From Candidatus Nomurabacteria bacterium (GTDB lineage: Bacteria; Patescibacteriota; Minisyncoccia; Phycocordibacterales; UBA918), in contig JACKGE010000001.1 of the NCBI GenBank assembly GCA_020632155.1, forward strand, positions 156,011-220,010: 64,000 bases of DNA, given 5' to 3'. This document shows, piece by piece, positions 1-64,000 of the stretch. The number at the start of each line of letters is the position of its first letter. The first letter of the stretch is position 1. The translations under genes and the position numbers were made by a program. The notes below the pieces were generated by a model. That model was not told where the DNA came from. It searched no databases and was given only the letters and a program-made list of their open reading frames with translations.

Positions 1-1
1 G

Positions 2-175
2 ACCAGCAAGGAGGAAACTGATGTTGTTGAGGATGAGCCAACTGGTGACCGCGATGTCAAAGACTTTGATGAAGAGGAAGAAATAGACACTCCGGAAGAA
101 GCCGAGGAACTCATGAATGAAGAGGCCGACGAAGCTGAAGCGGCTGAGGAGGACTCTGAAACAAAAGAAGCCTAA
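2..175 (+). CDS. 3' end of a CDS with a highly acidic C-terminal tail (…EEEIDTPEEAEELMNEEADEAEAAEEDSETKEA*); product unknown
   Basis: Open frame from the window edge to TAA at 173-175; acidic low-complexity tail. Confidence 0.35.
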   Translation, partial: TSKEETDVVEDEPTGDRDVKDFDEEEEIDTPEEAEELMNEEADEAEAAEEDSETKEA

Positions 176-191
176 CAGTTAGAATTAATCT

Positions 192-1118
192 GTGCCTATG
201 ATAAAAGTTTTTGGACACCAATCCCCTGACACTGATGCCACTTGCTCAGCCATTATCTGGGCGTGGTATCTAAATACCCACACGGCTCTTGAGGCCAAGG
301 CGTACGTACTTGGAGAGCTTAATTCTGAAACTCAGTTCGTACTCAGTCACTGGTCAGTTGACACTCCAGAGCTTCTGGAATCAGTGAACAGCGAAGACAA
401 GGTTGTTATCGTCGACACCAACAATCCGCAAGAGTTGTTTGACAACATTAACGATACTGAGGTGCTACAGATCATTGACCACCACAAGCTCGCCGGCGGG
501 TTAACAACCGACCTACCGGCAGAGATAACCGTCCGACCACTCGCATCTACCGCATCTGTCATGTACGACCGTATGGGTGAACACACAAAAGAACTGCCAA
601 GTGAGATAGCGGGACTTGTACTTTCGTGTATCCTCTCAGACACACTTGAATTCCGTAGTCCAACCACGACACCACATGACAAGGACATTGCTGAACAGTT
701 GGCTGCGCAGCTTGGCGTCGACATCAGCAAATACGCTGGCGAGATGTTTGCTGCCAAGTCTGACATCTCTAGCTTTACTGATATCGGCCTCATTAAGCTG
801 GACAGTAAAAAATATGCTGTTGGCGAAAAGAACTTCCGCATATCAGTGGTTGAGACAACTGACCCTGCCTCCGTCCTAGAGCGTAAAGCAGGCATCATCA
901 CCGCGATACAGGAAGTGTGTGCGGAAGAGGAAGACACCGACGAAGTATTATTCTTTATTGTCGATATCTTGAACGAAGAGGCTACGGTACTCACGTACAA
1001 CGAACTCACTCGTCAAGTGATCACAAATTCTTTTGGGGTTGCTACAGAGGGAGACACTGAAATCCTACCGGGGATCGTTTCTCGAAAGAAACAGATCCTA
1101 CCCGCGCTTAAAGCGTAA
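192..1118 (+). CDS. ppaC: Manganese-dependent inorganic pyrophosphatase (DHH/DHHA2 family)
   Basis: The N-terminus MIKVFGHQSPDTDATCSAI and the C-terminal VSRKKQILPALK closely resemble Bacillus PpaC ([21 protein letters not shown] … VVSRKKQVVPVL). Confidence 0.85.
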   Translation: MPMIKVFGHQSPDTDATCSAIIWAWYLNTHTALEAKAYVLGELNSETQFVLSHWSVDTPELLESVNSEDKVVIVDTNNPQELFDNINDTEVLQIIDHHKLAGGLTTDLPAEITVRPLASTASVMYDRMGEHTKELPSEIAGLVLSCILSDTLEFRSPTTTPHDKDIAEQLAAQLGVDISKYAGEMFAAKSDISSFTDIGLIKLDSKKYAVGEKNFRISVVETTDPASVLERKAGIITAIQEVCAEEEDTDEVLFFIVDILNEEATVLTYNELTRQVITNSFGVATEGDTEILPGIVSRKKQILPALKA

Positions 1119-1181
1119 AAAAGATGTATGTGTACACCCGCCGTGGCCAGAGGGCCACGGCGGGTTTATACTTAAGACATT

Positions 1182-1742
1182 ATGCCAAGGGGAATGTCTT
1201 TGTTTTTTTCTGTTGCAGCTACAGTGGCGTTGTTTGGTTTTGGGGTACAGCATATACAAGCGCAGTCTGAGCCAGTAACCACTGGCCTTTCGGCCTCTGC
1301 ACAAGAGCGAATCACCAACTTAGTGGCCAATATGAGCAATCGCTTTGATGCCACTATTGTTCGCCTTGATAATATTGCTAATCGTCTTGACGCACGATTG
1401 GAAAAGGAGGCGGCCGGTGGCGTCAACGTAACGGCTAGTCGCAGCCACCTAGAAGCGGCGCGCATTGCCTTAGAGAATGCTAAGCAAAAAGCCAGTGAAA
1501 CGGATACGATGGCCGCAACAACAGTCACCTCTCTGGAACCACGCCTTAAGTGGAGCGGCCTTCGCGCGCACCTCTTGTCGATAAAACAATTAGTTATTGA
1601 GGCGCACAGCGAACTCTTACGCAGTGTTGCAACCCTCAAAAATCCACCAGAGGCTACAACAACCACAGCTAGTTCAACCGCGAGCACCAGTGCGAGTTCT
1701 GCTGATACCATAGCTCCCGAGTCAGAAGAGACAATTATTTAA
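1182..1742 (+). CDS. Hypothetical secreted protein: signal peptide plus coiled-coil and Ser/Thr-rich tail
   Basis: N-terminal hydrophobic signal (LFFSVAATVALFGFGVQHIQAQS); chosen over the antisense ORF 1172..1711. Confidence 0.5.
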   Translation: MPRGMSLFFSVAATVALFGFGVQHIQAQSEPVTTGLSASAQERITNLVANMSNRFDATIVRLDNIANRLDARLEKEAAGGVNVTASRSHLEAARIALENAKQKASETDTMAATTVTSLEPRLKWSGLRAHLLSIKQLVIEAHSELLRSVATLKNPPEATTTTASSTASTSASSADTIAPESEETII

Positions 1743-2153
1743 ATGAACATGGACGAGAAACAGTTTGACAACATCTATAACTTACCCGAAGACCAGATAC
1801 ACCTCCCTGATAGTGAGGTACTGGAAACAGAGCCAACGACCGGAAGACTACCGATGACCATTATCCTAATTGGTCTTGTTATTATTCTCATTGGTATTTT
1901 GGGTGGCCTGATCTGGTGGGGGCGGGAGTTACTCTTGCAAAGTACACCGCCAGCGGTGGTGCCGATAGCGACTCGCCCAACCGCCGAGGAAAATAACGAG
2001 CCGGAAAGTACCAAAGCAGAGGCTGAGGTGGAGACCCTTGGCGCTATGAGTACCTCCGACGAGATAGACGCCATTGAGTCAGACCTCATTGGCACCAACG
2101 TTGATTCCCTTGATGCTGAACTCCCTGCCATCGAAGCAGAACTGGAAAATTAG
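1743..2153 (+). CDS. Hypothetical single-pass membrane protein
   Basis: One TM segment (MTIILIGLVIILIGILGGLIWW); starts at the stop of the previous gene; acidic C-terminus. Confidence 0.5.
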   Translation: MNMDEKQFDNIYNLPEDQIHLPDSEVLETEPTTGRLPMTIILIGLVIILIGILGGLIWWGRELLLQSTPPAVVPIATRPTAEENNEPESTKAEAEVETLGAMSTSDEIDAIESDLIGTNVDSLDAELPAIEAELEN

Positions 2154-2257
2154 AACCGTCTGGAAAATTTGGGCTGAGTGTGTTTTAATGCCCCGACTGT
2201 TGCGACATGGTGACCATGTCGCTCTTTCAACTTTCAGTTTTAAACTTCGAATATACT

Positions 2258-3427
2258 ATGGATTTTGTGAAACAATTTACAATCGAAAAACAAGACGGGA
2301 GTCAGGTACAGATAACCGGCGAGATACCCTTTACTGAGCTCGCAAAACATCGTGCTAGCGCTATTGCAGCCCTTGGTAAAGACATTGAGATTGACGGCTT
2401 CCGCAAAGGGCACGTACCGGAGAAGGTTCTTGTGGAGAAACTTGGCGAGATGCGTATCCTGAGCGAAATGGCTGAGCGCACTCTTGCCAAGGTCTACCCT
2501 GAAGCGGTCAAGGAACATAACCTAGAGGTCATTGGTTATCCGCAAGTATCAATTACTAAACTTGCACCTGATAATCCAATGGGCTTTACCGCTACCGTAG
2601 CAGTCGTGCCTGAGATTACTTTGCCTGATTATAAAAAGACCGCTGCGGAGGTTAATAAGGATAAAGCCTCAGTTGAGGTAACCGATGCTGATGTTGAAGA
2701 TCAAATCAAAGACATCATGCGCCAAAAGATTGCCTACGAACGCCTGCAGAAGAAGGCTGCCGCTGGTGCTAAACACGTACACGAAGACGGTACGGTGCAT
2801 GACGGTCCCGCTCATGGTGAAGGAACTACCGATTTACCAACTCCAGAGAGCGAAGCTGCTAAGGAGGAAGAGGAGGAATTTGATCCAGAGAAGATTGAAC
2901 TGCCGGAGCTAACAGATGAGTACGTAAAGGAACTTGGACAACCGGGGCAATTTGAGACCGTAGCTGACTTCAAGGCGAAGCTCCGCGAACACCTAGAAAT
3001 TGAGAAAAAACGTGAGGTTGAAGCCGCGCACCGCGCGAAACTGACCGACAAGATAATTGAAGATAGTACGTTTGCCCTGCCGCAGGTACTTATTGATTCA
3101 GAGATCAACCAAATGTTCGCGCAAATGGAGGAGGACCTCAAGCGAGCCAACTTGAAGATGGACGACTACCTCTCACATATCAAGAAGACCAAAGAGAACC
3201 TTATCAAAGAATGGACACCGGCTGCTGAAAAGCGAGCTCGTCTCCAACTCGTCCTCAATGAAATTGCAAAACGGGAAGATGTCACCCCAGACAAAGAGCA
3301 ACTTGATACGCAAGTGAAACAACTTCTGGAGCAGTACAAAGACGCTGATGAAGCTCGCGTACGGGTCTACGTCGCCAGCGTCATGATGAACGAAGCGGTA
3401 ATGAAAATGCTCGAAGAACAAAAGTAA
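2258..3427 (+). CDS. tig: Trigger factor, short form (ribosome-binding domain plus chaperone domain)
   Basis: The IDGFRKGHVPEKVL motif matches the trigger-factor signature IDGFRKGKVP; start chosen at MDFVKQ (2258) instead of the ORF-track start 2207. Confidence 0.75.
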   Translation: MDFVKQFTIEKQDGSQVQITGEIPFTELAKHRASAIAALGKDIEIDGFRKGHVPEKVLVEKLGEMRILSEMAERTLAKVYPEAVKEHNLEVIGYPQVSITKLAPDNPMGFTATVAVVPEITLPDYKKTAAEVNKDKASVEVTDADVEDQIKDIMRQKIAYERLQKKAAAGAKHVHEDGTVHDGPAHGEGTTDLPTPESEAAKEEEEEFDPEKIELPELTDEYVKELGQPGQFETVADFKAKLREHLEIEKKREVEAAHRAKLTDKIIEDSTFALPQVLIDSEINQMFAQMEEDLKRANLKMDDYLSHIKKTKENLIKEWTPAAEKRARLQLVLNEIAKREDVTPDKEQLDTQVKQLLEQYKDADEARVRVYVASVMMNEAVMKMLEEQK

Positions 3428-3442
3428 CCAACCGCAAAAAAG

Positions 3443-3480
3443 AAAATCACCTGCCGCTACATGGGCAGGTGATTTTCTTT
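3443..3480 (+). terminator. Rho-independent terminator after tig
   Basis: aaaatcacctgcc/ggcaggtgatttt hairpin followed by a T-run. Confidence 0.7.
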
Positions 3481-3516
3481 TACGCCGAATTTTGCTAGAG
3501 TAACCTCGTTACCGTA

Positions 3517-4143
3517 ATGACAGAAAACATTAATTTGAACTATATGGAAAAAAATGAACAGATACAGAGCCAGTTAGTGCCGATGGTGATCGAAAAGACC
3601 CAAGGTGGTGAACGTGCTTTCGATATTTACTCCCGTCTCCTTAAAGAGCGCATCGTCTTTGTGACCGGCGGTATTGAAGATCATATGGCCAATTTGGTCG
3701 TAGCGCAGCTACTATTCCTTGAGTCAGAGGACCCGAAGAAAGACATTTTCCTTTATATAAATTCACCGGGGGGTAGTGTCACTGCCGGCCTCTCCATTGT
3801 CGACACGATGAACCACATCAAACCAGACGTGGTGACAGTCTGTACCGGTATGGCTGCATCAATGGGTTCAATCATCCTTTCTCAGGGCAAGAAGGGTAAG
3901 CGTGCGATTTTGCCAAACGCTGAAGTGATGATCCACCAACCGTGGGGTGGGGCGCAGGGACAAGCCAGTGACATTGAGATCACAGCCCGTCATATCCTAA
4001 AAACTCGCGACACGCTGAATAAAATGCTTGCTAAAGCCACTGGCCAGAAACTAGCCCAAATCGAGAAAGACACCGACCGCGACTTCTTCATGGACGCTGA
4101 GGAATCCAAAAAATACGGTATTGTCGATGTGATCTTTAAATAA
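3517..4143 (+). CDS. clpP: ATP-dependent Clp protease proteolytic subunit
   Basis: Strong similarity to ClpP ([14 protein letters not shown]…[14 protein letters not shown]…YINSPGG…MIHQP); the start could instead be the downstream MEKNEQ. Confidence 0.9.
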
Positions 4144-4309
4144 GTTTTTAAAGATCACTCAGACAATAAGGCAGAGCGCTGTGAGGAGCGGCTTTAGCCC
4201 GCCGCGACGATCCGCGAGTCCGGGGAGAAAGTTCTTAGTATAAATTTATATAAAATATAAATTTTACTTAGAAACTTGACCCTTGTTGACCAAATCACCA
4301 AACATCAAT

Positions 4310-4349
4310 CCTAACAAAATACTCCAGTTAACTGGAGTATTTTGTTAGG
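4310..4349. terminator. Bidirectional hairpin terminator between clpP (+) and the methyltransferase gene (-)
   Basis: Perfect 18 bp inverted repeat cctaacaaaatactccag ttaa ctggagtattttgttagg. Confidence 0.7.
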
Positions 4350-4367
4350 TCAAATCATGACTCGACA

Positions 4368-4862
4368 TCAACCATTTTTTATTACAAAGGTATTTATGTG
4401 CCAAAATTTTTCCTCTCCTGCATATGTGTTTCCGTATTGAAAAGCCTCGGAGTGATGACGTATAGTCTCTGGCTTAAACATACTTAGAACTTCGTTGTGA
4501 GATAAGGTACTTACCTGACCAGCCCAATCATCTTTTGGTCCAAAACAAGTAAAAACAAACACCTTAGAGATAGCATTTAGCTTTTCAATGATTGTTTTAG
4601 GATGGTCAAGATGATGCAAAACATGACGACACACTGTAATGTCATATGTTTTATTGTTTTTTATCAAAAATTCCTCGACATTGATCTTTTCATAGTTAAC
4701 TCCTGTGGGAACCACTTCCAAATCCATAACGTCAATAGCGTCCACCTCCATGCCTATATCAACAAACTTTGATGCGTAAAAACCGTCTTTTGTACCAACA
4801 TCAAGTAGGGTTTTATTCCCTTTAAGTAAGCCGAGTTCTTTGAGCAAGATTAACGGACTCAT
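4368..4862 (-). CDS. Small class I SAM-dependent methyltransferase-like protein; AT-rich gene
   Basis: LLDVGTKDGFYA resembles the glycine-rich SAM-binding motif I; markedly lower GC than its neighbours; bracketed by two bidirectional hairpins. Confidence 0.45.
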   Translation of the reverse strand: MSPLILLKELGLLKGNKTLLDVGTKDGFYASKFVDIGMEVDAIDVMDLEVVPTGVNYEKINVEEFLIKNNKTYDITVCRHVLHHLDHPKTIIEKLNAISKVFVFTCFGPKDDWAGQVSTLSHNEVLSMFKPETIRHHSEAFQYGNTYAGEEKFWHINTFVIKNG

Positions 4863-5017
4863 ATCTCTAGTATACCAAAACGAAGCACCCCCCTACTGTC
4901 TCTCAAAAGCTCTTGGGGCGTAGTTGCTATCTCTTGGGATTCTGGTACTGTTCATGTACTGACTGTAATTCAGGAACAAACACAACCGGAGCATTTTATT
5001 CAACTTAGTACCAAACC

Positions 5018-6547
5018 ATGCCGCCACAGTTTCCACTGCTGACACTGGCACTGACTTTGGCACTCGGTCTAGCGGCAGGCTACTACCTCCGCTACCTCCA
5101 CGCACTTTCAAAACGATCATCTCTCGAAATCGACATCAAGGAACGAGAGCTTGTAGCCGAAGAAAAAGCCATAAAGATAATCGAAAAGGCTGAAGAAAAA
5201 GCTGAAGAGATAGAACGAGCTGCTAAAGCTGACAGCAAAGCAATCCAAGAAAAGATACAACACAAAGAAGACCGTCTCGAAAAACGAGAGGAGCTTCTTG
5301 ATAGTCGCCAAATTGACCTCGATTCTCAAGTTGAGGCCGTTCGCGCCAAGATCGAAGAGGTAAAATCCATCAAAACACAGCTCGATGAACGCAAAACCGA
5401 GATTGATGCCACATTAGAAAGCGTTGCAGGCCTCAGCAAAGAAGACGCCTACACGCAGCTCATCGAAAAGATCGAGACTGACCGTGAAAACGACCTCGTC
5501 GAGCGAATTCGTAAACTCGACCTTGCGAGCGATGATGCCTACGAGGAAAAAGCACGTAACCTACTTCTTTCTGCTATTCACCGCGTGGGTAACAACCTAC
5601 CAACCAACGTTATGACCGCCAGCGTTGAGCTACCAAGTGACGACCTCAAGGGCAAAGTTATCGGAAAAGAAGGTCGTAACGTACGCACGTTTGAGCGCAT
5701 CACCGGTGTTGACGTACTTATCGACGACACCCCTGGGTATATCGTCCTCTCGTCATTTGATCCAATTCGCCGTGAGATTGCCCGCGTAGCGCTCGAAAAA
5801 CTACTTAAAGACGGTCGCATCCAGCCCGCCAAGATTGAGGAGTATGTCGAAGCAGCCCGCAAAGAAGTCGCTAAAACTGTTAAACAAATGGGTGAGAAGG
5901 CTGCTTATGAAGCCGGCGTACCAAATCTCCATCCTGAGCTCGTTACCATCCTCGGCCGTCTACACTTCCGTACCAGCTACGGACAGAACGTCCTTTGGCA
6001 CTCAGTTGAAATGGCACATATTGCTGCCATTATTGCTGAAGAAGTGGGTGCTGACGTTGCTGTTGCCCGCGCTGGAGCACTCCTTCACGACATTGGTAAG
6101 ACCGTTAGTCATGAAGTACCGGGCACACACGTGGAGATCGGTATCCGTATTCTAGAGAAATACGGCGTTGATGAGGCAGTTATTCTGGCAATGCGCGCCC
6201 ACCATGAAGAGTATCCGTACGAAACACCGGAATCTATCATCGTGCAGGTTGCTGACGCTATTTCCGGAGGACGCCCCGGAGCCCGTCGCGATTCGATTGA
6301 GAACTACATCAAGCGCCTCACAGACCTTGAGTCTATCGCTACCGGTCTCGCCGGCGTGGAGAAGGCCTTTGCTATTGCTGCTGGTCGCGAGGTGCGCGTA
6401 CTTGTAAATCCAGCCCAGCTCGATGAGCTTGGCTCACACGAATTGGCGCGCACAATTGCCGCCACTATTGAAGAACGCTTGCGTTACCCTGGCGAAATTA
6501 AGGTACATGTTATCCGTGAGACCCGCGTGGTCAGTTACGCACGGTAA
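5018..6547 (+). CDS. rny: Ribonuclease Y (N-terminal TM, coiled coil, KH domain, HD domain)
   Basis: KGKVIGKEGRNVRTFERITGVDVLIDDTPG (KH domain) and LLHDIGK / HH (HD domain). Confidence 0.9.
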   Translation: MPPQFPLLTLALTLALGLAAGYYLRYLHALSKRSSLEIDIKERELVAEEKAIKIIEKAEEKAEEIERAAKADSKAIQEKIQHKEDRLEKREELLDSRQIDLDSQVEAVRAKIEEVKSIKTQLDERKTEIDATLESVAGLSKEDAYTQLIEKIETDRENDLVERIRKLDLASDDAYEEKARNLLLSAIHRVGNNLPTNVMTASVELPSDDLKGKVIGKEGRNVRTFERITGVDVLIDDTPGYIVLSSFDPIRREIARVALEKLLKDGRIQPAKIEEYVEAARKEVAKTVKQMGEKAAYEAGVPNLHPELVTILGRLHFRTSYGQNVLWHSVEMAHIAAIIAEEVGADVAVARAGALLHDIGKTVSHEVPGTHVEIGIRILEKYGVDEAVILAMRAHHEEYPYETPESIIVQVADAISGGRPGARRDSIENYIKRLTDLESIATGLAGVEKAFAIAAGREVRVLVNPAQLDELGSHELARTIAATIEERLRYPGEIKVHVIRETRVVSYAR

Positions 6548-6563
6548 ATCGTACACACATAAC

Positions 6564-6593
6564 AAAGGCCGGCACGTAGTGCCGGCCTTTGTT
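6564..6593 (+). terminator. Terminator after rny
   Basis: aaaggccggcac gtag tgccggccttt hairpin. Confidence 0.7.
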
Positions 6594-6661
6594 ATGCCCA
6601 TACAAAATACACAAGTGGGCTGGATGGGTGTATGGTTTGATTAAGAAAGGAGCCTCTAGCC

Positions 6662-6814
6662 ATGGCAAAACAATGTTTTCACTGCCAAGGCAAAGAGCGA
6701 GTTCTTTGGCCTTGGAACCCGTGGGTGATAGTCGGGTGTGTAGCCATCGGGGCACCGGTTCCAACTTGGTGCTACATCGATCTTCCCTGTCTGCACGTTG
6801 ATCATTGGAGATAA
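6662..6814 (+). CDS. Small 50-aa Cys/Trp-rich ORF (MAKQCFHCQGKERVLWPWNPWVIVGCVAIGAPVPTWCYIDLPCLHVDHWR), absent from the ORF track because it is under 60 aa
   Basis: AAAGGAG Shine-Dalgarno 9 nt upstream of the ATG; followed by a tandem hairpin terminator; N-terminal CxxC. Confidence 0.35.
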   Translation: MAKQCFHCQGKERVLWPWNPWVIVGCVAIGAPVPTWCYIDLPCLHVDHWR

Positions 6815-6842
6815 CGTCTGGGCGACCCATCGCCCAGACACC

Positions 6843-6865
6843 GCCGCTCCCGAGCGGCGTTTTCT
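6843..6865 (+). terminator. Hairpin plus T-tract terminator abutting the pheA stop; preceded by a second hairpin at 6816-6839
   Basis: gccgctc ccga gcggc gtttt; upstream gtctgggcga ccca tcgcccagac. Confidence 0.55.
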
Positions 6866-7685
6866 ATACTTTATAACTACCGAGCACTTTAGCTTGGCAG
6901 CCGATGGCCTGAAGACGCTTCAGAGCAAACTCGGTACGTTCTTCATGAAGTCCAGCCTCTATGTCAATGTAAAACATATAGCGGCGAGTATCAGACGGTA
7001 TCGGGTGGCTATGCAGGCGCGAGAGATTTATGCCTGCTTTAGCAAAGATGCCAAGCGCGTGATAGAGATCACCCTCCTCGTTACCAGTTACCAATATGAG
7101 GAGTGTTCGGTTGGCGTCAGGTGTATCGAGGCGCTCTTTCTGCAGTAGTACGAAGCGAGTGTAATTGTGCTTATCATCATTGATCGGTCCAGCCAGTATT
7201 TCACCTCCGTACACTTCTTGTGCATGTTTACCAGCAATCGCTATACAATCGGGATTATTTTCGTCCACTACCGTCTGAAGGCTATAAGCTGTGTCAAACA
7301 TTTCAACGCGGCGTGCTAGTGGCAAATGCTCCATGAGCCAACGGTCACACTGGGCAAAGGCCGGAAACATGGTTCTAACTTCAGTCTTTTCTGTGTTCAG
7401 CTCATCGAGACTGCGTTGACTGGCACCGATAAGATACTGTTCTATTTCTAAAGTAGTCTCGCCTGCTACCCACAACTTAGTCTGCTGTAAAAGGCCATAA
7501 ATCGGGTTAATAGAGCCGTGTAAACTGTTTTCGATAGCTACTACACCAAATTCTGCTTCAGTTTCGACTGCAGTGAACACATCATGAAATGAGGTACACT
7601 CCAGCACTTCTGCCTCAGGAACGAGCAGTGCCGCCGCTTCGTCGTGGAAAGAACCACGCACACCTTGGATAGCCACTTTTGACAT
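6864..7685 (-). CDS. pheA: Prephenate dehydratase (PDT domain plus ACT domain)
   Basis: Domain architecture and motifs (TRFVLL, ACT-like C-terminus) typical of PheA. Confidence 0.75.
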   Translation of the reverse strand: MSKVAIQGVRGSFHDEAAALLVPEAEVLECTSFHDVFTAVETEAEFGVVAIENSLHGSINPIYGLLQQTKLWVAGETTLEIEQYLIGASQRSLDELNTEKTEVRTMFPAFAQCDRWLMEHLPLARRVEMFDTAYSLQTVVDENNPDCIAIAGKHAQEVYGGEILAGPINDDKHNYTRFVLLQKERLDTPDANRTLLILVTGNEEGDLYHALGIFAKAGINLSRLHSHPIPSDTRRYMFYIDIEAGLHEERTEFALKRLQAIGCQAKVLGSYKV

Positions 7686-7941
7686 CGCCGCATTCTAGCA
7701 CAAGTTGTATGTCAGCAGCAGCGGTAATGGCATTAAAAACCACAACACACAAAAACGTTTCCACAAGTCATTGCAGGCAAAAAACCTTGCTATATAATGT
7801 TCCTAAGCCATTAGTACGGCACGTGACGTAACTAGAGTCTGTCAGTCGACAAACTCAGACATTGCGACACACATAATTACACGCAGGCGAGCACGCATCA
7901 TCATAACGATATGTGCTCCAGATAACTGTTAGACAAAACAT

Positions 7942-8214
7942 ATGAACAAAGCAGATATCATCAACAAAGTGCACGAGGAGCTTGGCACCACAAAGGCCGA
8001 CGCAGAACGTGCAGTTGAGACCATGATCAACTCTATCGTTGATACTCTTAAGAGTGGCAACGAAGTTTCAATTGCTGGTCTTGGTATCTTTTCTGCAAAG
8101 ATGCGTAACGCTCGCACCGCTCGAAACCCTCGCACTGGTGAATCAATCGAGGTTCCTGCAATGCGCGTGCCGAAGTTCCGCGCTGCTAAGGCGCTCAAGG
8201 ACGCTGTCAAATAA
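7942..8214 (+). CDS. hup: DNA-binding protein HU
   Basis: MNKADIINKV…GFGxF…RNPRTGE signature of the HU/IHF family. Confidence 0.9.
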   Translation: MNKADIINKVHEELGTTKADAERAVETMINSIVDTLKSGNEVSIAGLGIFSAKMRNARTARNPRTGESIEVPAMRVPKFRAAKALKDAVK

Positions 8215-8236
8215 ACCGCAGGTTTATTTGAGCGAG

Positions 8237-8269
8237 AAAAACCAGAGCCATGGCTCTGGTTTTTCTTTT
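8237..8269 (+). terminator. Terminator after hup
   Basis: aaaaaccagagcca/tggctctggttttt hairpin plus T-run. Confidence 0.75.
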
Positions 8270-8332
8270 GTATCGTACGAATGTGTGTAATCTATAGACA
8301 ATAATACGACACTGACATGCTATACTATAGGG

Positions 8333-8443
8333 GTAGCGGGAGGTATTACCTCGAAAGAGGTTTAACGCTACTGGTGGAGCTCTTTAACTCCACTATTTCC
8401 CATCACACACAGCAAAAGCGCCCTTCGGGGCGCTTTTGCTTTT
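8333..8443 (+). ncRNA. Candidate small RNA of unknown family, roughly 110 nt
   Basis: TATACT -10 box at 8327-8332; internal hairpins (acctc gaaa gaggt; ggag…ctcc); a strong intrinsic terminator gcaaaagcgccc ttcg gggcgcttttgc plus TTTT at 8412-8443; no ORF in the region. Confidence 0.3.
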
Positions 8444-8516
8444 AGCTCAAAAACAGAAAACGCCCACGGGCAGGCGATTTCCGTAGACGCTATTATTGTA
8501 GGAATCAAATGGCAAC

Positions 8517-9002
8517 CTAGTTTCGTTGCCAACTGATGAACTCTTGATGGAATTGCTGATATGCAGGAATCCTGAACGATGCGGTAGTGTCTACGACGTC
8601 GTCAAAATCCATATATGCCACTTGAAGAAATTCGTTATCGACAGGATTGTTCAGCGTTGCATCACCTAAGTACTCGAAGACAAACCATTTCTGCGTCTGC
8701 CCTCGTCCGTGAAAGGAAGTCGGTTCGGGTAGTTCATACGAGATCCATCCGGAGGACACAAACAACAGGGAATCCTCGGCCAGAATAATACCAGTCTCTT
8801 CCCTCACCTCAGTAAGGGCGGCCTGTATTGGTGTCTGATTCTCCTCAATTCCCCCTTGGGGAAATTGCCAAGTGCCTGCGGGAGGTTTGGCGCGTTCACC
8901 AGCAAGGAATTTGTTCGTATGCGGATTATAAAGAACCGCAACGATGCCAGCTCTGAAGAATGACACCGAAGATCTCGTCTGTGGAGGAACACGTCCTGAC
9001 AT
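8517..9002 (-). CDS. NUDIX hydrolase
   Basis: Nudix box GGIEENQTPIQAALTEVREETGI. Confidence 0.8.
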   Translation of the reverse strand: MSGRVPPQTRSSVSFFRAGIVAVLYNPHTNKFLAGERAKPPAGTWQFPQGGIEENQTPIQAALTEVREETGIILAEDSLLFVSSGWISYELPEPTSFHGRGQTQKWFVFEYLGDATLNNPVDNEFLQVAYMDFDDVVDTTASFRIPAYQQFHQEFISWQRN

Positions 9003-9112
9003 AGTCTACTCCCTTTCTGGGTTTGGTTGATGAAAAGAGGAACTTAACAAGCCAAAAGGCTTCGATTTCAAACCGAACATTATTATAAAAATAATAGTAT
9101 GTAAAGTATCTG

Positions 9113-9183
9113 TGCGGGTGAGAAGAATCGAACTCCCGACCTCTGCTTGGAAGGCAGATGTTTTACCACTAAACTACACCCGC
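9113..9183 (-). tRNA. tRNA-Gly (anticodon UCC); CCA not encoded
   Basis: The reverse complement folds as GCGGGTG…CTTCCAA…TTCGATT…CACCCGC-A; anticodon loop cTTCCaa. Confidence 0.85.
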
Positions 9184-9330
9184 AAGTGAGAAACGATATA
9201 AAAGTTTACTTTTATATTAGTTCCGAACGCCGCGGTTGCAAGCTTTGCTTACACCCGCAAGTGAGGCAGATTCTAGCATTCTTAACGGACTCTGACCAGT
9301 CTTAAGAAAATCCTTGTTATACTGCATACG

Positions 9331-10416
9331 ATGCTAGGCGCGATACAAAGTATTTTGGTGTTAGTGCTGACCAGCTATTTAAGTGTGGTCAACTCGTTAG
9401 CGTATGCCATAGAGTCCATACTTCCAGCTGAGCAAACACCAACAGAAATTGCTGAGAAAGCTGCAGAAGAAACTGATGAAATATCAACCCTCCCCTCTTC
9501 ATACGAAAGAGGCGGATTACTGCCCGACATTCTCATCAAAAATGCTGCCTACCAAAAAGCGGCGGTCATCGAAGGTACAGGCAATGCGGAAACTGCCTCT
9601 TCTCTCACCGACGCTCTTGTAAATATCTATTGCACCTTCACTACCGACACCTACGTTAAAACCACTACCGGAACCGGCTTTTTTGTGAGCGACAGTGGTG
9701 TCATTCTTACCAACGCCCACGTAGCTATGTTCTTGCTGCTTGAGGACATTGAAGAAGCGGGTAAATCAAAATGCGTGGTACGTACTGGCAGCCCTGCTGA
9801 ACCCACCTATCTAGCTGACCTCCTCTATATCTCACCAGCATGGATAAACCGCAACGCAGCCGTTATAAGCGCTAGTGTACCTAAGGGAACCGGTGAGCGT
9901 GACTACGCCCTTCTCTACGTCACTAGTACGCTTGATAGCACTCCAACACCAGCCCACTTCCCGTTTCTTAGTGTAAATAGTGACCTTGTCAGCCAAAGCC
10001 TGACTGATGCCACTGTAACCATTGGCGGTTACCCAGCCAGCAAAACTGCAGCAGGTCTGTCAGTAACTCAGGCCACCAGTAGCACGTCGATTGCAGAGAT
10101 ATATACCTTCGGCACGAAATATGGCGACCTACTAGCTCTTCGCGGCAGTCCCGTTGGTGAGCACGGCATCTCAGGTGGACCAGTCATAAATGAAGACAAT
10201 GAGGCTATTGGCCTCATTAGCACCAAAGGTGATCAGGAGGAGCTTGGTACTGGCAGCCTTAATGCCATTACCCTGTCATATATAAACCGTACCCTTATCG
10301 AGGAGACTGGGTTTGGCTTTGCATCAAGTATTGCCGGTGACCTTCATTTTCGTGCCCAAATATTCCGCGAAACACTGCGGCCATTCCTAGGACAAATACT
10401 CTCAGACGAGATATAA
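9331..10416 (+). CDS. Trypsin-like (S1/chymotrypsin-fold) serine protease, membrane-anchored or secreted, no PDZ domain
   Basis: TNAHV (catalytic His region) and GISGGPV (GDSGG-like Ser motif); N-terminal hydrophobic segment. Confidence 0.65.
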   Translation: MLGAIQSILVLVLTSYLSVVNSLAYAIESILPAEQTPTEIAEKAAEETDEISTLPSSYERGGLLPDILIKNAAYQKAAVIEGTGNAETASSLTDALVNIYCTFTTDTYVKTTTGTGFFVSDSGVILTNAHVAMFLLLEDIEEAGKSKCVVRTGSPAEPTYLADLLYISPAWINRNAAVISASVPKGTGERDYALLYVTSTLDSTPTPAHFPFLSVNSDLVSQSLTDATVTIGGYPASKTAAGLSVTQATSSTSIAEIYTFGTKYGDLLALRGSPVGEHGISGGPVINEDNEAIGLISTKGDQEELGTGSLNAITLSYINRTLIEETGFGFASSIAGDLHFRAQIFRETLRPFLGQILSDEI

Positions 10417-10444
10417 AAAGTGCGGTCACCGGCCGCACTTTTTA
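10415..10444. terminator. Bidirectional terminator between the protease gene (+) and the MscS gene (-)
   Basis: aaaaagtgcggtcaccggccgcacttttt. Confidence 0.6.
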
Positions 10445-10447
10445 TAT

Positions 10448-11563
10448 CTAGCTAATGGCTCGGTGATAAATGGTCTGCGTTGGGTAGGCAAATTCGATAC
10501 CCGCCTCGGCAAACTGCTGCATGAGAGAAAAGTTTATCTGCTGCTGCGCATTGAGGTATGCCGTGTAGTCAGATGAATCAATAAAGTACACCACCTCAAA
10601 GAGTAGTGCCGAGTCACCAAAACTAGTGAAGTGCGATCGATCAAAGCGTAGGCCTTCGGCCTGCCCCACTGCTTTCTCTACCATAGCGTTCACTTGTTCT
10701 AACTTCTCGTACGCTGTTTCGTAGGTCACCCCAAAACTAAAGACGATACGTCGTTCCTGCATACGCTTAAAGTTCTGAACACGAGTAGCGGTCAGCTCAG
10801 CGTTACTGACCACAAGTTCCTCACCCTGCAGCGTGCGTATACGCGTGGTTTTGATACCAATACGCTCTACCGTACCAGAGTGCTCACCAATAACGATGTA
10901 GTCTCCAACCCGAAATGGCTTATCGAAGTAGAGTGAAAAGGAACTAAAGAGGTCAGAAAGAATCCCTTGGAGGGCAAACGCAACTGCGATACCACCAATA
11001 CCGAGTCCGGCAATAAGTGATGTCACCTCAACCCCAAGGTTTGAGAGGAGGAAAATACCACCAAAGCCCCACAGAATGATGCGCGCCAGCAGCGTTACCA
11101 TATGGGTAGCGGTAGCGGCATTTGGATCTACTACCCCATCGCCGTCTTCGTCTTTGTGGAGCATCCGCTGGGCTGCGTAGTCGACAAAACAAGTTGCTAC
11201 CTCGATTAATTGCCACACTACCGAAAAGAGAAAGCCGCCAAGCAACATGGTGCTGAGAAGGGCTGGTAGCGTAAACACCTGCAACGCTATATATACAGAA
11301 ATAATCGTGTACACCCAGCTACGCACGCCGGAGACTGCACTAATGAAGACATCATCAATGTCAATACTGGTCTTCTTAGAGAGAGCAACGAGACGACTGA
11401 GCACAATAGCGCGCAGTGCCCAGAAGGCGACATTTAAGACAATAAAAATACCAAGGGCCAATAAAGCGCGGGTAACATCCAGTGATCCCAAATACGGAAC
11501 TGAGACGACTATATCTGGCACATGAGCCAACAAAGCTTCTAACTGCAGTGATTCCATAGACAA
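10448..11563 (-). CDS. Mechanosensitive ion channel, MscS family
   Basis: TM3 and beta-domain pattern (…GIGGIAVAFALQGILSDLFS… FRVGDYIVIGEHSGTVERIGIKTTRIRT). Confidence 0.8.
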   Translation of the reverse strand: MSMESLQLEALLAHVPDIVVSVPYLGSLDVTRALLALGIFIVLNVAFWALRAIVLSRLVALSKKTSIDIDDVFISAVSGVRSWVYTIISVYIALQVFTLPALLSTMLLGGFLFSVVWQLIEVATCFVDYAAQRMLHKDEDGDGVVDPNAATATHMVTLLARIILWGFGGIFLLSNLGVEVTSLIAGLGIGGIAVAFALQGILSDLFSSFSLYFDKPFRVGDYIVIGEHSGTVERIGIKTTRIRTLQGEELVVSNAELTATRVQNFKRMQERRIVFSFGVTYETAYEKLEQVNAMVEKAVGQAEGLRFDRSHFTSFGDSALLFEVVYFIDSSDYTAYLNAQQQINFSLMQQFAEAGIEFAYPTQTIYHRAIS

Positions 11564-11685
11564 AATTAACTTACCAATGACCGCATCCTAGCAAACTGAG
11601 CCTGATTTGCCAGTTTTAGGAAAAGAAAAAGGGCGACATTGTTGCCGCCCTTACATCACATGATGTTCAGTTGCCGACAGGCAAC

Positions 11686-11894
11686 CTAGAGTGAAACACA
11701 ACCGGACTCGACCCGAGAAGCTGGAGGACAGGCGGAAACCTCGACATACCCCCCCGAGTCGTAGCCGACAGCCGGCGGGAAATGGTTTCGGCGTGCCGCA
11801 TCGAACTCATCGGTGCCTTTCTGATAGCCGAGACCGATGAGGATCTCTTCCACCTCTTTCTCGGTAAAGACCTGGCCTGCTGCGTACATTTTGT
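11686..11894 (-). CDS. Small hypothetical protein (69 aa, MYAAGQVFTEKEVEEILIGLGYQKG…); start moved from 12009 to the internal ATG
   Basis: GAGGAG Shine-Dalgarno 9 nt upstream of ATG 11892-11894; the longer ORF-track version would have to read through two strong hairpins. Confidence 0.3.
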
Positions 11895-11952
11895 CCTTCT
11901 CCTCTTTTCTTGCGGTACCTCGCCGCATCTTGCAGGTGCGCCTTATTGCGAC

Positions 11953-11990
11953 CTGCCGAGCCGAAAATACTTGTATTTTCGGCTCGGCAG
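11953..11990. promoter_or_regulatory. Perfect 17 bp-stem palindrome (ctgccgagccgaaaatac ttg tattttcggctcggcag) in the leader of the small ORF and mscS operon
   Basis: Exact inverted repeat; no flanking T-tract, so more likely an operator or processing/attenuator structure than a terminator. Confidence 0.5.
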
Positions 11991-12007
11991 CCAACAACGT
12001 TTCAAAC

Positions 12008-12037
12008 AAAAGACCGGCCCTTACGAGCCGGTCTTTT
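12008..12037. terminator. Hairpin flanked by an A-run and a T-run (bidirectional terminator-like)
   Basis: aaaagaccggc ccttacga gccggtctttt. Confidence 0.55.
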
Positions 12038-12259
12038 GTGAAGTGCTTTTCAAGCTACACACGAACCGGCTCGCGTAAGGGTGCGAGAACCACGAGCAGA
12101 ATAAAGAGTGGCCAACTCATCTTAAGCGCAGTGTCTGTGTATGCTTGCTGCATATAAGGCCAATATACTGCGCTCCTATAGGGCTGTCAACGACAATAGA
12201 TATTGCCAGATGTGCAAAAGTCAGTATAGTGAGGCCGTATCATATAAGTTCAACGCTCT

Positions 12260-12943
12260 TTGAAAGGCAGAAGCGAAATGGACGCCATTGTTAAACCTCC
12301 TGAAGGCTATGCTCACGGCGATGTGACAGTTGTCAACCATCCGCTCATACTACACAAGCTGACGCTGATGCGGAATAAAGAGACCAGCACTGGTCTCTTT
12401 CGTCAGTTACTGCGTGAAATTTCGCTGCTGCTCTGCTACGAGGTGACGCGCAACCTTCCCTTAACCACCGAGCAGATCGAAACGCCGCTCTGTGAGATGG
12501 AAGCTCCCGTCATTGCGGGCAAGAAACTGATCTTCGCCTCCATCTTGCGGGCCGGCAACGGACTGCTTGAAGGCATGCTCGACCTCGTACCCTCGGCGCG
12601 AGTGGCGCACATCGGCCTCTACCGCGATCATGAAACACTGGAGCCGAAGGAGTACTACTTCAAGGCACCGGAGGATATCGCCGACCGCCTCACGATCGTC
12701 GTCGATCCGATGTTGGCTACGGCTGGTTCGTCTATTGCAGCAGTACAACGCCTCAAAGACCGCGGCGCCAACCAGTTGCGCTTCTTGTGTCTGCTGGCAG
12801 CGCCCGAGGGCATCGAGCGGTTCACCTCCGCCCATCCCGACGTGCCGGTCTATACCGCCGCCATCGACAAGCACTTGAACGACAAGGGCTATATCGTGCC
12901 GGGACTCGGCGATGCCGGCGACCGCATGTACGGTACCAAGTGA
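12260..12943 (+). CDS. upp: Uracil phosphoribosyltransferase
   Basis: Near-colinear with E. coli Upp ([10 protein letters not shown]…ILRAG…VDPMLATGGS…[17 protein letters not shown]); the start may be MDAIV at 12278. Confidence 0.9.
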
Positions 12944-12972
12944 CAAGCTGCCGGTCACCCGTACGCAACGCA

Positions 12973-13012
12973 AAAGGCCGCCCGTGTATACATGGGCGGC
13001 CCTTTCTTTTTT
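12973..13012. terminator. Bidirectional terminator between upp (+) and the anti-sigma-like gene (-)
   Basis: ggccgccc gtgtatacat gggcggcc then ctttctttttt. Confidence 0.75.
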
Positions 13013-13016
13013 ATAG

Positions 13017-14483
13017 TTACCGTAGTGGATTTTGTATCGAGATACCAGCTTCAAGTTCAACACTGGCTTCAGCCGAAGCGCTACTTCCTGCTGAGCTCTC
13101 GGTGCTGCTGGCACGTCCCTCAGTACTCGTGGCGCGGTCATCGGTGCTGGTAGCATTGTCAGTGTATTCATCACCATTTTCTGAATCTGTACCTTCTTCT
13201 GACGGCTCCGTTGGTGTATCGGGTGTACCGAGGTCGAGTTTAACTAGGATGGCCAAGTCATGAGCATAATTCTGCGCTTCAGTTCCAGCTGCCTCAGCCG
13301 CAATTATATTGCGCTCTGAAAGTGAAGTGGTCGCAAGGGCAATATTAGTGCGAAGCTCCTCAAGACCTACTGCCGCCTTAGCAGCAACATCAACGCGTAG
13401 CTCGGGGAAGATATCAGAAACCATAGATTCAATCTTCTCTGCCTCTTCGACTTGCTTTTCTATCACCGTGGCGCGCTCATCGAACGTCAAGGTAACCGGT
13501 ACGAGCTCATCAATAGCGACGTTCTCACGCACATCGATGTTGGTCATAAAACTAATGAGTTTTCGTGTATCAGCGAGGGCGACCGCTAACACATTAGTAG
13601 CTGGCTGATCGTTGGCCTTCAGCTCACGTGCTTCTTCAAGCTTGCGCTCGATATCTTGCAGACGGCGTTCAACGTCTGCTCGCTCCTCCGCTGAAGCGAT
13701 GTCTTCAATACTATTGAAATATTCGTAGGCACTCGTGGTCTCAAGCTCAAGGCGCGCCATAAGCTTTTCGTACGATACACCTTCACCAGACTGCGCTACC
13801 GCTGATTTGCGCACCTCGTCAACCGCGCCAGCAATAGCAAGAACGGAACGGCCACCAGTGGTAGTGGTTGCAGTTGCATCTTTTTCAATATCATTCTCGA
13901 GCACCTCCGACTGGACCTCAAGGGCTGAGGCAAAAGCAATCTCAGCAATGGTGGCTTCGTCGTTATCACTCTCACGCAAGGTAGCTATCTCGCGCTGCGC
14001 TGCATCACTATGACTCTTTACCGCTTCTGCTACTTCTGCCTCTACTTCCGGTGTGAGTTTACCCTCACTAGCAAGCAGACGTGCCTCAGCAATACGACGC
14101 TCCAAGCGCTTTGTTTCCCACTCTACCTTAGCGTAGGGTGAGAATGACAAAGAGCTGCGAACCTCTTCATTGAACTGCACTTTAACTGGATATAGTACAT
14201 CTCCCGGTACTGAACGTTCAGCCATAAGTGGCACAGCAATCAAAATCAGTGTAGCAAAGGCGCCAACAAATTTGCTTACTTGGACCATATCGATTCGCAC
14301 CATAGCAAACGGTGCGGTCTTAAGGGTAGAAATATCTTTCTTAGGAGCTTCCCTGCGGACATCAGCTGCGAGCGGGTGGTATTCCATGTATGAAACAACA
14401 CGATCACGAAGCTCACTACGCTCAATAGCGCTGAGTTTCACCGTTTCGGCCTTTTTCTTTAGTTGTTCGCTGAATCTCTTCAT
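13017..14483 (-). CDS. Putative anti-sigma factor or membrane protein encoded directly downstream of an ECF sigma gene (single TM, long coiled-coil and acidic Ser/Thr-rich C-terminal region)
   Basis: Start placed at MKRFSEQ, 8 nt after the sigma-gene stop; one TM helix (FVGAFATLILIAVPLMA); the operon context is the only basis for the anti-sigma label. Confidence 0.4.
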   Translation of the reverse strand: MKRFSEQLKKKAETVKLSAIERSELRDRVVSYMEYHPLAADVRREAPKKDISTLKTAPFAMVRIDMVQVSKFVGAFATLILIAVPLMAERSVPGDVLYPVKVQFNEEVRSSLSFSPYAKVEWETKRLERRIAEARLLASEGKLTPEVEAEVAEAVKSHSDAAQREIATLRESDNDEATIAEIAFASALEVQSEVLENDIEKDATATTTTGGRSVLAIAGAVDEVRKSAVAQSGEGVSYEKLMARLELETTSAYEYFNSIEDIASAEERADVERRLQDIERKLEEARELKANDQPATNVLAVALADTRKLISFMTNIDVRENVAIDELVPVTLTFDERATVIEKQVEEAEKIESMVSDIFPELRVDVAAKAAVGLEELRTNIALATTSLSERNIIAAEAAGTEAQNYAHDLAILVKLDLGTPDTPTEPSEEGTDSENGDEYTDNATSTDDRATSTEGRASSTESSAGSSASAEASVELEAGISIQNPLR

Positions 14484-14490
14484 GGTTGAT

Positions 14491-15135
14491 TTATGTGTTC
14501 TTCTTCTGGTTAAGAAGACGTTTCTCGTCACGACTTCTTTCTTCTCGTTCGATCATGATCCGCAGGGTCTTAAGACCACGGTGGATACGGACCGAGACGA
14601 CGTTTTCTGTCTCTTCGATAAGCTCGCTTATCTCTTTAGGACCGAGCCCATCGACAAAACGTAAGATGAGGACCTCACGGTACTCGTCGGGCAAGGTCTC
14701 TAACTGTTCAAAGGCCTTGCGACCATCTATGGTCGCTGCCAAAGAGTCGACATTATCCTCCGATAGCTCGTCAAACAAGCCTTCGTCTATTCCCTCCTGA
14801 TCGAGGATGGCATCGAGTGACGCCTCCTTGCGCTTGCGGTACTCATCAATGATGAGGTTATTGAGGACTTTGTATAAGAAAGGGCGAAAGTTTTCAATCT
14901 CGTGGCCACTGCGTACGTATGACCATACCTTGGTATACGTGTCGTGGACGAGGTCAATGGCCTTTTCGCGATCACTGATGCGGAGCTTCGCATGGCGAAA
15001 CAGGGCATCATTATAGTCCTCAAATGCTTGCAAAAAACGCTCCTCGTGGCTCTCACCTTTATGGCCTGTGCTTCCCTTTGCTACCATGCAAGAACCATTA
15101 TAGCTGATGACGGCCCAATTACCCCTTTCTTTCAC
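14491..15135 (-). CDS. ECF-type sigma-70 family RNA polymerase sigma factor (regions 2 and 4)
   Basis: DLVHDTYTKVW (region 2.2-like) and LPDEYREVLILRFVDGLGPKEISELIEETENVVSVRIHRGLKTLR (region 4 HTH); the start may be the internal MVAKGS. Confidence 0.75.
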   Translation of the reverse strand: MKERGNWAVISYNGSCMVAKGSTGHKGESHEERFLQAFEDYNDALFRHAKLRISDREKAIDLVHDTYTKVWSYVRSGHEIENFRPFLYKVLNNLIIDEYRKRKEASLDAILDQEGIDEGLFDELSEDNVDSLAATIDGRKAFEQLETLPDEYREVLILRFVDGLGPKEISELIEETENVVSVRIHRGLKTLRIMIEREERSRDEKRLLNQKKNT

Positions 15136-15206
15136 AAAATCGCCCTATTTGGCAATGATTCTAGAAGAACGCAAGCTGGGCGAGGCTCCGCCTCGCCCAA
15201 CCGCCC

Positions 15207-15827
15207 CTACCCCCAAAGCCCCTTGATATGCTCCACCAGCTCCGGAAACTCCTCAATGAGGAAGTGGTTCTTGTCTTCAAAAGTTACTAATTGTGAGCCT
15301 GGCATAGCTTCATGAAGTAGTGAAGCATTTGCAAACGGTACAAGAAAATCATCTTCTGAGTGCATTACCGTTACCGTTTCGGCCTTTTTCGGAATATTTC
15401 TGAGAGCTGACATATTAAAGACGAAATCACCACAATCTTCACCATTAAAATCCAGTTCTTCCCTTGTGGCTGGAGAAGCCATTAAAATAATGCTCTTGAT
15501 ACTGACAGGTGCTGTATTCTCCGAAAAATATTTATACAAGAACATGGCCCCGAGCGAGCAGCCGATTATAACGACTCCATCACGCAGGTACTCAAAGTGC
15601 CGCTCAAACCATATCTTCCATTCCTCGTATTTCGCATTTTGTGAATTAGGCATCCGTGGTGTAAATACCTCAAAATCGTCTCCAAGGTCTCTAGCGAGCG
15701 TCTGCGTCCATTTCTTTTTTTCGGTCCCTGGAAGGTCCCAGATATCTTTAGTTTGCAGACGGTTAATAAAACTATCATACTCACTATAGGATTCACCGCC
15801 ATGTATATAGAAAACCTGCTTTTTCAT
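15207..15827 (-). CDS. Alpha/beta-hydrolase fold serine hydrolase, function unknown; AT-rich gene
   Basis: Nucleophile elbow GCSLGA (GxSxG); a His near the C-terminus; low GC. Confidence 0.5.
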   Translation of the reverse strand: MKKQVFYIHGGESYSEYDSFINRLQTKDIWDLPGTEKKKWTQTLARDLGDDFEVFTPRMPNSQNAKYEEWKIWFERHFEYLRDGVVIIGCSLGAMFLYKYFSENTAPVSIKSIILMASPATREELDFNGEDCGDFVFNMSALRNIPKKAETVTVMHSEDDFLVPFANASLLHEAMPGSQLVTFEDKNHFLIEEFPELVEHIKGLWG

Positions 15828-15958
15828 AACATCACTGCTTTAATTCTTAAATTTAACTGTAGTTCGAGGCGCGCAAGCGTAGTAACACGAGACGTATGTG
15901 GTATACGGTGAGTGTTGCGGAGGCGTAGGGCAACAAAGAAATACTTTAAATTTACGGA

Positions 15959-16882
15959 TTAAAGCCACTTGATACGCTTAAACGACCATACCACCAGCGA
16001 CACCACCATGGCAATAAACACCATAATGAGCCAGAAACCGTACGGATGCTCAGCGAGCGGCAATGGCACGTTCATACCATAGAGCGACGCCACGATGGTC
16101 GGGATAGTAAGGAGAATGGTAAGGACTGTGAGGGTACGAATGGTGGCGTTTAGATTGTTGGTAAGAATCGCCTCCGACGCACCGCGCACGTTTTGGATGG
16201 TTTTAAGGACCGAGCGCGCTGATTCTACCAACTGTGAGTTGGCAATCATCAGGTCCTCCATCAGTTCCACATCCTCGGTGTACATTTGCATGTAGTTGCC
16301 GCCGGTTATCTGATTGAGCCACGTTGTCGTCGGCACAACAGCAGCCACAAAGTCGTTGAGTTGATGTTCATAGTTCACAAAGCGGACAATCTCCTTGTTA
16401 CCGATTGAACGCAGTCGAGCTCGGTCGCGGTGCACACTACGGCGGAGGCCCACCAGCTTACGCTCAAAGGAAGTGGTAATAGCTCCCATCATCTGGATGA
16501 ATAGCTTGGCTTTCTGAGTCGTATGAATTGCTTCTTTCCCGTCAATAAAACGCTTGAACTGCGGCACTTCTCGCGGTGAGACAGTAAGCACAAATGACTC
16601 ACCCATTACAATAAGGAGCGGCGCGGTGTCGACATCTTCCTCTTCCTGATCAAACGGGTAGCGCGTGAAAAAATACGTTACTCCCCCGCTCTTTTCCATA
16701 CGCGGCACCTCAAAGAAGTCACGCGCGTCCTGTAGTGTAGCTTCATCAAGCGCAAACTCTTTAACGAGGAACTCAATGTCTTCGTCTGTCGGCGCGACTG
16801 CGTACGTCCACACGCCACTGCGCGGCGCATCAAGCACCTTCACCTCCTCGTCTTTCACCGTCTGAAAATAATGTGTGATCAT
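15959..16882 (-). CDS. corA: CorA-family Mg2+/Co2+ transporter
   Basis: C-terminal two TM helices with the YGMNV (GMN) signature. Confidence 0.8.
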   Translation of the reverse strand: MITHYFQTVKDEEVKVLDAPRSGVWTYAVAPTDEDIEFLVKEFALDEATLQDARDFFEVPRMEKSGGVTYFFTRYPFDQEEEDVDTAPLLIVMGESFVLTVSPREVPQFKRFIDGKEAIHTTQKAKLFIQMMGAITTSFERKLVGLRRSVHRDRARLRSIGNKEIVRFVNYEHQLNDFVAAVVPTTTWLNQITGGNYMQMYTEDVELMEDLMIANSQLVESARSVLKTIQNVRGASEAILTNNLNATIRTLTVLTILLTIPTIVASLYGMNVPLPLAEHPYGFWLIMVFIAMVVSLVVWSFKRIKWL

Positions 16883-17310
16883 AGCTCTACGTTGTTAGAA
16901 AAATACTTATCAAGCGCGCGTCTATATTCGGGATGAAAAACTTGCTCTTCAATCTGTTCTTTCGATATCCATCTATACTCTGATAATTCTCCGGTATCAA
17001 GTGTTATCTGATTCGAACCTTCCTTTAAACTAGCCTCGAAGACAAGCAATAGTGCTCTGGCATTATAACTCGGATGAATAAACTGTTCTGAATACACCAG
17101 CGCACCTATCTCAATATCCAAACCTAATTCCTCAAACACCTCTCTACTAAGTCCTTCGTGAGCAGACTCTTCAACATTTAGGTGTCCCCCAGGCAACTCC
17201 CAAAGACCTGCGTCGTTAATGCCGTGAGTTACCAAAATATTACCTTTGTTTGAGATAATTACTTTTTGAGCAACACGACCTACAAAATTCTCCTCAAAAT
17301 CAGACTTCAC
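16879..17310 (-). CDS. NUDIX hydrolase (second copy in the window)
   Basis: Nudix box GGHLNVEESAHEGLSREVFEELGL; overlaps the corA start by 4 nt. Confidence 0.75.
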   Translation of the reverse strand: MKSDFEENFVGRVAQKVIISNKGNILVTHGINDAGLWELPGGHLNVEESAHEGLSREVFEELGLDIEIGALVYSEQFIHPSYNARALLLVFEASLKEGSNQITLDTGELSEYRWISKEQIEEQVFHPEYRRALDKYFSNNVEL

Positions 17311-17319
17311 TATCCCATT

Positions 17320-18198
17320 CTAACCCAGCAACGCCAGCGCTGCCACGGACAAAATAACCGCCACTGCTTTTTGTAGATTCCAGTGCTCGTTGTAAAAGAT
17401 GATAGAGAGTACAATCGGAATGAGAATGTACATCGAGTGAACAGTCTGGACTACCGCCAATGTACCACCGTGTGCAAAAGCATAGAGCATAAAACCAAGA
17501 GCTACGGTCACAAGGGTTGAACGTAGACCTCCAGCCAAGATTAGACCAACGCTGGTCTCTGTTTTTATAAGCTCTAAAAGCTTGCTAGTTCCCTTCTTAT
17601 AAATAGCAAGAATAATGCTACCAAAGACCACACCAAAATTTGTCCAAAACAGAATCGTGACAAATAACACGCCCTCTTCAGTGGCTAATTTATTAAGTGA
17701 TGCAGTTGTTGCAGAAGCAACGCCGGTAACCAAAACCAATACTAAGCCCAGCAACAAGTTATTCTGCCGAGTACTCTCTACTTTTGTAATTAGAAGTAAC
17801 GGTACGATAAGGCCGAGAATAAGGCCGAACCACTCTACGTACGTAAAAGATTCAGAAAAGAAAACCACTCCAACAACAATGGCAATAGCTGGTGCTAGGA
17901 GTTTAAAAAGCGGGAAATAAATTGTTGAATCAATAAATCTAAGGGCGTGAACCTTGAAGATATTTGTGGTTGCTGCAATGAATCCTCCAACAAAGACTAG
18001 GCCCAGTACCCACTGGTGCACAAAAAGTGGTTGGGAAAACATATATAAAAACAACAATACAAGTGGTACTGAGATAAGCGAACCATACAGGGTAAACAGT
18101 TCAGCATTGTAGTTTCTAGTCGCTGCCTGTTTGAAGTAGAAATTACTTAAACCAGCAAACAACGCTCCGGCTAGTGCACTTACAAACCAAATTTCCAT
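17320..18198 (-). CDS. EamA/DMT-superfamily transporter (10 TM)
   Basis: Duplicated 5-TM EamA-like topology; start chosen at MEIWFV, with a TATACT -10 box about 7 nt upstream (leaderless-like). Confidence 0.6.
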   Translation of the reverse strand: MEIWFVSALAGALFAGLSNFYFKQAATRNYNAELFTLYGSLISVPLVLLFLYMFSQPLFVHQWVLGLVFVGGFIAATTNIFKVHALRFIDSTIYFPLFKLLAPAIAIVVGVVFFSESFTYVEWFGLILGLIVPLLLITKVESTRQNNLLLGLVLVLVTGVASATTASLNKLATEEGVLFVTILFWTNFGVVFGSIILAIYKKGTSKLLELIKTETSVGLILAGGLRSTLVTVALGFMLYAFAHGGTLAVVQTVHSMYILIPIVLSIIFYNEHWNLQKAVAVILSVAALALLG

Positions 18199-18356
18199 CG
18201 CGTAAGTATAGCAGTAAGATTGTTCTCTATCTCGCTCGCAATTTCGCAAAAGTGATGGTATGATTTGGCACGCGAAATTGTCTGTAAAATTAGGAGACGT
18301 ACATGATCGTCTGAGTCGGCATTACACTCAACGAAAACAGTCTCCCAGACTGTTTT

Positions 18357-18427
18357 CGGGGTGTAGCATAATGGTAGTGTACGCGGTTTGGGACCGTGTG
18401 GCCCGGGTTCGATTCCCGGCTCCCCGA
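18357..18427 (+). tRNA. tRNA-Pro (anticodon UGG); one T-T mismatch in the acceptor stem
   Basis: CGGGGTG…CGCGG TTTGGGA CCGTG…CCGGG TTCGATT CCCGG CTCCCCG A. Confidence 0.65.
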
Positions 18428-18478
18428 CACTGACAGAAAGCAGTAGATACTTGTTACCTACTGTTTTCTATTGCCAAA

Positions 18479-18496
18479 ATGTTTCACGTGGAACAT
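18479..18496. promoter_or_regulatory. Near-palindromic motif atgtttcacgtggaacat (copy 1 of the TGTTTCACGTGAAACA family), with an imperfect copy at 18506-18520
   Basis: Shares the TTTCACGTG core with the perfect palindrome at 19087-19110. Confidence 0.45.
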
Positions 18497-18572
18497 ACTT
18501 ACCCTGTTTCATGTGCAACAGCTTGCTGCAACAACGCTTTAAGGACAGTTGTCCTTTATATAAGACCTTCGC

Positions 18573-19028
18573 TTAATTGCTAATATTTTCAATGAATTCT
18601 ACCTTTGCAAACTTTTCTTCCGATACCAAACGCACAGAAATAACGTCTATTTGCCAGTTTCCCGTGTAACTATGCTCCAAGATCCACGTTTCTAAGGCTT
18701 TTTCTATTTGATGCAGCTTGAATTGATGCACTTGCTCCTCCGGCCGCCATGTTTCATGTGTAACGGCCGCTTCTAAGGCAGCTTTTGATTCGTAGGACAG
18801 AGTCTTCACTTCAATGAAATGAACCATGCTCTCCGGTAAAGCGTTTCTGAGCGAGAATGTATTTGTTTCCCGTGTAACATCATCAACCTTTGAGGCTACT
18901 ATATCGATCTCACCCCATTTCTTCCAGTAGTTTTGCTCTAAAACTATAAAACCCTTGTTTTTAAGGTATTTAGAGGCTATTTGTTCACCAAGTTGCCCCA
19001 CTTCTTTGTTTTTCTGTTTGTTTCCCAT
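18573..19028 (-). CDS. yraN: YraN/UPF0102-family (PD-(D/E)xK-like) endonuclease
   Basis: GEQIASKYLKNKGFIVLEQNYWKKWGEIDIVA…VHFIEVKT matches the UPF0102 signature; start chosen at MGNKQK. Confidence 0.65.
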   Translation of the reverse strand: MGNKQKNKEVGQLGEQIASKYLKNKGFIVLEQNYWKKWGEIDIVASKVDDVTRETNTFSLRNALPESMVHFIEVKTLSYESKAALEAAVTHETWRPEEQVHQFKLHQIEKALETWILEHSYTGNWQIDVISVRLVSEEKFAKVEFIENISN

Positions 19029-19086
19029 GAAACTATATCTCAGTATACCTGAGGCACAGTAGCAGCGTTTCATGGGAAACCACTTT

Positions 19087-19110
19087 AATATGTTTCACGT
19101 GAAACATATT
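19087..19110. promoter_or_regulatory. Perfect 24 bp palindrome aatatgtttcac|gtgaaacatatt, immediately upstream of the yraN-like gene (candidate operator)
   Basis: Exact inverted repeat; a related copy lies 3' of the same gene. Confidence 0.55.
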
Positions 19111-19205
19111 GAGGTGGTTATTTTTAATGAGAATTTAAGAATAATTGAGCTTTAATTATATTTAAAGCCATATTCTAAATATACAAAAAACTATAAAGGT
19201 TGTCC

Positions 19206-19234
19206 TTTATCCACTTATGCACTGACTTATCCAC
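19206..19234 (+). promoter_or_regulatory. Two direct DnaA-box-like motifs (tTTATCCACt and cTTATCCACt) 19 bp apart in an AT-rich intergenic region, next to an aaaggttgtccttta hairpin
   Basis: 8/9 match to the TTATCCACA consensus, twice. Confidence 0.4.
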
Positions 19235-19333
19235 TTTGGGACGTATATTTGTATTTTATGTCCCGAAACGGGGATAACTGGGGAAAAGAACAGTTTGCCA
19301 CAGTATTGCGGCCATATTTGGTACAATAGTTGA

Positions 19334-19774
19334 ATGCATGAGGCTTTTGAAAAACCTTTAGAAACTTTTAAATATCCTGAAATCGAAAGTGAAGTGGGGG
19401 AGTTTAAAAGAGTGGCGCAGACCTTTCATGAAGATGTTAACTACTTGATCTCTGCAGCACACTTAGGTGAGCTTGTTGTTTTAGATGATAAAATATGGGA
19501 CACGCTTGAAAATACCGATTCAAATTCTTTTTCCGCTGGGGAGTGGTCTGCAGTTGAAAATTGTGCCGCAGAAGTCAATCGAGACTGGCGCACACTTAAG
19601 GCAAAAATTGACTCTGGGGCAACATTAGATGCGCCGATCATTATGAAGTGGGGAGAAAAATATCACCTTGTCGCTGGAAATACACGACTTATGGTAGCCA
19701 GAGCTATGGGGTTAACACCAAAAGTACTATTGTTTGAAATAAAAACGCCTAGCAAAGCGGGTGCCTTGGACTAA
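19334..19774 (+). CDS. Hypothetical protein with a ParB/Sulfiredoxin-fold (ParB-like nuclease) C-terminal domain
   Basis: DAPIIMKWGEKYHLVAGNTRLMVARAMGLTPKVLLFEI resembles the ParB N-terminal-domain pattern PI.V…y.ii.G.RR..Aa…G. Confidence 0.4.
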   Translation: MHEAFEKPLETFKYPEIESEVGEFKRVAQTFHEDVNYLISAAHLGELVVLDDKIWDTLENTDSNSFSAGEWSAVENCAAEVNRDWRTLKAKIDSGATLDAPIIMKWGEKYHLVAGNTRLMVARAMGLTPKVLLFEIKTPSKAGALD

Positions 19775-19776
19775 GG

Positions 19777-19811
19777 AAAATGACTGATTCGAGGAATCAG
19801 TCATTTTCTTT
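19777..19811 (+). terminator. Terminator after the ParB-like gene
   Basis: aaaatgactgattc gagg aatcagtcatttt plus cttt. Confidence 0.7.
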
Positions 19812-19818
19812 AACGTTG

Positions 19819-19889
19819 TGCGACCAGAGGTAATCGAAACCTCGACTTATCGTTGGCAACGATACGTTTTACCACTAAACTATGGTCGC
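19819..19889 (-). tRNA. tRNA-Gly (anticodon GCC)
   Basis: The reverse complement is GCGACCA TA GTTT AGTGGTA AAAC G TATCG TTGCCAA CGATA AGTC GAGGT TTCGATT ACCTC TGGTCGC A. Confidence 0.9.
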
Positions 19890-19962
19890 AAATATCTTTG
19901 GTACTGTTAGAGCTAAGCTCCAAAACAGTGAAGCCGATTATAGACCATCAGTAGCGTTTGGG

Positions 19963-19996
19963 CAACACAAAACGCCCCTTGGGGCGTTTTGTGTTG
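19963..19996. terminator. Very strong hairpin caacacaaaacgcccc ttgg ggcgttttgtgttg (14-16 bp stem)
   Basis: Exact inverted repeat; abuts the tRNA-Arg 3' fragment. Confidence 0.6.
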
Positions 19997-20001
19997 TTTG
20001 G

Positions 20002-20021
20002 TGCGCCTGCCAGGACTCGAA
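20002..20021 (-). repeat. 20-22 nt duplicate of the 3' end of tRNA-Arg (tgcgcctgccaggactcgaa), 126 bp beyond the intact gene's 3' end; att-like direct repeat
   Basis: Identical to 20148-20167. Confidence 0.7.
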
Positions 20022-20147
20022 TCTTACAGATTCTGTACACCTTTTGGGCATTTCTGTTCGCAAGCTCCAGAAATACCACAAAAGCTTTTCGAGTCCTTAT
20101 CACAAATTGAAATAGCTCCGACGTAAAGCCAGAGCTATCTCAATTTG

Positions 20148-20219
20148 TGCGCCTGCCAGGACTCGAACCCAGAACGCGTGGGCCGAAACCACGAATGATA
20201 TCCATTTCACCACAGGCGC
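20148..20219 (-). tRNA. tRNA-Arg (anticodon UCG)
   Basis: The reverse complement is GCGCCTG…CGTGG TTTCGGC CCACG…TTCGAGT…CAGGCGC A. Confidence 0.75.
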
Positions 20220-20223
20220 ATGC

Positions 20224-20913
20224 TTATTTAACCTCTACATAATACTCAGAAAGACACGTTTGCCAAGTCTTTATGGTTATCAAGTGATTAATGCCAGAAA
20301 CAACCATTCGCAGACAGCCCTTATAATCAGGATTCTTTTTGACAGTATGTGGTGTAGGTTTGTAGCTTGTCTTTTGAAACTGAGACATCGGTATGGCGCA
20401 GTTACGGGACCAAAAAACCTCACATTTTTCATTCGCGTACGGCTTGTGTATATATAAACGAAACTTAAAATCAACTGGCTCAATAGGTAGATATGTCGTA
20501 GTCCAAACCATCATAATCCTTACCATCGACACATCTGAGTTGATAAAACTAAAATAATTATTCTTTTTTGCCCCTTCTGCCCAGTACAGAGCAAGGCCAA
20601 GCACAAAAAATGGATCATCCTTGTATCGCTCAAAATCTGCTCTGGCCTTTACTCTTATCAAATCGCGACGTCTTTCGTTTTTTTCTCGGTTCAGCAACGC
20701 GGTTTTTAGTCGTCCATTGTCTTGCAATACTTGTGAACGCTCGTGTAAAAACTTTTCCTCTCTTTTACTAAGAGGTAAGTTGCTAAGCCATTTTGATAGC
20801 GTTCCCTTTGAAACCGCTACTTTCGCTTGAATTTCTTTATAACTCTTACCTTGGCGGCGTAAGGCAATCGCTTTGGCCCGATCCTGAACTTTAGAACGCA
20901 TGTTACGTAACAT
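20224..20913 (-). CDS. HTH-domain protein with a possible degenerate LAGLIDADG-like homing-endonuclease domain; AT-rich; stop lies 5 bp from the tRNA-Arg 5' end
   Basis: N-terminal HTH (RAKAIALRRQGKSYKEIQAKVAVSKGTLSKWL); LGLALYWAEGAK resembles the LAGLIDADG helix; start moved to the second Met to avoid a 7 bp overlap with cca. Confidence 0.35.
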   Translation of the reverse strand: MLRNMRSKVQDRAKAIALRRQGKSYKEIQAKVAVSKGTLSKWLSNLPLSKREEKFLHERSQVLQDNGRLKTALLNREKNERRRDLIRVKARADFERYKDDPFFVLGLALYWAEGAKKNNYFSFINSDVSMVRIMMVWTTTYLPIEPVDFKFRLYIHKPYANEKCEVFWSRNCAIPMSQFQKTSYKPTPHTVKKNPDYKGCLRMVVSGINHLITIKTWQTCLSEYYVEVK

Positions 20914-20987
20914 GTTATGACAGTTTCCATAATTACTCAATTGCTGCGGTGTGAAAACTGAGCTAAATGACATACAATGGTCACATC

Positions 20988-22460
20988 ATGCTCGTGAAGA
21001 GTGATATACCAAAAGAAGTGCTGGCAGTGGCCTCTATCCTTGAACAAGCTGGCTTTGAAGCCTACTTGGTAGGCGGTTGTGTACGCGACCTTCTTCTTGG
21101 ACGCACACCAAAAGACTGGGATATAACGACAGACGCTCGGCCGGAGGAGATCGAGGGACTATTTCCCGAGACCTACTGTAATAATGACTATGGCACTGTG
21201 GGGGTAGTGAATGAGGACGTTACCGACGCTACTCTAAAAGTAGTTGAAGTAACGCCGTACCGCACTGAAAGTGGCTATTCTGACGCCCGCAGGCCAGACG
21301 CAGTGGAATTTGGTGTTTCCTTAGAGGAGGACCTCAAACGACGCGATTTCACCATCAACGCCATCGCTTTTAGGCCAAAAAGTGAACAAATGGTTGATTT
21401 GTTCGATGGCGTAAGCGATTTGAAGAAAAAACGGCTTAAAACCGTGGGTAATCCAGACGAGCGTTTTGGTGAGGACGCTTTACGTATGATGCGAGCTATT
21501 CGTCTAGCAACTGAGCTTAACTTCGCAATTGAAGGTGAGACGCTGGACTCAATTGTCCGAAATGGCAATATTTTAAGCCGCATTTCGGCTGAACGAATCC
21601 GCGATGAATTCCTTAGAATCATTGATTCTGACCAGCCGATGCAGGGTGTGGCCCTTCTTGAACGCCTCAATATCATTGATTTCGTACTACCAGAAATACG
21701 CGAAGCTATCGGTTGTGAGCAGGGAGGTATCCACGCCTACGACGTCTACGAACACCTACTGCGCACCCTTCAGGCGGCTGCAGATAAGGGTTTTTCGACC
21801 GAACTGCGTCTGGCAGCACTCCTCCATGACATTGGTAAACCAGCCACGAGGCGCACCGGCGGGAAGAATAAGCACTACACCTTCTTTGGTCACGAGGTAG
21901 TAGGGGCGCGCATGACAGAAAAGATCATGAAACGGCTTAAGATGCCTAAGGATATGGCTAGAAATATAGTTAATCTGGTTCGCTGGCATATGTTCTTTGC
22001 AGACCCTGATGAGATCACACTTTCAGCCGTGCGGCGAACGATAGTACGCATTGGTGAAGAGCACATTGAAGACCTCCTAAACCTTCGAGTCTGTGACCGG
22101 ATCGGTACCGGCCGACCAAAAGAACAGCCGTTTCGCTTTCGCAAGTATAAAGCCATGGTGGATCAGGCGCTGCGTGATCCTGTGTCGGTAAAAATGTTAC
22201 AGACCGACGGTGGACGTATTATGGAACAAACTGGGGAAAAACCGGGGAAAAAGCTAGGATATATACTGCATGCACTACTTGAAGAAGTGCTGGAAAACCC
22301 AGAAAAGAATACCGAAGAATACTTAGATGCTCGTGTCCTTGAGCTACTGAAATTACCAGAAAACGAGCTTATTAGCCTTGCTGAGGCTGGGAAAGAACGC
22401 CAAAAAGCTGAAGAAATGGCTGAAATAAAGGCAATTGAGCGAAGTCACAAGGTGGGGTAG
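20988..22460 (+). CDS. cca: CCA-adding enzyme (tRNA nucleotidyltransferase with HD domain)
   Basis: Pol-beta NTase head (GGCVRDLLLGRTPKDWDITT…RRDFTINAIA) and HD domain (LLHDIGK); consistent with the tRNA genes here lacking an encoded CCA; the ORF-track start is 20967. Confidence 0.8.
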   Translation: MLVKSDIPKEVLAVASILEQAGFEAYLVGGCVRDLLLGRTPKDWDITTDARPEEIEGLFPETYCNNDYGTVGVVNEDVTDATLKVVEVTPYRTESGYSDARRPDAVEFGVSLEEDLKRRDFTINAIAFRPKSEQMVDLFDGVSDLKKKRLKTVGNPDERFGEDALRMMRAIRLATELNFAIEGETLDSIVRNGNILSRISAERIRDEFLRIIDSDQPMQGVALLERLNIIDFVLPEIREAIGCEQGGIHAYDVYEHLLRTLQAAADKGFSTELRLAALLHDIGKPATRRTGGKNKHYTFFGHEVVGARMTEKIMKRLKMPKDMARNIVNLVRWHMFFADPDEITLSAVRRTIVRIGEEHIEDLLNLRVCDRIGTGRPKEQPFRFRKYKAMVDQALRDPVSVKMLQTDGGRIMEQTGEKPGKKLGYILHALLEEVLENPEKNTEEYLDARVLELLKLPENELISLAEAGKERQKAEEMAEIKAIERSHKVG

Positions 22461-22482
22461 GTATACTAAGCCCGTAACAAAT

Positions 22483-22521
22483 AGCACAAACTACCGACAT
22501 CGGATGTCGGTAGTTTGTGCT
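22483..22521 (+). terminator. Perfect 19 bp-stem hairpin after cca (agcacaaactaccgacatc gga tgtcggtagtttgtgct)
   Basis: Exact inverted repeat; no T-run, so termination efficiency is uncertain. Confidence 0.5.
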
Positions 22522-22922
22522 ATAAAGAGCGCAGGACGCAAGCGCATGTTAGCCTCTAAACTTGGTCCGTCCAGCAATTTTGCCTAGGACAGGGCAAAAT
22601 TGGGACGTACATTAACAATAGTCGCTACACTCTTTATTATTTGATTAAGAAAAAAGGCCTGGGGGATTCGAGAGGTAAGTGGTCTGCTTATCTTCCGAAG
22701 CCCTCAGGCCTTTGAGTTGGTCAAAGTGGGTGTGTGGTGTGCCAGTCTGCGACCAGCAGTCACGATCCCCTTTGATGTTTGAGCCCCACGATGTTGGGAG
22801 CTTTTAGGCTCCAGATGGGTATGCCATGCTTGGCAATTTGTAACCCGATGTTTGCCGGAGCTCTACGTTGTGTTTGAACTCATATGTTTGTACCAGCTCG
22901 TGCGAGCCGGAAGGAGGACTGA

Positions 22923-23207
22923 ATGTCTTCAGTACTCTTTGCGGCTCACGCGACTAGTAACGAGTTCAATAGGTGGGAATGTTATGAACGTTTGTTAGAT
23001 TTTTTGGAGGTATTTTCTAACGCTTTGTGGAACGAACTCTTGAGGGGATTCTTCCAGAGTTCTGATCTTGATGGTTTCAAGTGCAGAACTCTGGAGTCTT
23101 CCGCCTGCCCTCTCTGGGCCTGCACATATAGTATGTCCTTTACAAATAGTTGTAAAGGACAACACGTGTGCATAACTGGGGAAAACTATTTTGTGTGTCC
23201 TTTATAA
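22923..23207 (+). CDS. Questionable 94-aa ORF with a Cys-rich C-terminus (…CRTLESSACPLWACTYSMSFTNSCKGQHVCITGENYFVCPL)
   Basis: Strong GGAAGGAGG Shine-Dalgarno 6-7 nt upstream of the ATG; however, the C-terminal third is encoded by the repeated hairpin motifs. Confidence 0.2.
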   Translation: MSSVLFAAHATSNEFNRWECYERLLDFLEVFSNALWNELLRGFFQSSDLDGFKCRTLESSACPLWACTYSMSFTNSCKGQHVCITGENYFVCPL

Positions 23208-23216
23208 CGGACACAC
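23145..23216. repeat. Two hairpins built on the GTCCTTTA motif (gtcctttacaa atag ttgtaaaggac; gtgtgtcc tttataac ggacacac) plus an ataactggggaaaa box; the same motifs recur at 18541-18562 and 19194-19210 / 19274-19288
   Basis: Exact inverted repeats and shared 9-14 nt words across four intergenic sites. Confidence 0.5.
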
Positions 23217-23507
23217 TTTTGGAAATAGTGTTTCCGTGGCTCTATAAAGCCGTATTATGGCAGCACAATTTTTAGTGTTTGACATTCTTGAGAATCGTGT
23301 GATTGTATTTTGAGTAATTTGCAAATATTTTCGGGCGCGATTTTGAAATATTTGGAATCAGATGAAGTGCGCGGGGGTGGGATTGATCAAAGTGATATTT
23401 CATTTTAAGCAAGATGAAATGCGAGGCGCGGGAGAGCGACCGAAAGAGCCTTACTAAGTGGTAAGGTGACGAGGTCGCTGGGACCCGTAACGAAGCAGTT
23501 CGCTGGC

Positions 23508-24302
23508 TTAGAGTGAAATGTCTATGGAGACGGGACAGTGATCGCTGCCTAAAACCTCCGGATGAATCCTCGCACTCTTAAGAAGGGGAGTGAGCGCCTC
23601 TGACACCATTACATAGTCGATGCGCCAGCCGACATTGCGCTCGCGAGCGTTGCCCCAGTGACTCCACCACGTATAGAGGTCGGGGGTATTAGGGTGCAGG
23701 TGCCGCAGGGTATCAACAAAACCGGCTGCCTCCATAGCGTCAAAGCCAGCGCGTTCTTCATCGGTGAAGCCTTTCTTCCCCTTATTCTCCTTGGGGCGAG
23801 CTAGGTCGAGTTCGGAGTGTGCCACGTTAAAATCGCCGCAATATATGACCGGTTTCTCAGTTTCAAGCCGTTTCATGTACTCCAAATAGGCCGGATCCCA
23901 GTGCTGGCGCATTGGAATGCGGGATAAGTCGTCTTTGGCGTTTGGTGTATAGACGGTACTGACAAAAAATGGCTCAAATTCTAGGGTTGTTACCCGTCCC
24001 TCTTTGCTGGTGTCACCATAGCCATCGTTCAGCTCGTATTTCTCCACCAAGTCCTTCGGCAGGCCCAAAAGCACGTTTTCTGGCGGTATTTTGGTGAAAA
24101 TAGCGGTGCCTGAGTAGCCTTTTCGCTCAGCTGAGCACCAATATTCCTCGTATTCGGGCAAATCAACCTCCGACTGCTCCTCCATGGCCTTGGTTTCCTG
24201 AAGACAGAGGATGTCTGGCTGGTGTTTGGCGATAAATGGCTCAAAGAGGCCTTTTTTGTGCACCGCCCGAATCCCATTAACGTTCCACGAGTAAATACGC
24301 AT
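23508..24302 (-). CDS. xth: Exodeoxyribonuclease III (AP endonuclease)
   Basis: MRIYSWNVNGIRA…LCLQETK… and the C-terminal SDHCPV motif. Confidence 0.9.
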   Translation of the reverse strand: MRIYSWNVNGIRAVHKKGLFEPFIAKHQPDILCLQETKAMEEQSEVDLPEYEEYWCSAERKGYSGTAIFTKIPPENVLLGLPKDLVEKYELNDGYGDTSKEGRVTTLEFEPFFVSTVYTPNAKDDLSRIPMRQHWDPAYLEYMKRLETEKPVIYCGDFNVAHSELDLARPKENKGKKGFTDEERAGFDAMEAAGFVDTLRHLHPNTPDLYTWWSHWGNARERNVGWRIDYVMVSEALTPLLKSARIHPEVLGSDHCPVSIDISL

Positions 24303-24387
24303 GGGAGTAGTCTAGCATTTTTCTAAAAAGTCTGAGTCCTAGACGTGGTAGCACTTTGCTACAAGAAAAGCTAAATCTAGGCTAATA

Positions 24388-25395
24388 TTGATTCAAATGG
24401 AAAAATTTCCTTTAAGCCAAAAGGAGTCGGGTGTAAATAGAGTAGTGGGTTTTGAGTCTGATAAGGAGGAAGAATTTTTGCAGTATTTCAAAAATAAATT
24501 TGAAACCAATTCTCTCGATTCGAAAGAAAAAGACAAAACTCCTGAACAGCAAGGATTGATTGAACGCATGAATCATGAAATGCGTGATTTCCTCGCTCAG
24601 TATGGTGTGGGTTCAATTGAAGTCCCGACAGAAAATATTCATATCCTCGATAAATCAAAGTTCACCGAAGAGGAGCTGAAAAAGATACAACTATATTTTG
24701 GTACGGAAAATGGATTCTATTCTGCTCTTAAGCAAGGCGTGGCAATTATAAAAGATTATGATGTGAGTAAGCTTTCTTTTTTTCAAACTCTTGCTCATGA
24801 ACTGCTACACCTTCAGGGATTTTATTCATATCAAAAAAGCAAACAAGCTGCTGCCGATCTCACGCTAGAAAAACAAGGTGACTCGGTAAGTATGAACATT
24901 CGTCGTTCAGGATTTTCCATTGGAACAACAGATGGGAAAAGACTACTTTTTCATAAACTAAATGAATCAGTAATCACTGAACTGGAAATAAGATTTGAGA
25001 AAACTTACATGGTGGACTGGCCAGAATTGGAGCTTGAGCTACAAGCCCGAGATAAATATATTGAACAATTTGCAAGACGGGAGTCTGTGCCCATTGAGAA
25101 AGTTGGACAAATAGTTGCAGGAATCAAAGATGATGGGGCTTCAGGACGTAAGTGGGTAAGCTATGCATATCACGAAGAGAGACAACAGTTTAATTCCTTG
25201 GTCGATGCACTCTATGAAAAGAATAAGGGGGACTTTAAGTCTAGAGAAGGTGTGTTTAGGCTATTTGCTGAAGCTACGATGAAGGGAAGACTTCTACCTG
25301 TCGCCCGTCTGATAGAAAAAACTTTCGGTAAAGGATCGTTTGGGATAATTGGCGAGAGAAGTGCTGACAAGCCAAACCGAGAGGAGCCAGAATAA
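24388..25395 (+). CDS. Hypothetical protein with an HExxH zinc-metallopeptidase-like motif (AHELLHLQ; DUF4157-like); low-GC gene
   Basis: HELLH motif in a context resembling the DUF4157 signature HELxHVxQ; AT-rich codon usage. Confidence 0.35.
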   Translation: MIQMEKFPLSQKESGVNRVVGFESDKEEEFLQYFKNKFETNSLDSKEKDKTPEQQGLIERMNHEMRDFLAQYGVGSIEVPTENIHILDKSKFTEEELKKIQLYFGTENGFYSALKQGVAIIKDYDVSKLSFFQTLAHELLHLQGFYSYQKSKQAAADLTLEKQGDSVSMNIRRSGFSIGTTDGKRLLFHKLNESVITELEIRFEKTYMVDWPELELELQARDKYIEQFARRESVPIEKVGQIVAGIKDDGASGRKWVSYAYHEERQQFNSLVDALYEKNKGDFKSREGVFRLFAEATMKGRLLPVARLIEKTFGKGSFGIIGERSADKPNREEPE

Positions 25396-25532
25396 GCAAT
25401 AATGCTTCATAAATGCACTTACGATGTCTTCTTCAAGCAAGCTAATATGACACACACGATAAATCTTGATGTTATTTTGCAACGTTTTCTAGACACCTGA
25501 AAGCGCTATTGAACTTTTGCTATACTGTCTTT

Positions 25533-26114
25533 ATGATCACAAAATTTCTCCTCCACGGTGGCATGTTGAAATATAAAGATGCCAGAAACGATTCTTTTTT
25601 TAAAGCTGTTACAGAAGATTTGAGTGACGGAGATAAGGTACTGTTTATTGGTTTTGCCCGTAGAGATGAAAGCGACAGAAATGAAGTTTACGAACGTGAT
25701 AAAAAACTAATTCTTGCTCAGACTGATAAAAATATTGAAGTTGTTAATGCAACATACGACAATTTAATACAGCAGGCAAAAGAGGCAAAAGCTATTTTTG
25801 TAACTGGGGGGAAGACCCCCGAATTAGTTGAAGATATTTGGAAATATCCAGATTTTTTTGATGTAATTAAAGGAAAGACTATGGCGGGTTCTTCTGCCGG
25901 AGCTTGTCTTTTTTCAACCCATTACTTTTACAGTGAAGAAGAAGGGGTGTTAGAGGGTTTACAAATACTACCCATAAGACTGATGGTGCATTACGGTAAT
26001 CCCGAATACAATTCGACAGCGGAGTATCTGAAGTTATTAGAGGTATATCCAAATGACTTGGAGTTAGTTACATTACAAGAATGCGAATGGACAGTGCATG
26101 AACTGGAAACGTAG
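25533..26114 (+). CDS. Peptidase S51 family (dipeptidase E / cyanophycinase-like)
   Basis: LLHGG, IFVTGG and the AGSSAGA nucleophile motif; the ORF-track TTG start at 25509 is really the -35 box (TTGAAC…TATACT) of a leaderless promoter. Confidence 0.6.
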   Translation: MITKFLLHGGMLKYKDARNDSFFKAVTEDLSDGDKVLFIGFARRDESDRNEVYERDKKLILAQTDKNIEVVNATYDNLIQQAKEAKAIFVTGGKTPELVEDIWKYPDFFDVIKGKTMAGSSAGACLFSTHYFYSEEEGVLEGLQILPIRLMVHYGNPEYNSTAEYLKLLEVYPNDLELVTLQECEWTVHELET

Positions 26115-26122
26115 TCGAATAT

Positions 26123-26734
26123 ATGGAACTAAAAGAAAAAATTAATCCTAGACATACGGCGATTCTGGTTATTGATATCCAAAAAGATTTTGCTGACCCA
26201 AACGGTGTACGAGGTGCGAGAGGGGGAGATTTATCTCAAGTAGAGCCAATGATAGATAAGCTTGAGCAACTTGTGCCTATAGCAAAAGATGCTGGAGTAC
26301 TTGTACTTTACACTCAACAGATATATGACAGGGATAAACTAAACAACCTCCAAAAAGAACAGTATGACCTAGATGGCAAACTGGTTATGTGTGATTCTAC
26401 AACGGGAGGGCATGAATTTTACAGAATCAACCCACCAAAAGAAGACGTTTTTGAGAAGCAAAATTTCAATGCATTTTCTAATCCAGAGTTACAAAAGAGA
26501 TTAGACGAAAACGGAATTAAGACACTGGTTATTACTGGAATGGACACCTACTACTGTGTGGAAACGGCTATTAGAAATGGTTATGATCTTGGTTATAAAA
26601 TAGTAGTGCCCCAAGACTTGGTCGCGGGCAATGGAAAGCATATTGAATTACATAATCGAACACTTGAATTAGTGCGGAAAACATATGGTGTTTTGTCCTC
26701 ATCCGATGAGTTAACCAGAATTTGGGGAGTTTAA
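26123..26734 (+). CDS. Isochorismatase-family cysteine hydrolase
   Basis: ILVIDIQKDF … ITGMDTYYCVETAIRNGYDLGYK. Confidence 0.7.
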   Translation: MELKEKINPRHTAILVIDIQKDFADPNGVRGARGGDLSQVEPMIDKLEQLVPIAKDAGVLVLYTQQIYDRDKLNNLQKEQYDLDGKLVMCDSTTGGHEFYRINPPKEDVFEKQNFNAFSNPELQKRLDENGIKTLVITGMDTYYCVETAIRNGYDLGYKIVVPQDLVAGNGKHIELHNRTLELVRKTYGVLSSSDELTRIWGV

Positions 26735-26771
26735 AAAAATTCCAACGTCGTCCCAGGCGACCAAATATAAA

Positions 26772-26810
26772 ACCTGCGGGGAATATGTTGATTCCCCGCT
26801 GGCGGTTTTG
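26772..26810. terminator. Bidirectional terminator (gcggggaat atgttg attccccgc plus a T-rich tail)
   Basis: Hairpin between convergent genes. Confidence 0.55.
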
Positions 26811-26815
26811 CGCCG

Positions 26816-27166
26816 TCACGCGGCAATTGTCGACATGTTCCTGAGACGCTCATACGTCGGCTTGTCGATAGGGGTGTCGAAGAAGCCGATGCCTGCCGAA
26901 CGCCATCCGTCCGGATCAAGAATCTTCTGACCTGCTTCATCGGCCCATTCCTTCCCAGTCTTGACCGGAACCAGCACGACCTCCGTGTCGTCCTCAAAAA
27001 AGAACATGGCGCCGAGGGCCGTGGCCGGACGGAACTGCCGCCCCAAGAGCAAAATCGCATTGCGTACGGCTTTGGGGCGGATAGTGGTCTTGTGCACCTT
27101 CAGGTACACACCATCTCGGGTAACAAAATGCTGGCCGAGCGGAATCTTACCGAAAGTCGTCGTCAT
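26816..27166 (-). CDS. Hypothetical protein (116 aa), markedly GC-rich gene
   Basis: Clean ORF with roughly 60% GC between low-GC neighbours; no recognisable motif. Confidence 0.4.
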   Translation of the reverse strand: MTTTFGKIPLGQHFVTRDGVYLKVHKTTIRPKAVRNAILLLGRQFRPATALGAMFFFEDDTEVVLVPVKTGKEWADEAGQKILDPDGWRSAGIGFFDTPIDKPTYERLRNMSTIAA

Positions 27167-27283
27167 TGGTTCCTCCGTGTGCTATTCGGTATGGTCAAAC
27201 TACACTAGTTTTTCGTTTCGTCAAGGAATCGTAAGAAATTCAAACATAGTCCCAGACGGCCAGCTCTCTGCTACACTATATAT

Positions 27284-27532
27284 ATGACAACTAGGATTGG
27301 GGGCGGGGTGGTGCACAAAGTGCCGGGGGATATGCGGCAGGCGTTGACTGCTTCAACGAAAGTGAGTGAGGCATGGAATAGCTTAACGCCGCTGGCGCGG
27401 AACGAATGGATATGCTGGACCATCTCGGTCAAAAAAGCTGAGACGAGGGCGGACCATATACGACGCCTATGCCACGATATCACCCATGGGAAACGTCGCC
27501 CGTGTTGTTGGCCTGGGTGCCCGCACCGCTGA
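27284..27532 (+). CDS. YdeI/OmpD-associated (OmdA) family protein; GC-rich
   Basis: ARNEWICWTISVKKAETRADHIRRL matches the YdeI/OmdA C-terminal signature (…EYLRWI.EAKKPETR.KRI…). Confidence 0.55.
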   Translation: MTTRIGGGVVHKVPGDMRQALTASTKVSEAWNSLTPLARNEWICWTISVKKAETRADHIRRLCHDITHGKRRPCCWPGCPHR

Positions 27533-27619
27533 CATTGACCGCGGGCATAAATACAGGCATACTACTGCCGCAATTTGGCGCAAACGAAAAAAGCGCCATT
27601 TTATTTTCTACCACCAACT

Positions 27620-29401
27620 ATGAGTCAAGAAATTCGTAACATTGCAATTATTGCCCACGTGGACCACGGCAAGACCACCTTAACTGACGGTCTGATGGAA
27701 TTTACCGGTGCGCGCGAGGGAGATGCGTCGATGGACAACAACGCCCTTGAGCAAGAGCGCGGCATTACCATTTACGCCAAAAACACCTCAGTGGAATATA
27801 AAGGTACCAAAATAAATATCGTTGATACCCCTGGGCACGCCGACTTTGGTTCTGAGGTGGAGCGCGTACTGCGCAGTATCGACTGCGTACTTCTGGTTGT
27901 CGACGCGCAGGAAGGGCCAATGCCGCAGACGCGCTTTGTACTTAAAAAATCGCTTGAGCTCGGACATCGTCCGATCGTGGTCATCAATAAGATAGACAAA
28001 CCAGCAGCTGACCCAGCGCGCTGTGAAGAACAGGTGCTTGAACTCTTTTGGGAACTTGGCGCTACCGATGAGCAGAGTGAATTTCCGGTGGTGTACGCCG
28101 TTGGCCGCGACAAGGTCGCTAAGCGAAAGCTCGACGAGGAGATGATCGACCTCGCACCGATTCTTGACCTTGTACTTGAACACGTACCGGCTGCAAAGGC
28201 GTATAGTGAAGGGGAAGACCTACGCGCGCAGGTGTTTAACCTCGGCTACGACAACTTCCTTGGCCGCCTTGCGGTGGCGCGTATCTATGAGGGGAAGGTA
28301 AACAAAGGCCAGACGGTTACCATCAAACACAAAGGTGAGCAGACCTACACCGGAAAGATAGTAAAACTATCCGGCTACCACGGCGTGGCACATACTGAGG
28401 TGTCTGAGGCTTTTGCCGGTGACATTGTGCTCATTGCCGGACTCTCTGAGATAAATATCGGTGACACCATTACCGACAACGAAGCGGCGGCGCCACTACC
28501 GGCCATTAATGTTGACGAACCCACCGTAGCCATGACCTTCCTTGTGAATTCATCACCATTTGCCGGACGCGAAGGGAAGTATGTAACGGGGCGGCAGATT
28601 GGTGAGCGTTTGGATAAAGAGCTGGAGATAAACGTGGGTCTTCAGGTTGAGTCACGAGGTGACGCGTATGAAGTACGCGGCCGCGGTGAGATGCACATTG
28701 CTATCTTGCTCGAAAACATGCGCCGTGAGGGATACGAGCTTTCAGTCTCGCAGCCACAGGTCATTATTAAAGAAGAAGAGGGGCAGAAGCTTGAGCCGTT
28801 TGAGGAGGTGACCATCGACATTCCAAGCGAGTACCAAGGAGCGGTCATCGAACGCCTTGGCACCCGTGGCTTTATCATGCAGAACATGCTCCCTCATGAG
28901 AATCAGGTGCGTCTTTTATTTGAAGGACCAACGCGCGGTCTCCTTGGCTACAAGAACCAATTTATTATTGATACTAAAGGGGAGGGTATTCTCGCTTCAC
29001 GTTTTATTGAGTTTCGACCATACGCCGGTGAGATAAAGAAACGGCAGGTAGGTAGCATGACCAGTATGGCAACCGGTAAGGCGCTTGGCTTTGCTTTGGC
29101 GGGCCTTCAAGAACGCGGTGAACTCTACATTGGAGCTGGTACAGAAGTGTACGAAGGTATGGTGGTTGGTAATACCAACAAAGGTGAGGAGATGACCGTC
29201 AACCCAACCAAAGGCAAGCAGCTCACCAACATGCGCGCCTCCGGTTCAGATGAGAATATTCAACTAACGCCACACCGGCCACTGACTATCGAGATCGGTC
29301 TTGAAATCATGCAAGAGGATGAATACCTTGAAGTGTGCCCGGTGAGCGTGCGCCTGCGAAAACAAAAACTAAAAGAAGGGGAGCGAAAGCGACATTTATA
29401 G
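27620..29401 (+). CDS. typA: Translational GTPase TypA/BipA
   Basis: [19 protein letters not shown]…DTPGHADF…NKIDK; start chosen at MSQEIRN (the ORF track starts at 27575). Confidence 0.9.
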
Positions 29402-29403
29402 GT

Positions 29404-30453
29404 CTATCGCCCTTGGCCGTAGAGGTCTTTGAGCTTCGAGACGTGCTCTTCGTAAGTAGTACTGCAGTGGAAACCGCCGCGTTCATCATGGAAATAGAAC
29501 AAACAGTCAGTGGCCTTTGGATTGAGCGCCGCTACAATGGCCTCAACTGATGGGCTGGCTATCGGTGACGGTGGGAGACCAGCGTTTTGGTACGTATTAA
29601 ACGGCGAGTCGATGTACTTATCGTCCGGTACCACGAGCGGCCACCAGCTGCCACCTTGAGTGTCACTCTTGGCGTACTGAAGAGTAGCATCAAGCTGCAA
29701 GTTCATACCGATAAAGAGGCGGCTCCAGATGACGCCAGCAATCTCGCGCATATCTTCAAAACTGTACGCTTCGCGCTCGAGAAGAGATGCAATGGTAAGG
29801 GCATCGGTAAGGGGTACCACGCGGTCAACTTCGGTCGGATAGCGGTCAGCAACCTCAGACTTGAACTGTTCAAGTAGCCGCTCGGCAACAGCTTGCGGAC
29901 TGGCATCTTTATTAACAAGATAGTGACCGGGGAAATACTTTCCGTCACGAAGGGGCGGTGTTGACCCAGCAATAAGTGACAGGAACTGTTCTCGCTCAGC
30001 CCTATCCCAGCGCAAAATATCTCCAAAATTGTCCGCGACTTGCTCGCGGCGTTCACCCGGCTCTATGACCAATACGCGCCCCGTTGGTGAAGCAAGGTTC
30101 TGGTACCAACCTTGCTGTGCGAGGCGGTGGACCAGTTTGCTAAGCCAACCGGCCGAGCGAGAGGTCTGTCCTACGCTTGCTAAGTCACGACCAAAGAACT
30201 GGTCCACCGCCGGATTTTCAACGATTCGCTGCGCAGCAGGGTCAACACCGAGCGGGAATGGTACGCGCTCATCACTGGCCGCTGTTTCCGATATTCGCTC
30301 ATCACGCATCGACCAAAAGAACAGTAGTTCTTTGGTCTTAAGTACACCTGCTGCTCCGAGCGCCAATACAATAAAACACCCCAGCGCTACCCGCACCAAT
30401 ATACGAGTGCGCTTGCTGCTGTTGATGAGAGGTTTAGAGTGGCGCTTTTTCAT
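29404..30453 (-). CDS. mltG: Endolytic murein transglycosylase MltG/YceG family
   Basis: YceG-like C-terminal motifs (…SPFNTYQNAGLPPSPIASP…); N-terminal TM anchor; start chosen at MKKRHSK, where a TATAAT box overlaps the preceding ATG; the 500-aa ORF-track version overlaps csp on the opposite strand. Confidence 0.65.
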   Translation of the reverse strand: MKKRHSKPLINSSKRTRILVRVALGCFIVLALGAAGVLKTKELLFFWSMRDERISETAASDERVPFPLGVDPAAQRIVENPAVDQFFGRDLASVGQTSRSAGWLSKLVHRLAQQGWYQNLASPTGRVLVIEPGERREQVADNFGDILRWDRAEREQFLSLIAGSTPPLRDGKYFPGHYLVNKDASPQAVAERLLEQFKSEVADRYPTEVDRVVPLTDALTIASLLEREAYSFEDMREIAGVIWSRLFIGMNLQLDATLQYAKSDTQGGSWWPLVVPDDKYIDSPFNTYQNAGLPPSPIASPSVEAIVAALNPKATDCLFYFHDERGGFHCSTTYEEHVSKLKDLYGQGR

Positions 30454-30607
30454 CGCTGCCATTATAGCGCATAAGCCCCATTTCACTTGTATTTTAAACC
30501 GTTTATGCTTTAATGACAGCAACAAAGCAGTTCTCCTCTTGAGGTTACTCTCAAAAAAGAAGTAGCGGAGTAGTAGAAGGTTTTGTGTTAACAAATAATA
30601 GAAAGAG

Positions 30608-30808
30608 ATGACAGGAACAATTGCTCGTCTCACTGATCGTGGTTTTGGTTTCATCAAGCCAAGCGAAGGTGAGAAGGACGTTTTCTTCCACGCTCGCAGC
30701 CTCGCTGAAGGTCTCATGTATGATGACCTTAAGGAGGGTGACGCAGTGACATTCGAAATGGAAGAAGGTCCAAAGGGCCCAGCCGCTGTGAACGTACAGC
30801 GCGCGTAA
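30608..30808 (+). CDS. cspA: Cold-shock protein (CspA family)
   Basis: GTIARLTDRGFGFIKPSEGEKDVFFHARSL, RNP1/RNP2-like motifs. Confidence 0.9.
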   Translation: MTGTIARLTDRGFGFIKPSEGEKDVFFHARSLAEGLMYDDLKEGDAVTFEMEEGPKGPAAVNVQRA

Positions 30809-30817
30809 GGGACGTAA

Positions 30818-30850
30818 GAAAGGCCGGAAGCTACGCTTCCGGCCTTTCTT
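30818..30850 (+). terminator. Terminator after csp
   Basis: aaaggccggaagc tac gcttccggccttt plus ctt. Confidence 0.75.
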
Positions 30851-30908
30851 ATTACCCACATCCAAACGCTCGTGTACACATTACGAGCCAGTAAGCGCGG
30901 TATCATGA

Positions 30909-31679
30909 GTGCATACCCCTATGCCGGCACCGGTACCAAAAGAAGATCAACCTAACTTCATCATCCGACACAAACGGTTGATTATTTTAGTATTACTTAT
31001 CACCGGCTTTCTCTTTGGCGGTAACTATTATTTGACTCGGAGCACGGAAAAGTCTCCACGCAGTACCGCCAGCGTGCTTGATTCACTTGAAGACAGTACG
31101 GTTGATGAAAACGGTCCAATAGCAACCGTAAACGGTGTTGCTATATCTCGCGCTGATTACCAAAAAACCCTCAAAAAGTTGACTGGGCAGCTGTCACGAG
31201 ATGGGTACGACCTTTCTAATACAAAGATCGTGGCGCAAGTACGCCAACAGGCCATCGCAACACTCGTAAACACAGAACTGATTGTGCAAGACGCGCGCGA
31301 ACATGGCCGCAGTGTCAGTAGTGCTGAGCTAACAGCTGCCTATGGTGACGTCCTTGAAGAGATGGGCAGTGAGGAGGTGCTCTTTCTTACCCTACAAGAC
31401 GCTGGCAGTAACGAAAAAGAGTTGCGCGCTGAGCTTGAACGGGAATTGTTGGTTAAGAAACATCTGGAAGCTATGACCGACTACAAATCTATTACCGTGA
31501 GCGAAGAGGAGATACGAGCCTACTTTGATGTCCTCATCATAAACAATACCGACTTGGCCTCATATGAGGCGGAAAAACCGGAGCTACGCGCCAAACTCCT
31601 TGCTGACAAACGCCAACAGGCGGTTAGTGACTTTATCCAAACCCTCCGCTCTGAGGCCGAGGTAGAGATACATATATAG
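30909..31679 (+). CDS. SurA N-terminal-domain-like periplasmic chaperone (membrane-anchored, no PPIase domain recognised)
   Basis: N-terminal TM plus IATVNGVAISRADYQKTL… typical of the SurA/PrsA N-terminal domain. Confidence 0.45.
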   Translation: MHTPMPAPVPKEDQPNFIIRHKRLIILVLLITGFLFGGNYYLTRSTEKSPRSTASVLDSLEDSTVDENGPIATVNGVAISRADYQKTLKKLTGQLSRDGYDLSNTKIVAQVRQQAIATLVNTELIVQDAREHGRSVSSAELTAAYGDVLEEMGSEEVLFLTLQDAGSNEKELRAELERELLVKKHLEAMTDYKSITVSEEEIRAYFDVLIINNTDLASYEAEKPELRAKLLADKRQQAVSDFIQTLRSEAEVEIHI

Positions 31680-31692
31680 GCAACGCCACTAT

Positions 31693-32616
31693 TTACGACT
31701 TTCGGCTGTGAAATTTCTTATGCACTTCGCGTAAGTGTTTGTCGGTGACGTGGGTATAGACCTGCGTGGTGGCAATGTTAGCGTGACCTAAAAGGGCCTG
31801 TACACTGCGCAGGTCAGCGCCGTTTTGCAAAAGATCGGTAGCGAAGCTGTGACGAATGACGTGCGGCGTCACTTTGCGGGTAATGCCGGCTTTGATCGCG
31901 TACGACTTAAGGAGGCGCTGTACGGCGCGCGGCGAAAGACGTAAGTCTTTCGCCGCTTTTGCATTCTTGCCGTACTGCACAAACATCGCTTCGTCCATAT
32001 CCTTGCGGGCTTTTAGATAGGAAGTCAAAGCATTGCGGGCTTCGTCGGAGAGAAAGACCACGCGGATCTTGTCACCCTTACCGCGCACTGAGAACTCATC
32101 GCGCGTTAAGTCCACATCATCGATAGAGAGATTGCACAGCTCTGAGATACGCAGGCCCGTAGAAAACAGCAGTTCCAAAATGGCCTTGTCACGCTTTCCC
32201 GTAAGCGTTGCAGTATCAGGAGCATTCATAAGCCGCGTTAGCTCAGCTGAAGAAATAAGGTCAAGTGAACGCTCCGGCACTTTAGCGAGTTCAATGCGTT
32301 CCGGTGAAAGCGATTCCACCCCACGCTTACGCAGGTACTTAAGGAAGGCGCGCAGCGCAATCAGGTAATAGTTCTGCGTCCGACGCTTCATGGGCTGCGT
32401 TTGTCGGCCCTGCTTCGTACCTGGTTGGCGATTTAGCCACAGGCGGAACTCGCGCACCTGTTCTTCGGTCAGTTTCTTGGGGTCATCAACTTTGGCGAAT
32501 TGAAAAAAACGTGTGAGGTAGTGGTCATAGTTTTCAACCGTTTTCACACTTCGACCACGCTCGATTTCAAGGTATTCCAAAAATTGACGTTGTAATTCAG
32601 ACAATCTCATCCCCAC
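31693..32616 (-). CDS. xerC: Tyrosine recombinase XerC/XerD
   Basis: C-terminal catalytic box HVIRHSFATDLLQNGADLRSVQALLGHANIATTQVYTHV. Confidence 0.85.
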   Translation of the reverse strand: MGMRLSELQRQFLEYLEIERGRSVKTVENYDHYLTRFFQFAKVDDPKKLTEEQVREFRLWLNRQPGTKQGRQTQPMKRRTQNYYLIALRAFLKYLRKRGVESLSPERIELAKVPERSLDLISSAELTRLMNAPDTATLTGKRDKAILELLFSTGLRISELCNLSIDDVDLTRDEFSVRGKGDKIRVVFLSDEARNALTSYLKARKDMDEAMFVQYGKNAKAAKDLRLSPRAVQRLLKSYAIKAGITRKVTPHVIRHSFATDLLQNGADLRSVQALLGHANIATTQVYTHVTDKHLREVHKKFHSRKS

Positions 32617-32788
32617 TATTGTACCAAAAGGAAGGGTCGCACAATAATGTCATCCGTTGTTCGAAACCTTGAATTTTTGGTAAAGTATGCTATAGTCTAC
32701 GGAACCTTCGCAGGTTATCAGCCGGTCTATGCATATGTTTTTATACTAAACATGTATCTAGTGTAGCGACCGACTAACATTACAACCA

Positions 32789-33055
32789 ATGCTAAGCAAA
32801 CGACAAAAGCAAAATGCGATGAAGGACGTGAAGCGCCACGATGGTGATACTGGTTCACCGGAAGCGCAAGTTGGACTTCTCACGCGGAAGATCAACGAGC
32901 TGGCCTCACACCTGAAAAAGAATCCTAAGGATTTTCACTCTCGCCGTGGTCTCCTCCAGATGGTGGCTGACCGCCGCAAGCACCTCAAGTATCTTGAGGG
33001 TAAGGATGAGAAGGCGCATGCTTCTCTTCTCAAGAAACTCGGCCTGAAAAAGTAA
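32789..33055 (+). CDS. rpsO: 30S ribosomal protein S15
   Basis: [38 protein letters not shown]…. Confidence 0.9.
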
Positions 33056-33081
33056 CCTCACCTCATCTGCTTTGTTGGCCT

Positions 33082-33136
33082 CAAGAAAAATACTGTTTAC
33101 TGAACAGCTAAGTTCACCTCGCAGTATTTTCCTTGG
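33082..33136 (+). promoter_or_regulatory. Long-range stem (caagaaaaatactg … cagtattttccttg) enclosing a 26-nt loop, 3' of rpsO; candidate processing or attenuation structure
   Basis: 14-15 bp complementarity with one mismatch. Confidence 0.4.
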
Positions 33137-33190
33137 TCCGCCGCGCAGCTAAGGCAATGTAACTCTTTCAGGTAGTTACGTCTTGTGGAT

Positions 33191-33224
33191 GTAAGCGGCG
33201 CCCAATGCATTGGGCGCCGCTTAC
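33191..33224. terminator. Perfect 34 bp palindrome gtaagcggcgcccaatgcattgggcgccgcttac (13 bp GC-rich stem) between rpsO and the NYN gene
   Basis: Exact inverted repeat; resembles the rpsO terminator and RNase III site upstream of pnp in other bacteria. Confidence 0.6.
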
Positions 33225-33302
33225 TCTAAGACGTGCTAAACTGGGAACCAGAGCTTTTAAAAACGCGAAGGGGACAATTTTTAATATTTCAAACCAACTA
33301 AT

Positions 33303-33878
33303 ATGTCAGTTATAAAACACCCGCACCAGCGGGTGGCTATACTCATCGATACACAAAACCTGTATCACAGTGCAAAGAATCTTTATAAATCAAAAGTTAA
33401 CTTTGGCGCCGTAGTAAAAGCAGCGCTTGGTAACCGCCAGCTTGTACGCGCCCTTGCCTACGTTGTAAATACCGAAGGCGGGGAAGAAGGTGCTTTTTTT
33501 GAAGCCCTTGAGAAACTCGGTATCGAAATCAAAACCAAAGATCTGCAAATATTCTTCGGTGGTGCTAAAAAAGCCGACTGGGACGTGGGGCTAGCGGTTG
33601 ACGCCATCAAGCTCGCGCAAAAGGTAGACGCTATTGTACTGGCTTCCGGTGACGGGGACTTTGTGCCGCTGGCAGAATACGTAAAGGGGCAGGGCTGCCA
33701 AGTCGAAGCCATCAGCTTTGGCCGTAGTTCATCGGCGCGTCTGCGTGAGACCGTTGATGACTTTATCGATATGGACGAACACCCACACGAATTTCTTATT
33801 AACTTCCGTGGTAAACGAAACGGGGGACTCAAGAAACAAATCCAAAAAGTGGTCGGCACCGATACCGATGACTTGTAA
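33303..33878 (+). CDS. NYN-domain (LabA-like PIN-fold) protein
   Basis: VAILIDTQNLYHS… ASGDGDFVPL signature of NYN/LabA domains. Confidence 0.7.
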   Translation: MSVIKHPHQRVAILIDTQNLYHSAKNLYKSKVNFGAVVKAALGNRQLVRALAYVVNTEGGEEGAFFEALEKLGIEIKTKDLQIFFGGAKKADWDVGLAVDAIKLAQKVDAIVLASGDGDFVPLAEYVKGQGCQVEAISFGRSSSARLRETVDDFIDMDEHPHEFLINFRGKRNGGLKKQIQKVVGTDTDDL

Positions 33879-33936
33879 AACAGCACTCCTTTTCGTATAG
33901 TGCAAAGTGGATTGATGAAACGGCATGGAGGCCGCA

Positions 33937-34134
33937 ATGGAAAGACATCATTATGACGACCCAGACGAGACTATCTGGGAAGAAATCGCTAACACTGCGA
34001 CAGTACTCTGGGCGGTGTGTGTGGTTGGTCTTGAGCTATTGGCAAAATGGGGAGCCAAAAAGCTTGAGGCGAATGTGTGGGGCAAGCGTCTTGCCGCGCG
34101 ACGTGCAGAAAAGAAAAATGAGTCTGGCACATGA
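33937..34134 (+). CDS. Small single-TM protein (65 aa; MERHHYDD…LWAVCVVGLELLAKW…)
   Basis: GGAGG Shine-Dalgarno 7 nt upstream; the ORF-track start at 33925 is less likely. Confidence 0.4.
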   Translation: MERHHYDDPDETIWEEIANTATVLWAVCVVGLELLAKWGAKKLEANVWGKRLAARRAEKKNESGT

Positions 34135-34289
34135 CTCGCCCAATCTTAATGGCAATACTGTGGGCAGCTGCTCTGGTCATCGTGCTCTTCTGCCTGATCA
34201 TCGAACGTCTCGTCTGGTTCACTTTGCGGGGATACGACGTCATCGTCGGAGCAAAGCCCCGCCGAGAACGTTACTGGATGTTTTGGTGA
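34131..34289 (+). CDS. Small single-TM protein (52 aa; MTRPILMAILWAAALVIVLFCLIIERLVWFTLRGYDVIVGAKPRRERYWMFW), translationally coupled by an ATGA overlap; not in the ORF track
   Basis: The ATG overlaps the upstream TGA; hydrophobic helix; followed by a strong terminator. Confidence 0.35.
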   Translation: MTRPILMAILWAAALVIVLFCLIIERLVWFTLRGYDVIVGAKPRRERYWMFW

Positions 34290-34292
34290 CAG

Positions 34293-34318
34293 TCGCAAAG
34301 CAAGCCGGCGCCAAGGGC
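34293..34318 (+). terminator. Terminator (ccggcgcc aa ggcgccgg ttttt)
   Basis: GC-rich hairpin plus T5. Confidence 0.75.
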
Positions 34319-34439
34319 GCCGGTTTTTCATATGTGTTATGCTCTTTGGTATTAAGGGAATCACGAGCGATACATATATCTAGATTTCAAGTTCCTTGAG
34401 ATCTATCATCTGTATCGCTCAAAGTAGCAAAACACATAC

Positions 34440-36578
34440 ATGCAATCAAAAACATTTTCGATGGAGCTAGCGGGCAAGACCCTGACCGCGGAATTTACTG
34501 ACCTTGCTGAACAAGCAAGTGGAAGCGTCATCTTACGCTATGGCGAAACAGCCATCTTGGTAACAGCCGTGATGGGTGAGCGTGAACAAGCAGGCCTGCC
34601 GTACTTTCCGTTGTCAGTTGAATATGAGGAAAAATTCTACGCCGCTGGCGCTATCTTGGGTAGCCGCTTCCAACGCCGCGAAGGGCGACCGAGCGACGGG
34701 GCTGTGCTCTCAGCGCGAATTGTCGACCGCACCATCAGGCCACTCTTTGAGCACCATATCCGGCACGAGGTGCAAGTGGTCATTACCGTTCTGGCGATGG
34801 GGGAGGATGACCCTGATGTACTTGGTGTCATCGGCGCGTCGCTTGCACTTTCCGTCTCAGACATACCATGGAATGGTCCAGTGGGTGTGGTACGTATTGG
34901 TCAAAAGGCCAGCACTGGTGAGATACTCATCAACCCAACCTATACTGAGCGCGAAGAAGATAAGCTCAACTTTGAAGTTCTTTCCTGCGGCAAAGACGGC
35001 AATATCAATATGATTGAGACCGGTGCCAATGAAGTAAGCGAGGATGACATCGTAGCGGTTCTTGAAGCCAGCACCAAAGTGCACCAAAAATTGGAGGCGT
35101 GGCAAAAGGAGATCGTTGCTGAAGTTGGAAAGACCAAGCGTGAGATCAAGCCGCGCGAACTACCGGATGAACTCCACACTATCTTTGAGAATGAATTTAA
35201 AACCCGTCTTAGCGAAACCCTTTTCTCAGGACGCAGTGGCAAAGACCATATCCACGCTCTTAAAGATGAATTCTTGGCAGCCCTCGAGGCGGCTGAAGCA
35301 GATATAAACCTTATGCATGCGGCTGAGTTCTATGAAGCGGAAGTCGACAAAGAACTTCATCGTGGGGTTATTAAAGACAAAAAACGTGCGGATGGTAGGG
35401 GAATGGACGAAGTGCGTGCGCTTCACGCTAAGGCTGGTGGTATTTCACCAGTCCTTCACGGTAGCGGTATCTTCTATCGCGGTGCTACACATATTTTCAC
35501 CGCTCTTACACTGGGCGGGCCAGAGGCGGCGCAGCTTCTCGATACCATTGAAGAGCGCGAGACCAAAAAACGCTTTATGCATCACTACAACTTCCCACCA
35601 TTTTCTGTTGGTGAAACGGGCCGCGTTGGAGGTTTCAATCGTCGCATGATTGGTCACGGCGCCCTCGCAGAAAAGGCGCTTGAGCCAGTTATTCCAGAGA
35701 AAGACGCCTTTCCCTATACCATTCGCTTGGTGTCAGAAACAATGTCCTCGAATGGTTCAAGTTCTATGGGTTCAGTCTGCGCGTCGAGTCTAGCCATGAT
35801 GGACGGCGGTGTACCTATTAAGCGACCGGTAGCTGGCATCGCCTCAGGAGTGATGATGGGTGGCGATCAGTACCAGCTCCTTACCGACATCCAAGGACCG
35901 GAAGATGAGCATGGTGATATGGACTTTAAGGTTGCCGGTACGCGCGAAGGTGTGACCGCTATACAGATGGACGTCAAAGTTGACGGTATACCGGTGCCGA
36001 TACTGGCTGAGGCCCTCGAAAAGGCTCGGCTCGCGCGCCTAAGCATCCTTGATGTCATAGAAGGTGAGCTAGCTACTGCCCGAGCGGACATTTCGCCGCG
36101 CGCGCCAAAGATTATTGCCCTTAAGATACAACCAGAGCAGATCGGCCTTGTTATTGGTAGTGGTGGTAAGACCATCAACAGTATTAAAGACGATACGGGT
36201 GTAGAGGAGATCACCATTGAAGAAGATGGTACCGTCTACATCACCGGCAAAGACGGTAGTGCTGACCGCGCCGCTGATAAGATTCGTGCGCTTACCAAAG
36301 TATATGAAGTCGGTGATAGAGCCATTGCAGTGGTTACACGACTAGCAACCTTTGGTGCCTTTGCGAAACTTGACGACTTTAACGAAGGTCTTATTCACAT
36401 TTCTGAAATTGCACCATTTAGGATCGAAACAGTTGAAGGTGTGCTCAAAGAAGGTGAGGAGGTATCGGTTGTCGTGAGTAAGGTTGAAGACGGCAAGATC
36501 GGCCTTTCCATAAAACAAGCTGATGCTGACTTTGCCACCCGCAAGGGACTCAAACCACCAGAAAAAAAAGAATCATAG
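34440..36578 (+). CDS. pnp: Polyribonucleotide nucleotidyltransferase (PNPase)
   Basis: Two RNase PH domains plus KH and S1 domains; canonical linkage to rpsO upstream. Confidence 0.9.
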   Translation: MQSKTFSMELAGKTLTAEFTDLAEQASGSVILRYGETAILVTAVMGEREQAGLPYFPLSVEYEEKFYAAGAILGSRFQRREGRPSDGAVLSARIVDRTIRPLFEHHIRHEVQVVITVLAMGEDDPDVLGVIGASLALSVSDIPWNGPVGVVRIGQKASTGEILINPTYTEREEDKLNFEVLSCGKDGNINMIETGANEVSEDDIVAVLEASTKVHQKLEAWQKEIVAEVGKTKREIKPRELPDELHTIFENEFKTRLSETLFSGRSGKDHIHALKDEFLAALEAAEADINLMHAAEFYEAEVDKELHRGVIKDKKRADGRGMDEVRALHAKAGGISPVLHGSGIFYRGATHIFTALTLGGPEAAQLLDTIEERETKKRFMHHYNFPPFSVGETGRVGGFNRRMIGHGALAEKALEPVIPEKDAFPYTIRLVSETMSSNGSSSMGSVCASSLAMMDGGVPIKRPVAGIASGVMMGGDQYQLLTDIQGPEDEHGDMDFKVAGTREGVTAIQMDVKVDGIPVPILAEALEKARLARLSILDVIEGELATARADISPRAPKIIALKIQPEQIGLVIGSGGKTINSIKDDTGVEEITIEEDGTVYITGKDGSADRAADKIRALTKVYEVGDRAIAVVTRLATFGAFAKLDDFNEGLIHISEIAPFRIETVEGVLKEGEEVSVVVSKVEDGKIGLSIKQADADFATRKGLKPPEKKES

Positions 36579-36611
36579 ACACAAACCCCGCGCACAGCGC
36601 GGGGTTTGTGT
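36579..36611 (+). terminator. Perfect 14 bp-stem hairpin immediately after the pnp stop (acacaaaccccgcg caca gcgcggggtttgtgt)
   Basis: Exact inverted repeat; no T-tract, so it may be an RNase III/processing site or a weak terminator. Confidence 0.5.
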
Positions 36612-38602
36612 ATGAGCACGCACACGAGTATGCAGTAATGTGCGATACTTATAGACACATGGGACAGCAAACGCTACAAAAACTGCGTACGTTTCAGGCT
36701 GATTTTGCGCGCCTTCGTAGCAATCTTGACGAGTCATTACCTGAAGCAAAACCCGCACCTAAGAAAGAGCCCCTCCAAGAGGAGCCGCTTCGTTCTGATC
36801 ACTTGATCAAATCTGCACCAGTGACACCAAAAGCGGTCCCTCCAAAACCAGCACCCATCTTGGCTCCATCACTAGTACCAGAAAAATTACCTCAAGCAAA
36901 AACACCAACACCAGAGCCACTCGTCACTCCCATTCATGATGTTACCCCTCCTGCGAAGCCAGAAAAACTGGAATCAAAAATGGCCACTCCGGCTTTTGAC
37001 ATGGACAAGCCGATTCTGCAAAGAGATCGTCGTTCACTTTTAACAAACAACAAGACTCTCAATGTCAGTCATATTGAGGACATGGGTGTTGAGGAGGGAA
37101 GTATCATCACTGACACCAAGCGACACAAACAACATTTGCTTCCGGCTATATGGCATTCATTCACGCGATGGTTTGGAGAACAAAAAGAAAAATTGGCGCA
37201 GTTACAAACATCAGAGCCACTTGTAACTCCTGCCACTGAACGGCGAGAGACGGTCAGAACTGCCGCCAAGCGTAGCACCCTCGCACCACGTGACGATTTT
37301 GCTACGGTAGCCAAACGAATGGGAGATGTGCAGCGGTCTGAGAGACCAACGGAACTTACTGTAAAAACTGAGAACTCTGTAGAGTCGGTTCACTGGGCCT
37401 ACGCTGAGGAAGAAACAGATGGGGCTGAAGCTGAGACAGAAGCGCTCGCGCACCCAGCACAAGAACAAGTTATCAAGGAACTCGAGGTAGTATCGTCGCC
37501 ACATCGAGCTATTTACAATCGACTGCCTGAGAAACCACTTGTGGTCAAACCGGTCATGCAACCTGACGAGCGCCTACCCGACCAATCACTGGAACCAGTG
37601 GCAGACATACCAAAGACAAAAGACCAAGCACTAGAGGAAGAGCTGGTGGAGGAACCGGCAGAAAGTGCAAAACAGTTGCAGGAACCTGTTGTTGCTCCTC
37701 TCCCAGAGATCGAATCAGTATCTGAGCCAGTTCCCCCGGCAGTAGAACCTGAGGAAGAATCCGCCTTCTCGCGGGACGAAGAAGACATCTCTCAAGAAGC
37801 TGAGGAAGAGGTGTTATTAGAGTCTGCGCCAGAACCAATACCAGCACTTGACCTACGTCCCCAAGCAGCTGTCCTAGCTGAAGCGCCACAACAGAACTTT
37901 AAACCGCTCTTGCCTTCACGGACGGTTATTATTGCGGTGAGCGTTTTGGCTACGTTACTCGGTATCACTACCGCCTACACACTACTTGGCAAACGTGACA
38001 GTGCGGTCGTGATAGTCAACACGAGCACTGCTGACCACCTCATTCGAGCTGACGAAGTAGCTGAGGTAGACCTTGGCAGCGACCGTGTCACATTCCTAGA
38101 AACTATCAAAAGCACCCGGCCGAGTAGCATACACACCATCACTCTCATCGAACCATCTGTATCTGTTCAAGACGCAACTGTTGTCGCAAGTACGGATGAG
38201 CTACTCTCACTACTTGAGCCACACGCACCAAGTGGATTTCTGCGCAACATAACAGCTATGGATATGGGGCTATATGGTCAAGAGACACCGTTTATCATTA
38301 TGAAAGTAACCTCGTTTGATACGGCGCTCAGCGGTATGCTTGAGTGGGAACAAAGTATGAGTGCTGACTTAAGTCCACTGTTTGGATCACCGGTCACGGG
38401 AACATTCAGTGCTGACGCCCGAACAAACACCCAGACCGTAGCCCCGCACTTTGTGGATACGGTCGTTAATAACATGGACGTGCGACTGTTGCGCGACGTC
38501 TTTAACAAAGAGCGGATCATTTACTCGTTTATCGATCAGCAGACGATCTTGCTCACTACAACTCCAGAGGCCCTGGAAGCAATCACCCTGTACCTGCGTT
38601 AG
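36608..38602 (+). CDS. Hypothetical membrane protein: Pro/Glu-rich disordered N-terminal half, one TM, folded C-terminal domain
   Basis: Low-complexity PxP repeats; TM segment VIIAVSVLATLLGITTAYTLL; the start is more likely the internal Met (36638 or 36659), because 36608 lies inside the pnp hairpin. Confidence 0.5.
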   Translation: MYEHAHEYAVMCDTYRHMGQQTLQKLRTFQADFARLRSNLDESLPEAKPAPKKEPLQEEPLRSDHLIKSAPVTPKAVPPKPAPILAPSLVPEKLPQAKTPTPEPLVTPIHDVTPPAKPEKLESKMATPAFDMDKPILQRDRRSLLTNNKTLNVSHIEDMGVEEGSIITDTKRHKQHLLPAIWHSFTRWFGEQKEKLAQLQTSEPLVTPATERRETVRTAAKRSTLAPRDDFATVAKRMGDVQRSERPTELTVKTENSVESVHWAYAEEETDGAEAETEALAHPAQEQVIKELEVVSSPHRAIYNRLPEKPLVVKPVMQPDERLPDQSLEPVADIPKTKDQALEEELVEEPAESAKQLQEPVVAPLPEIESVSEPVPPAVEPEEESAFSRDEEDISQEAEEEVLLESAPEPIPALDLRPQAAVLAEAPQQNFKPLLPSRTVIIAVSVLATLLGITTAYTLLGKRDSAVVIVNTSTADHLIRADEVAEVDLGSDRVTFLETIKSTRPSSIHTITLIEPSVSVQDATVVASTDELLSLLEPHAPSGFLRNITAMDMGLYGQETPFIIMKVTSFDTALSGMLEWEQSMSADLSPLFGSPVTGTFSADARTNTQTVAPHFVDTVVNNMDVRLLRDVFNKERIIYSFIDQQTILLTTTPEALEAITLYLR

Positions 38603-38621
38603 CTCGTGCTATAATCGCGCT

Positions 38622-39002
38622 ATGAATAACGACTATACGGAGCACAAAACAGCCCTTGAAAATGAGCTGTCTATGCTAACAACTGAGCTTGCAGGACTTG
38701 GTATTCAAGACCCGCACAATCCAGCCGACTGGATTGCCAAGCCAGATAGTGAGACCGGTGGCGAGCCTGACCCTAATGATGTTGCCGACCGCACCGAGGA
38801 CTGGGATGAGCGACGTGCCACCGTCGCACTCCTTGAGACTCGTTTTAACAACATCACCCGCGCCCTTAATAAATTTAATACGGGTACGTACGGCGTCTGT
38901 GAGATATCTGGTGAACCCATTGAAGCAGACCGACTAGCAGCTAACCCAGCGGCCCGAACTTGTAAAAAACATTTAGAAGCCGAGTCAGACCTACCGGCAT
39001 AA
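38622..39002 (+). CDS. DksA/TraR-family protein (general stress protein 16O-like; zinc finger partly degenerate)
   Basis: C-terminal GVCEISGEPIEADRLAANPAARTC; TATAAT 7 nt upstream of the ATG (leaderless); the ORF-track start at 38451 is rejected. Confidence 0.5.
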   Translation: MNNDYTEHKTALENELSMLTTELAGLGIQDPHNPADWIAKPDSETGGEPDPNDVADRTEDWDERRATVALLETRFNNITRALNKFNTGTYGVCEISGEPIEADRLAANPAARTCKKHLEAESDLPA

Positions 39003-40519
39003 TGTCAGTAGCCCAAGTACATACTGCTCAACCCGGTGTACTTAGGGGTGACCTCGTCACCATTGAAGCAGACCTCTCTCGGGGTCTGCATTCGTTTACC
39101 ATTGTTGGCCTTGCAGGAAAAGCCGTCGACGAAGCCAAAGACCGTGTCAGTGCCGCTATTAAAAATAGCGGCTTCCCCTCACCAAAAAGCAAGAACCAAA
39201 AGATTACCATCTCACTGGCTCCCGGTGATCTTAAAAAGGAAGGGCCACTCTATGACCTGCCAATCGCTATCGCCTATCTGCGTGCTGCTGATGAACTGAA
39301 AATAAACACGACTGGTATGGCATTTTTCGGTGAATTATCTCTTAGTGGTGATGTGCGCCCCATCAAAGGAACGTTGACCGCTGTACAAGCAGTCCGTGAC
39401 GCGGGCATAGAGACCGTCTTTGTGCCAAGCGAAAATGCCCGAGAAGCAGCACTAGTCACCGGAGTGAATGTGTACCCGATTGAGAGCCTGCTGCAACTAA
39501 TACAACATCTCGACGTAGACCGAACTGACCATGCACAAATCATGCCAGTGCCAGCGACCACGATTGAAGCACGGTGGTCAAAGGCACACGTACGTCTTGA
39601 GGACATCAAAGGGCAGCAGTCTGCCAAACGCGGAATGCTGATTGCTGCTGCTGGCAGACACAACGCTCTTCTGGTTGGACCGCCGGGGACCGGTAAGACC
39701 ATGCTGGCCAAGGCTCTTCAAGGCATTTTGCCGCCTCTTTCGCAAGACGAAGCACTTGAGGTCCTCGGTATCCATTCACTGGTCGGGACACTTACTGGTG
39801 AGGTCAGCAGTGTGCCGCCGTTTCGCGCACCTCATCACACCGCTTCACATACCGCCTTGGTGGGCGGGGGTACCCATCCGCGTCCCGGCGAAGTAACCCT
39901 AGCCCACAATGGTGTGCTGTTTATGGATGAATTTGCTGAGTTTGAACGTCGCAGTCTTGATGCTCTTCGACAACCACTTGAAGACAGGGTGGTATCCATT
40001 TCGCGCGTACAGGGCAGCTCTACGTTTCCGGCAGACTTCATGCTCATTGCAGCACTTAATCCGTACCGAGGTAGCGAAGATGGTAGTAGCAATTATGCGG
40101 CCGCTATGTTTGAGACCTATAAACACAAAGTCTCTGGACCAGTACTTGACCGTATCGATCTGTGGCTCACCGTGCCGCACCTTGACCATGAAACACTAGC
40201 AAACCAAGTGGAAGAGTCGGGGCAGACTGACAAAGCGCGTGAGCAGATACTGCAAGCGCGGGAGCGTCAGGTGGCGCGGTTATCTGGTCGCGGCGTACGG
40301 ACCAACGCGACTATGACCGCTCGTGACCTCGAAGAAATCATTGAGCTGAGTGCCGAAGTAAAAGAGCTTTTAACCGCTTCGGCCCAAAAACTTAACCTCT
40401 CACCACGTAGTTACCATCGCCTCATTAAAGTCGCGCGTACCATTGCCGATCTCGACAATAAAGACGATATTGAAGCGTCACACATACTTGAAGCCTTGCA
40501 GTATCGAGTGAAAGTGTAA
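39002..40519 (+). CDS. comM: YifB/ComM-family Mg-chelatase-like AAA+ ATPase
   Basis: N-terminal Lon-like domain, Walker A LLVGPPGTGKTMLAKAL and the C-terminal ChlI-like region. Confidence 0.85.
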   Translation: MSVAQVHTAQPGVLRGDLVTIEADLSRGLHSFTIVGLAGKAVDEAKDRVSAAIKNSGFPSPKSKNQKITISLAPGDLKKEGPLYDLPIAIAYLRAADELKINTTGMAFFGELSLSGDVRPIKGTLTAVQAVRDAGIETVFVPSENAREAALVTGVNVYPIESLLQLIQHLDVDRTDHAQIMPVPATTIEARWSKAHVRLEDIKGQQSAKRGMLIAAAGRHNALLVGPPGTGKTMLAKALQGILPPLSQDEALEVLGIHSLVGTLTGEVSSVPPFRAPHHTASHTALVGGGTHPRPGEVTLAHNGVLFMDEFAEFERRSLDALRQPLEDRVVSISRVQGSSTFPADFMLIAALNPYRGSEDGSSNYAAAMFETYKHKVSGPVLDRIDLWLTVPHLDHETLANQVEESGQTDKAREQILQARERQVARLSGRGVRTNATMTARDLEEIIELSAEVKELLTASAQKLNLSPRSYHRLIKVARTIADLDNKDDIEASHILEALQYRVKV

Positions 40520-40667
40520 GGCCTCAATATAAAGGTAGCTAATCTTAAGTGGATAGGGACGAGCAACCCATTTTAAGATGATGTGCAAGGCGCGCAAGGA
40601 AAATACTGCGAGCCATACTAGTCGTATGGTGAACAGTATTTTACCGACGCGCAACGCAGCAGATCGC

Positions 40668-41681
40668 TTAAAATGGGTTGCTCGCGCCGCGGACCTCAAA
40701 GTGAAGGTGTGCCCCCGTCGACTTTCCAGTCATACCGACATACGCAATGGTCTCACCGGCCGCAACATAGGCACCAACACCAACGACATTAGAAGAAGTA
40801 TGAGCGTAAAGAGTTTGAGTGCCGTTTGGATGTTTGATGACCACATAGTTGCCGTACCCTCCATTCCAACCGGAAGATTTAGAAACAATGACCTCTCCTG
40901 CCGCAGCTGCGCGAATTGGAGTACCAACTGGTGCCGCTAGGTCAACTGCGTTGTAACCATGAATACCCTGAGTACGAACTGCTCCCGGTAGTGGGTGTGT
41001 GAAGTAACCGCCGCCGGCACTGCTACGAGTTGAACCACTAGCAGACGCTGCTACCTTGGTCGTAGTCTTTGGGGCCGCGGTGTGCATGTTACCGCCCGGA
41101 ATGATAAGGGTGGCACCAACAGTCAGTGAATCACTGGCAAGACGATTATATGAGCGAATCTCATCTGCATCTGCTTCGTACTTCTTGGCAACTGAGGCAA
41201 TGGTATCACCAGACTTAACAACATGTCGCACGCCAACAATCGGCAAAATGATGAGGGTATCGCCAGGCTGAACATTCTTTGGGTTACTAATGTCGTTGGC
41301 CCAGAGGATGGTGTTGGTGGTCACATCAAACATCTCCGCAATCTCTGAAAGGGAATCGCCTTCTCGAACAACGTACACGCTTATCTCACCCGACGTATCT
41401 TTAGACTCAACATCATCAGGGCCAAACGGGCCGCTTGGCAACAGCGCACCATCGTCGACAATGATATCGCCGCCGCCAAGTGCTGAGCTTGGATCTGGAT
41501 TATTGTGCGCAGAGAGTAGTTTAACGTCTGCGGCGCTCGGGGTACTGACAACAATTGGGTCAGCGGCCACTGCTTCTTCGCCAAAGATGCTAACGAGGGA
41601 GGTGAGTACCCCAGCATGCACGGAAAAGGGAATCAATACGACCAGAAGTAGTGGCATCACTTCAGCAAAAACCATGCGCAA
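40668..41681 (-). CDS. M23-family metallopeptidase with two LysM domains
   Basis: LysM repeats (YVVREGDSLSEIAEMF…; HVVKSGDTIASVAKKY…) and the M23 HxxxD/HxH region (…YGNYVVIKHPNGTQTLYAHTS…GAHLHFEV). Confidence 0.8.
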   Translation of the reverse strand: MRMVFAEVMPLLLVVLIPFSVHAGVLTSLVSIFGEEAVAADPIVVSTPSAADVKLLSAHNNPDPSSALGGGDIIVDDGALLPSGPFGPDDVESKDTSGEISVYVVREGDSLSEIAEMFDVTTNTILWANDISNPKNVQPGDTLIILPIVGVRHVVKSGDTIASVAKKYEADADEIRSYNRLASDSLTVGATLIIPGGNMHTAAPKTTTKVAASASGSTRSSAGGGYFTHPLPGAVRTQGIHGYNAVDLAAPVGTPIRAAAAGEVIVSKSSGWNGGYGNYVVIKHPNGTQTLYAHTSSNVVGVGAYVAAGETIAYVGMTGKSTGAHLHFEVRGASNPF

Positions 41682-42076
41682 TAGCGGGTTTTTGAAAACA
41701 GAATATGTAAACTGAGGTGTGGCAGTCTCTTCACTGCCGCGGGTTAACGAACCTTCAGAATCTGTAGATTTGGGTTGAATACGTCTTTTGTTAAGGACTC
41801 GCCGCCACTCTTGCCACTACGGTATCTAGCTTTCAAACAAAAAGAGCAACCAGTGCCCCTTCGCTACCGTATCCGGTATGGGCATAATGATACTAGCTCA
41901 GTGCCTGATGACAATTGACGTAATACACTTTTCAACGCTATGCAGGGAGCGGACAAAAATACCTAGGCTTTAGGCCGCCAAAAGTACTATTGACACTGTG
42001 GTGTTATCGTTGTGTTTTAACACTCTGTTGTGTGGCAACCAGCTACACCTGACCAGCAAGAAGGGCCTGTCGGTTC

Positions 42077-44053
42077 GTGGTAGTATGCCTGTCTAGACTC
42101 AAATACATGAATTACCTAGAGGGACTAAATGAGAAACAACGCGAAGCGGTACTCCATACTGACGGGCCACTACTTATATTGGCTGGCGCCGGCTCTGGAA
42201 AGACGCGAGTTATCACTCATCGCATCGTGCACCTTATTCATCAGGGTATAGCTCCGCACAATATCCTAGCGGTGACCTTCACCAACAAAGCCGCGCGGGA
42301 AATGCGGGACCGTGTCGAAGATCTTATCCGCACCTTTCCTCCAACCGAGCGGGCGGCCATTGACTCACTACCGATAGTGACCACCTTTCACTCGTTTGGT
42401 GTACGGGTCTTGCGTGAGTTTCACGAACTGCTCGGACTACCACGACACTTTGTCATCTATGACCGCAGTGACAGCGTTAAGGCAGTAAAACGTGCTCTCG
42501 AGGAAGCTGGCTACAGTCCCAAGCAATTCGAGCCACGCCGCATCCTTGGCATAATCTCACGGGCAAAAGGAGACGCCCTTTCGCAAGTTGATTTTGCTGA
42601 CGGTGCCAACTCATACCCCGACCGCGTAGCCGCTGAGGTCTGGCTGCGCTACGACGCTATCTTAAAAACTGAAAAGGCCCTCGACTTTGACGATCTCTTG
42701 AGTAAAACACTGGGCTTGCTAACAGCACATCCAGATGTACAAAGGCAATTGCAAAATCGGTATAGGTATCTCCATATTGACGAATATCAAGACACTAATC
42801 GGGTCCAGTTTGAGATTGCCAAGAAGCTAACGACCGAGCAGGCAAACATCTGTGTCGTGGGTGACATTGATCAGAATATTTATTCATGGCGCGGAGCTGA
42901 TATCAAAAACGTACTTCAGTTTGAACAACACTTTCCCAAGGCCACTACGATACTCCTTGAAGAAAACTATCGCTCCACTAAAACCATCATTGCCGCCTCA
43001 AACGACATCATTGCACAGAACCGTAACCGCGTTGAGAAGACTGTTTTCACCAATAATCTTGATGGGGAGAAGATCACCCTCTACGCCGCCATGACCGGCA
43101 CTGATGAAGCGGAGTATGTAGCACTCACCACTCGCTCACTTATTGCTGACGGTGCATCACCATCACACATCGCAGTTTTGTTCCGGACTAACTTCCAGTC
43201 ACGTTCACTTGAAGAAGCGTTCTTGGCCTTTGACGTTCCGTATCAGGTACTCGGTACGAAATTCTTTGAGCGCAAAGAGGTAAAAGATGTGTTGTCGTTT
43301 TTACGCCTTGCACTTAACCCTGACACAACTGCTGACCTTTCCCGCATCATCAATGTGCCGGCGCGTGGTATCGGCAAAGTAACCCTTCTTAAGATTATCG
43401 AAGGCAGGCGCGAAGACATTAGTGGCGCTACTCTAGAGAAGGTACATCGTTTTGATACCATGATGATCGACATTGCAGATCATGCTCGTACCGAAACTGT
43501 ATCTGAGACCCTTCGTTTCATAATCAAACGAACCGGTATTGAGACTGATCTTAGGAAGAGTGGCACCGAGGATGACCTCATGCGTCTTGAAAACCTGCGT
43601 GAACTTGTTTCGCTCGCAACGCGTTACGACGAGCATGGCCCTGAGGAAGGAGTTGAGCTGCTACTCTCTGACGCGGCTCTCCAGAGTGACCAAGATGAAC
43701 TGAAAGCCAAAGAAGAGCAAGATGCGGTCCGCCTTATGACCGTACACGCCGCCAAAGGTCTCGAGTTTCCGTACGTCTTTGTGACCGGTTTAGAAGAAGG
43801 TCTTTTTCCGCATGAGCGACTTGACGATAAAGGTGTCGACCACGAAGAAGAACGTCGACTCTTTTATGTCGCACTAACCCGCGCCGAGAAAAAAGTGTTT
43901 CTCACCTACGCCAATACCCGAACCATCTTTGGCAGCCAGCGGGTTAACGTGCCGTCATCATTTTTGCGTGACATTGCTGATGAACACATCGAGGGCGATG
44001 GTCTTAGCGGGGGTAGTGAGTCCGGTTTTGAGCGAACCATCTTTCTCGACTGA
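42077..44053 (+). CDS. pcrA: UvrD/PcrA-type superfamily 1 DNA helicase
   Basis: Helicase motifs I (AGAGSGKT), II (DEYQDTN) and the downstream motifs. Confidence 0.85.
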   Translation: MVVCLSRLKYMNYLEGLNEKQREAVLHTDGPLLILAGAGSGKTRVITHRIVHLIHQGIAPHNILAVTFTNKAAREMRDRVEDLIRTFPPTERAAIDSLPIVTTFHSFGVRVLREFHELLGLPRHFVIYDRSDSVKAVKRALEEAGYSPKQFEPRRILGIISRAKGDALSQVDFADGANSYPDRVAAEVWLRYDAILKTEKALDFDDLLSKTLGLLTAHPDVQRQLQNRYRYLHIDEYQDTNRVQFEIAKKLTTEQANICVVGDIDQNIYSWRGADIKNVLQFEQHFPKATTILLEENYRSTKTIIAASNDIIAQNRNRVEKTVFTNNLDGEKITLYAAMTGTDEAEYVALTTRSLIADGASPSHIAVLFRTNFQSRSLEEAFLAFDVPYQVLGTKFFERKEVKDVLSFLRLALNPDTTADLSRIINVPARGIGKVTLLKIIEGRREDISGATLEKVHRFDTMMIDIADHARTETVSETLRFIIKRTGIETDLRKSGTEDDLMRLENLRELVSLATRYDEHGPEEGVELLLSDAALQSDQDELKAKEEQDAVRLMTVHAAKGLEFPYVFVTGLEEGLFPHERLDDKGVDHEEERRLFYVALTRAEKKVFLTYANTRTIFGSQRVNVPSSFLRDIADEHIEGDGLSGGSESGFERTIFLD

Positions 44054-44090
44054 GCATTGCGCTGGGACAAAAAATCAGTAGTCTACTCCT

Positions 44091-44900
44091 ATGACGTTTC
44101 TACACAAAAAAAGCCTTGGTCAAAATTTTCTTAATAGTCCGGTCGTGCCAAAGGCGATGTGTGACGCCGCTGCCGTCAGTGCTGGTGAGACCGTGGTGGA
44201 AATAGGCCCCGGAACTGGCGCTTTGACCGCAGAACTACTCGAGCGCGGCGCCTGTGTGATTGCCCTTGAGGCTGACGAGCGTGCTATCGAGGTGTTGCGC
44301 GAACGCTTTGCATCTGTCTGTGAAACCGGCCAGCTCACCGTCCTTCACTATGATGTGCGGGATTGGAATCCGGACACGTTTCTCACTTCCGACCAGCCGT
44401 TTAAGGTGGTGGCAAATATTCCTTATTATCTCTCTGGGTTCTTGTTTCGCTCGGTACTCAGCTGTGAGCGTCAGCCGAACTGCCTAGTATTCCTCGTCCA
44501 AAAGGAGGTAGCTAAGCGGGCTGCCAGCAGTCACGCACACGGTGAGAAAGAATCACTCCTTTCTCTTTCCGTTCAGGCCTACGGCAAGCCAGAGTACGTT
44601 CGAGCAGTTTCTAAAAGCCATTTCACGCCCGCGCCAAAAGTCGATTCGGGCATCATTGCGGTGCGGAACATCAGTCGGGATAAGCTAACTGACATCGACG
44701 AAGAACTATTCTTTACCATATTACATCTGGGCTTTGGGCAAAAACGTAAGCAGCTCCTCGGCAATTTAGCCGCCACCTATAGTAGGGAAGAACTTATACA
44801 CAGTTTCTCCACACTATCCCTCGATCCCACTGTTCGGGCGGAAGACATGCCCTTAGAAAAATGGCTAGCGCTCACGCGTCTGTTAGCTACACACGGGTAA
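44091..44900 (+). CDS. rsmA: 16S rRNA (adenine1518/1519-N6)-dimethyltransferase
   Basis: LGQNFL…VVEIGPGTGALT… KsgA signature. Confidence 0.85.
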   Translation: MTFLHKKSLGQNFLNSPVVPKAMCDAAAVSAGETVVEIGPGTGALTAELLERGACVIALEADERAIEVLRERFASVCETGQLTVLHYDVRDWNPDTFLTSDQPFKVVANIPYYLSGFLFRSVLSCERQPNCLVFLVQKEVAKRAASSHAHGEKESLLSLSVQAYGKPEYVRAVSKSHFTPAPKVDSGIIAVRNISRDKLTDIDEELFFTILHLGFGQKRKQLLGNLAATYSREELIHSFSTLSLDPTVRAEDMPLEKWLALTRLLATHG

Positions 44901-45006
44901 TACCCTATCTTTCCACTCTTTGTACACAGACTGTACGTAGGTTAATCACAGGCCTGTTTACCGATACATATATTAGCTAGAGCTGACTGGTATACTGATA
45001 CTACCA

Positions 45007-45876
45007 ATGATTATGGGGGCCCAGAAAAGAATATTGCTGGCAGTCGTTTTTGCTGTGTGTGTAATAGGTGGTTCGTGGTGGCTATCACTCCACAGTCAGA
45101 ATGACACCCTCGGCGAACTTAACGCCGGTTCCGGAGACAGCTCAAACGTAACTTTGCCGGATGACCTTGATCTTAGTACCCTGATAAATACTAACTGGAG
45201 AGAGCATCTAGCTACTGCAAACTTGGCAACATCCTCCAGCAATAGCGCTCCTGAGACTATAACCGATCGCTACGCAGTAACGCTTCTTGAGCGCATCATG
45301 AATTCACATATGAATGGCGCCACGGAGGCACCTGTCTCTGACATCGTGCAGCAATCCCTCAGTGAATTAGAGCAAGCGGTAGCAGATGTACCGTTCACCA
45401 ACACAGACGTGCAAGTGACCAAGGACATCTCCCAAGCCAGCCTCAAACGGTATGGCAATGCCATCATGCAGATTACTCTCAACCATCCCTCACCATACGA
45501 AACAGCGGGCGATGAGCTCGACATTTTGACTAAGGCAGATGCAAGCGGCAATGCGGATGACTTACTGCCACTTCAAGACCATGTCGACTACATGAACAAC
45601 ATTATTCGCGATACAGCTGCGCTTGAGGTTCCAATCATCTACCTAGGTGATCAACTTGCTATTTTGAATGCTTATCAAGCACACTTAAACGACCTGCGGG
45701 CCATGCAGTCAGTATTTAATGACCCGCTATTAACAATTGCTCGACTGCGTTATTACGAAGAAAACAATGCTGCCATATATAATGCATATACTAATCTTTA
45801 TAATCGTATGTACTTAAATGGGGTGCGGTGGAACATATCTGATGTCGCCAGCCAATTCGTAGAAACACGAGAATGA
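45007..45876 (+). CDS. Hypothetical N-terminally anchored extracytoplasmic protein; first gene of the T4SS-like operon
   Basis: TM segment LLAVVFAVCVIGGSWW; the stop overlaps the next start (ATGA). Confidence 0.5.
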   Translation: MIMGAQKRILLAVVFAVCVIGGSWWLSLHSQNDTLGELNAGSGDSSNVTLPDDLDLSTLINTNWREHLATANLATSSSNSAPETITDRYAVTLLERIMNSHMNGATEAPVSDIVQQSLSELEQAVADVPFTNTDVQVTKDISQASLKRYGNAIMQITLNHPSPYETAGDELDILTKADASGNADDLLPLQDHVDYMNNIIRDTAALEVPIIYLGDQLAILNAYQAHLNDLRAMQSVFNDPLLTIARLRYYEENNAAIYNAYTNLYNRMYLNGVRWNISDVASQFVETRE

Positions 45877-47336
45877 TCATGTTACGTTTTCACAAAAAAT
45901 TAACAAGTCTACTACTGGTAACGCTGTTGGTGTACAGTGGGCTTTCGTTCTCTCCACACTCAGCTGAGGCAGTTGTGCAAGTGGATGTAAGGTCTACAAT
46001 CCTCAAAGGACCGGTAGATCAGATCAATTCAAATACCCAGAATATCTATCAACTTCTAAACAATATTTGGAAAAAGGAGTCTGTTGATGACCCCGCGGCT
46101 TGGAACCGTTCCAAAGATGCTGCTCGCCAACTAACCGGACGAATGCTTGTGCAGGTCGCTTCCGGCTTTGACGGCTCACCGACCTTTGTGGTGAATCTCT
46201 CAATCTTTATGCAAAAAGTGCAAGACCGAACTACCTACCAATTCATCCATAGTGACGATCTGGAAGGCATTAGTGATGCCTTTGAATTTCAGATCCGAGT
46301 GGCCGTTGCTGAGAGTTATGATAAACAACGTACCTATAAACCCAAGTCAACCATCGACGACCTGACTGGGAACCGCACACAGGACTTTTTTGCCGGCACC
46401 TACAATGAACCAAACTACCTACAGGTGTGGCTAGAGAGTACTGTTGGTGACCCATACAACGAACCCATACGAGCCGCTCTTGACGCTGAGGTACAAAGTG
46501 GCTTGCGCAACCTTGAGGTACTTAACACAGAGGTCAACAACAAACTGGATTGGAGTGAGGGGTACCTCACGATGCGCTGGTGTACCGAAACCCCGACCTC
46601 AACCGGCGGCGTGGAGCGTGACTGTTTTGACACGCAGCCTGGCTCGCTCGTCAAGCAGGGGGCGAATTACATTCTGGGTGAACTACCGGCCAGCATCTTG
46701 CTACAGGAGGATGAGATAAACGAAGGTATCAGTGAGACTTTCTCCGGTCTCAGTGCACAGATAATCGGCGGCGAGAACGGCCTTTTGGGCATTGGCTCCT
46801 CACCACTTAGTGTTAACACGTTTGGGACCGACGGCAGTTCATCGTATCTTGATGAACTTGTGGGACGCAGTGGTGGCACCGGACCGAGCACGTATTACAA
46901 CCCAATCGCTGAGTCACTTAAGGCTGAGATCGAGTTCGGCTCACTTCAGCAAGAGGTTCTTGATGAGGTGGAGCGAATTGAGGGACTCCTAGCAAGTAGT
47001 ACCGACCAGTATGGATACTGCTTTGCCATGACTCTTTCGAGCGATCTTGATGAGGCCAAGACTACAGCCGAAGACGCCCTTGATGCTTCCAAGACTGTAC
47101 GCCAGATACTCGAGCTTCTTAATGATGCGTTTCTCTCAGCGCCCGATCAGGCGAGTGCTGACCTAGTACTTGAACAATATAACCAACTAGATGATCAGGG
47201 GGTCTTTACTACCGAGATCGATAACGAAGAGTTTAAAAACTACTACCTCAACAGTGAGTTTAAGGCCATGGTCAATGAGTTTGAAAAGGGAATAGCCACG
47301 CAGCTTCTTAAATGTATTGACCAACCAACATCATGA
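45873..47336 (+). CDS. Hypothetical secreted protein (signal peptide), translationally coupled within the T4SS-like operon
   Basis: Signal peptide …LVYSGLSFSPHSAEA; overlaps both neighbours by 4 nt. Confidence 0.5.
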   Translation: MIMLRFHKKLTSLLLVTLLVYSGLSFSPHSAEAVVQVDVRSTILKGPVDQINSNTQNIYQLLNNIWKKESVDDPAAWNRSKDAARQLTGRMLVQVASGFDGSPTFVVNLSIFMQKVQDRTTYQFIHSDDLEGISDAFEFQIRVAVAESYDKQRTYKPKSTIDDLTGNRTQDFFAGTYNEPNYLQVWLESTVGDPYNEPIRAALDAEVQSGLRNLEVLNTEVNNKLDWSEGYLTMRWCTETPTSTGGVERDCFDTQPGSLVKQGANYILGELPASILLQEDEINEGISETFSGLSAQIIGGENGLLGIGSSPLSVNTFGTDGSSSYLDELVGRSGGTGPSTYYNPIAESLKAEIEFGSLQQEVLDEVERIEGLLASSTDQYGYCFAMTLSSDLDEAKTTAEDALDASKTVRQILELLNDAFLSAPDQASADLVLEQYNQLDDQGVFTTEIDNEEFKNYYLNSEFKAMVNEFEKGIATQLLKCIDQPTS

Positions 47337-49420
47337 TGTTTGCAAGACAAAAAGAGAGCAGGTTAGTGGCAACATTGTTAGTTGGACTGCTGTTTGCGTT
47401 TTTTGCCAGCGCCGTGGCACTCCCCGTTCACGCCCAAGGAGTTCCAAGTCCTGAGGGAGCAACGGCTGCAAAACAAACGGCAGATGGTCAGCCTGCACCC
47501 CAATCAGATGCACCCGAAGCGAGTAAAAGCGGTCCGATTCAAAAAGGTTCTGATGTGGCTAAAGACAAAAGTGCGCAGTATATCTACGACTTTTTTATCA
47601 TGATCGGCGGCGGGGCGGTGTGGCTTGGCGGCATGTTGCTTGACACCTCTATCGATGTCCTTGCTGTCAACATGGGAAAATTCGTACAGAACAATATGCT
47701 CTCTGCCATAAACGAGCTGTGGAAGGTCATTCGCGATATCTTTAATCTTCTCTTTATATTCGGTTTAATTTACATTGGCTTTCAAACCATTCTAGGAGAC
47801 GACACCAATATGCGGCGCGGCTTGGTAACACTTATTGCAGCAGCTCTGTTGATAAACTTCAGCCTCTTTTTCACTAAAGTGATTGTTGATTTTTCCAATG
47901 TGGCTGCGTATCAAGTGTATGAATTACTAGGTGGAGCCAATGCCACCTACCAAGCCACCAGTGAATCTGACCCCTTTAAAGGTATTGCTGCTGCGGTGAT
48001 GCTGCGCTCCCAGCTTAACTCCTATGCTAACCAACAGACAGATCAGGGCACAAAAAAACTTGAGTGGGGTCAGGCCGTCTTTTACGGCTTTATGGTGATG
48101 TGCATGATGTTAATGGCCGCGTTCGTCTTTTTGGCTGGTAGTTTTATGCTCATCAGCCGCTTTTTGGTGTTAGTGATAGGCATGATCCTATCTCCACTAC
48201 TTTTTCTCGGTATGGTCTTCCCACAGTTTTCGGGCACTAGCAAGGGCTGGTGGACAACCTTTCTCAAAAACGCCTTTGTAGCACCAGCCTATCTTTTTAT
48301 GGTTTACCTATCGCTGCGAGTCCTTGAAGGTATCAATGCCAGCGAAGCCATCTACGCTTCATTCACTGATGGTGGTGGTTTTACGGTTTTCATTACCTTC
48401 TGTCTGGTAATCGGCTTTTTATACGCGTCACTCCTAGTAGCCCAAAACATGGGAGGGAAGGGTGCCAAGATGGCCATCGGTGCCGCTCACTCAGTGCGTA
48501 AACAAGTACAAACCGCGGCTGGTAACGTTGTACTAGGGGGCACGGCTAAAGGTTTGCGCGCTACTGTTGGAAGAGCCGCCTACAATAGGGCTAATGACGA
48601 GAGTCTAAAAGACAAAGCGGCCAATAGCTGGATTGCGAGACAAAGACTCAAAACAGCGACTATGCTTAGCGGCAGTAGTCTTGATGCACGTCAGGTTGGT
48701 GGTGTTGGTAAGAGACTTGGTATTGGTACGGGTAGAAAGGGTGGCTTTTCTGGCGAGCAGGAAAAGGTCACTAAGGCAGAGAAGGGATTTGCCGATCGTC
48801 TTGGTACAGTTGATGATAAGGACGCATCAGTTGCCTACTTAAAAGATAGAATTGGTGACACAGAGGAGGCTATAAAGCTAACAAAAATCAACCTAGCAGC
48901 AGCTTCTAAACCTGAGGACAAACGTCGCTACGCTGCTGAGCGCGATCAGCTTGAAGAAGAGCTTAAGAAACGTCAGTCTGACTACAAAAAAGAAAAAGGT
49001 CGTCGCCAAAGTGGTAGCGTAGTTGATGGTACTAAGGTCGCTGAACAGAGACAAAAAGAGGAGCCTATCCGAACTCAGATCGTTACCTTGCGAGAGGCAC
49101 GTCAAGTAGCTGTCAGTAGCGGTAACGCTGAAAGAGTAGCAGACATTGATAACCAGCTCTTAGAACAACATAAACGACTAGAAACCATGCAAGCTAGTTT
49201 TGTACAAGAAGAAGCAAAAGGTGGTTACGGTAATGTGGTACAGAATCGGGGCAGACTTACATCTTGGATCACTGGGCGGGAGCGTGTTAAAAACAGAAAT
49301 GCTGGAGAAGAAATACTTAAGGCAGCTGGAAAAAAGGTTAAACAAACCAAAGATGACGAACATTTCCAGAGTCTTCGTGATGATCTTGGTAAACTTAACA
49401 ACGATAAAGATAATGCCTAA
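47333..49420 (+). CDS. VirB6/TrbL-like polytopic membrane protein: signal peptide, at least 6 TM, long charged coiled-coil C-terminal tail
   Basis: Topology typical of T4SS VirB6/TrbL inner-membrane channel proteins; assignment by architecture and context only. Confidence 0.45.
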   Translation: MMFARQKESRLVATLLVGLLFAFFASAVALPVHAQGVPSPEGATAAKQTADGQPAPQSDAPEASKSGPIQKGSDVAKDKSAQYIYDFFIMIGGGAVWLGGMLLDTSIDVLAVNMGKFVQNNMLSAINELWKVIRDIFNLLFIFGLIYIGFQTILGDDTNMRRGLVTLIAAALLINFSLFFTKVIVDFSNVAAYQVYELLGGANATYQATSESDPFKGIAAAVMLRSQLNSYANQQTDQGTKKLEWGQAVFYGFMVMCMMLMAAFVFLAGSFMLISRFLVLVIGMILSPLLFLGMVFPQFSGTSKGWWTTFLKNAFVAPAYLFMVYLSLRVLEGINASEAIYASFTDGGGFTVFITFCLVIGFLYASLLVAQNMGGKGAKMAIGAAHSVRKQVQTAAGNVVLGGTAKGLRATVGRAAYNRANDESLKDKAANSWIARQRLKTATMLSGSSLDARQVGGVGKRLGIGTGRKGGFSGEQEKVTKAEKGFADRLGTVDDKDASVAYLKDRIGDTEEAIKLTKINLAAASKPEDKRRYAAERDQLEEELKKRQSDYKKEKGRRQSGSVVDGTKVAEQRQKEEPIRTQIVTLREARQVAVSSGNAERVADIDNQLLEQHKRLETMQASFVQEEAKGGYGNVVQNRGRLTSWITGRERVKNRNAGEEILKAAGKKVKQTKDDEHFQSLRDDLGKLNNDKDNA

Positions 49421-49422
49421 CT

Positions 49423-49995
49423 ATGAATGACATGCTACCAGATCAGAAACGAACGCTTCAGAAAAGCTTCCTTGAAGCCCCAGAACGAGTCAAGGAATTA
49501 CTCCTCGGCAGGGTCTTTGATCGAGTATTTAGCGACATAGGTTCAAAATACCGACTTGACACCAAACAACGTAAATTAGCAGAAAATGATGCGACATTGG
49601 TACTCTTAGCCTTCCTGCCGCGTCAAGGTATGTCACAGCGACTGGCTGAAGAGCTGGGGGTGAGTAAAGATGTTGCTGAGGGTATCTTCAAGGACCTTAA
49701 CGATAAGCTGTTTGCACTAGTGGTGGACATTCTTTCAGAAGTCGAAACCGAGTTGTTTACATTCGACCCAGCAGATATGGCTCTGGACGATGAGACCCCT
49801 AACACAAATACGAGTCCTGTCGAGCGTATGCGCACTATGGAAGGAGACCTTAAACGTATCCATGGGTATGGTTCATTTGGTGAACTCTATGGTACCGGAG
49901 ACGATGAAGTACATCACTCTAGCCAAGAGGAGCTGGTGAAAAAACCGAGTCTCACCGACTTACCGCGCTACAACCCGAATACTCCAAACGAGTGA
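49423..49995 (+). CDS. Hypothetical cytoplasmic protein within the T4SS-like cluster
   Basis: Clean ORF 3 nt after the preceding stop. Confidence 0.45.
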   Translation: MNDMLPDQKRTLQKSFLEAPERVKELLLGRVFDRVFSDIGSKYRLDTKQRKLAENDATLVLLAFLPRQGMSQRLAEELGVSKDVAEGIFKDLNDKLFALVVDILSEVETELFTFDPADMALDDETPNTNTSPVERMRTMEGDLKRIHGYGSFGELYGTGDDEVHHSSQEELVKKPSLTDLPRYNPNTPNE

Positions 49996-50051
49996 CTCCA
50001 TTACCTGACTTATCAACGTCCGTCTCACTCAAGATGGCGTATAATTGAGGT

Positions 50052-50462
50052 ATGAGATTTGAAGTACCGCAATTCATTGAGATTGAAGATAAAATATTTG
50101 GCCCCTTTACATGGCGCCAATTCATCTATATCGGGGGTGGCGCTGGTATCGCTACAGTCTTGTTCTTTGTAGCACCTTTTTTCATCTTTGTGCTCTTTGG
50201 ACTACCAATCGCTGGACTGACGTTCTTACTCGGTTTCTATCCGATTAATAACCAGCCATTTTCAATCTTTCTTGAGTCGATGGTTGGGTATTTTCGAAAT
50301 AGTCGACTTTACCTGTGGCGAAAATCAGGTACTGGTGTCTATGGTCAAGACGAGGACGAGGCGCAAAGCAGTCAAAGCTATTCAGTACCTACCTCAGGTA
50401 GCAACCTTACCTCACTGTCCCGCAAGCTGGAACTAAAAGCCATTCAGCGCCAAAGTAATTGA
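50052..50462 (+). CDS. PrgI/VirB3-like small T4SS membrane protein
   Basis: The N-terminal IEIEDKIFGPFTWRQFIYIGGG motif followed by two TM helices, as in the PrgI family of Gram-positive conjugation systems. Confidence 0.55.
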   Translation: MRFEVPQFIEIEDKIFGPFTWRQFIYIGGGAGIATVLFFVAPFFIFVLFGLPIAGLTFLLGFYPINNQPFSIFLESMVGYFRNSRLYLWRKSGTGVYGQDEDEAQSSQSYSVPTSGSNLTSLSRKLELKAIQRQSN

Positions 50463-51091
50463 TTATGTCAAACAAACAAGCTTCAACTCAGAACTTCGTA
50501 CCAGTCCGTGATATCAAAGATAACGTGGCAATTTTAAAAAATGGTCAGCTCAACATGGTGCTCTTGGCCTCATCAGTAAACTTCGCTCTTAAATCACTCG
50601 ACGAACAGGCAGCCATATTGGCACAATTCCAGTCATTTTTAAATACACTTGATTTTTCAGTGCAATTCTACGTGCAGTCACGGAAACTCAATATCAAACC
50701 CTATATAGAAAAATTACGAGCTCGCGAATCAGAACAGTACAACGACCTCATGTCTATTCAGTTACGTGAGTATATTCAGTTTGTGCAGGCATTTACCAGT
50801 GAGGTGAATATCATGAGTAAGAATTTTTTCGTTGTTGTCCCTTATACACCGGTAGCTGCTAATCTACAGTCGGGCATTCCTGATTTTTTTGGAAAGAAAA
50901 AAACCTACTTTGACGATAAAAATTTTGCTGAGCATAAATCACAGCTAGAGCAGCGCGTACTCTTAGTTGAGCAAGGTCTCAGCCGAATCGGTGTACGAAG
51001 TATCGTGCTTGAAAGCGAGGAGCTGGTAGAATTGTTCTATCATACCTTCAACCCAGGGGACATCGAGGGTGAAGCACCAAATAGTAAATGA
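50459..51091 (+). CDS. Hypothetical T4SS-associated protein resembling the VirB4/TrbE N-terminal domain
   Basis: VAILKNGQLNMVLLASSVNF…FLNTLDFSVQFYVQSRK resembles the TrbE/VirB4 N-domain pattern; the stop lies 1 nt before the VirB4 ATG (TGAtATG). Confidence 0.35.
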   Translation: MIMSNKQASTQNFVPVRDIKDNVAILKNGQLNMVLLASSVNFALKSLDEQAAILAQFQSFLNTLDFSVQFYVQSRKLNIKPYIEKLRARESEQYNDLMSIQLREYIQFVQAFTSEVNIMSKNFFVVVPYTPVAANLQSGIPDFFGKKKTYFDDKNFAEHKSQLEQRVLLVEQGLSRIGVRSIVLESEELVELFYHTFNPGDIEGEAPNSK

Positions 51092-51092
51092 T

Positions 51093-52907
51093 ATGGGTTT
51101 GTTTGATCTCATAAAAAAGAATACCGGGCCAGAAACAACTACCCCGAAGACACTCAACACCGAAACAGCTTTGATGACTCTTGAGGATGTAGTGGCTCCA
51201 TCAGCTGTAAATGTTCAACCACGGAGTATCAATATCAGTGGTACTAATGCCCGTGTATTCTTTGCAGTTTCGTACCCGCGCTACCTCAATGATGGTTGGC
51301 TTGAACCGATCCTCAATCTCGAACGGGAAATGGACATCAGTATCATGATCCACCCGATTGATACTGCGGAGACCTTAAAGAAATTCCAAAAGAAAGTAGC
51401 CGAGGTGCAAAGCCAGATTAATATCCGCGCTGAACAAGGTTTAGTACGTGATCCGCAACTCGAAGCTGCCTACCGCAACCTTGAGGACCTGCGCGATAAA
51501 CTGATGCAAGCAGAGGAAAAGCTTTTCAATACCGGTCTTTATATTGCTATCTATGGAACTGATGAAGCTGAGCTCAATAAGACTGAAGCAGAAATCAAAG
51601 GAATTCTTGATTCCCGTCTGGTGTATATAAAACCCGCGCTCTTTCAGCAAGAGCAGGGGTTTAAGAGCATCATCCCAACCATGACCGACGAGCTGTTGGT
51701 CCATAGCAAGTTCAACTCCTCTCCGCTTTCTAGCTTTTTCCCATTTACGTCATTTGATCTTACCTCTGACAACGGGATTCTCTACGGCATAAACCGCCAT
51801 AACTCTTCTCTCATTCTCTTTGATCGTTTCCAACTAACAAACTACAACTCTGTGACCTTCGCCACATCAGGTGCTGGAAAGTCATACACAACAAAGTTGG
51901 AAATCTTACGCTCACTTATGTTCGGCGCTGAGGTTATTGTCATCGACCCTGAGCGTGAGTATGAGTACCTCGCGGAGGCCACGGGTGGCCGATTCTTCAA
52001 CATTTCACTCTCGTCCTCACACCACATCAACCCATTTGACCTACCATTGCCGCAAAAAGACGAGAGTCCTGAAGATGTACTACGCTCACATATCATTGAG
52101 CTTATTGGCCTCTTCCGGCTTATGCTTGGTGGCCTTGCGCCGGAAGAAGAGACCGTCATCGATCAAGCACTCCATGAAGTGTACGCCCTGAAGGATATCA
52201 GCGGTGACGTGGATTTCTCGCAGCTTGAGCCGCCACTCCTCACAGACTTTGAAATGGTACTGGCCGGTATGGAAGGCAGTGCCTCGCTTATCTCGCGTCT
52301 GCAAAAATACACCTCTGGTACGTGGTCAGGCTTTATGAATCAGCCAACTAACGTAGATGTGAACCAAAAGTTCGTGGTCTTCTCTCTTCGCGATATGGAG
52401 GATGAACTGAAGACCATCGCCATGTACATCATTACCAACCACATTTGGAGCGCTATCCGTAGGCGCCTCCAGAAGCGCCTCCTTGTTATCGACGAGGCGT
52501 GGTGGATGATGAAGTCTGAAGACACCGCCTCCTTCCTCTTTTCTCTTGCTAAGCGCGGCCGCAAATACTACCTTGGTCTTTCTACTATCACCCAAGACGT
52601 AAGTGACTTCTTGCGTTCGCCATACGGGGTACCAATGATCACCAACTCTTCATTGCAGCTACTCATGAAACAGTCACCTACCTCTATTGATACCATCCAG
52701 CAAACCTTTAATCTCACTGATGAAGAAAAAATGCTCCTTCTCGAGTCGAGTGTGGGGGAGGGAATCTTCTTTGCGGGCCTCAAGCACGTAGCCATCAAGG
52801 TCATTGCCTCATACACTGAAGACCAGATTATCACCTCTGATCCATCGCAGATATTACAAATAAGAAATGCCCGCGCAGAACTAGAAGCTGCTGAGGGTAG
52901 CGCTTAG
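51093..52907 (+). CDS. virB4: VirB4/TrbE/PrgJ-family T4SS ATPase
   Basis: Walker A FATSGAGKSYTTK, Walker B LLVIDEAWWM, and the C-terminal VirB4 motifs. Confidence 0.8.
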   Translation: MGLFDLIKKNTGPETTTPKTLNTETALMTLEDVVAPSAVNVQPRSINISGTNARVFFAVSYPRYLNDGWLEPILNLEREMDISIMIHPIDTAETLKKFQKKVAEVQSQINIRAEQGLVRDPQLEAAYRNLEDLRDKLMQAEEKLFNTGLYIAIYGTDEAELNKTEAEIKGILDSRLVYIKPALFQQEQGFKSIIPTMTDELLVHSKFNSSPLSSFFPFTSFDLTSDNGILYGINRHNSSLILFDRFQLTNYNSVTFATSGAGKSYTTKLEILRSLMFGAEVIVIDPEREYEYLAEATGGRFFNISLSSSHHINPFDLPLPQKDESPEDVLRSHIIELIGLFRLMLGGLAPEEETVIDQALHEVYALKDISGDVDFSQLEPPLLTDFEMVLAGMEGSASLISRLQKYTSGTWSGFMNQPTNVDVNQKFVVFSLRDMEDELKTIAMYIITNHIWSAIRRRLQKRLLVIDEAWWMMKSEDTASFLFSLAKRGRKYYLGLSTITQDVSDFLRSPYGVPMITNSSLQLLMKQSPTSIDTIQQTFNLTDEEKMLLLESSVGEGIFFAGLKHVAIKVIASYTEDQIITSDPSQILQIRNARAELEAAEGSA

Positions 52908-52910
52908 GCT

Positions 52911-53576
52911 ATGGTCGTTCAAGCTGCAGCGGCCGCGGGCGTGCGAGTGGCGGCCAAGAAGGCGGCCACAAAAACTGCGACTAGGAACACCTCACGGATG
53001 ACACCGGGGATACATAACGCTAAAATTGTTACTCGTCGTACGGTGGACCGTAACACGGCCCTCACTCAACAACGTGCTCGAACCCCAAATGCAGCAAGTC
53101 ATCGTCGTAATCGCTTTACTAACGCAGGCGAACAATCCAAAACGCATGGGAGTGAGTCGGCTCCACTATCAGCGATAGCTGAAGGACGACGCGAGTTTGC
53201 TTTTTTCATCGGCAATATGGTTGCGTGGCCATTGGCCGCACCCCAATTGGTTATGGGGGTACTCACTATCATATCTCTTGTGGCGTGGATAGGAGCTGAA
53301 GAATTGTCGTGGGGACTGTCTGACTACATATTGCCAACTGACATTATATTTACTATCAACTGGGGAGCAGCGATAGTACTTGGCCTATTGTCATTAGCTG
53401 GAGTAACGTTTATTCTTCTTTTAGTCGGGAAAATACCCATTTTTAGCAGGTTTAGTCGTCTGTTTTTACTTGTTATATTTATGGCGCTCACTATATTCCC
53501 AATGACCTCATTTATTCCTTTTGGACTTATCTTCCTGTGGATTATCCGACTAACCCACCACCGAAAAAACTCGTAA
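52911..53576 (+). CDS. Hypothetical 4-TM membrane protein with an Arg/Lys-rich N-terminus; part of the T4SS-like cluster
   Basis: Basic N-terminal 90 aa followed by four hydrophobic helices. Confidence 0.45.
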   Translation: MVVQAAAAAGVRVAAKKAATKTATRNTSRMTPGIHNAKIVTRRTVDRNTALTQQRARTPNAASHRRNRFTNAGEQSKTHGSESAPLSAIAEGRREFAFFIGNMVAWPLAAPQLVMGVLTIISLVAWIGAEELSWGLSDYILPTDIIFTINWGAAIVLGLLSLAGVTFILLLVGKIPIFSRFSRLFLLVIFMALTIFPMTSFIPFGLIFLWIIRLTHHRKNS

Positions 53577-53615
53577 CGAAGCGATATGCTATCCTAAAGA
53601 GACCAATAGGATTCC

Positions 53616-54317
53616 ATGTTAAGGATTATAACAATACTGATGGGAGGGGTGCTTTTGGCAGGGTACACCACACCTGCATTGGCACAAATAACTAATGATT
53701 CCCTTCATATCTACTTTGAACCACAAACGATCACACCCGATCTCTATTTTGGCCGTAGTGAAGCGACAGTCGGTAGTACCGTGCGAGCCGTAGCAATAAT
53801 TAATGGTGAGAATGATCCTTCGGAGCATTACTATCGTTGGCACGCTGGCGCAGAGAATATTGGAGCCGGCATTGCCAAAGGACAAAATACCGTAGACATC
53901 CCGTTGTTGTTTAGTGACGAATCGATAATCAGTGTGGATGTGTACGACAAAGACCTTACGTTGCTAGCTACCGCTTCTGAGTTCCTCGAACTCAGCGAAC
54001 CAGAAGTGCATTTTTATGAAGACAATCCATTGCGTGGCATGTCCACAACCGCCATGGGTGACTCATACATACTGACCGGCAACGAAATCAGGGTCCGTGC
54101 AATACCATATTTTATGTCAAAGGATATTTTGACAAACAATCCAAAACTCGTTTGGAGTCTTGACCGCCAGACCACAAAAAATATAAATGGTGACCCTCTA
54201 CTTTTGACCTTAGAAGCCCCCGAAGGAAAAAGCGGAAAGACGTTAGTTGAGTTTTATCTGCATAACACCAAGAATTTATTGCAATCGGTTTCAGAAAAGG
54301 TGCTTATCTCTTTTTAG
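53616..54317 (+). CDS. Hypothetical secreted protein (signal peptide) in the T4SS-like cluster
   Basis: Signal peptide MLRIITILMGGVLLAGYTTPALA. Confidence 0.45.
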   Translation: MLRIITILMGGVLLAGYTTPALAQITNDSLHIYFEPQTITPDLYFGRSEATVGSTVRAVAIINGENDPSEHYYRWHAGAENIGAGIAKGQNTVDIPLLFSDESIISVDVYDKDLTLLATASEFLELSEPEVHFYEDNPLRGMSTTAMGDSYILTGNEIRVRAIPYFMSKDILTNNPKLVWSLDRQTTKNINGDPLLLTLEAPEGKSGKTLVEFYLHNTKNLLQSVSEKVLISF

Positions 54318-54318
54318 T

Positions 54319-55473
54319 ATGAACAAAACACTCTTTATCAGCATACTTGGTACCATAACACTTTTGGTTTTAGGTCTATGGTTTTACCTTATATTCAATG
54401 GGACACCTGAATCAACAAGTGATATCTTCACTAACTTTAGCCTCGGTGGAAACAGCCCTGAACGACCAGCAGTAATTACCGAGAAGTCGAACGATCCAAG
54501 TACTGTCGTTGATACCAGCAGCCACACACTCAACCAACTCACCACTAAATCGGTAGCAGGCTATGTAGCTATAAACAGCACTTCGAGTAGTATGGTACGC
54601 TACGCCGAACGAGGCACTGGCTATATATTTGATATTGATCTAGGAACTGGACAGGAAGAGCGGCGTTCTGGTACTACCTTTACACGAATAACACAGGCCA
54701 CCTTCTCACCATCTGGAAACTGGGTGCTGCTGCAGAGTGATACTGATACTGAGCTAGTGTACCTAACTGCTAGTAGTACATACGGTACAGCCGAAACTAT
54801 TACAGAAAAAGTAGAAAATGTCAGCTTCACTGACACAGCGCTATACTACACCGTTCGTACCTCAGACAGCACTGTTGGAATTCGACGTGACTTGGTAAGT
54901 GGTGCACAGACTGAGATATTTTCTACTCCCCTGACTGAAATTGACGTTGTGTGGTCTGGTGATTCAGCATATTTCTTTAATCGACCATCAGCGCTGATGC
55001 GCGGCAGTGTGTATAGATTGTCAGGCAGTACCCATAGTCTTCTTTTTGGTCCAGAGTACGGTTTGTTCGCCACGCAGCTAACCGCCGCCACGTGGCTGGT
55101 AAGCACTATTGATACAGAAAAACAAACATACCAGACCATAGTCTTAGATGAAGCAAACAATAGCCAGCAACTAATAGCAATAATGGGTCTGCCCGGTAAA
55201 TGTGATTACAGTGAAAACCATGGTCTATGGTGCCTTGGATCGCTGGACTTAGAACCAAGACCTGACGCTGTACACGATTGGTTTGTTGGCGCTGCCGATA
55301 GCAGCGATCTCATTTGGTCAGTTGATATGGAGACTGGTGAAGCCACCTTGTCAGAAGACCCGTACGAAACACTTGGATACACGTTAGATGGTCAAGCGGC
55401 CACTATAAAGGGTACTAGGTTTTTCTTTATCAACCGCACCAATAGTTCTCTCTGGAGCTATGACCTAGAATAA
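54319..55473 (+). CDS. Hypothetical N-terminally anchored extracellular protein (about 385 aa) in the T4SS-like cluster
   Basis: Start chosen at MNKTLF, 1 nt after the upstream stop; TM anchor then a Ser/Thr-rich, beta-rich domain. Confidence 0.45.
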   Translation: MNKTLFISILGTITLLVLGLWFYLIFNGTPESTSDIFTNFSLGGNSPERPAVITEKSNDPSTVVDTSSHTLNQLTTKSVAGYVAINSTSSSMVRYAERGTGYIFDIDLGTGQEERRSGTTFTRITQATFSPSGNWVLLQSDTDTELVYLTASSTYGTAETITEKVENVSFTDTALYYTVRTSDSTVGIRRDLVSGAQTEIFSTPLTEIDVVWSGDSAYFFNRPSALMRGSVYRLSGSTHSLLFGPEYGLFATQLTAATWLVSTIDTEKQTYQTIVLDEANNSQQLIAIMGLPGKCDYSENHGLWCLGSLDLEPRPDAVHDWFVGAADSSDLIWSVDMETGEATLSEDPYETLGYTLDGQAATIKGTRFFFINRTNSSLWSYDLE

Positions 55474-55477
55474 CTGC

Positions 55478-56278
55478 ATGGTGTTAGTGTCTCGTATAGA
55501 AAAAAGCTGGAGTACCTTCAAAGTAGCTTTTTTTATTCTAAGCTTGTTAGTAATACCACTGCTAGGTCAAGCTGCTGGCCCCAGCACCCTCGTTGATATA
55601 CCACAGGTAAATAGTGCCAACGGTATTAATGGATATATTGAAGCGCTCTATACACTAGCTATCACTGCAGCTTCCCTCATTGCTATTATTCAACTCATCA
55701 AGGCTGGTTCAAAATATGTCTTTTCAGCGGTGGTGACTGACAAAGGTGAAGCAAAAAAAGATATCCGTAATGCTCTGATCGGCCTCTTGATCATCATTGG
55801 TGCGGTCACCATTTTAAATGAGATCAATCCGCAGTTGACCAACTTGAATATACTCGGTAACGCTACGCAACTAACAAATCCGGGAGGGAGTAATGTGCCT
55901 GATCTTTCTATCCCCGACTACTTAAAACCTTCATCAAATCAGAATTTGAGTTTGATAAAGTGTTCTGGGCAAAAAAATGATGTCGGGGAATTAGATTGTA
56001 GTGCGGCGATACAGAAATGTCTGAACCAAAATGGTACCACTAGAAATAACAAGGTTATGAGTGGCAATTTGTTATGTTACACAAATGTACAAACGTGTAA
56101 CGGTTACTACGATCAGCAGACAAAGACTTGTTATGATAATACTGTTGGCCTTGGGGAGGAATTTTCACAAGAGGGTGAAAATATTAGACAACAAGAATGC
56201 CTGCGTGTAACCCAATCACAAGGAGAATATATAAATGGCGTTTGTTACAGACGTGCTAATACGGGACAAGGCCTGTAA
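55478..56278 (+). CDS. VirB2/TrbC-like pilin-domain protein (signal peptide plus two hydrophobic helices) fused to a 10-Cys C-terminal domain; paralog A
   Basis: Helix-loop-helix pilin-like core (LYTLAITAASLIAIIQLIKAGSKYVF…ALIGLLIIIGAVTIL); C-terminal CSGQKNDVGELDCSAAIQKCLNQ…. Confidence 0.5.
   Translation: MVLVSRIEKSWSTFKVAFFILSLLVIPLLGQAAGPSTLVDIPQVNSANGINGYIEALYTLAITAASLIAIIQLIKAGSKYVFSAVVTDKGEAKKDIRNALIGLLIIIGAVTILNEINPQLTNLNILGNATQLTNPGGSNVPDLSIPDYLKPSSNQNLSLIKCSGQKNDVGELDCSAAIQKCLNQNGTTRNNKVMSGNLLCYTNVQTCNGYYDQQTKTCYDNTVGLGEEFSQEGENIRQQECLRVTQSQGEYINGVCYRRANTGQGL
55575..55900 (+). repeat. 326 bp direct repeat copy 1 (100% identical to 56446-56771), covering the pilin-like core of paralog A
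   Basis: Exact nucleotide identity found by direct comparison. Confidence 0.9.
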
Positions 56279-56339
56279 TAAATGTGGGCTGTCAACATAA
56301 ACAGATCCTGCTTTAAGGGTTATGGCCTAGAATAAAGGC

Positions 56340-57053
56340 ATGAAATGCTCAATACATAAGGGGGTCGGCTGGTTTCTAGTGTTTTGCTACAGCAGTCTCT
56401 TTATTTTTTTCTTTTTGCCCACCTTTGCTTTAGCGGCAACAGGTTCTGGCCCCAGCACCCTCGTTGATATACCACAGGTAAATAGTGCCAACGGTATTAA
56501 TGGATATATTGAAGCGCTCTATACACTAGCTATCACTGCAGCTTCCCTCATTGCTATTATTCAACTCATCAAGGCTGGTTCAAAATATGTCTTTTCAGCG
56601 GTGGTGACTGACAAAGGTGAAGCAAAAAAAGATATCCGTAATGCTCTGATCGGCCTCTTGATCATCATTGGTGCGGTCACCATTTTAAATGAGATCAATC
56701 CGCAGTTGACCAACTTGAATATACTCGGTAACGCTACGCAACTAACAAATCCGGGAGGGAGTAATGTGCCTATTGCCGAAGTGGGTGGAAGCGCTAACGT
56801 TAATGACATAACTAGCGAACAGCGCGCCAAGTGGGTTCAGGAATGTGAACGAAAAGGAGGTAAGGTTGAACTTCATGGAACTTTAGGACAAGGAGGAACG
56901 ACTATACACTGTAATGAAGAGTCAACAGGGCGCCCAACGCTAATGGACCCACTTCCGGTTAACTACACAGCAGCGCAATTAGCTGAGTATACAAAAAAGT
57001 GCATTACAGAATTACAGGGTGTAATGCACAATAACACTTGTGTTTCCAGGTAA
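56340..57053 (+). CDS. VirB2/TrbC-like pilin-domain protein fused to a different 5-Cys C-terminal domain; paralog B
   Basis: Identical pilin-like core; distinct signal peptide and C-terminal domain (…CERKGGKVELHGTLGQGGTTIHCNEE…). Confidence 0.5.
   Translation: MKCSIHKGVGWFLVFCYSSLFIFFFLPTFALAATGSGPSTLVDIPQVNSANGINGYIEALYTLAITAASLIAIIQLIKAGSKYVFSAVVTDKGEAKKDIRNALIGLLIIIGAVTILNEINPQLTNLNILGNATQLTNPGGSNVPIAEVGGSANVNDITSEQRAKWVQECERKGGKVELHGTLGQGGTTIHCNEESTGRPTLMDPLPVNYTAAQLAEYTKKCITELQGVMHNNTCVSR
56446..56771 (+). repeat. 326 bp direct repeat copy 2
   Basis: Identical to 55575-55900. Confidence 0.9.
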
Positions 57054-57074
57054 TAAAACCCTCTTTGGTTTACG

Positions 57075-57803
57075 TTACCGGTGCCTGCGAACAAGATACT
57101 CTTGCACAAGGGCCATCAGGTTTGAGATAGTAAAGTAGATAGCAATGGCCGCTGAAATGGTGTACGCCACCATGAAGATGATAAGCGGCATCATGTAGCG
57201 CATCTGAAGCTGCATGCTGCGCGCAAAGTCAGCTTTCATGTCGAGCACCTCATCCTTTTTTCGCGGCTCGGGTTTTGGAATGGAAAGCTGGGCGTGAATA
57301 AACTGGGTAATACCGGCCAGTAGCGCGAGGGGCAGACTTTTTTGGGTAATATCCATAAAGCCAAGAAAAATCATATTGACCGTTTCCGGTGTCGGCACAA
57401 AGGCGTAGAGTACTGCCGTGTTTATCTCCGGCAGCGGAACACCGCCGCCGCGGGCTACCGAGAAATAGAGCGCAATAATAATCGGTATTTGCACAAAGAG
57501 CAGGATGACACTTGCAAACGGATTAAGGCCAGCGTCACGATAGACCTCCATCATTTCACGCGCCTGCTCTTCACGCTTATCTTTAAGGCGTTCTTTGATC
57601 TCTTTGAGCTTCGGGTCAAGCTCTTTCATTATCTTTTGGGTGCGAGCGGCCTTAAGGGAGAGCGGGAGGAGGAATACCTTGACCACAATGGTAGTTAAAA
57701 TAATAGAGAGACCTACATCACCCCCCGGTACCACATCAATGAAGTACACAAGAATGTTATAGATGGGGTCAAAAAAGAATAAGTGCCAAATAGTGCTCCA
57801 CAT
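57075..57803 (-). CDS. yidC: Membrane protein insertase YidC (short Gram-positive/Oxa1-like form)
   Basis: 5-TM YidC core; canonical position downstream of rnpA. Confidence 0.8.
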   Translation of the reverse strand: MWSTIWHLFFFDPIYNILVYFIDVVPGGDVGLSIILTTIVVKVFLLPLSLKAARTQKIMKELDPKLKEIKERLKDKREEQAREMMEVYRDAGLNPFASVILLFVQIPIIIALYFSVARGGGVPLPEINTAVLYAFVPTPETVNMIFLGFMDITQKSLPLALLAGITQFIHAQLSIPKPEPRKKDEVLDMKADFARSMQLQMRYMMPLIIFMVAYTISAAIAIYFTISNLMALVQEYLVRRHR

Positions 57804-57820
57804 ACGTACGAAATCCTAAG

Positions 57821-58144
57821 CTAGGATAATTTAGTGAGAAGACTGGTAAGTTCGTCGCGCACCGCTTGATACGGAGCGTTTTTTGCGGTCGGTTTCACCA
57901 AGACAATATATACTCCTTTGGCTGATTTGGCCACTTTTTGGGCATAGAGGATGCCATAGAGACGGCGGCGCATGCGATTGCGGTCATGTGCTTTAGAAAA
58001 TACCTTTTTACCAACTACCACCGCGCCGTGGAACTCGTCACTTGGGTTATAGATGATGCCTACATACTGCCCATGTAGGCGGCGGCCAGTCTGGTAATAG
58101 TGATCAAATTCTTTAGTTGTGAGGCGTTGTTGTTTCTGTAACAT
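57821..58144 (-). CDS. rnpA: Ribonuclease P protein component
   Basis: VGKKVFSKAHDRNRMRRRL matches the RnpA RNR motif. Confidence 0.85.
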   Translation of the reverse strand: MLQKQQRLTTKEFDHYYQTGRRLHGQYVGIIYNPSDEFHGAVVVGKKVFSKAHDRNRMRRRLYGILYAQKVAKSAKGVYIVLVKPTAKNAPYQAVRDELTSLLTKLS

Positions 58145-58176
58145 ACTGATTGTAGTGTTATGTACTACTATACCAA

Positions 58177-58222
58177 CAAAAAAGCGCTGTCTCTAAGAAG
58201 GGGAGACAGCGCTTTTTTGTCT
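58177..58222 (-). terminator. Hairpin between rpmH and rnpA (gcgctgtctc…gagacagcgc flanked by A and T runs); attenuator-like
   Basis: 10 bp stem plus T-run on the minus strand. Confidence 0.55.
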
Positions 58223-58333
58223 TTAGCGGCTCTTCTTGACCGCAAGTGACGCGCGGCCTTTGCGGCGGCGGCTACGGAGAACAGCCACACCACTTTTGGT
58301 CTTGGTACGAGCCAAGAAACCATGGGTGGTCAT
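58223..58333 (-). CDS. rpmH: 50S ribosomal protein L34 (36 aa; [36 protein letters not shown]); not in the ORF track
   Basis: Sequence and position upstream of rnpA. Confidence 0.85.
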
Positions 58334-58472
58334 GCGCTTTTTCTGAGAGGGTTGATATGTTCGTTTTGGCATTGCGCGAAACTATACCGCAGCAATTACA
58401 AAAAAGCAACAGTGAGCTATATGGTCACATCACAAAGACATACAGTTTTTTGACGAACACGGGCTTTTATTG

Positions 58473-58575
58473 TTGTGCACAGTTTGTGCACACTTGACAG
58501 TTGGCGCTTGCAAAACGGTTTGCTGTTTTTAAAAAATTTCAAAAATGTTTACAGCCTGCGTGAGGTAGGTATAAT
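58473..58575 (+). promoter_or_regulatory. dnaA promoter region: two direct TTGTGCACA boxes (58473-58481, 58484-58492), then a -35 TTTACA / -10 TATAAT sigma-70-like promoter (58544-58575)
   Basis: Motifs read directly; TTGTGCACA differs at two positions from the DnaA box TTATCCACA and is palindromic. Confidence 0.5.
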
Positions 58576-58598
58576 GCTTGGTACGTTTGTTAATTCAG

Positions 58599-59993
58599 AT
58601 GTCAGTCATTTCTATGAATCCGATCTCACAATCCACCCCAAGCAGCATTGTGCACACCGAGCATATTGATGTGAAGAAATTGTGGGACGACGCACTGGTT
58701 AACATTGAACTCTCCATCACACCAGCCAACTTCAAGACTTGGTTTCGTGACACTCACATTGTGTCACTTGAAGATGGAACCGTAACCTTAGGTGTACCAA
58801 GTGTCTTTGTGCGTGATTGGCTCCAAGACAAATTCCAATCAATGGTCCTTAAGGTGCTACGCGAACTCACACCACATATTCGTAGCATCGAGTACGCAGT
58901 GGTACAGCGCAGTGACAAGCGCCATGAGACCAAATCACAAACAGTTAATGCCGCGCTGCCACTTGAGGAGTACTACATAAACAAAAGTGACAACCTCAAT
59001 CCAAAATACGTGTTTGAAACCTTTGTAGTGGGGCCATTTAACGCCCTTGCGCACGCTGCCGCCAAGACCGTGAGTGAACGACCGGGTATTACCTACAACC
59101 CACTCTTTATTTACGGCAAGACCGGTCATGGTAAGACCCACCTCATTCAGGCGGTAGGAAATCACCTTAAACGCGGCGGTAAAAAGGTGTTTTATGTGAC
59201 CAGTGAGCGCTTTACTGTCGACTACTTCAACTCCCTCCAGAATGGGACTGCGAACAACTTCAAAGACAAGTACCGACAGTACGATGTTCTTATCATGGAC
59301 GACGTGCAATTCCTTGCCAATAAAGAAAAGACGCAGGAGGAACTATTCCATTTGTTTAATGCCCTCCATGACAACAACAAGCAGATCGTGTTCTCAAGTG
59401 ATGTACACCCGTCACTACTCTCTGGACTTGAGGAGCGTCTGCTCTCACGCTTCTCACAAGGAATGATTGTTGATATTCCTGCACCTGATACCGAGTCTCG
59501 GGTAGCTATATTGAAGGCCAAGGCAGCACAAAACAGCATCAGTCTCTCAGAAGAGGTGGTTGAACATCTTGCCAACACTATTGAGGGTAATATCCGTGAA
59601 CTCGAGGGAGCGCTCAACACCATCATGTGCCAATCACAGCTTATGGGGCGTACCCTTTCGCTTGATGAGGTGAAGCTCATCATTAAAAACAGCACTCGGC
59701 CGCGTAAGACCTTAGCAGTGTCAGATGTGGTTGATAAGGTGGCTCGTTATTTTGATGTTGAACCAAGTAGTATCTATGAAAAAACGAGGCGCAAAGAGGT
59801 AGTGAAGCCGCGCCAACTCATTATGTATATCCTACGTGAAGATTTTTCAGTTTCTTACCCAGCCATTGGACAAAAGCTTGGTGGTCGAGACCACACCACT
59901 GTCATTCACTCGTGTGAAAAGATAAAGAATGAACTGAAAGGAAACAGTGAACTTGAAGAAGAAATAGGGCAGCTACGTATGTTGCTGAAGTAG
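58599..59993 (+). CDS. dnaA: Chromosomal replication initiator DnaA
   Basis: AAA+ motifs (GKTGHGKTHLIQAVGN… DDVQFL…) and the C-terminal DNA-binding domain; the first ATG lies downstream of the TATAAT; the ORF track used a TTG at 58578. Confidence 0.9.
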   Translation: MSVISMNPISQSTPSSIVHTEHIDVKKLWDDALVNIELSITPANFKTWFRDTHIVSLEDGTVTLGVPSVFVRDWLQDKFQSMVLKVLRELTPHIRSIEYAVVQRSDKRHETKSQTVNAALPLEEYYINKSDNLNPKYVFETFVVGPFNALAHAAAKTVSERPGITYNPLFIYGKTGHGKTHLIQAVGNHLKRGGKKVFYVTSERFTVDYFNSLQNGTANNFKDKYRQYDVLIMDDVQFLANKEKTQEELFHLFNALHDNNKQIVFSSDVHPSLLSGLEERLLSRFSQGMIVDIPAPDTESRVAILKAKAAQNSISLSEEVVEHLANTIEGNIRELEGALNTIMCQSQLMGRTLSLDEVKLIIKNSTRPRKTLAVSDVVDKVARYFDVEPSSIYEKTRRKEVVKPRQLIMYILREDFSVSYPAIGQKLGGRDHTTVIHSCEKIKNELKGNSELEEEIGQLRMLLK

Positions 59994-60004
59994 TGTTCTC
60001 CGGT

Positions 60005-60037
60005 ACACAAAAGCCCCACACTCTGGGGCTTTTGTGT
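60005..60037 (+). terminator. Terminator after dnaA
   Basis: acacaaaagcccc acactct ggggcttttgtgt. Confidence 0.7.
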
Positions 60038-60041
60038 ACCG

Positions 60042-60341
60042 TGTATAGCTGCTGGGACTACCTGTGTGTATACATTTTGGAAAGCTGTGTATACAATACA
60101 AGCACACTGTTTAGGTCGTGTGGATTAGGTAACAAAAAGTAGTCACTTGTCCCCACTACAGTAACCGCGTTACAGTATTCCCAACCATATACACAGCCAG
60201 CGGACACCTACTCACCAGTTTATACGAAAACATGTGGTTGGTTTTGCTTTTAAAGTAGGCCATAAAAATACGATATACACAGTTCCACAGACCTAATAAT
60301 AAAGCCTATAATGGTGATATTAAAAAATCAGTTACCCACTC
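60042..60341. promoter_or_regulatory. Candidate oriC in the dnaA-dnaN spacer: repeated TGTGTATAC and TGTGGATTA DnaA-box-like 9-mers on both strands plus an AT-rich 3' segment
   Basis: ctgtgtgtatacat, gctgtgtatacaat, tcgtgtggattagg, and the reverse-complement copies catatacacagcc and gatatacacagtt; AT-rich 60250-60340. Confidence 0.5.
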
Positions 60342-61436
60342 ATGCACATCACACTCGACACAAAAGAACTCCAGAGTAAACTCGAATTGGTTGGTAGGGT
60401 TAGTACCAAACATGTAACCCTGCCGGTACTCCAGTGTGTGCTTATTAGTGTACAAAAGGGAGTAGTCACCCTTAAAGCAACTAACCTCGAAGTGGGTATT
60501 GAAGCTTCGCTTCCAGCAAAAGTTGAGGAGGAAGGGGTAATAGCGGTTCCGGCCAGTGTGCTTATCCAAACTATTAACTACAACACCAATCGTGAGGTGA
60601 CCCTCCAAACCGAAGATACCACCTTGGTAGTTGAGGGAGGTGGCTCACGAACGCAGATCAAAAGTATTCCTCATGATGAATTTCCAACCATTTTGCGTCT
60701 TGATGGCTCTGGTCAAAGTGTGCAACGAGAATTATTCTCGCTCGGTGTCAAAAGTGCGGTCTTTGCCGCTTCACTCTCTTCTATTAAACCGGAACTGGGC
60801 AGTGTGTATATTTTTCAAAAGAAAGAACATTCCCTTACGTTTGTTGCTACCGACTCATTTCGGTTGATGGAAAAGACTGTGCCACAAAAGAACATCACCC
60901 TCGATTCGTCTCTTCTTATCCCAGCCAAGAACGCTACTGAGATAACCCGCATCCTCGACCTTATGAACGATGACCCATTGATGCGCTTTACTGAAAACCA
61001 GTGTTCGTTTGAATTTTCTGACGGTCTCTATGTGACCACGCGGCTGACCACCGGCTCATTCCCGGACTACGCCCAAATCATCCCTAAGGAATATGTCACC
61101 CACTCAACTGTACTCCGTAGTGACCTTATGCAGATCCTAAAAAAGACCAATATATTTTTAAACAAATTCTCACAAGTCAGTCTCCATGTCACCGACCGCT
61201 CTATTACTATTTCAGCTAACAACGGAGAGCTCGGTACCACAACCGAATCATTGGCCGCCGAAACTGATGGTGACGACCTGACGCTTAGTTTCAACCAACG
61301 GTATGTATCTGAAGTACTTGGGCATTTGGTTGATGACAGTATCGTTTTGCATTTTGCTGGCATCGGCAGGCCAATGGTGATTGAGGGGGTAAACGACAAA
61401 AGTGTGCGCTACCTCGTGATGCCAATGAATAAATAG
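60342..61436 (+). CDS. dnaN: DNA polymerase III beta sliding clamp
   Basis: Three-domain beta-clamp pattern; position after dnaA. Confidence 0.9.
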   Translation: MHITLDTKELQSKLELVGRVSTKHVTLPVLQCVLISVQKGVVTLKATNLEVGIEASLPAKVEEEGVIAVPASVLIQTINYNTNREVTLQTEDTTLVVEGGGSRTQIKSIPHDEFPTILRLDGSGQSVQRELFSLGVKSAVFAASLSSIKPELGSVYIFQKKEHSLTFVATDSFRLMEKTVPQKNITLDSSLLIPAKNATEITRILDLMNDDPLMRFTENQCSFEFSDGLYVTTRLTTGSFPDYAQIIPKEYVTHSTVLRSDLMQILKKTNIFLNKFSQVSLHVTDRSITISANNGELGTTTESLAAETDGDDLTLSFNQRYVSEVLGHLVDDSIVLHFAGIGRPMVIEGVNDKSVRYLVMPMNK

Positions 61437-61441
61437 TCACT

Positions 61442-61729
61442 ATGGCGCGCGGTGGTGACGTTAAAAAAGTCAGTGATCTCTTTGCAAAATATCGCAATGT
61501 GTTGCGAGCTCCGGAAGCCTCAGTCATAGAGGCTTTTGTGTCTATCTCCGAGGAACTTTTAGGGGTAGTGGTACCAAAAGAGAAACTCACCTACAACCCA
61601 CACACCAAGACCCTCTCGCTTCGCTTAAACGGCGCTCTAAAGAGCGAAATAAAACTTCATGAGCAAGAGATCATTGCGCACCTAAAAGGGCGTCTTGGTG
61701 TCCAAAACGCCCCCAAACACATTGTCTAG
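61442..61729 (+). CDS. DUF721/DciA-like small protein
   Basis: The C-terminal …TLSLRLNGALKSEIKLHEQEIIAHLKGRLG pattern typical of DUF721; location next to dnaN. Confidence 0.45.
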   Translation: MARGGDVKKVSDLFAKYRNVLRAPEASVIEAFVSISEELLGVVVPKEKLTYNPHTKTLSLRLNGALKSEIKLHEQEIIAHLKGRLGVQNAPKHIV

Positions 61730-61737
61730 CTAATAAG

Positions 61738-63963
61738 CTAGTCTTCTTCTTCGTTGTCAGTTGGCTCCTCATCAGCATCCTCTTTAGGGGTGGTTGGTAT
61801 CAAACTGCCATAGGTAGCTTCTTTCCATTTACTAACCCCATACTCCCAATTGGCGTACTGCGAATCACTACCCGGATTGGTTGGGTAGGGGCCGCGTGGA
61901 TCACTCTTGTTTACATAATGGAGTATCGAGTGGATATTGCTGGTGAGCATTGAGAGATCAAGGTCAGCTGGGTCAGTGCCGGCAGCAATAAGCTCAGCTG
62001 CCATGCGACCAGCATCGATGTATTGACCACGCAGAACCGGCTTAATGGTCGGGTCTATACTCGGTGCCTCGGAAAAATACTCAACCGGCAGTTTTTCAAG
62101 TGCTACATCCATGAAGGCGCGCCACATCGGTGTAGTAATAAGACCAGAGAGGCCCCCGCCCATCGGACTGTTATCATTGTTTCCCACCCAAGCGCCAACA
62201 GCAATATTAGGAGCGTACCCCATAATCCAAGCGTCACGGAGATTGTTGGTACTACCAGATTTGGCGGCTACGTCACGATTTGGGAAGTAGATGAGTGAAT
62301 TGCTCCCCCATAGAGGTGTTCTGGCAACGTTGTCAGAGAGAATGTCCGTTATCATGAGCGCCACGTCTCTATCAAGCACTCGTTCCTCTTCGACCGGTGT
62401 CTCCTCGATCACATTACCAGCCACATCTTCGATGCGCAGAATGCTACGGCGCTTTGCGAGCACCCCTTCATTGGCAAAGACACCATAGCCACCAGTGTGT
62501 TCAAGTAATTTTACTTCACCACCACCAAGTACCAGTGTGAGGCCGAGGCGGTCTGGGTCGTTGAGGGTGGTGAGACCCATGTCAGTTGCGAGTTTGATGG
62601 CGTCCTTGAGGCTGGTCAGGTACAGCGTCTTAACAGCTGGAATGTTGAGCGACTGTGCGAGGGCGTTACGCATTGTGATTGGCCCTTTGTACGCATGGTT
62701 ATAGTTTTCTGGTGAGTAACATGGTGTAGCGCTGGTGGTGTCCCACGGCTCGCAGGCAGTACTAAACTGCGTCTTTACATCAAAGAGGATGGTTTCTGGA
62801 GTATATCCCTTACTAAAGGCTGAGGCATAGACATACGGTTTGATAGAAGAACCAGGTTGACGATTGGCGAGGGTGACGTTGAAGTTACCGTCGATCTCCT
62901 CGTCAAAATAATTGCGCGAGCCGACCATAGTAAGTACGTCACCAGTCTTTGGATCGATGGCCACTAAACCGGCATTTTCCGCGTGGAACTTTTCTTTATT
63001 GATGTCGGCGTACTTGGCTACAATCTCCTCGGCTTGTTTTTGAAGATCCCAATCAAGGGTGGTGATGACCCGAAAACCGCGTTCAGCGAGCGCCTCCTCA
63101 CCGTACTCTTTGGCTAGTTGCTCACGAACGTACATAACAAAGTGTGGTGCTCGGATACCGGTCACTGCCTGAGGTTCGAATTCGACCACCTCTTCTTTGG
63201 CGGCATTATACTCATCTTCAGTAATGAAATTATTGATGAGCATGCGCTGGAGTACCAAGTCCTTGCGCTTATCAAGTTCCTCCTTGTGAGTACCGTATGG
63301 TGAGTAGTAGGTGGGGGCTTGGGGGAGAGCTGCAATGTATGCTGCTTCGGCAAGCGTCACCTCACTGGCGGATTTACCAAAGTAGGCTTGACTGGCCTCC
63401 TCCACACCGTAAATAGTGCCACCATACGGTGACTCGTTGAGGTAGTGTCCGAGGATTTCGTCTTTACTAAGCGCTTGCTCCAGACGTAGCGCCAAAATAG
63501 CCTCTTTGATCTTGCGGGTGATGGTTTTGTCCTGCTCCAAAATGGAGTTCTTGATGACTTGTTGGGTGATAGTTGAACCACCACGACCACCAAGCAGGTC
63601 ACCGCCGCGCAAGTTGTCAAAGGCGGCGAGCAATATGGCAAATGGCCGTACACCCCAGTGCTCAAAAAAGGTGTCGTCCTCAATGGCAACGGTGGCGTTC
63701 TTTATGTGTCGCGAAATGCTCTCATACGGAATGATGGTTCGCCGCACGTCTTGGTGGAGATCATAGAGCAGTATCTCGCCAGTTCGATCGTATATCTTAG
63801 TTGATTGCAGAACCCGACGTTCCTCGAAGGTTGAGAGGTCGGGTATATCTAAAGTTGATATCCAAAGAAACAGACCGCTGGTGAGTACAATCCCAAGCAC
63901 AAAGACTCCGATGAACGCATCGGTCAAGAGGTCTTTCCAGTGTTTTTTCAGCCAAGCACTCAT
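61738..63963 (-). CDS. Class A penicillin-binding protein (bifunctional glycosyltransferase/transpeptidase, PBP1A-like) with an acidic C-terminal tail
   Basis: GT51 motifs (EDDTFFEHWGV…GGSTITQQVIKN) and transpeptidase motifs (…SGSTNNLRD… KTG-like); start chosen at MSAWLKK. Confidence 0.85.
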   Translation of the reverse strand: MSAWLKKHWKDLLTDAFIGVFVLGIVLTSGLFLWISTLDIPDLSTFEERRVLQSTKIYDRTGEILLYDLHQDVRRTIIPYESISRHIKNATVAIEDDTFFEHWGVRPFAILLAAFDNLRGGDLLGGRGGSTITQQVIKNSILEQDKTITRKIKEAILALRLEQALSKDEILGHYLNESPYGGTIYGVEEASQAYFGKSASEVTLAEAAYIAALPQAPTYYSPYGTHKEELDKRKDLVLQRMLINNFITEDEYNAAKEEVVEFEPQAVTGIRAPHFVMYVREQLAKEYGEEALAERGFRVITTLDWDLQKQAEEIVAKYADINKEKFHAENAGLVAIDPKTGDVLTMVGSRNYFDEEIDGNFNVTLANRQPGSSIKPYVYASAFSKGYTPETILFDVKTQFSTACEPWDTTSATPCYSPENYNHAYKGPITMRNALAQSLNIPAVKTLYLTSLKDAIKLATDMGLTTLNDPDRLGLTLVLGGGEVKLLEHTGGYGVFANEGVLAKRRSILRIEDVAGNVIEETPVEEERVLDRDVALMITDILSDNVARTPLWGSNSLIYFPNRDVAAKSGSTNNLRDAWIMGYAPNIAVGAWVGNNDNSPMGGGLSGLITTPMWRAFMDVALEKLPVEYFSEAPSIDPTIKPVLRGQYIDAGRMAAELIAAGTDPADLDLSMLTSNIHSILHYVNKSDPRGPYPTNPGSDSQYANWEYGVSKWKEATYGSLIPTTPKEDADEEPTDNEEED

Positions 63964-64000
63964 ATGACACCGCTCTCTAGATGGGCGGAATATTGCCATA

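Follow-up and report, generated by a model that had tools for sequence, protein, structure and literature searches.

What does a host-dependent, ultra-small member of the Patescibacteria do with a conjugation-like type IV secretion system (T4SS) that sits beside dnaA on its chromosome? The group accounts for a large part of bacterial diversity, and its members live on other microbes. In the stretch of DNA that we analysed (64,000 nucleotides; hereafter, the window), 12 plus-strand open reading frames (ORFs) at positions 45007-57053 all run in one direction with a spacing of -4 to +61 nt (overlap or gap), which confirms the co-oriented, coupled genes of the original prediction. Their products are a VirB6/TrbL-like channel protein, PrgI/VirB3, a VirB4 split in two, a pair of VirB2-like pilins and six accessory proteins of the envelope. 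We revised the starts of VirB4 (ATG 51093, 604 aa), g10 (ATG 54319, 384 aa) and g6 (ATG 50465, 208 aa), all three of which match the gene calls of a near-identical NCBI contig. As argued below, the cluster is probably a chromosomal, vertically inherited Patescibacteria T4SS of the Paceibacteria form, derived from monoderm MPF-FATA conjugation machinery, which contacts the host and is non-conjugative.

A split VirB4 motor and its accessory proteins

The genes of the cluster are as follows.

g1, 45007-45876, plus strand: 289-aa protein with one N-terminal membrane or signal helix and an acidic extracytoplasmic part (hydropathy)
g2, 45873-47336, plus strand: 487-aa secreted or anchored protein, all-helical
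g3, 47333-49420, plus strand: VirB6/TrbL-like polytopic membrane protein (Pfam TrbL, NCBIfam, transmembrane (TM) prediction)
g4, 49423-49995, plus strand: 190-aa cytoplasmic protein with no TM helix (alignment of 38 positional orthologues)
g5, 50052-50462, plus strand: PrgI/VirB3-like small membrane protein (Pfam PrgI)
g6, 50465-51091, plus strand: TrsD/TraC-like protein (NCBIfam models of longer VirB4 proteins, and fold)
g7, 51093-52907, plus strand: VirB4 ATPase with Walker A GAGKS and Walker B VIDEAW (Pfam, NCBIfam, PDB)
g8, 52911-53576, plus strand: 221-aa protein with a basic N-terminal region and 3-4 TM helices (hydropathy)
g9, 53616-54317, plus strand: secreted Ig-like repeat protein (alignment, profile match)
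g10, 54319-55473, plus strand: membrane-anchored TolB-like beta-propeller protein with an N-terminal TM helix (profile matches)
g11, 55478-56278, plus strand: VirB2/TrbC-like pilin with a signal peptide, two TM helices and a 148-aa, 8-Cys C-terminal domain
g12, 56340-57053, plus strand: second pilin, with the core of g11 and a different 116-aa, 4-Cys C-terminal domain

The best-supported member is g7, which matched Pfam P-loop_TraG (3.6e-25), the NCBIfam CD1110-family VirB4 model (1.5e-108; 364 bits, cut-off 325) and PDB 4AG5 (2e-48). Paceibacteria proteins in the thousands share 83-90% identity with it. It is 82-91% identical to the 120 VirB4 matches listed, those named by organism being nearly all Patescibacteria; the nearest plasmid VirB4s, from Bacillota and Actinomycetota, are 28-34% identical. 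Directly before g7, g6 encodes on its own the N-terminal domain found in long VirB4 ATPases of monoderms, and VirB4 is split here into two genes, a TrsD-like N-domain (g6) and the ATPase (g7). Alignment of the two families with hhalign showed no kinship (probability 0.1); it was the NCBIfam models for longer VirB4 proteins, together with the fold, that gave the link. PrgI was matched by g5 above the Pfam cut-off (E=4.5e-10; 40.4 bits, cut-off 27), and the gene was present in 79 of 80 related loci at 33-68% identity. The product of g3 has a predicted signal helix, at least four more TM helices and a charged, cytoplasmic tail some 300 aa long. Its match to Pfam TrbL (E=0.0036) lies under the Pfam cut-off, 11 of 42 g3 orthologues matched the same model (best 2e-8), and g3 itself matched the NCBIfam CD3337/EF1877 mobilome membrane protein (1.3e-4), which at the family level points to a VirB6-like polytopic channel protein. 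PDB sequence-profile searches returned nothing useful for g3 or g6. The T4SS_pilin model matched g11 and g12 weakly (E of about 0.004 each) and 40 of 44 pilin orthologues (best 4.7e-10), and the pilin also had a weak match to the pilin-like protein Mbov_0395. Profile searches thus upheld the VirB6/TrbL, PrgI/VirB3, VirB4 and pilin assignments that had been made from the letters of the window, those of TrbL and the pilins mainly through orthologues.

The signal-peptide and anchor proteins of that prediction were also borne out. g1 had no match in Pfam, NCBIfam or PDB-sequence searches; a positional orthologue occurs in 24 loci at 21-31% identity, and some of these orthologues carry TSP3 repeats. 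The g2 family evolves fast with conserved cysteines. A word-indexed search for g2 homologues found g2 itself only, and an exhaustive HMMER search was used instead; PDB sequence-profile searches with two alignments gave nothing useful. g4 has a helical N-domain and, after a disordered linker, a short motif conserved at the C-terminus; it matched no family in Pfam or NCBIfam. An ORF with 2-5 TM helices directly follows VirB4 in the g8 position in 44 loci, its similarity to g8 being below BLAST detection. In the alignment g9 has two Ig-like repeats as against three in most relatives, and its profile matched the Ig-like domains of phage T4 Hoc (E=5e-6). The g10 profile matched about 12 TolB structures (E=2e-6 to 1.5e-5). 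A VirB8 analogue, which had been proposed as something to look for among the uncharacterized proteins, did not emerge: the sequence profiles of g1, g2, g9 and g10 matched none of VirB8, PrgL or TraM, and the structure model of g2 is all-helical and not NTF2-like (structure-level testing covered g2 and g6 only). Outside class ABY1, VirB8 is rarely found in Patescibacteria (PMC12102498).

None of the 12 genes encodes a VirB1-like cell-wall hydrolase according to Pfam and NCBIfam searches. The window does hold a possible VirB1 analogue, a putative member of the system at most.

40668-41681, minus strand: LysM-LysM-M23 peptidoglycan hydrolase (Pfam)

This gene lies 3.3 kb upstream of the cluster on the opposite strand and is retained upstream of uvrD in all 10 loci with DNA that far. 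VirB1-like proteins with M23 or LysM domains have been reported near virB4 in Paceibacteria (PMC12102498).

Chromosomal setting and conservation

Family searches of the whole 64-kb window found no relaxase, VirD4/TcpA-type coupling protein (T4CP) or transposase among those ORFs, 100 aa or longer, that were judged to be genes. The sole tyrosine recombinase is a XerC/D-like gene (31693-32616, minus strand), 12 kb off amid housekeeping genes, and no flanking or att-like repeats, integrase or tRNA were found at the cluster borders. The window shows none of the marks of a conjugative element (relaxase, coupling protein, integrase, attachment repeats), and the location of the cluster is fixed among relatives; the earlier statement that no relaxase, VirD4, integrase or transposon end is visible stands. 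Promoter and terminator scans gave results at chance level.

Downstream, the cluster meets a conserved flank just where the original prediction had placed its end.

57075-61436, mixed strands: conserved flank, comprising the five genes below
57075-57803, minus strand: yidC, convergent with the cluster, 21 nt past its end
57821-58144, minus strand: rnpA
58223-58372, minus strand: rpmH
58578-59993, plus strand: dnaA
60342-61436, plus strand: dnaN

A 51-aa ORF at 58168-58323 was rejected as rpmH because it is in the wrong frame. The gene neighbourhood and order, taken by themselves, suggest that the cluster adjoins the replication origin. This part of the original prediction holds for the position by dnaA-dnaN, but a scan found no enrichment of DnaA-box consensus sites near dnaA, and GC skew over the 64 kb has its cumulative minimum near 20.9 kb and places no origin at dnaA.

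To the synteny question the relatives gave a uniform answer. The order uvrD-ksgA-[cluster]-yidC-rnpA-dnaA-dnaN is the same in 80 related species genomes wherever DNA covers the flanks (yidC in 65 loci, dnaA in 61, ksgA in 46), which indicates that the cluster is ancestral and vertically inherited. The named best matches are all Paceibacteria, Kaiserbacteria or Nomurabacteria, and the organism is Kaiserbacteria-like, within Paceibacteria. We looked for relatives on plasmid or integrative conjugative element (ICE) backbones, an outcome that would have contradicted the non-mobile placement originally claimed. This objection fails, since in the 80 species-level relatives, as far as their DNA reaches, the cluster is flanked by ksgA on one side and yidC-rnpA-dnaA-dnaN on the other, and the contigs are chromosomal, with lengths of up to 474 kb.

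VirB4 is 67-86% identical across the 80 species. Among the more distant loci its median identity is 69%, compared with 58% for DnaA, 53% for UvrD, 43% for YidC and 39% for DnaN, which makes it the most conserved protein of the neighbourhood, a ranking mildly biased by the selection of loci by VirB4 similarity. The motor is thus very strongly conserved and the surface is not: in the same loci surface components are 20-35% identical, and the extracytoplasmic proteins g1, g2, g9 and g10 evolve fast, as do the pilin C-terminal domains.

These observations bear on two other readings of the locus. The first, that the cluster is the decaying remnant of an integrated conjugative element, could draw on the absent relaxase and coupling genes and on the Ig-like repeat by which g9 falls short of its relatives. 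It is effectively refuted by synteny and conservation, given an order kept in 80 species and the identity of VirB4 across them; in addition, all 12 ORFs are intact and closely coupled, the GC content of the cluster is that of its flanks, and the borders carry no integrase, att-like repeats or tRNA. The second is that the machinery, being descended from monoderm conjugation systems, still works in conjugation or mobilisation with a coupling protein and a relaxase encoded elsewhere in the genome. A coupling protein may indeed lie elsewhere, with a precedent in most Patescibacteria, whose T4CP homologues are usually encoded far from virB4. However, only 103 of 3,035 genomes yielded a relaxase, and in Southlakia the T4CP is non-essential whereas the T4SS is essential (PMC12102498). 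A chromosomal position fixed in 80 species and purifying selection on VirB4 at least as strong as that on DnaA are likewise not the pattern of a mobile element, and we regard a working conjugation apparatus as quite improbable.

Pilins with an identical core and variable C-terminal domains

The two pilin genes share a direct repeat that spans their core.

55575-55900, plus strand: repeat copy 1 (pilin core of g11), 100% identical to copy 2
56446-56771, plus strand: repeat copy 2 (pilin core of g12), 100% identical to copy 1

In JAGQLX010000011.1, a near-identical NCBI contig, exactly one 871-bp unit is missing, and the two pilins are collapsed into one chimera. Four of five genomes with two pilins have a paralogue core of 326-758 nt at 100% DNA identity followed by wholly different downstream sequence. 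Most Kaiserbacteria-like pilins carry long, Cys-rich, hypervariable C-terminal domains, and the extensions of relatives' pilins include SLT_2, NlpC/P60 and TIG domains, wall-degrading or binding modules that fit an outward-facing, host-directed role. No silent pilin cassettes were found elsewhere in the window.

We tentatively propose that the VirB2-type pilin of Kaiserbacteria-like Paceibacteria may act as a modular carrier. Its polymerisation core would be constant, with gene conversion or repeated duplication keeping the paralogues identical there, and would be joined at the C-terminus to hypervariable, disulfide-rich 'payload' domains that could be exchanged. Recombination between the cores would add or remove payloads, as the two pilins of the window and the single chimera of the public contig suggest. 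If true, the modular pilin would be a way to vary the host specificity of the T4SS fibre that is undescribed for conjugative-type pili.

Taken together, PrgI/VirB3 (g5), the split VirB4 (g6 and g7) and the VirB6-like channel protein (g3) would form a motor that builds a channel through the single membrane and the wall and polymerises the two pilins into a surface fibre. The constant pilin core would form the filament, with the variable Cys-rich domains facing outward. The apparatus would touch the host cell that this bacterium, with its reduced genome, relies on, and may export proteins or take up host material without conjugating DNA.

A rival reading is the uptake of DNA or other nucleic acids, by a machine like the relaxase-less, T4CP-less Helicobacter ComB or archaeal Ced that feeds a nucleotide-auxotrophic cell. 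The absence of relaxase and T4CP from the window would suit it, as would the partial matches of g7 to CedB (2.4e-9) and CedD (1.5e-3), the genes upstream of the cluster (comM at about 4.5 kb and the UvrD/PcrA helicase at about 1 kb, with ksgA between) and the comF, recG and radA genes that adjoin the T4SS in class ABY1 (PMC12102498). We nevertheless consider it unlikely. The Ced matches span the generic ATPase core only, and comM and uvrD are ordinary housekeeping genes whose order is kept in relatives. In Southlakia, loss of comEC ends competence and not viability, whereas the T4SS is essential (PMC12857230), so that what makes it essential there is something other than DNA uptake through ComEC. 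The hydrolase, binding or Cys-rich domains of the pilins, if they face outward, point to surface interaction. A host-contacting T4SS thus remains our preferred reading.

Comparison with known T4SSs

This kind of system, its missing DNA-transfer genes and its position by dnaA have mostly been described already, between 2023 and 2025. Few machines are known to be essential for life on other microbes, and the Patescibacteria T4SS is among them: in Southlakia the T4SS and its pilins are required for epibiotic growth (Wang et al. 2023, Cell, PMC10633639; PMC12857230), essentiality having been shown in Saccharimonadia only, and in methanogen-parasitising Paceibacteria the T4SS pilin genes rank with those of highest expression (PMC10936435). 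A role in host interaction or as a surface organelle, favoured over DNA transfer by the original prediction and supported here, is also the literature's reading for the clade (PMC12102498, PMC10633639, PMC12857230).

Of the highest-ranking plasmid-database matches to VirB4, the best annotated lies on the megaplasmid NZ_CP062975.1 of Pontibacillus sp. ALD_SL1 (about 34% identity). In its cluster a VirB4 gene (34%) is immediately preceded by a homologue of g6 (27%, E=2e-25) and immediately followed by an M23 hydrolase gene, and two pilin-like genes resemble the g11/g12 core at 30-34% identity. The annotation shows neither a relaxase nor a T4CP within 12 kb, and typing of the replicon gave non-mobilizable. 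It differs in belonging to a Bacillota genome, beside flagellar genes, and in its short pilins (about 145-150 aa), and g1, g2, g9 and g10 were not detected there. Monoderm MPF-FATA systems (TrsD and TrsE of pGO1/pIP501, the Clostridioides CD1110 family, Mbov_0395/0397 of the Mycoplasma ICE) share the VirB4 family (g7 against Mbov_0397, 8e-81, NCBIfam), a separate TrsD-type N-domain protein and PrgI. Unlike the present cluster they are plasmid- or ICE-borne, come with both relaxase and coupling protein and transfer DNA; their VirB4 identity to g7 is only 28-34%.

Closer is SEML1_0006-0019 of Southlakia epibionticum, a T4SS of the Gram-positive-like kind. Its cluster includes pilin genes and lacks any recognisable relaxase or coupling protein, and its low locus numbers suggest a position near the genome start too. 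Southlakia belongs to the class Saccharimonadia and has an array of six sequence-divergent pilins, whereas the two pilins here are core-identical; peptidase and lysozyme homologues lie directly downstream of its virB4, whereas none lies inside the present cluster; and the essentiality of the Southlakia system was shown by experiment.

The closest likeness is to the Paceibacteria arrangement in the survey of the Patescibacteria clade T4SS, its repertoire, its lack of a relaxase and its dnaA/ksgA/rnpA neighbourhood (Quinonero-Coronel et al. 2025, Microb Genom, PMC12102498). Shared features are an MPF-FATA-affine VirB4 with an adjoining TrsD-like gene, PrgI/VirB3, a VirB6-like protein, VirB2-like pilins, the lack of a relaxase and the neighbours dnaA, dnaN, rnpA, rpmH and ksgA. 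We see no essential difference, and the locus adds no new type of system; it is a complete and clean representative of the form found in Paceibacteria. What it contributes is the split VirB4, a first-pass description, relative to that survey, of four accessory proteins (the Ig-repeat g9, the TolB-like g10, the helical g2 and the cytoplasmic g4) and a pilin architecture of identical core and variable, putatively outward domains, which suggests how host recognition might be varied. As far as we found, long Cys-rich pilin C-terminal domains and identical paralogue cores are not discussed there; pilins within the surveyed arrays are at most 54% identical, as against cores of 100% identity here. 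If the pilin observation holds, it would offer an experimental handle on which domain binds what on the host.

Gene layout and chromosomal setting

ORF calling on the window placed twelve ORFs in 45007-57053, all on the + strand and with junctions ranging from a 4-nt overlap to a 61-nt gap, in agreement with the original prediction of twelve co-oriented, mostly translationally coupled genes. Three starts were revised, to ATG 51093 for the VirB4 gene g7 (604 aa), ATG 54319 for g10 (384 aa) and ATG 50465 for g6 (208 aa), which puts each of them 1-2 nt past the preceding stop and agrees with the gene calls of a near-identical NCBI contig. The genes, numbered in order, are:

g1, 45007-45876 (+), acidic protein with a single N-terminal helix
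g2, 45873-47336 (+), member of a large, fast-evolving family
g3, 47333-49420 (+), VirB6/TrbL-like protein
g4, 49423-49995 (+), cytoplasmic protein with a helical domain and a disordered tail
g5, 50052-50462 (+), PrgI/VirB3
g6, 50465-51091 (+), TrsD/TraD-related protein
g7, 51093-52907 (+), VirB4 ATPase
g8, 52911-53576 (+), protein with a basic N-terminus followed by 3-4 TM helices
g9, 53616-54317 (+), secreted chain of Ig-like repeats
g10, 54319-55473 (+), membrane-anchored, TolB-like beta-propeller
g11, 55478-56278 (+), VirB2/TrbC-type pilin
g12, 56340-57053 (+), VirB2/TrbC-type pilin

The GC content of the cluster (0.44-0.49) equals that of its flanks, and no tRNA, integrase or long repeat was found at its borders. 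Profile searches assigned the remaining sizeable ORFs of the 64-kb window to housekeeping functions (among them trigger factor, ClpP, RNase Y, BipA, PNPase, ComM, UvrD/PcrA, KsgA, YidC, RnpA, DnaA, DnaN and a class A PBP). As had been claimed, no relaxase, coupling protein or transposase was found among them; the sole tyrosine recombinase, at 31693-32616, is of the XerC/D type. A gene for a LysM-M23 hydrolase is found on the opposite strand, 3.3 kb upstream of the cluster, and no VirB1-like protein was recognised inside the cluster.

Elsewhere in the window, a 664-aa ORF without a Pfam family (36608-38602) has PNPase on one side and a DksA/TraR zinc-finger gene on the other, a setting that recurs in the relative L038. 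Its N-terminal part is long, Pro/Glu-rich and probably disordered; a single TM helix at about residue 440 is followed by a C-terminal domain of roughly 200 aa. On the - strand, the genes for an ECF-type sigma factor (14491-15135) and a 504-aa DUF5667 protein (13017-14531) overlap, and the two (13017-15135) are probably a sigma/anti-sigma pair.

The order rpmH-rnpA-yidC, dnaA-dnaN is the classical origin neighbourhood. The rpmH gene proper is 58223-58372 (-); the listed 51-aa ORF that it overlaps, 58168-58323, is in another frame and was ruled out as rpmH. The dnaA-dnaN spacer (59994-60341) contains a hairpin terminator after dnaA, one near-consensus DnaA box and four TGTGTATAC-like sites, including the window's only two exact copies; TAATCCACA occurs there as well. 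This enrichment is suggestive only, as the motif was picked post hoc from that spacer, and it is possible that 59994-60341 is an oriC with divergent DnaA boxes. The cumulative GC-skew minimum of the window falls at 20938, near an AT-rich spacer (19074-19333) where gene orientation switches and which carries the palindrome ATATGTTTCACGTGAAACATAT and a pair of DnaA-box-like TTATCCACT sites spaced 20 nt apart; this spacer is a candidate alternative oriC. The cluster is origin-proximal whichever origin holds (3 kb or ~26 kb off); strict adjacency to the origin is inferred from the gene neighbourhood.

Motor, channel and accessory proteins

Profile searches upheld the predicted PrgI/VirB3, VirB4, VirB6/TrbL-like and pilin assignments, those of g3 and the pilins mainly through orthologues. 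PrgI/VirB3 (g5) scored 40.4 bits against a Pfam cut-off of 27. The ATPase g7 matched Pfam P-loop_TraG (3.6e-25) and, above cut-off, the NCBIfam 'VirB4-like, CD1110 family' (1.5e-108); among solved structures it is closest to the C-terminal domain of Thermoanaerobacter VirB4 (4AG5, 2e-48) and then to R388 TrwK (1e-4). Directly upstream, g6 matched the TrsD/TraD family (6e-5) and aligned to positions 99-278 of the 894-residue NCBIfam Mycoplasma ICE VirB4 model (1.2e-10) and, in the CD1110 model, to positions 2-114; g7 covers the rest of both. Together g6 and g7 therefore make up a split VirB4, like those of pGO1 and pIP501. For g3, the window protein alone gave a weak match to Pfam TrbL (E=0.0036), the only family recurrent across its 42 orthologues (11 matching, best 2e-8). 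No VirB8-like protein was recognised in the cluster, and g1, g4 and g8 could be placed in no family.

Among the accessory proteins, g9 matched phage T4 Hoc (5e-6). Its repeats number two in the window and in three relatives (L001-L003), as against three in most others (alignment A3, of g9), and it is the N-terminal Ig-like repeat that these four proteins (53616-54317 in the window) have lost. The g10 propeller matched about 12 TolB structures (roughly 1e-5 to 1e-6). An exhaustive HMMER search found 1352 representatives of the g2 family; the structure predicted for g2 consists of helices throughout, its C-terminal bundle being modelled with very high confidence, and a fold search with this model found no specific structural relative. 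A few g2 orthologues carry extra discoidin or Ig domains.

Pilins and their variation

Matches of g11 and g12 were individually weak, but 40 of 44 orthologues matched T4SS_pilin (best 4.7e-10). The conserved INP motif closes the second helix. In 46 of 54 pilin ORFs from the loci compared at least 60 residues follow the motif (median ~155), with at least four cysteines in 37 of these 46, and the C-terminal extensions are mostly unrelated from genome to genome. One orthologue (L062:12882-13979; pilin alignment A9) has a fused C-terminal SLT_2 lytic transglycosylase domain, and others in that alignment end in NlpC/P60 or TIG domains.

A 326-nt stretch is 100% identical between g11 and g12 (55575-55900 = 56446-56771), whereas their signal peptides and C-terminal domains are unrelated. 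Three more two-pilin Paceibacteria genomes showed this identical-core pattern, over 388-758 nt at 100% and again with unrelated C-terminal domains; it was absent from the two pilins of L004.

Pilin core pairs identical at 100% in relatives
L009: 14799-15222 / 15889-16312
L011: 12432-12819 / 14534-14921
L076: 13267-14024 / 16420-17177

NCBI contig JAGQLX010000011.1 matches window 44998-55900 and 56446-58147 at 99.96-100% identity, but exactly one 871-bp repeat unit is missing from it. The one pilin that it encodes is consequently a chimera of 234 aa, in which the front of g11 is joined to the C-terminal domain of g12. Either the assembler collapsed the repeats, or recombination between them really took place.

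Conservation and comparison with known systems

We found at least 120 VirB4 homologues, 82-91% identical, and those with organism names were almost all from Paceibacterota, Kaiserbacteria or similar; g2 is 100% identical to a protein of 'Candidatus Kaiserbacteria bacterium'. A comparison of synteny in relatives yielded, across 80 species-representative genomes and wherever the fetched DNA reaches the flanks, the chromosomal order uvrD-ksgA-[g1 g2 g3 g4 g5 g6 g7 g8 g9 g10/pilin]-yidC-rnpA-dnaA-dnaN-PBP, on contigs as long as 474 kb. Taken over the more distant half of the set, median identities to the window were 69% for VirB4 (a rank inflated somewhat by selection of loci on VirB4 similarity), 52% for g6 and 40% for PrgI, compared with 58% for DnaA, 53% for UvrD, 43% for YidC and 39% for DnaN, and 24-27% for g1, g2, g3, g9 and g10. 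The shared synteny and this contrast mark the cluster as an ancestral chromosomal feature evolving at two speeds, with a conserved motor and fast-diverging surface parts. ICE decay is scarcely credible beside this conserved order. In one relative (L038, CALFYW010000016.1), g1-g4 are absent before PrgI/TrsD/VirB4, and pnp, the 664-aa ORF and comM directly abut the core; the upstream module is therefore separable from the motor.

The cluster is the system of Quinonero-Coronel et al. 2025 (PMC12102498), in which Patescibacteria VirB4s form a monophyletic clade nested within MPF-FATA, with TrsD, PrgI/VirB3, VirB6 and VirB2-like pilins near virB4, VirB8 almost never, and, in Paceibacteria, dnaA, dnaN, rnpA, ksgA and rpmH as neighbours. 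T4CP homologues are common in Patescibacteria, but remote from virB4, and relaxases occur in only 103 of 3,035 genomes (PMC12102498). Conjugation using a remote T4CP and relaxase is improbable. By Tn-seq, the counterpart in Saccharimonadia proved essential for epibiotic growth, as did its pilins (Wang et al. 2023, PMC10633639), and in Paceibacteria growing on methanogens the genes for T4SS pilins rank with the most highly expressed (PMC10936435). A 2025 review regards such systems as a new subgroup of T4SSs and speculates that the pilus is a conduit for signals or uptake (PMC12857230). Uptake of DNA in the manner of ComB or Ced is somewhat less far-fetched than conjugation but still unlikely.

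The analysis establishes what the cluster is made of, its homologies, its synteny and its conservation; from these we infer the pilus, the transport direction and the substrate, and we consider a monoderm VirB4 translocon with a pilin surface structure and an essential host interaction, not conjugation, to be likely. VirB4 would power a monoderm-type translocon built on VirB6/VirB3; this would assemble VirB2-like pilins into a surface structure displaying variable domains, and the apparatus would mediate an essential interaction with a host cell, either exporting proteins or taking up host material. The match to the published system and the essentiality in Saccharimonadia bear out the predicted host-interaction role over DNA transfer, and the finding is therefore already known.

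The nearest plasmid-database VirB4s, from Actinomycetota and Bacillota, are 28-34% identical to g7. On the Pontibacillus sp. ALD_SL1 (Bacillota) megaplasmid NZ_CP062975.1 (351-361 kb), flagellar genes adjoin a cluster in which a pair of pilin-like genes accompanies a g6 homologue (E=2e-25), VirB4 and an M23 hydrolase of 1050 aa; the annotation shows neither a relaxase nor a T4CP within 12 kb, and the replicon is non-mobilizable. Relaxase-less relatives with pilins thus exist outside Patescibacteria too. Within pilin arrays, Quinonero-Coronel et al. 2025 report identities no higher than 54%, and we found no mention of C-terminal pilin extensions there (PMC12102498). The pilin architecture, core identity and collapsed variant go beyond the published descriptions found, and the modular pilins are the part that deserves follow-up.

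Follow-up and report, generated by a model that had tools for sequence, protein, structure and literature searches.

Two adjacent genes, A and B, in the stretch of DNA analysed here (64 kb; hereafter the window) are in our reading tandem VirB2-like paralogues whose shared core is kept identical by recombination while their outer domains differ, an interpretation that we hold with moderate confidence. A DNA comparison over the window identifies an exact 326-bp direct repeat, one copy in each gene, which is maximal in that it cannot be extended by a single base at either end. The identity claimed for these two segments in an earlier note on this DNA is therefore exact, at 326 of 326 positions and with every synonymous site included, although short-read assemblers can fuse near-identical repeats by bubble popping, so that the true value may be at least about 98%. 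On the flanks of the repeat ungapped identity falls to 27% in the signal-peptide region and 22–25% in the C-terminal regions, which is the random level (about 25% overall). An exact match of this length in 64 kb cannot have arisen by chance, and a 14-mer seed search of the window found two copies of the core and no third. The repeat begins at codon position 2 in both genes, so that the core is in frame in both, and it encodes the mature N-terminus, two hydrophobic helices, a KGEAKKD loop and the initial part of a linker.

Perfect identity, including synonymous sites, inside genes that otherwise cannot be aligned requires homologous recombination or gene conversion. The earlier note had proposed ongoing gene conversion; the need for recombination or conversion stands, while its continued action in this genome is something that we infer. 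A functional element at the nucleotide level, such as an RNA or an antisense ORF, was considered as the cause of the identity and set aside because other lineages repeat the pattern with unrelated core sequences. The GC content of the segments (37–46%) gives no clear signal of foreign DNA. A second, 22-nt repeat (19/22 identical) lies shortly 5′ of both ATGs. Its upstream copy includes the end of the preceding 408-aa gene, and the copy before gene B, to judge from its sequence, is a relic of that same 3′ end ('YGLE' and stop), which marks an old duplication unit of approximately 862 bp.

Table 1. Features of the pilin locus and the adjoining T4SS operon, in window coordinates.
Feature	Position	Strand	Remarks
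VirB6/TrbL-like polytopic membrane protein	47333..49420	+	weak PF04610 match; weak match to CD3337/EF1877 mobilome membrane protein
PrgI (VirB3-like)	50052..50462	+	PF12666, E=4.5e-10
TrsD-like (VirB4 N-terminal-like)	50459..51091	+	NCBIfam TrsD and VirB4_plasma matches
VirB4-type ATPase	51069..52907	+	PF19044, E=3.6e-25
Three accessory genes, 221/233/408 aa	52911..55473	+	order kept in L023, L024 and L004
Upstream motif, copy 1, TATGACCTAGAATAACTGCATG	55459..55480	+	ATG of pilin A, preceded by the end of the 408-aa gene (final codons and stop)
Pilin gene A, 266 aa	55478..56278	+	complete ORF
Pilin A parts	leader 55478-55574; shared core 55575-55900; C-terminal domain 55901-56275	+	8 Cys in C-terminal domain
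Shared core, copy 1	55575..55900	+	326 bp, exact identity and maximal extent
Upstream motif, copy 2, TATGGCCTAGAATAAAGGCATG	56321..56342	+	precedes pilin B; relic, read from the sequence
Pilin gene B, 237 aa	56340..57053	+	complete ORF
Pilin B parts	leader 56340-56445; shared core 56446-56771; C-terminal domain 56772-57050	+	4 Cys in C-terminal domain
Shared core, copy 2	56446..56771	+	326 bp, exact identity and maximal extent
yidC	57075..57803	-	convergent, borders the pilin pair

Each gene of the tandem has its own ATG and hydrophobic leader, and the two paralogues, 62–68% identical in amino acid sequence overall, differ only in the leader and the C-terminal domain. Cleavage between GQA and AG in one and ALA and AT in the other is predicted from the -3/-1 rule alone. 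The AlphaFold model of A presents a leader helix, helices 46–85 and 89–116 with the KGEAKKD loop between them, a disordered linker (128–144) and small helix/hairpin modules, while that of B has helices 49–85 and 91–119, a disordered linker (129–150) and two helix+hairpin modules bearing C169/C191 and C221/C234. Both proteins therefore have the predicted layout of a cleavable leader followed by two hydrophobic helices with a short basic loop between them. The C-terminal domains of A and B share no detectable sequence similarity, yet both are predicted to be built from one kind of small module, a helix plus β-hairpin, in which helix and hairpin each carry one Cys; the earlier description of signal peptides and C-terminal domains as unrelated thus fits the sequences but not the predicted kind of module. 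All eight cysteines of A lie in the C-terminal domain and B has six in total, two of them in the leader, a recount that replaces the figures of 10 and 5 given before.

Against PF18895 the window proteins give E=0.004 (A) and 0.003 (B), with scores of 17.6–17.9 bits that lie under the curated cut-off of 26.6. In the homologue alignment all 27 of 27 relatives match PF18895 at E<=0.01 (best 1.3e-7) and five match TrbC/VirB2 (PF04956); a precomputed PF18895 assignment is present on many homologues, and the best NCBIfam match is a weak one to a mycoplasma ICE 'pilin-like' protein. The core profile had no match among PDB sequences and the fold and profile searches recovered no solved VirB2 or TraA structure, so that support for the term pilin comes from family HMMs, topology and the operon setting. 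By these measures A and B are putative VirB2-like pilins of the PF18895 family, in agreement with the two-helix VirB2/TrbC-like core previously claimed for the shared segment. It is possible, though doubtful, that the two proteins form no pilus and are instead membrane-anchored two-helix stalks or T4SS channel parts holding a small extracellular domain at the surface, the identity of the core then serving docking to the same T4SS partner and not co-polymerisation. A pilus has been treated as a possibility for the Patescibacteria T4SS with none yet seen (PMC12857230), the monoderm MPF-FATA systems that are kin of the present T4SS are without pili (PMC12102498), and both the missing specific match to solved pilins and the weakness of the top NCBIfam match would agree with such a role; the topology, core size, basic loop and PF18895/TrbC matches are, however, traits of VirB2-type pilins, and Southlakia requires its pilin array (PMC10633639).

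The pair terminates a chromosomal Patescibacteria T4SS operon beside yidC, rnpA, rpmH and dnaA. It lies on the VirB4 strand, 2.6 kb downstream of that gene, in a T4SS gene order conserved in more than 20 loci, and the arrangement of 408-aa gene, pilin, yidC (-) and dnaA is found in about 20. The relatives are Patescibacteria MAGs; the window VirB4 shares approximately 80% amino acid identity with the VirB4 of all related loci, in most of which the three accessory genes, themselves with no Pfam or NCBIfam match, stand 5′ of the pilin gene or genes. Beyond yidC lie rnpA, rpmH and dnaA (58578-59993, +), the last 1.5 kb from pilin B, and the window holds DnaA and DnaN Pfam matches. A T4SS adjoining yidC/dnaA has been described for Patescibacteria (PMC12102498), and the window locus has the features of this chromosomal, origin-proximal, MPF-FATA-related type. 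No relaxase or coupling-protein (T4CP) domain was found among the operon ORFs scanned. A promoter and terminator scan detected no promoter-like or terminator-like site between A and B, with counts near shuffle expectation; transcription of A and B together with the T4SS operon is probable. One pilin gene is all that most related genomes carry at the locus, and the pair is hence dispensable for the system.

Within this family a C-terminal extension is the usual state and no oddity: 61 of the 68 distinct C-terminal regions are at least 60 aa long, and in every one of these 61 the number of cysteines is even and non-zero, which speaks for extracellular domains held by disulfides. The suggestion that large disulfide-rich extensions are unusual consequently holds against classical VirB2 only. 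In sequence searches the outer domains of A and B are both orphans, since that of A matched only itself among 5.8 billion proteins and that of B, in a HMMER search of 1.84 billion representatives, only itself besides spurious matches to repetitive proteins. A blastp comparison of the relatives' C-terminal regions revealed several families shared between relatives, none of which takes in the domains of the window. Leader and C-terminal modules are shuffled around a conserved core: across homologous loci, where the earlier note had advised looking for C-terminal swapping, one C-terminal type (CT4) is fused to three pre-core types and one leader type (SP2) is combined with four C-terminal types, in both cases on cores at least 80% identical.

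The identical-core mosaic recurs in five other lineages. In the L023 pair identity runs at 99.5% over 432 bp, is followed by an unrelated middle, rises to about 60% and ends in a tail at 98%. The L024 and L004 pairs are 100% identical over 124 bp and 97% over 74 bp respectively, with the contig ending within the repeat in each, the L057 pair is 100% identical over 127 bp with the contig starting within the repeat, and the L045/L046 pair is 94% identical over about 310 bp, its differences clustered in codons 46–60 between long identical tracts. The pre-core region of L004 gene 2 is homologous to that of L045 p2, and the C-terminus of L005 to that of L045 p1 (76.6% over 453 nt). Since the paralogue types are older than the split of L004/L005 from L045/L046, yet cores are 94–97% identical within a genome and approximately 79% between genomes, we attribute the pattern to concerted evolution by gene conversion: within-genome paralogues are closer than between-genome orthologues, and the duplication predates the split. 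Identity at synonymous sites together with sharp boundaries or mosaic tracts is seen in the window pair (326/326), L023 and L045. For the window species itself concerted evolution is suggested by analogy with these lineages, no close relative dating its A and B modules.

A mechanism can be proposed on this basis. Each gene would provide its own Sec-type leader and a mature part opening with the shared core, which would have its N-terminus outside, then helix 1, a short basic cytoplasmic loop and helix 2; from there some 20 disordered residues would form a linker to a small, copy-specific extracellular C-terminal domain stapled by disulfides. The common scaffold with alternative outer domains that had been suggested earlier fits this predicted topology. 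The core would be held identical by gene conversion or concerted evolution, with the direct repeats as partners in homologous recombination, and the conversion tract would end where homology ends, 5′ near the predicted signal-peptidase site and 3′ inside the linker; a tract limited in this way would leave leaders and outer domains free to diverge or be swapped. Identical assembly cores would let both subunits, if co-expressed, co-assemble into the same T4SS-dependent filament or stalk, which would then display at the surface two different outer domains, plausibly to bind the host bacterium on contact. More tentatively, the conserved pilin core may act as a population-wide recombination handle through which naturally transformable Patescibacteria swap their small disulfide-stapled outer domains, accumulate them in tandem and discard them again. 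The pilin C-terminal domain would then serve host recognition as a module that is reshuffled combinatorially and displayed along a heteropolymeric T4SS filament; gene conversion, by keeping the cores identical, would keep the subunits competent for co-assembly.

A single recent recombination event might be invoked in place of recurrent conversion, with a pilin allele from another strain entering by natural transformation and a single crossover in the core, or unequal crossing-over, leaving two tandem alleles with an identical core. Patescibacteria are naturally transformable (PMC10633639), and the L004/L005 strains have 26 SNPs in a 620-bp block and only one in the adjacent 4.6 kb, which hints at DNA import in such populations. 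The L023 repeat also resembles a duplication or integration unit, with core and leader at 99.5% and the last 90 nt and intergenic tail at 98%; the tail of its copy 1 holds a relic of the yidC 3′ end, and in its gene 2 a new middle precedes a remnant of the gene-1-type C-terminal module, which lies behind an in-frame TAG. We nevertheless regard such an origin as rather unlikely for the window pair, in which three of the 22 positions of the upstream relic already differ and the leaders cannot be aligned but the core is without difference, a pattern not expected from one recent event. The donor must moreover have had an identical core with an unrelated leader and C-terminus, which presupposes homogenisation of the core in the population, and the grouping of cores follows genomes, despite the greater age of the paralogue types.

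Programmed variation, in which recombination between the direct repeats switches the expressed C-terminal domain in the manner of pilE/pilS or a shufflon, has very little probability. Its most suggestive element is L005, from a sister sample of L004 and 99.45% identical to it over 5.4 kb, where leader 1, core and an alternative C-terminus stand directly before yidC, as expected of the deletion product between two cores, and where the three SNPs relative to L004 gene 1 sit at the 3′ end of the core; several assemblies also have contigs broken within the repeat. L005 may equally be an assembler path through approximately 165 identical bases, from which it is indistinguishable, and was not accepted as proof of deletion within the population. 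Start codon and leader are present in both window copies, which are complete genes, and a third or silent copy is absent from the window, in contrast to the promoterless truncated silent cassettes and one expression locus of pilE/pilS. The repeats are direct, so that recombination would delete irreversibly and not switch, and the sole inverted pair in 54000–58500, of the kind that a shufflon needs, is located elsewhere. No recombinase domain was found among the scanned neighbour genes and no recombinase or invertase among the operon genes and other window ORFs scanned. A diversity-generating retroelement is likewise not indicated, the repeat pair being identical and spanning the conserved and not the variable part, with no reverse transcriptase among the window ORFs scanned. 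In a database of 5.8 billion proteins the core of this species occurs in the two known core/C-terminus combinations only, with no A/B hybrid and no third C-terminus. The analogy with pilE/pilS or shufflons drawn in the earlier note thus finds no support.

Four contigs of this species, assembled from four further samples, bear on the assembly. L001 corresponds to window 54421–56101 (copy A) and L002 and L003 to 56314–57298 and 56314–57286 (copy B), each with unique flanks on both sides, while L033 covers 55846–57326 (A C-terminus, gene B and yidC); all are 99.6–99.9% identical to the window with cores 100% identical, and since they tile both copies and the junction there is no window-specific misassembly. 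Repeats identical beyond read length are prone to error in short-read metagenome assembly, some related contigs terminate within the repeat and L001 ends in a palindromic artefact, but a collapsed or falsely duplicated region can be dismissed as exceedingly improbable, given the different unique context of each copy on both sides, the reproduction of A, B and the A-to-B junction in the four contigs, the complete pairs inside the 43.6-kb L023 and 57.7-kb L046 contigs and the intact reading frames of both genes. The C-terminus of P0001 (…NITNCHS), a candidate alternative arrangement, was rejected as a palindromic contig-end artefact.

The T4SS and its pilin array are essential to the epibiotic life of Southlakia (PMC10633639), the only genetically tractable member of the huge and mostly uncultured Patescibacteria. 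A constant core, a flexible linker and a fast-evolving disulfide-stapled outer domain make that outer domain a candidate host-contact determinant, and the recombination that homogenises the core while reshuffling outer domains points the same way. As such pairs break or collapse short-read assemblies, the pilin copy number in MAGs is probably underestimated.

Among known systems, Neisseria pilE/pilS relies on RecA-dependent gene conversion between repeated type IV pilin sequences, in which many promoterless, 5′-truncated silent pilS cassettes donate unidirectionally to one expression site. A conserved N-terminal and a variable C-terminal pilin part, and conversion between repeated pilin sequences, are common to both, whereas the window has two complete, expressed-looking copies of an unrelated pilin class (VirB2 and not T4P) and it is the conserved part that is homogenised. 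In the R64 shufflon inverted 19-bp sfx repeats and the Rci site-specific recombinase switch the PilV C-terminus, which sets recipient specificity; alternative C-terminal segments joined to one constant N-terminal part of a pilus-associated protein are again shared, but the window repeats are direct, 326 bp long and without a recombinase nearby.

Patescibacteria T4SSs with tandem VirB2-like pilin arrays have already been published, as sequence-divergent arrays with a mean within-array amino acid identity of 25% and a maximum of 54% (Wang et al., 2023, PMC10633639; Quinonero-Coronel et al., 2025, PMC12102498; review PMC12857230). The window locus resembles them in its PF18895 family, its operon of VirB4, PrgI/VirB3, VirB6-like and TrsD-like genes, its position next to dnaA, its tandem pilins and the lack of a detected relaxase or coupling protein among the genes scanned. 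Unlike them it carries paralogues with a nucleotide-identical core, whose overall identity corrects the 54% ceiling. The mosaic of identical core with divergent signal peptides and C-terminal domains is so far undescribed: concerted evolution and module shuffling do not figure in these three papers, and a literature search found no paper joining Patescibacteria, pilin and gene conversion. The closest analogue is the Bartonella Trw T4SS with its tandemly amplified trwL (VirB2) and trwJ (VirB5) copies, as it is portrayed in PMC2883598, citing Nystedt et al. Trw differs in being a diderm, plasmid-acquired MPF-T system, whose trwL is a short classical VirB2 with no separate C-terminal globular domain and with variation spread across the pilin and not confined to an appended domain. 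The features in common are a T4SS in which a coupling protein is lacking, pilin paralogues that lie in tandem and are considered to be expressed together as variant surface forms, copies that both recombine and diversify, and a proposed role in host-specific adhesion.

Genes A and B share a segment (55575-55900 and 56446-56771) in which 326 of 326 bases are identical; the match breaks off at the next base in either direction, and the regions before and after it show a random ungapped identity of 22-28%. The repeat starts at codon position 2 in A and B alike, and at the protein level the shared stretch has G(P)STLVD at its N-terminal and GGSNVP at its C-terminal end. This bears out two observations of the earlier note, the DNA identity between the tandem genes, with boundaries that prove maximal, and the lack of relationship at the DNA level between their signal-peptide and C-terminal parts; its cysteine counts of 10 and 5 are to be corrected to 8 in A, all within the C-terminal domain, and 6 in B, two in the leader and four in the C-terminal domain. 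Neither a third copy of the core (14-mer seed search) nor a third pilin ORF (family HMM) was found in the 64-kb window. A second short repeat, TATGrCCTAGAATAAnnGCATG (19/22), lies directly before both start codons. Before A this 22-nt motif contains the 3' end of the upstream 408-aa gene with its final codons and stop; before B stands a relic of the same 3' end ('YGLE' and stop). Because this relic precedes B, the pair derives from a tandem duplication unit of ~862 bp, which has since diverged throughout, the core excepted. The 408-aa gene (54247-55473) and the preceding accessory ORF (53616-54317, 233 aa) overlap by 71 nt as listed; the TTG start listed for the former is probably too far upstream, its relatives measuring 391-393 aa.

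An assembly artefact is rejected, as near-identical contigs from four other samples of the same species tile A, B and the A-to-B junction. L001 spans window positions 54421-56101, L033 spans 55846-57326 with a single mismatch, and L002 and L003 span 56314 to ~57290, so that both copies appear between their respective unique flanks and the junction has independent support. In all four contigs the cores are 100% identical; this exactness is provisional, since near-identical repeats can be fused by De Bruijn assemblers. L002 and L003 begin (L002:1, L003:1) at the same window position, 56314, though they come from different samples and assemblers; the repeat motif upstream of B starts 7 nt further on, and L033 crosses this point unbroken. 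The odd C-terminus of database protein P0001 was rejected as a real variant, as it comes from a palindromic contig end (L001:1610-1743) that is an inverted copy of the contig's own last ~120 bases.

Both proteins weakly match Pfam PF18895 (T4SS_pilin; E about 0.003, below the curated cut-off) and the NCBIfam 'pilin-like conjugal transfer protein' of mycoplasma ICEs. All 25 database relatives, at 33-56% identity, match PF18895, and five match TrbC/VirB2. Upstream of A on the same strand lie genes for a VirB6-like membrane protein, PrgI (VirB3-like), a TrsD-like protein, the VirB4 ATPase and three more conserved proteins with no assigned function; 3' of the pair are the convergent yidC, rnpA and rpmH, then dnaA and dnaN, and the remainder of the window consists of housekeeping genes. 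A ComM/YifB-type Mg-chelatase-like AAA+ protein, of a family whose members act in natural transformation in other bacteria, is encoded a few kb ahead of the T4SS operon (39002-40519). The related loci, from Patescibacteria MAGs (labelled Kaiserbacteria, 'Saccharibacteria' or Minisyncoccia) with VirB4 proteins ~80% identical in amino acids to that of the window, have in common the gene order 408-aa gene, pilin, yidC(-), dnaA. In one of them an IS200/RAYT-like transposase gene (L035:1503-2339, 224 aa) lies directly 3' of the pilin gene, flanked by 100-bp exact direct repeats in the second of which the contig ends; another has two small antitoxin/toxin-like genes between the pilin gene and yidC (L013:9665-10148). 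The locus is a chromosomal, origin-proximal, relaxase-less T4SS of Patescibacteria, of the kind described by Quinonero-Coronel et al. (2025; PMC12102498), and in Southlakia epibionticum the pilin array of this system is indispensable (Wang et al., 2023, PMC10633639; review PMC12857230).

AlphaFold models of A and B (mean pLDDT 70 and 72; core about 80-90) predict in both the order leader helix, long helical hairpin, disordered linker and small modules. The predicted hairpin helices span residues 46-85 and 89-116 in A and 49-85 and 91-119 in B, with the basic loop KGEAKKD between them, and the putative linker covers 128-144 in A and 129-150 in B. Each C-terminal module is modelled as a helix followed by a beta-hairpin; B would have two (C169/C191 and C221/C234) and A two plus additional Cys-bearing strands. 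The identical DNA begins 2-5 residues past the signal-peptidase sites predicted by the -3/-1 rule (GQA/AG, ALA/AT) and ends within the predicted linker. The topology would place the N-terminus out, the loop in and the C-terminal domain out; that the proteins are membrane stalks and not pilus subunits is a possible, if less likely, reading. The C-terminal region is at least 60 aa long in 61 of 68 distinct family members sampled (median 162 aa); its Cys count is even and non-zero in all 61, and a C-x(2-6)-G-x(4-32)-C motif terminates 36 of these. Given this length and these even counts, disulfide-rich C-terminal extensions are the rule in the family, not unusual as had been supposed. No homologue of either outer domain was detectable in protein databases or among the relatives' C-terminal regions, and fold and profile searches of solved structures were uninformative.

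Self-comparison of 77 related loci for near-identical cores with unrelated C-terminal parts identified such pairs in five further lineages, which in the VirB4 tree are scattered among lineages with a single pilin.

Pilin genes of the window and mosaic pairs in related loci
Feature	Position	Shared segment	Setting
Pilin gene A	55478-56278		complete ORF, 266 aa, same strand as B
Pilin gene B	56340-57053		complete ORF, 237 aa, same strand as A
L023 pair		432 bp at 99.5%, leader included	complete, inside 43.6-kb contig, same synteny
L024 pair		124 bp at 100%	contig ends in repeat
L004 pair		74 bp at 97%	contig ends in repeat
L057 pair		127 bp at 100%	contig starts in repeat
L045/L046 pair		~310 bp at 94%	408-aa-type gene between the two pilins

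In L023 the core (99.5%) is followed by an unrelated middle, ~170 nt at roughly 60% and a closing stretch of 90 nt at 98%. An in-frame TAG in gene 2 takes the place of the AAT of gene 1 (L023:10027-10250), ahead of the gene-1-like last module, and the 73 codons past it, in the same frame, are homologous to that module of gene 1; the TAG reflects truncation by mutation, a sequencing error or what remained after the middle part was replaced. In the L045 core 17 codons differ, 11 of them within codons 46-60, with long identical tracts on both sides. The L023 mosaic and the L045 bunching are the pattern produced by patchy conversion. In more distant Patescibacteria (L030:5802-9317, L080, L082) the pilin genes are short (125-160 aa), lack long C-terminal domains and stand in arrays of 5-7, with DNA repeats only 77-82% identical. 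In contrast to the identical-core pairs, these are of the 'divergent array' type of the literature, where within-array identity across 441 VirB2 arrays of 2-11 genes averages 25% and peaks at 54% (PMC12102498).

L004 gene 2 and p2, one of the two pilins of L045, have homologous extended pre-core regions, and the C-terminal domain of L005, from a sister sample of L004, is homologous to that of the other L045 pilin, p1 (76.6% over 453 nt). L004/L005 and L045/L046 thus share paralogue-specific modules, which makes the paralogue types older than the lineage split. Core identity is nevertheless 97% within L004 and 94% within L045 against about 79% between genomes in all combinations; this is the classical signature of gene conversion, a process that the earlier note had proposed for A and B. 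For the window species, of which database searches returned no close relative, the concerted evolution seen between L004/L005 and L045/L046 would hold by analogy. Among pilins with cores at least 80% identical, the C-terminal type CT4 occurs with three distinct pre-core types, and a single leader type occurs with four C-terminal types; CT4 adjoins yidC in L005 and lies upstream of the 408-aa gene in L045, so that modules have been reshuffled around a conserved core. The idea of a common scaffold, which fits the predicted topology, also stands. In the 5' part of virB4, L004:244-862 and L005:112-730 differ at 26 sites in 620 bp and the next 4.6 kb at one site only; the 620-bp block has the appearance of DNA imported by recombination.

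A single recent event, in which a foreign allele was integrated or brought in by unequal crossover, is favoured by the unit structure of L023 and by natural competence but is an unlikely origin of the A/B pair: beside its perfect core, the window has a diverged upstream relic and unalignable leaders, which speak against such an event as the whole story. L005 carries a single pilin gene (L005:5028-5819), directly before yidC, in which leader and core are those of L004 gene 1 (three SNPs, at the 3' end of the core) and the C-terminal domain is different; it reflects either a true deletion between two cores or the route an assembler took through the repeat. A programmed switch by recombination between core repeats is very improbable, since its sole hint, this gene, is equally well explained by an assembler crossing a stretch of about 165 identical bases, and searches found no silent cassettes in the window, no inverted repeats flanking the C-terminal segments, no recombinase among the genes scanned and no hybrid proteins in databases, which leaves the proposed analogy with dedicated cassette systems (pilE/pilS, shufflons) unsupported.

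For the identity of the A and B cores the best-supported explanation is RecA-type recombination between these two direct repeats. It would maintain the same assembly core in two probably co-transcribed pilin paralogues, between which no promoter-like or terminator-like site was found, while leader and outer domain, because they lie outside the core homology, would be free to diverge or be exchanged. Identical cores may allow both subunits to enter one T4SS-dependent filament or stalk, which would then show two different outer domains. The Patescibacteria T4SS pilin system itself is already known; as far as the searchable literature shows, the mosaic of identical core and variable outer domains, its recurrence, and the signal of concerted evolution and shuffling in these pilins are undescribed. 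The closest functional precedent is the Trw system of Bartonella, like the Patescibacteria T4SS without a coupling protein, whose tandem trwL/trwJ copies are presumed to be expressed together as variant forms of the pilus that determine host-specific adhesion; concerted evolution and diversifying selection were reported for that system (PMC2883598, citing Nystedt 2008).
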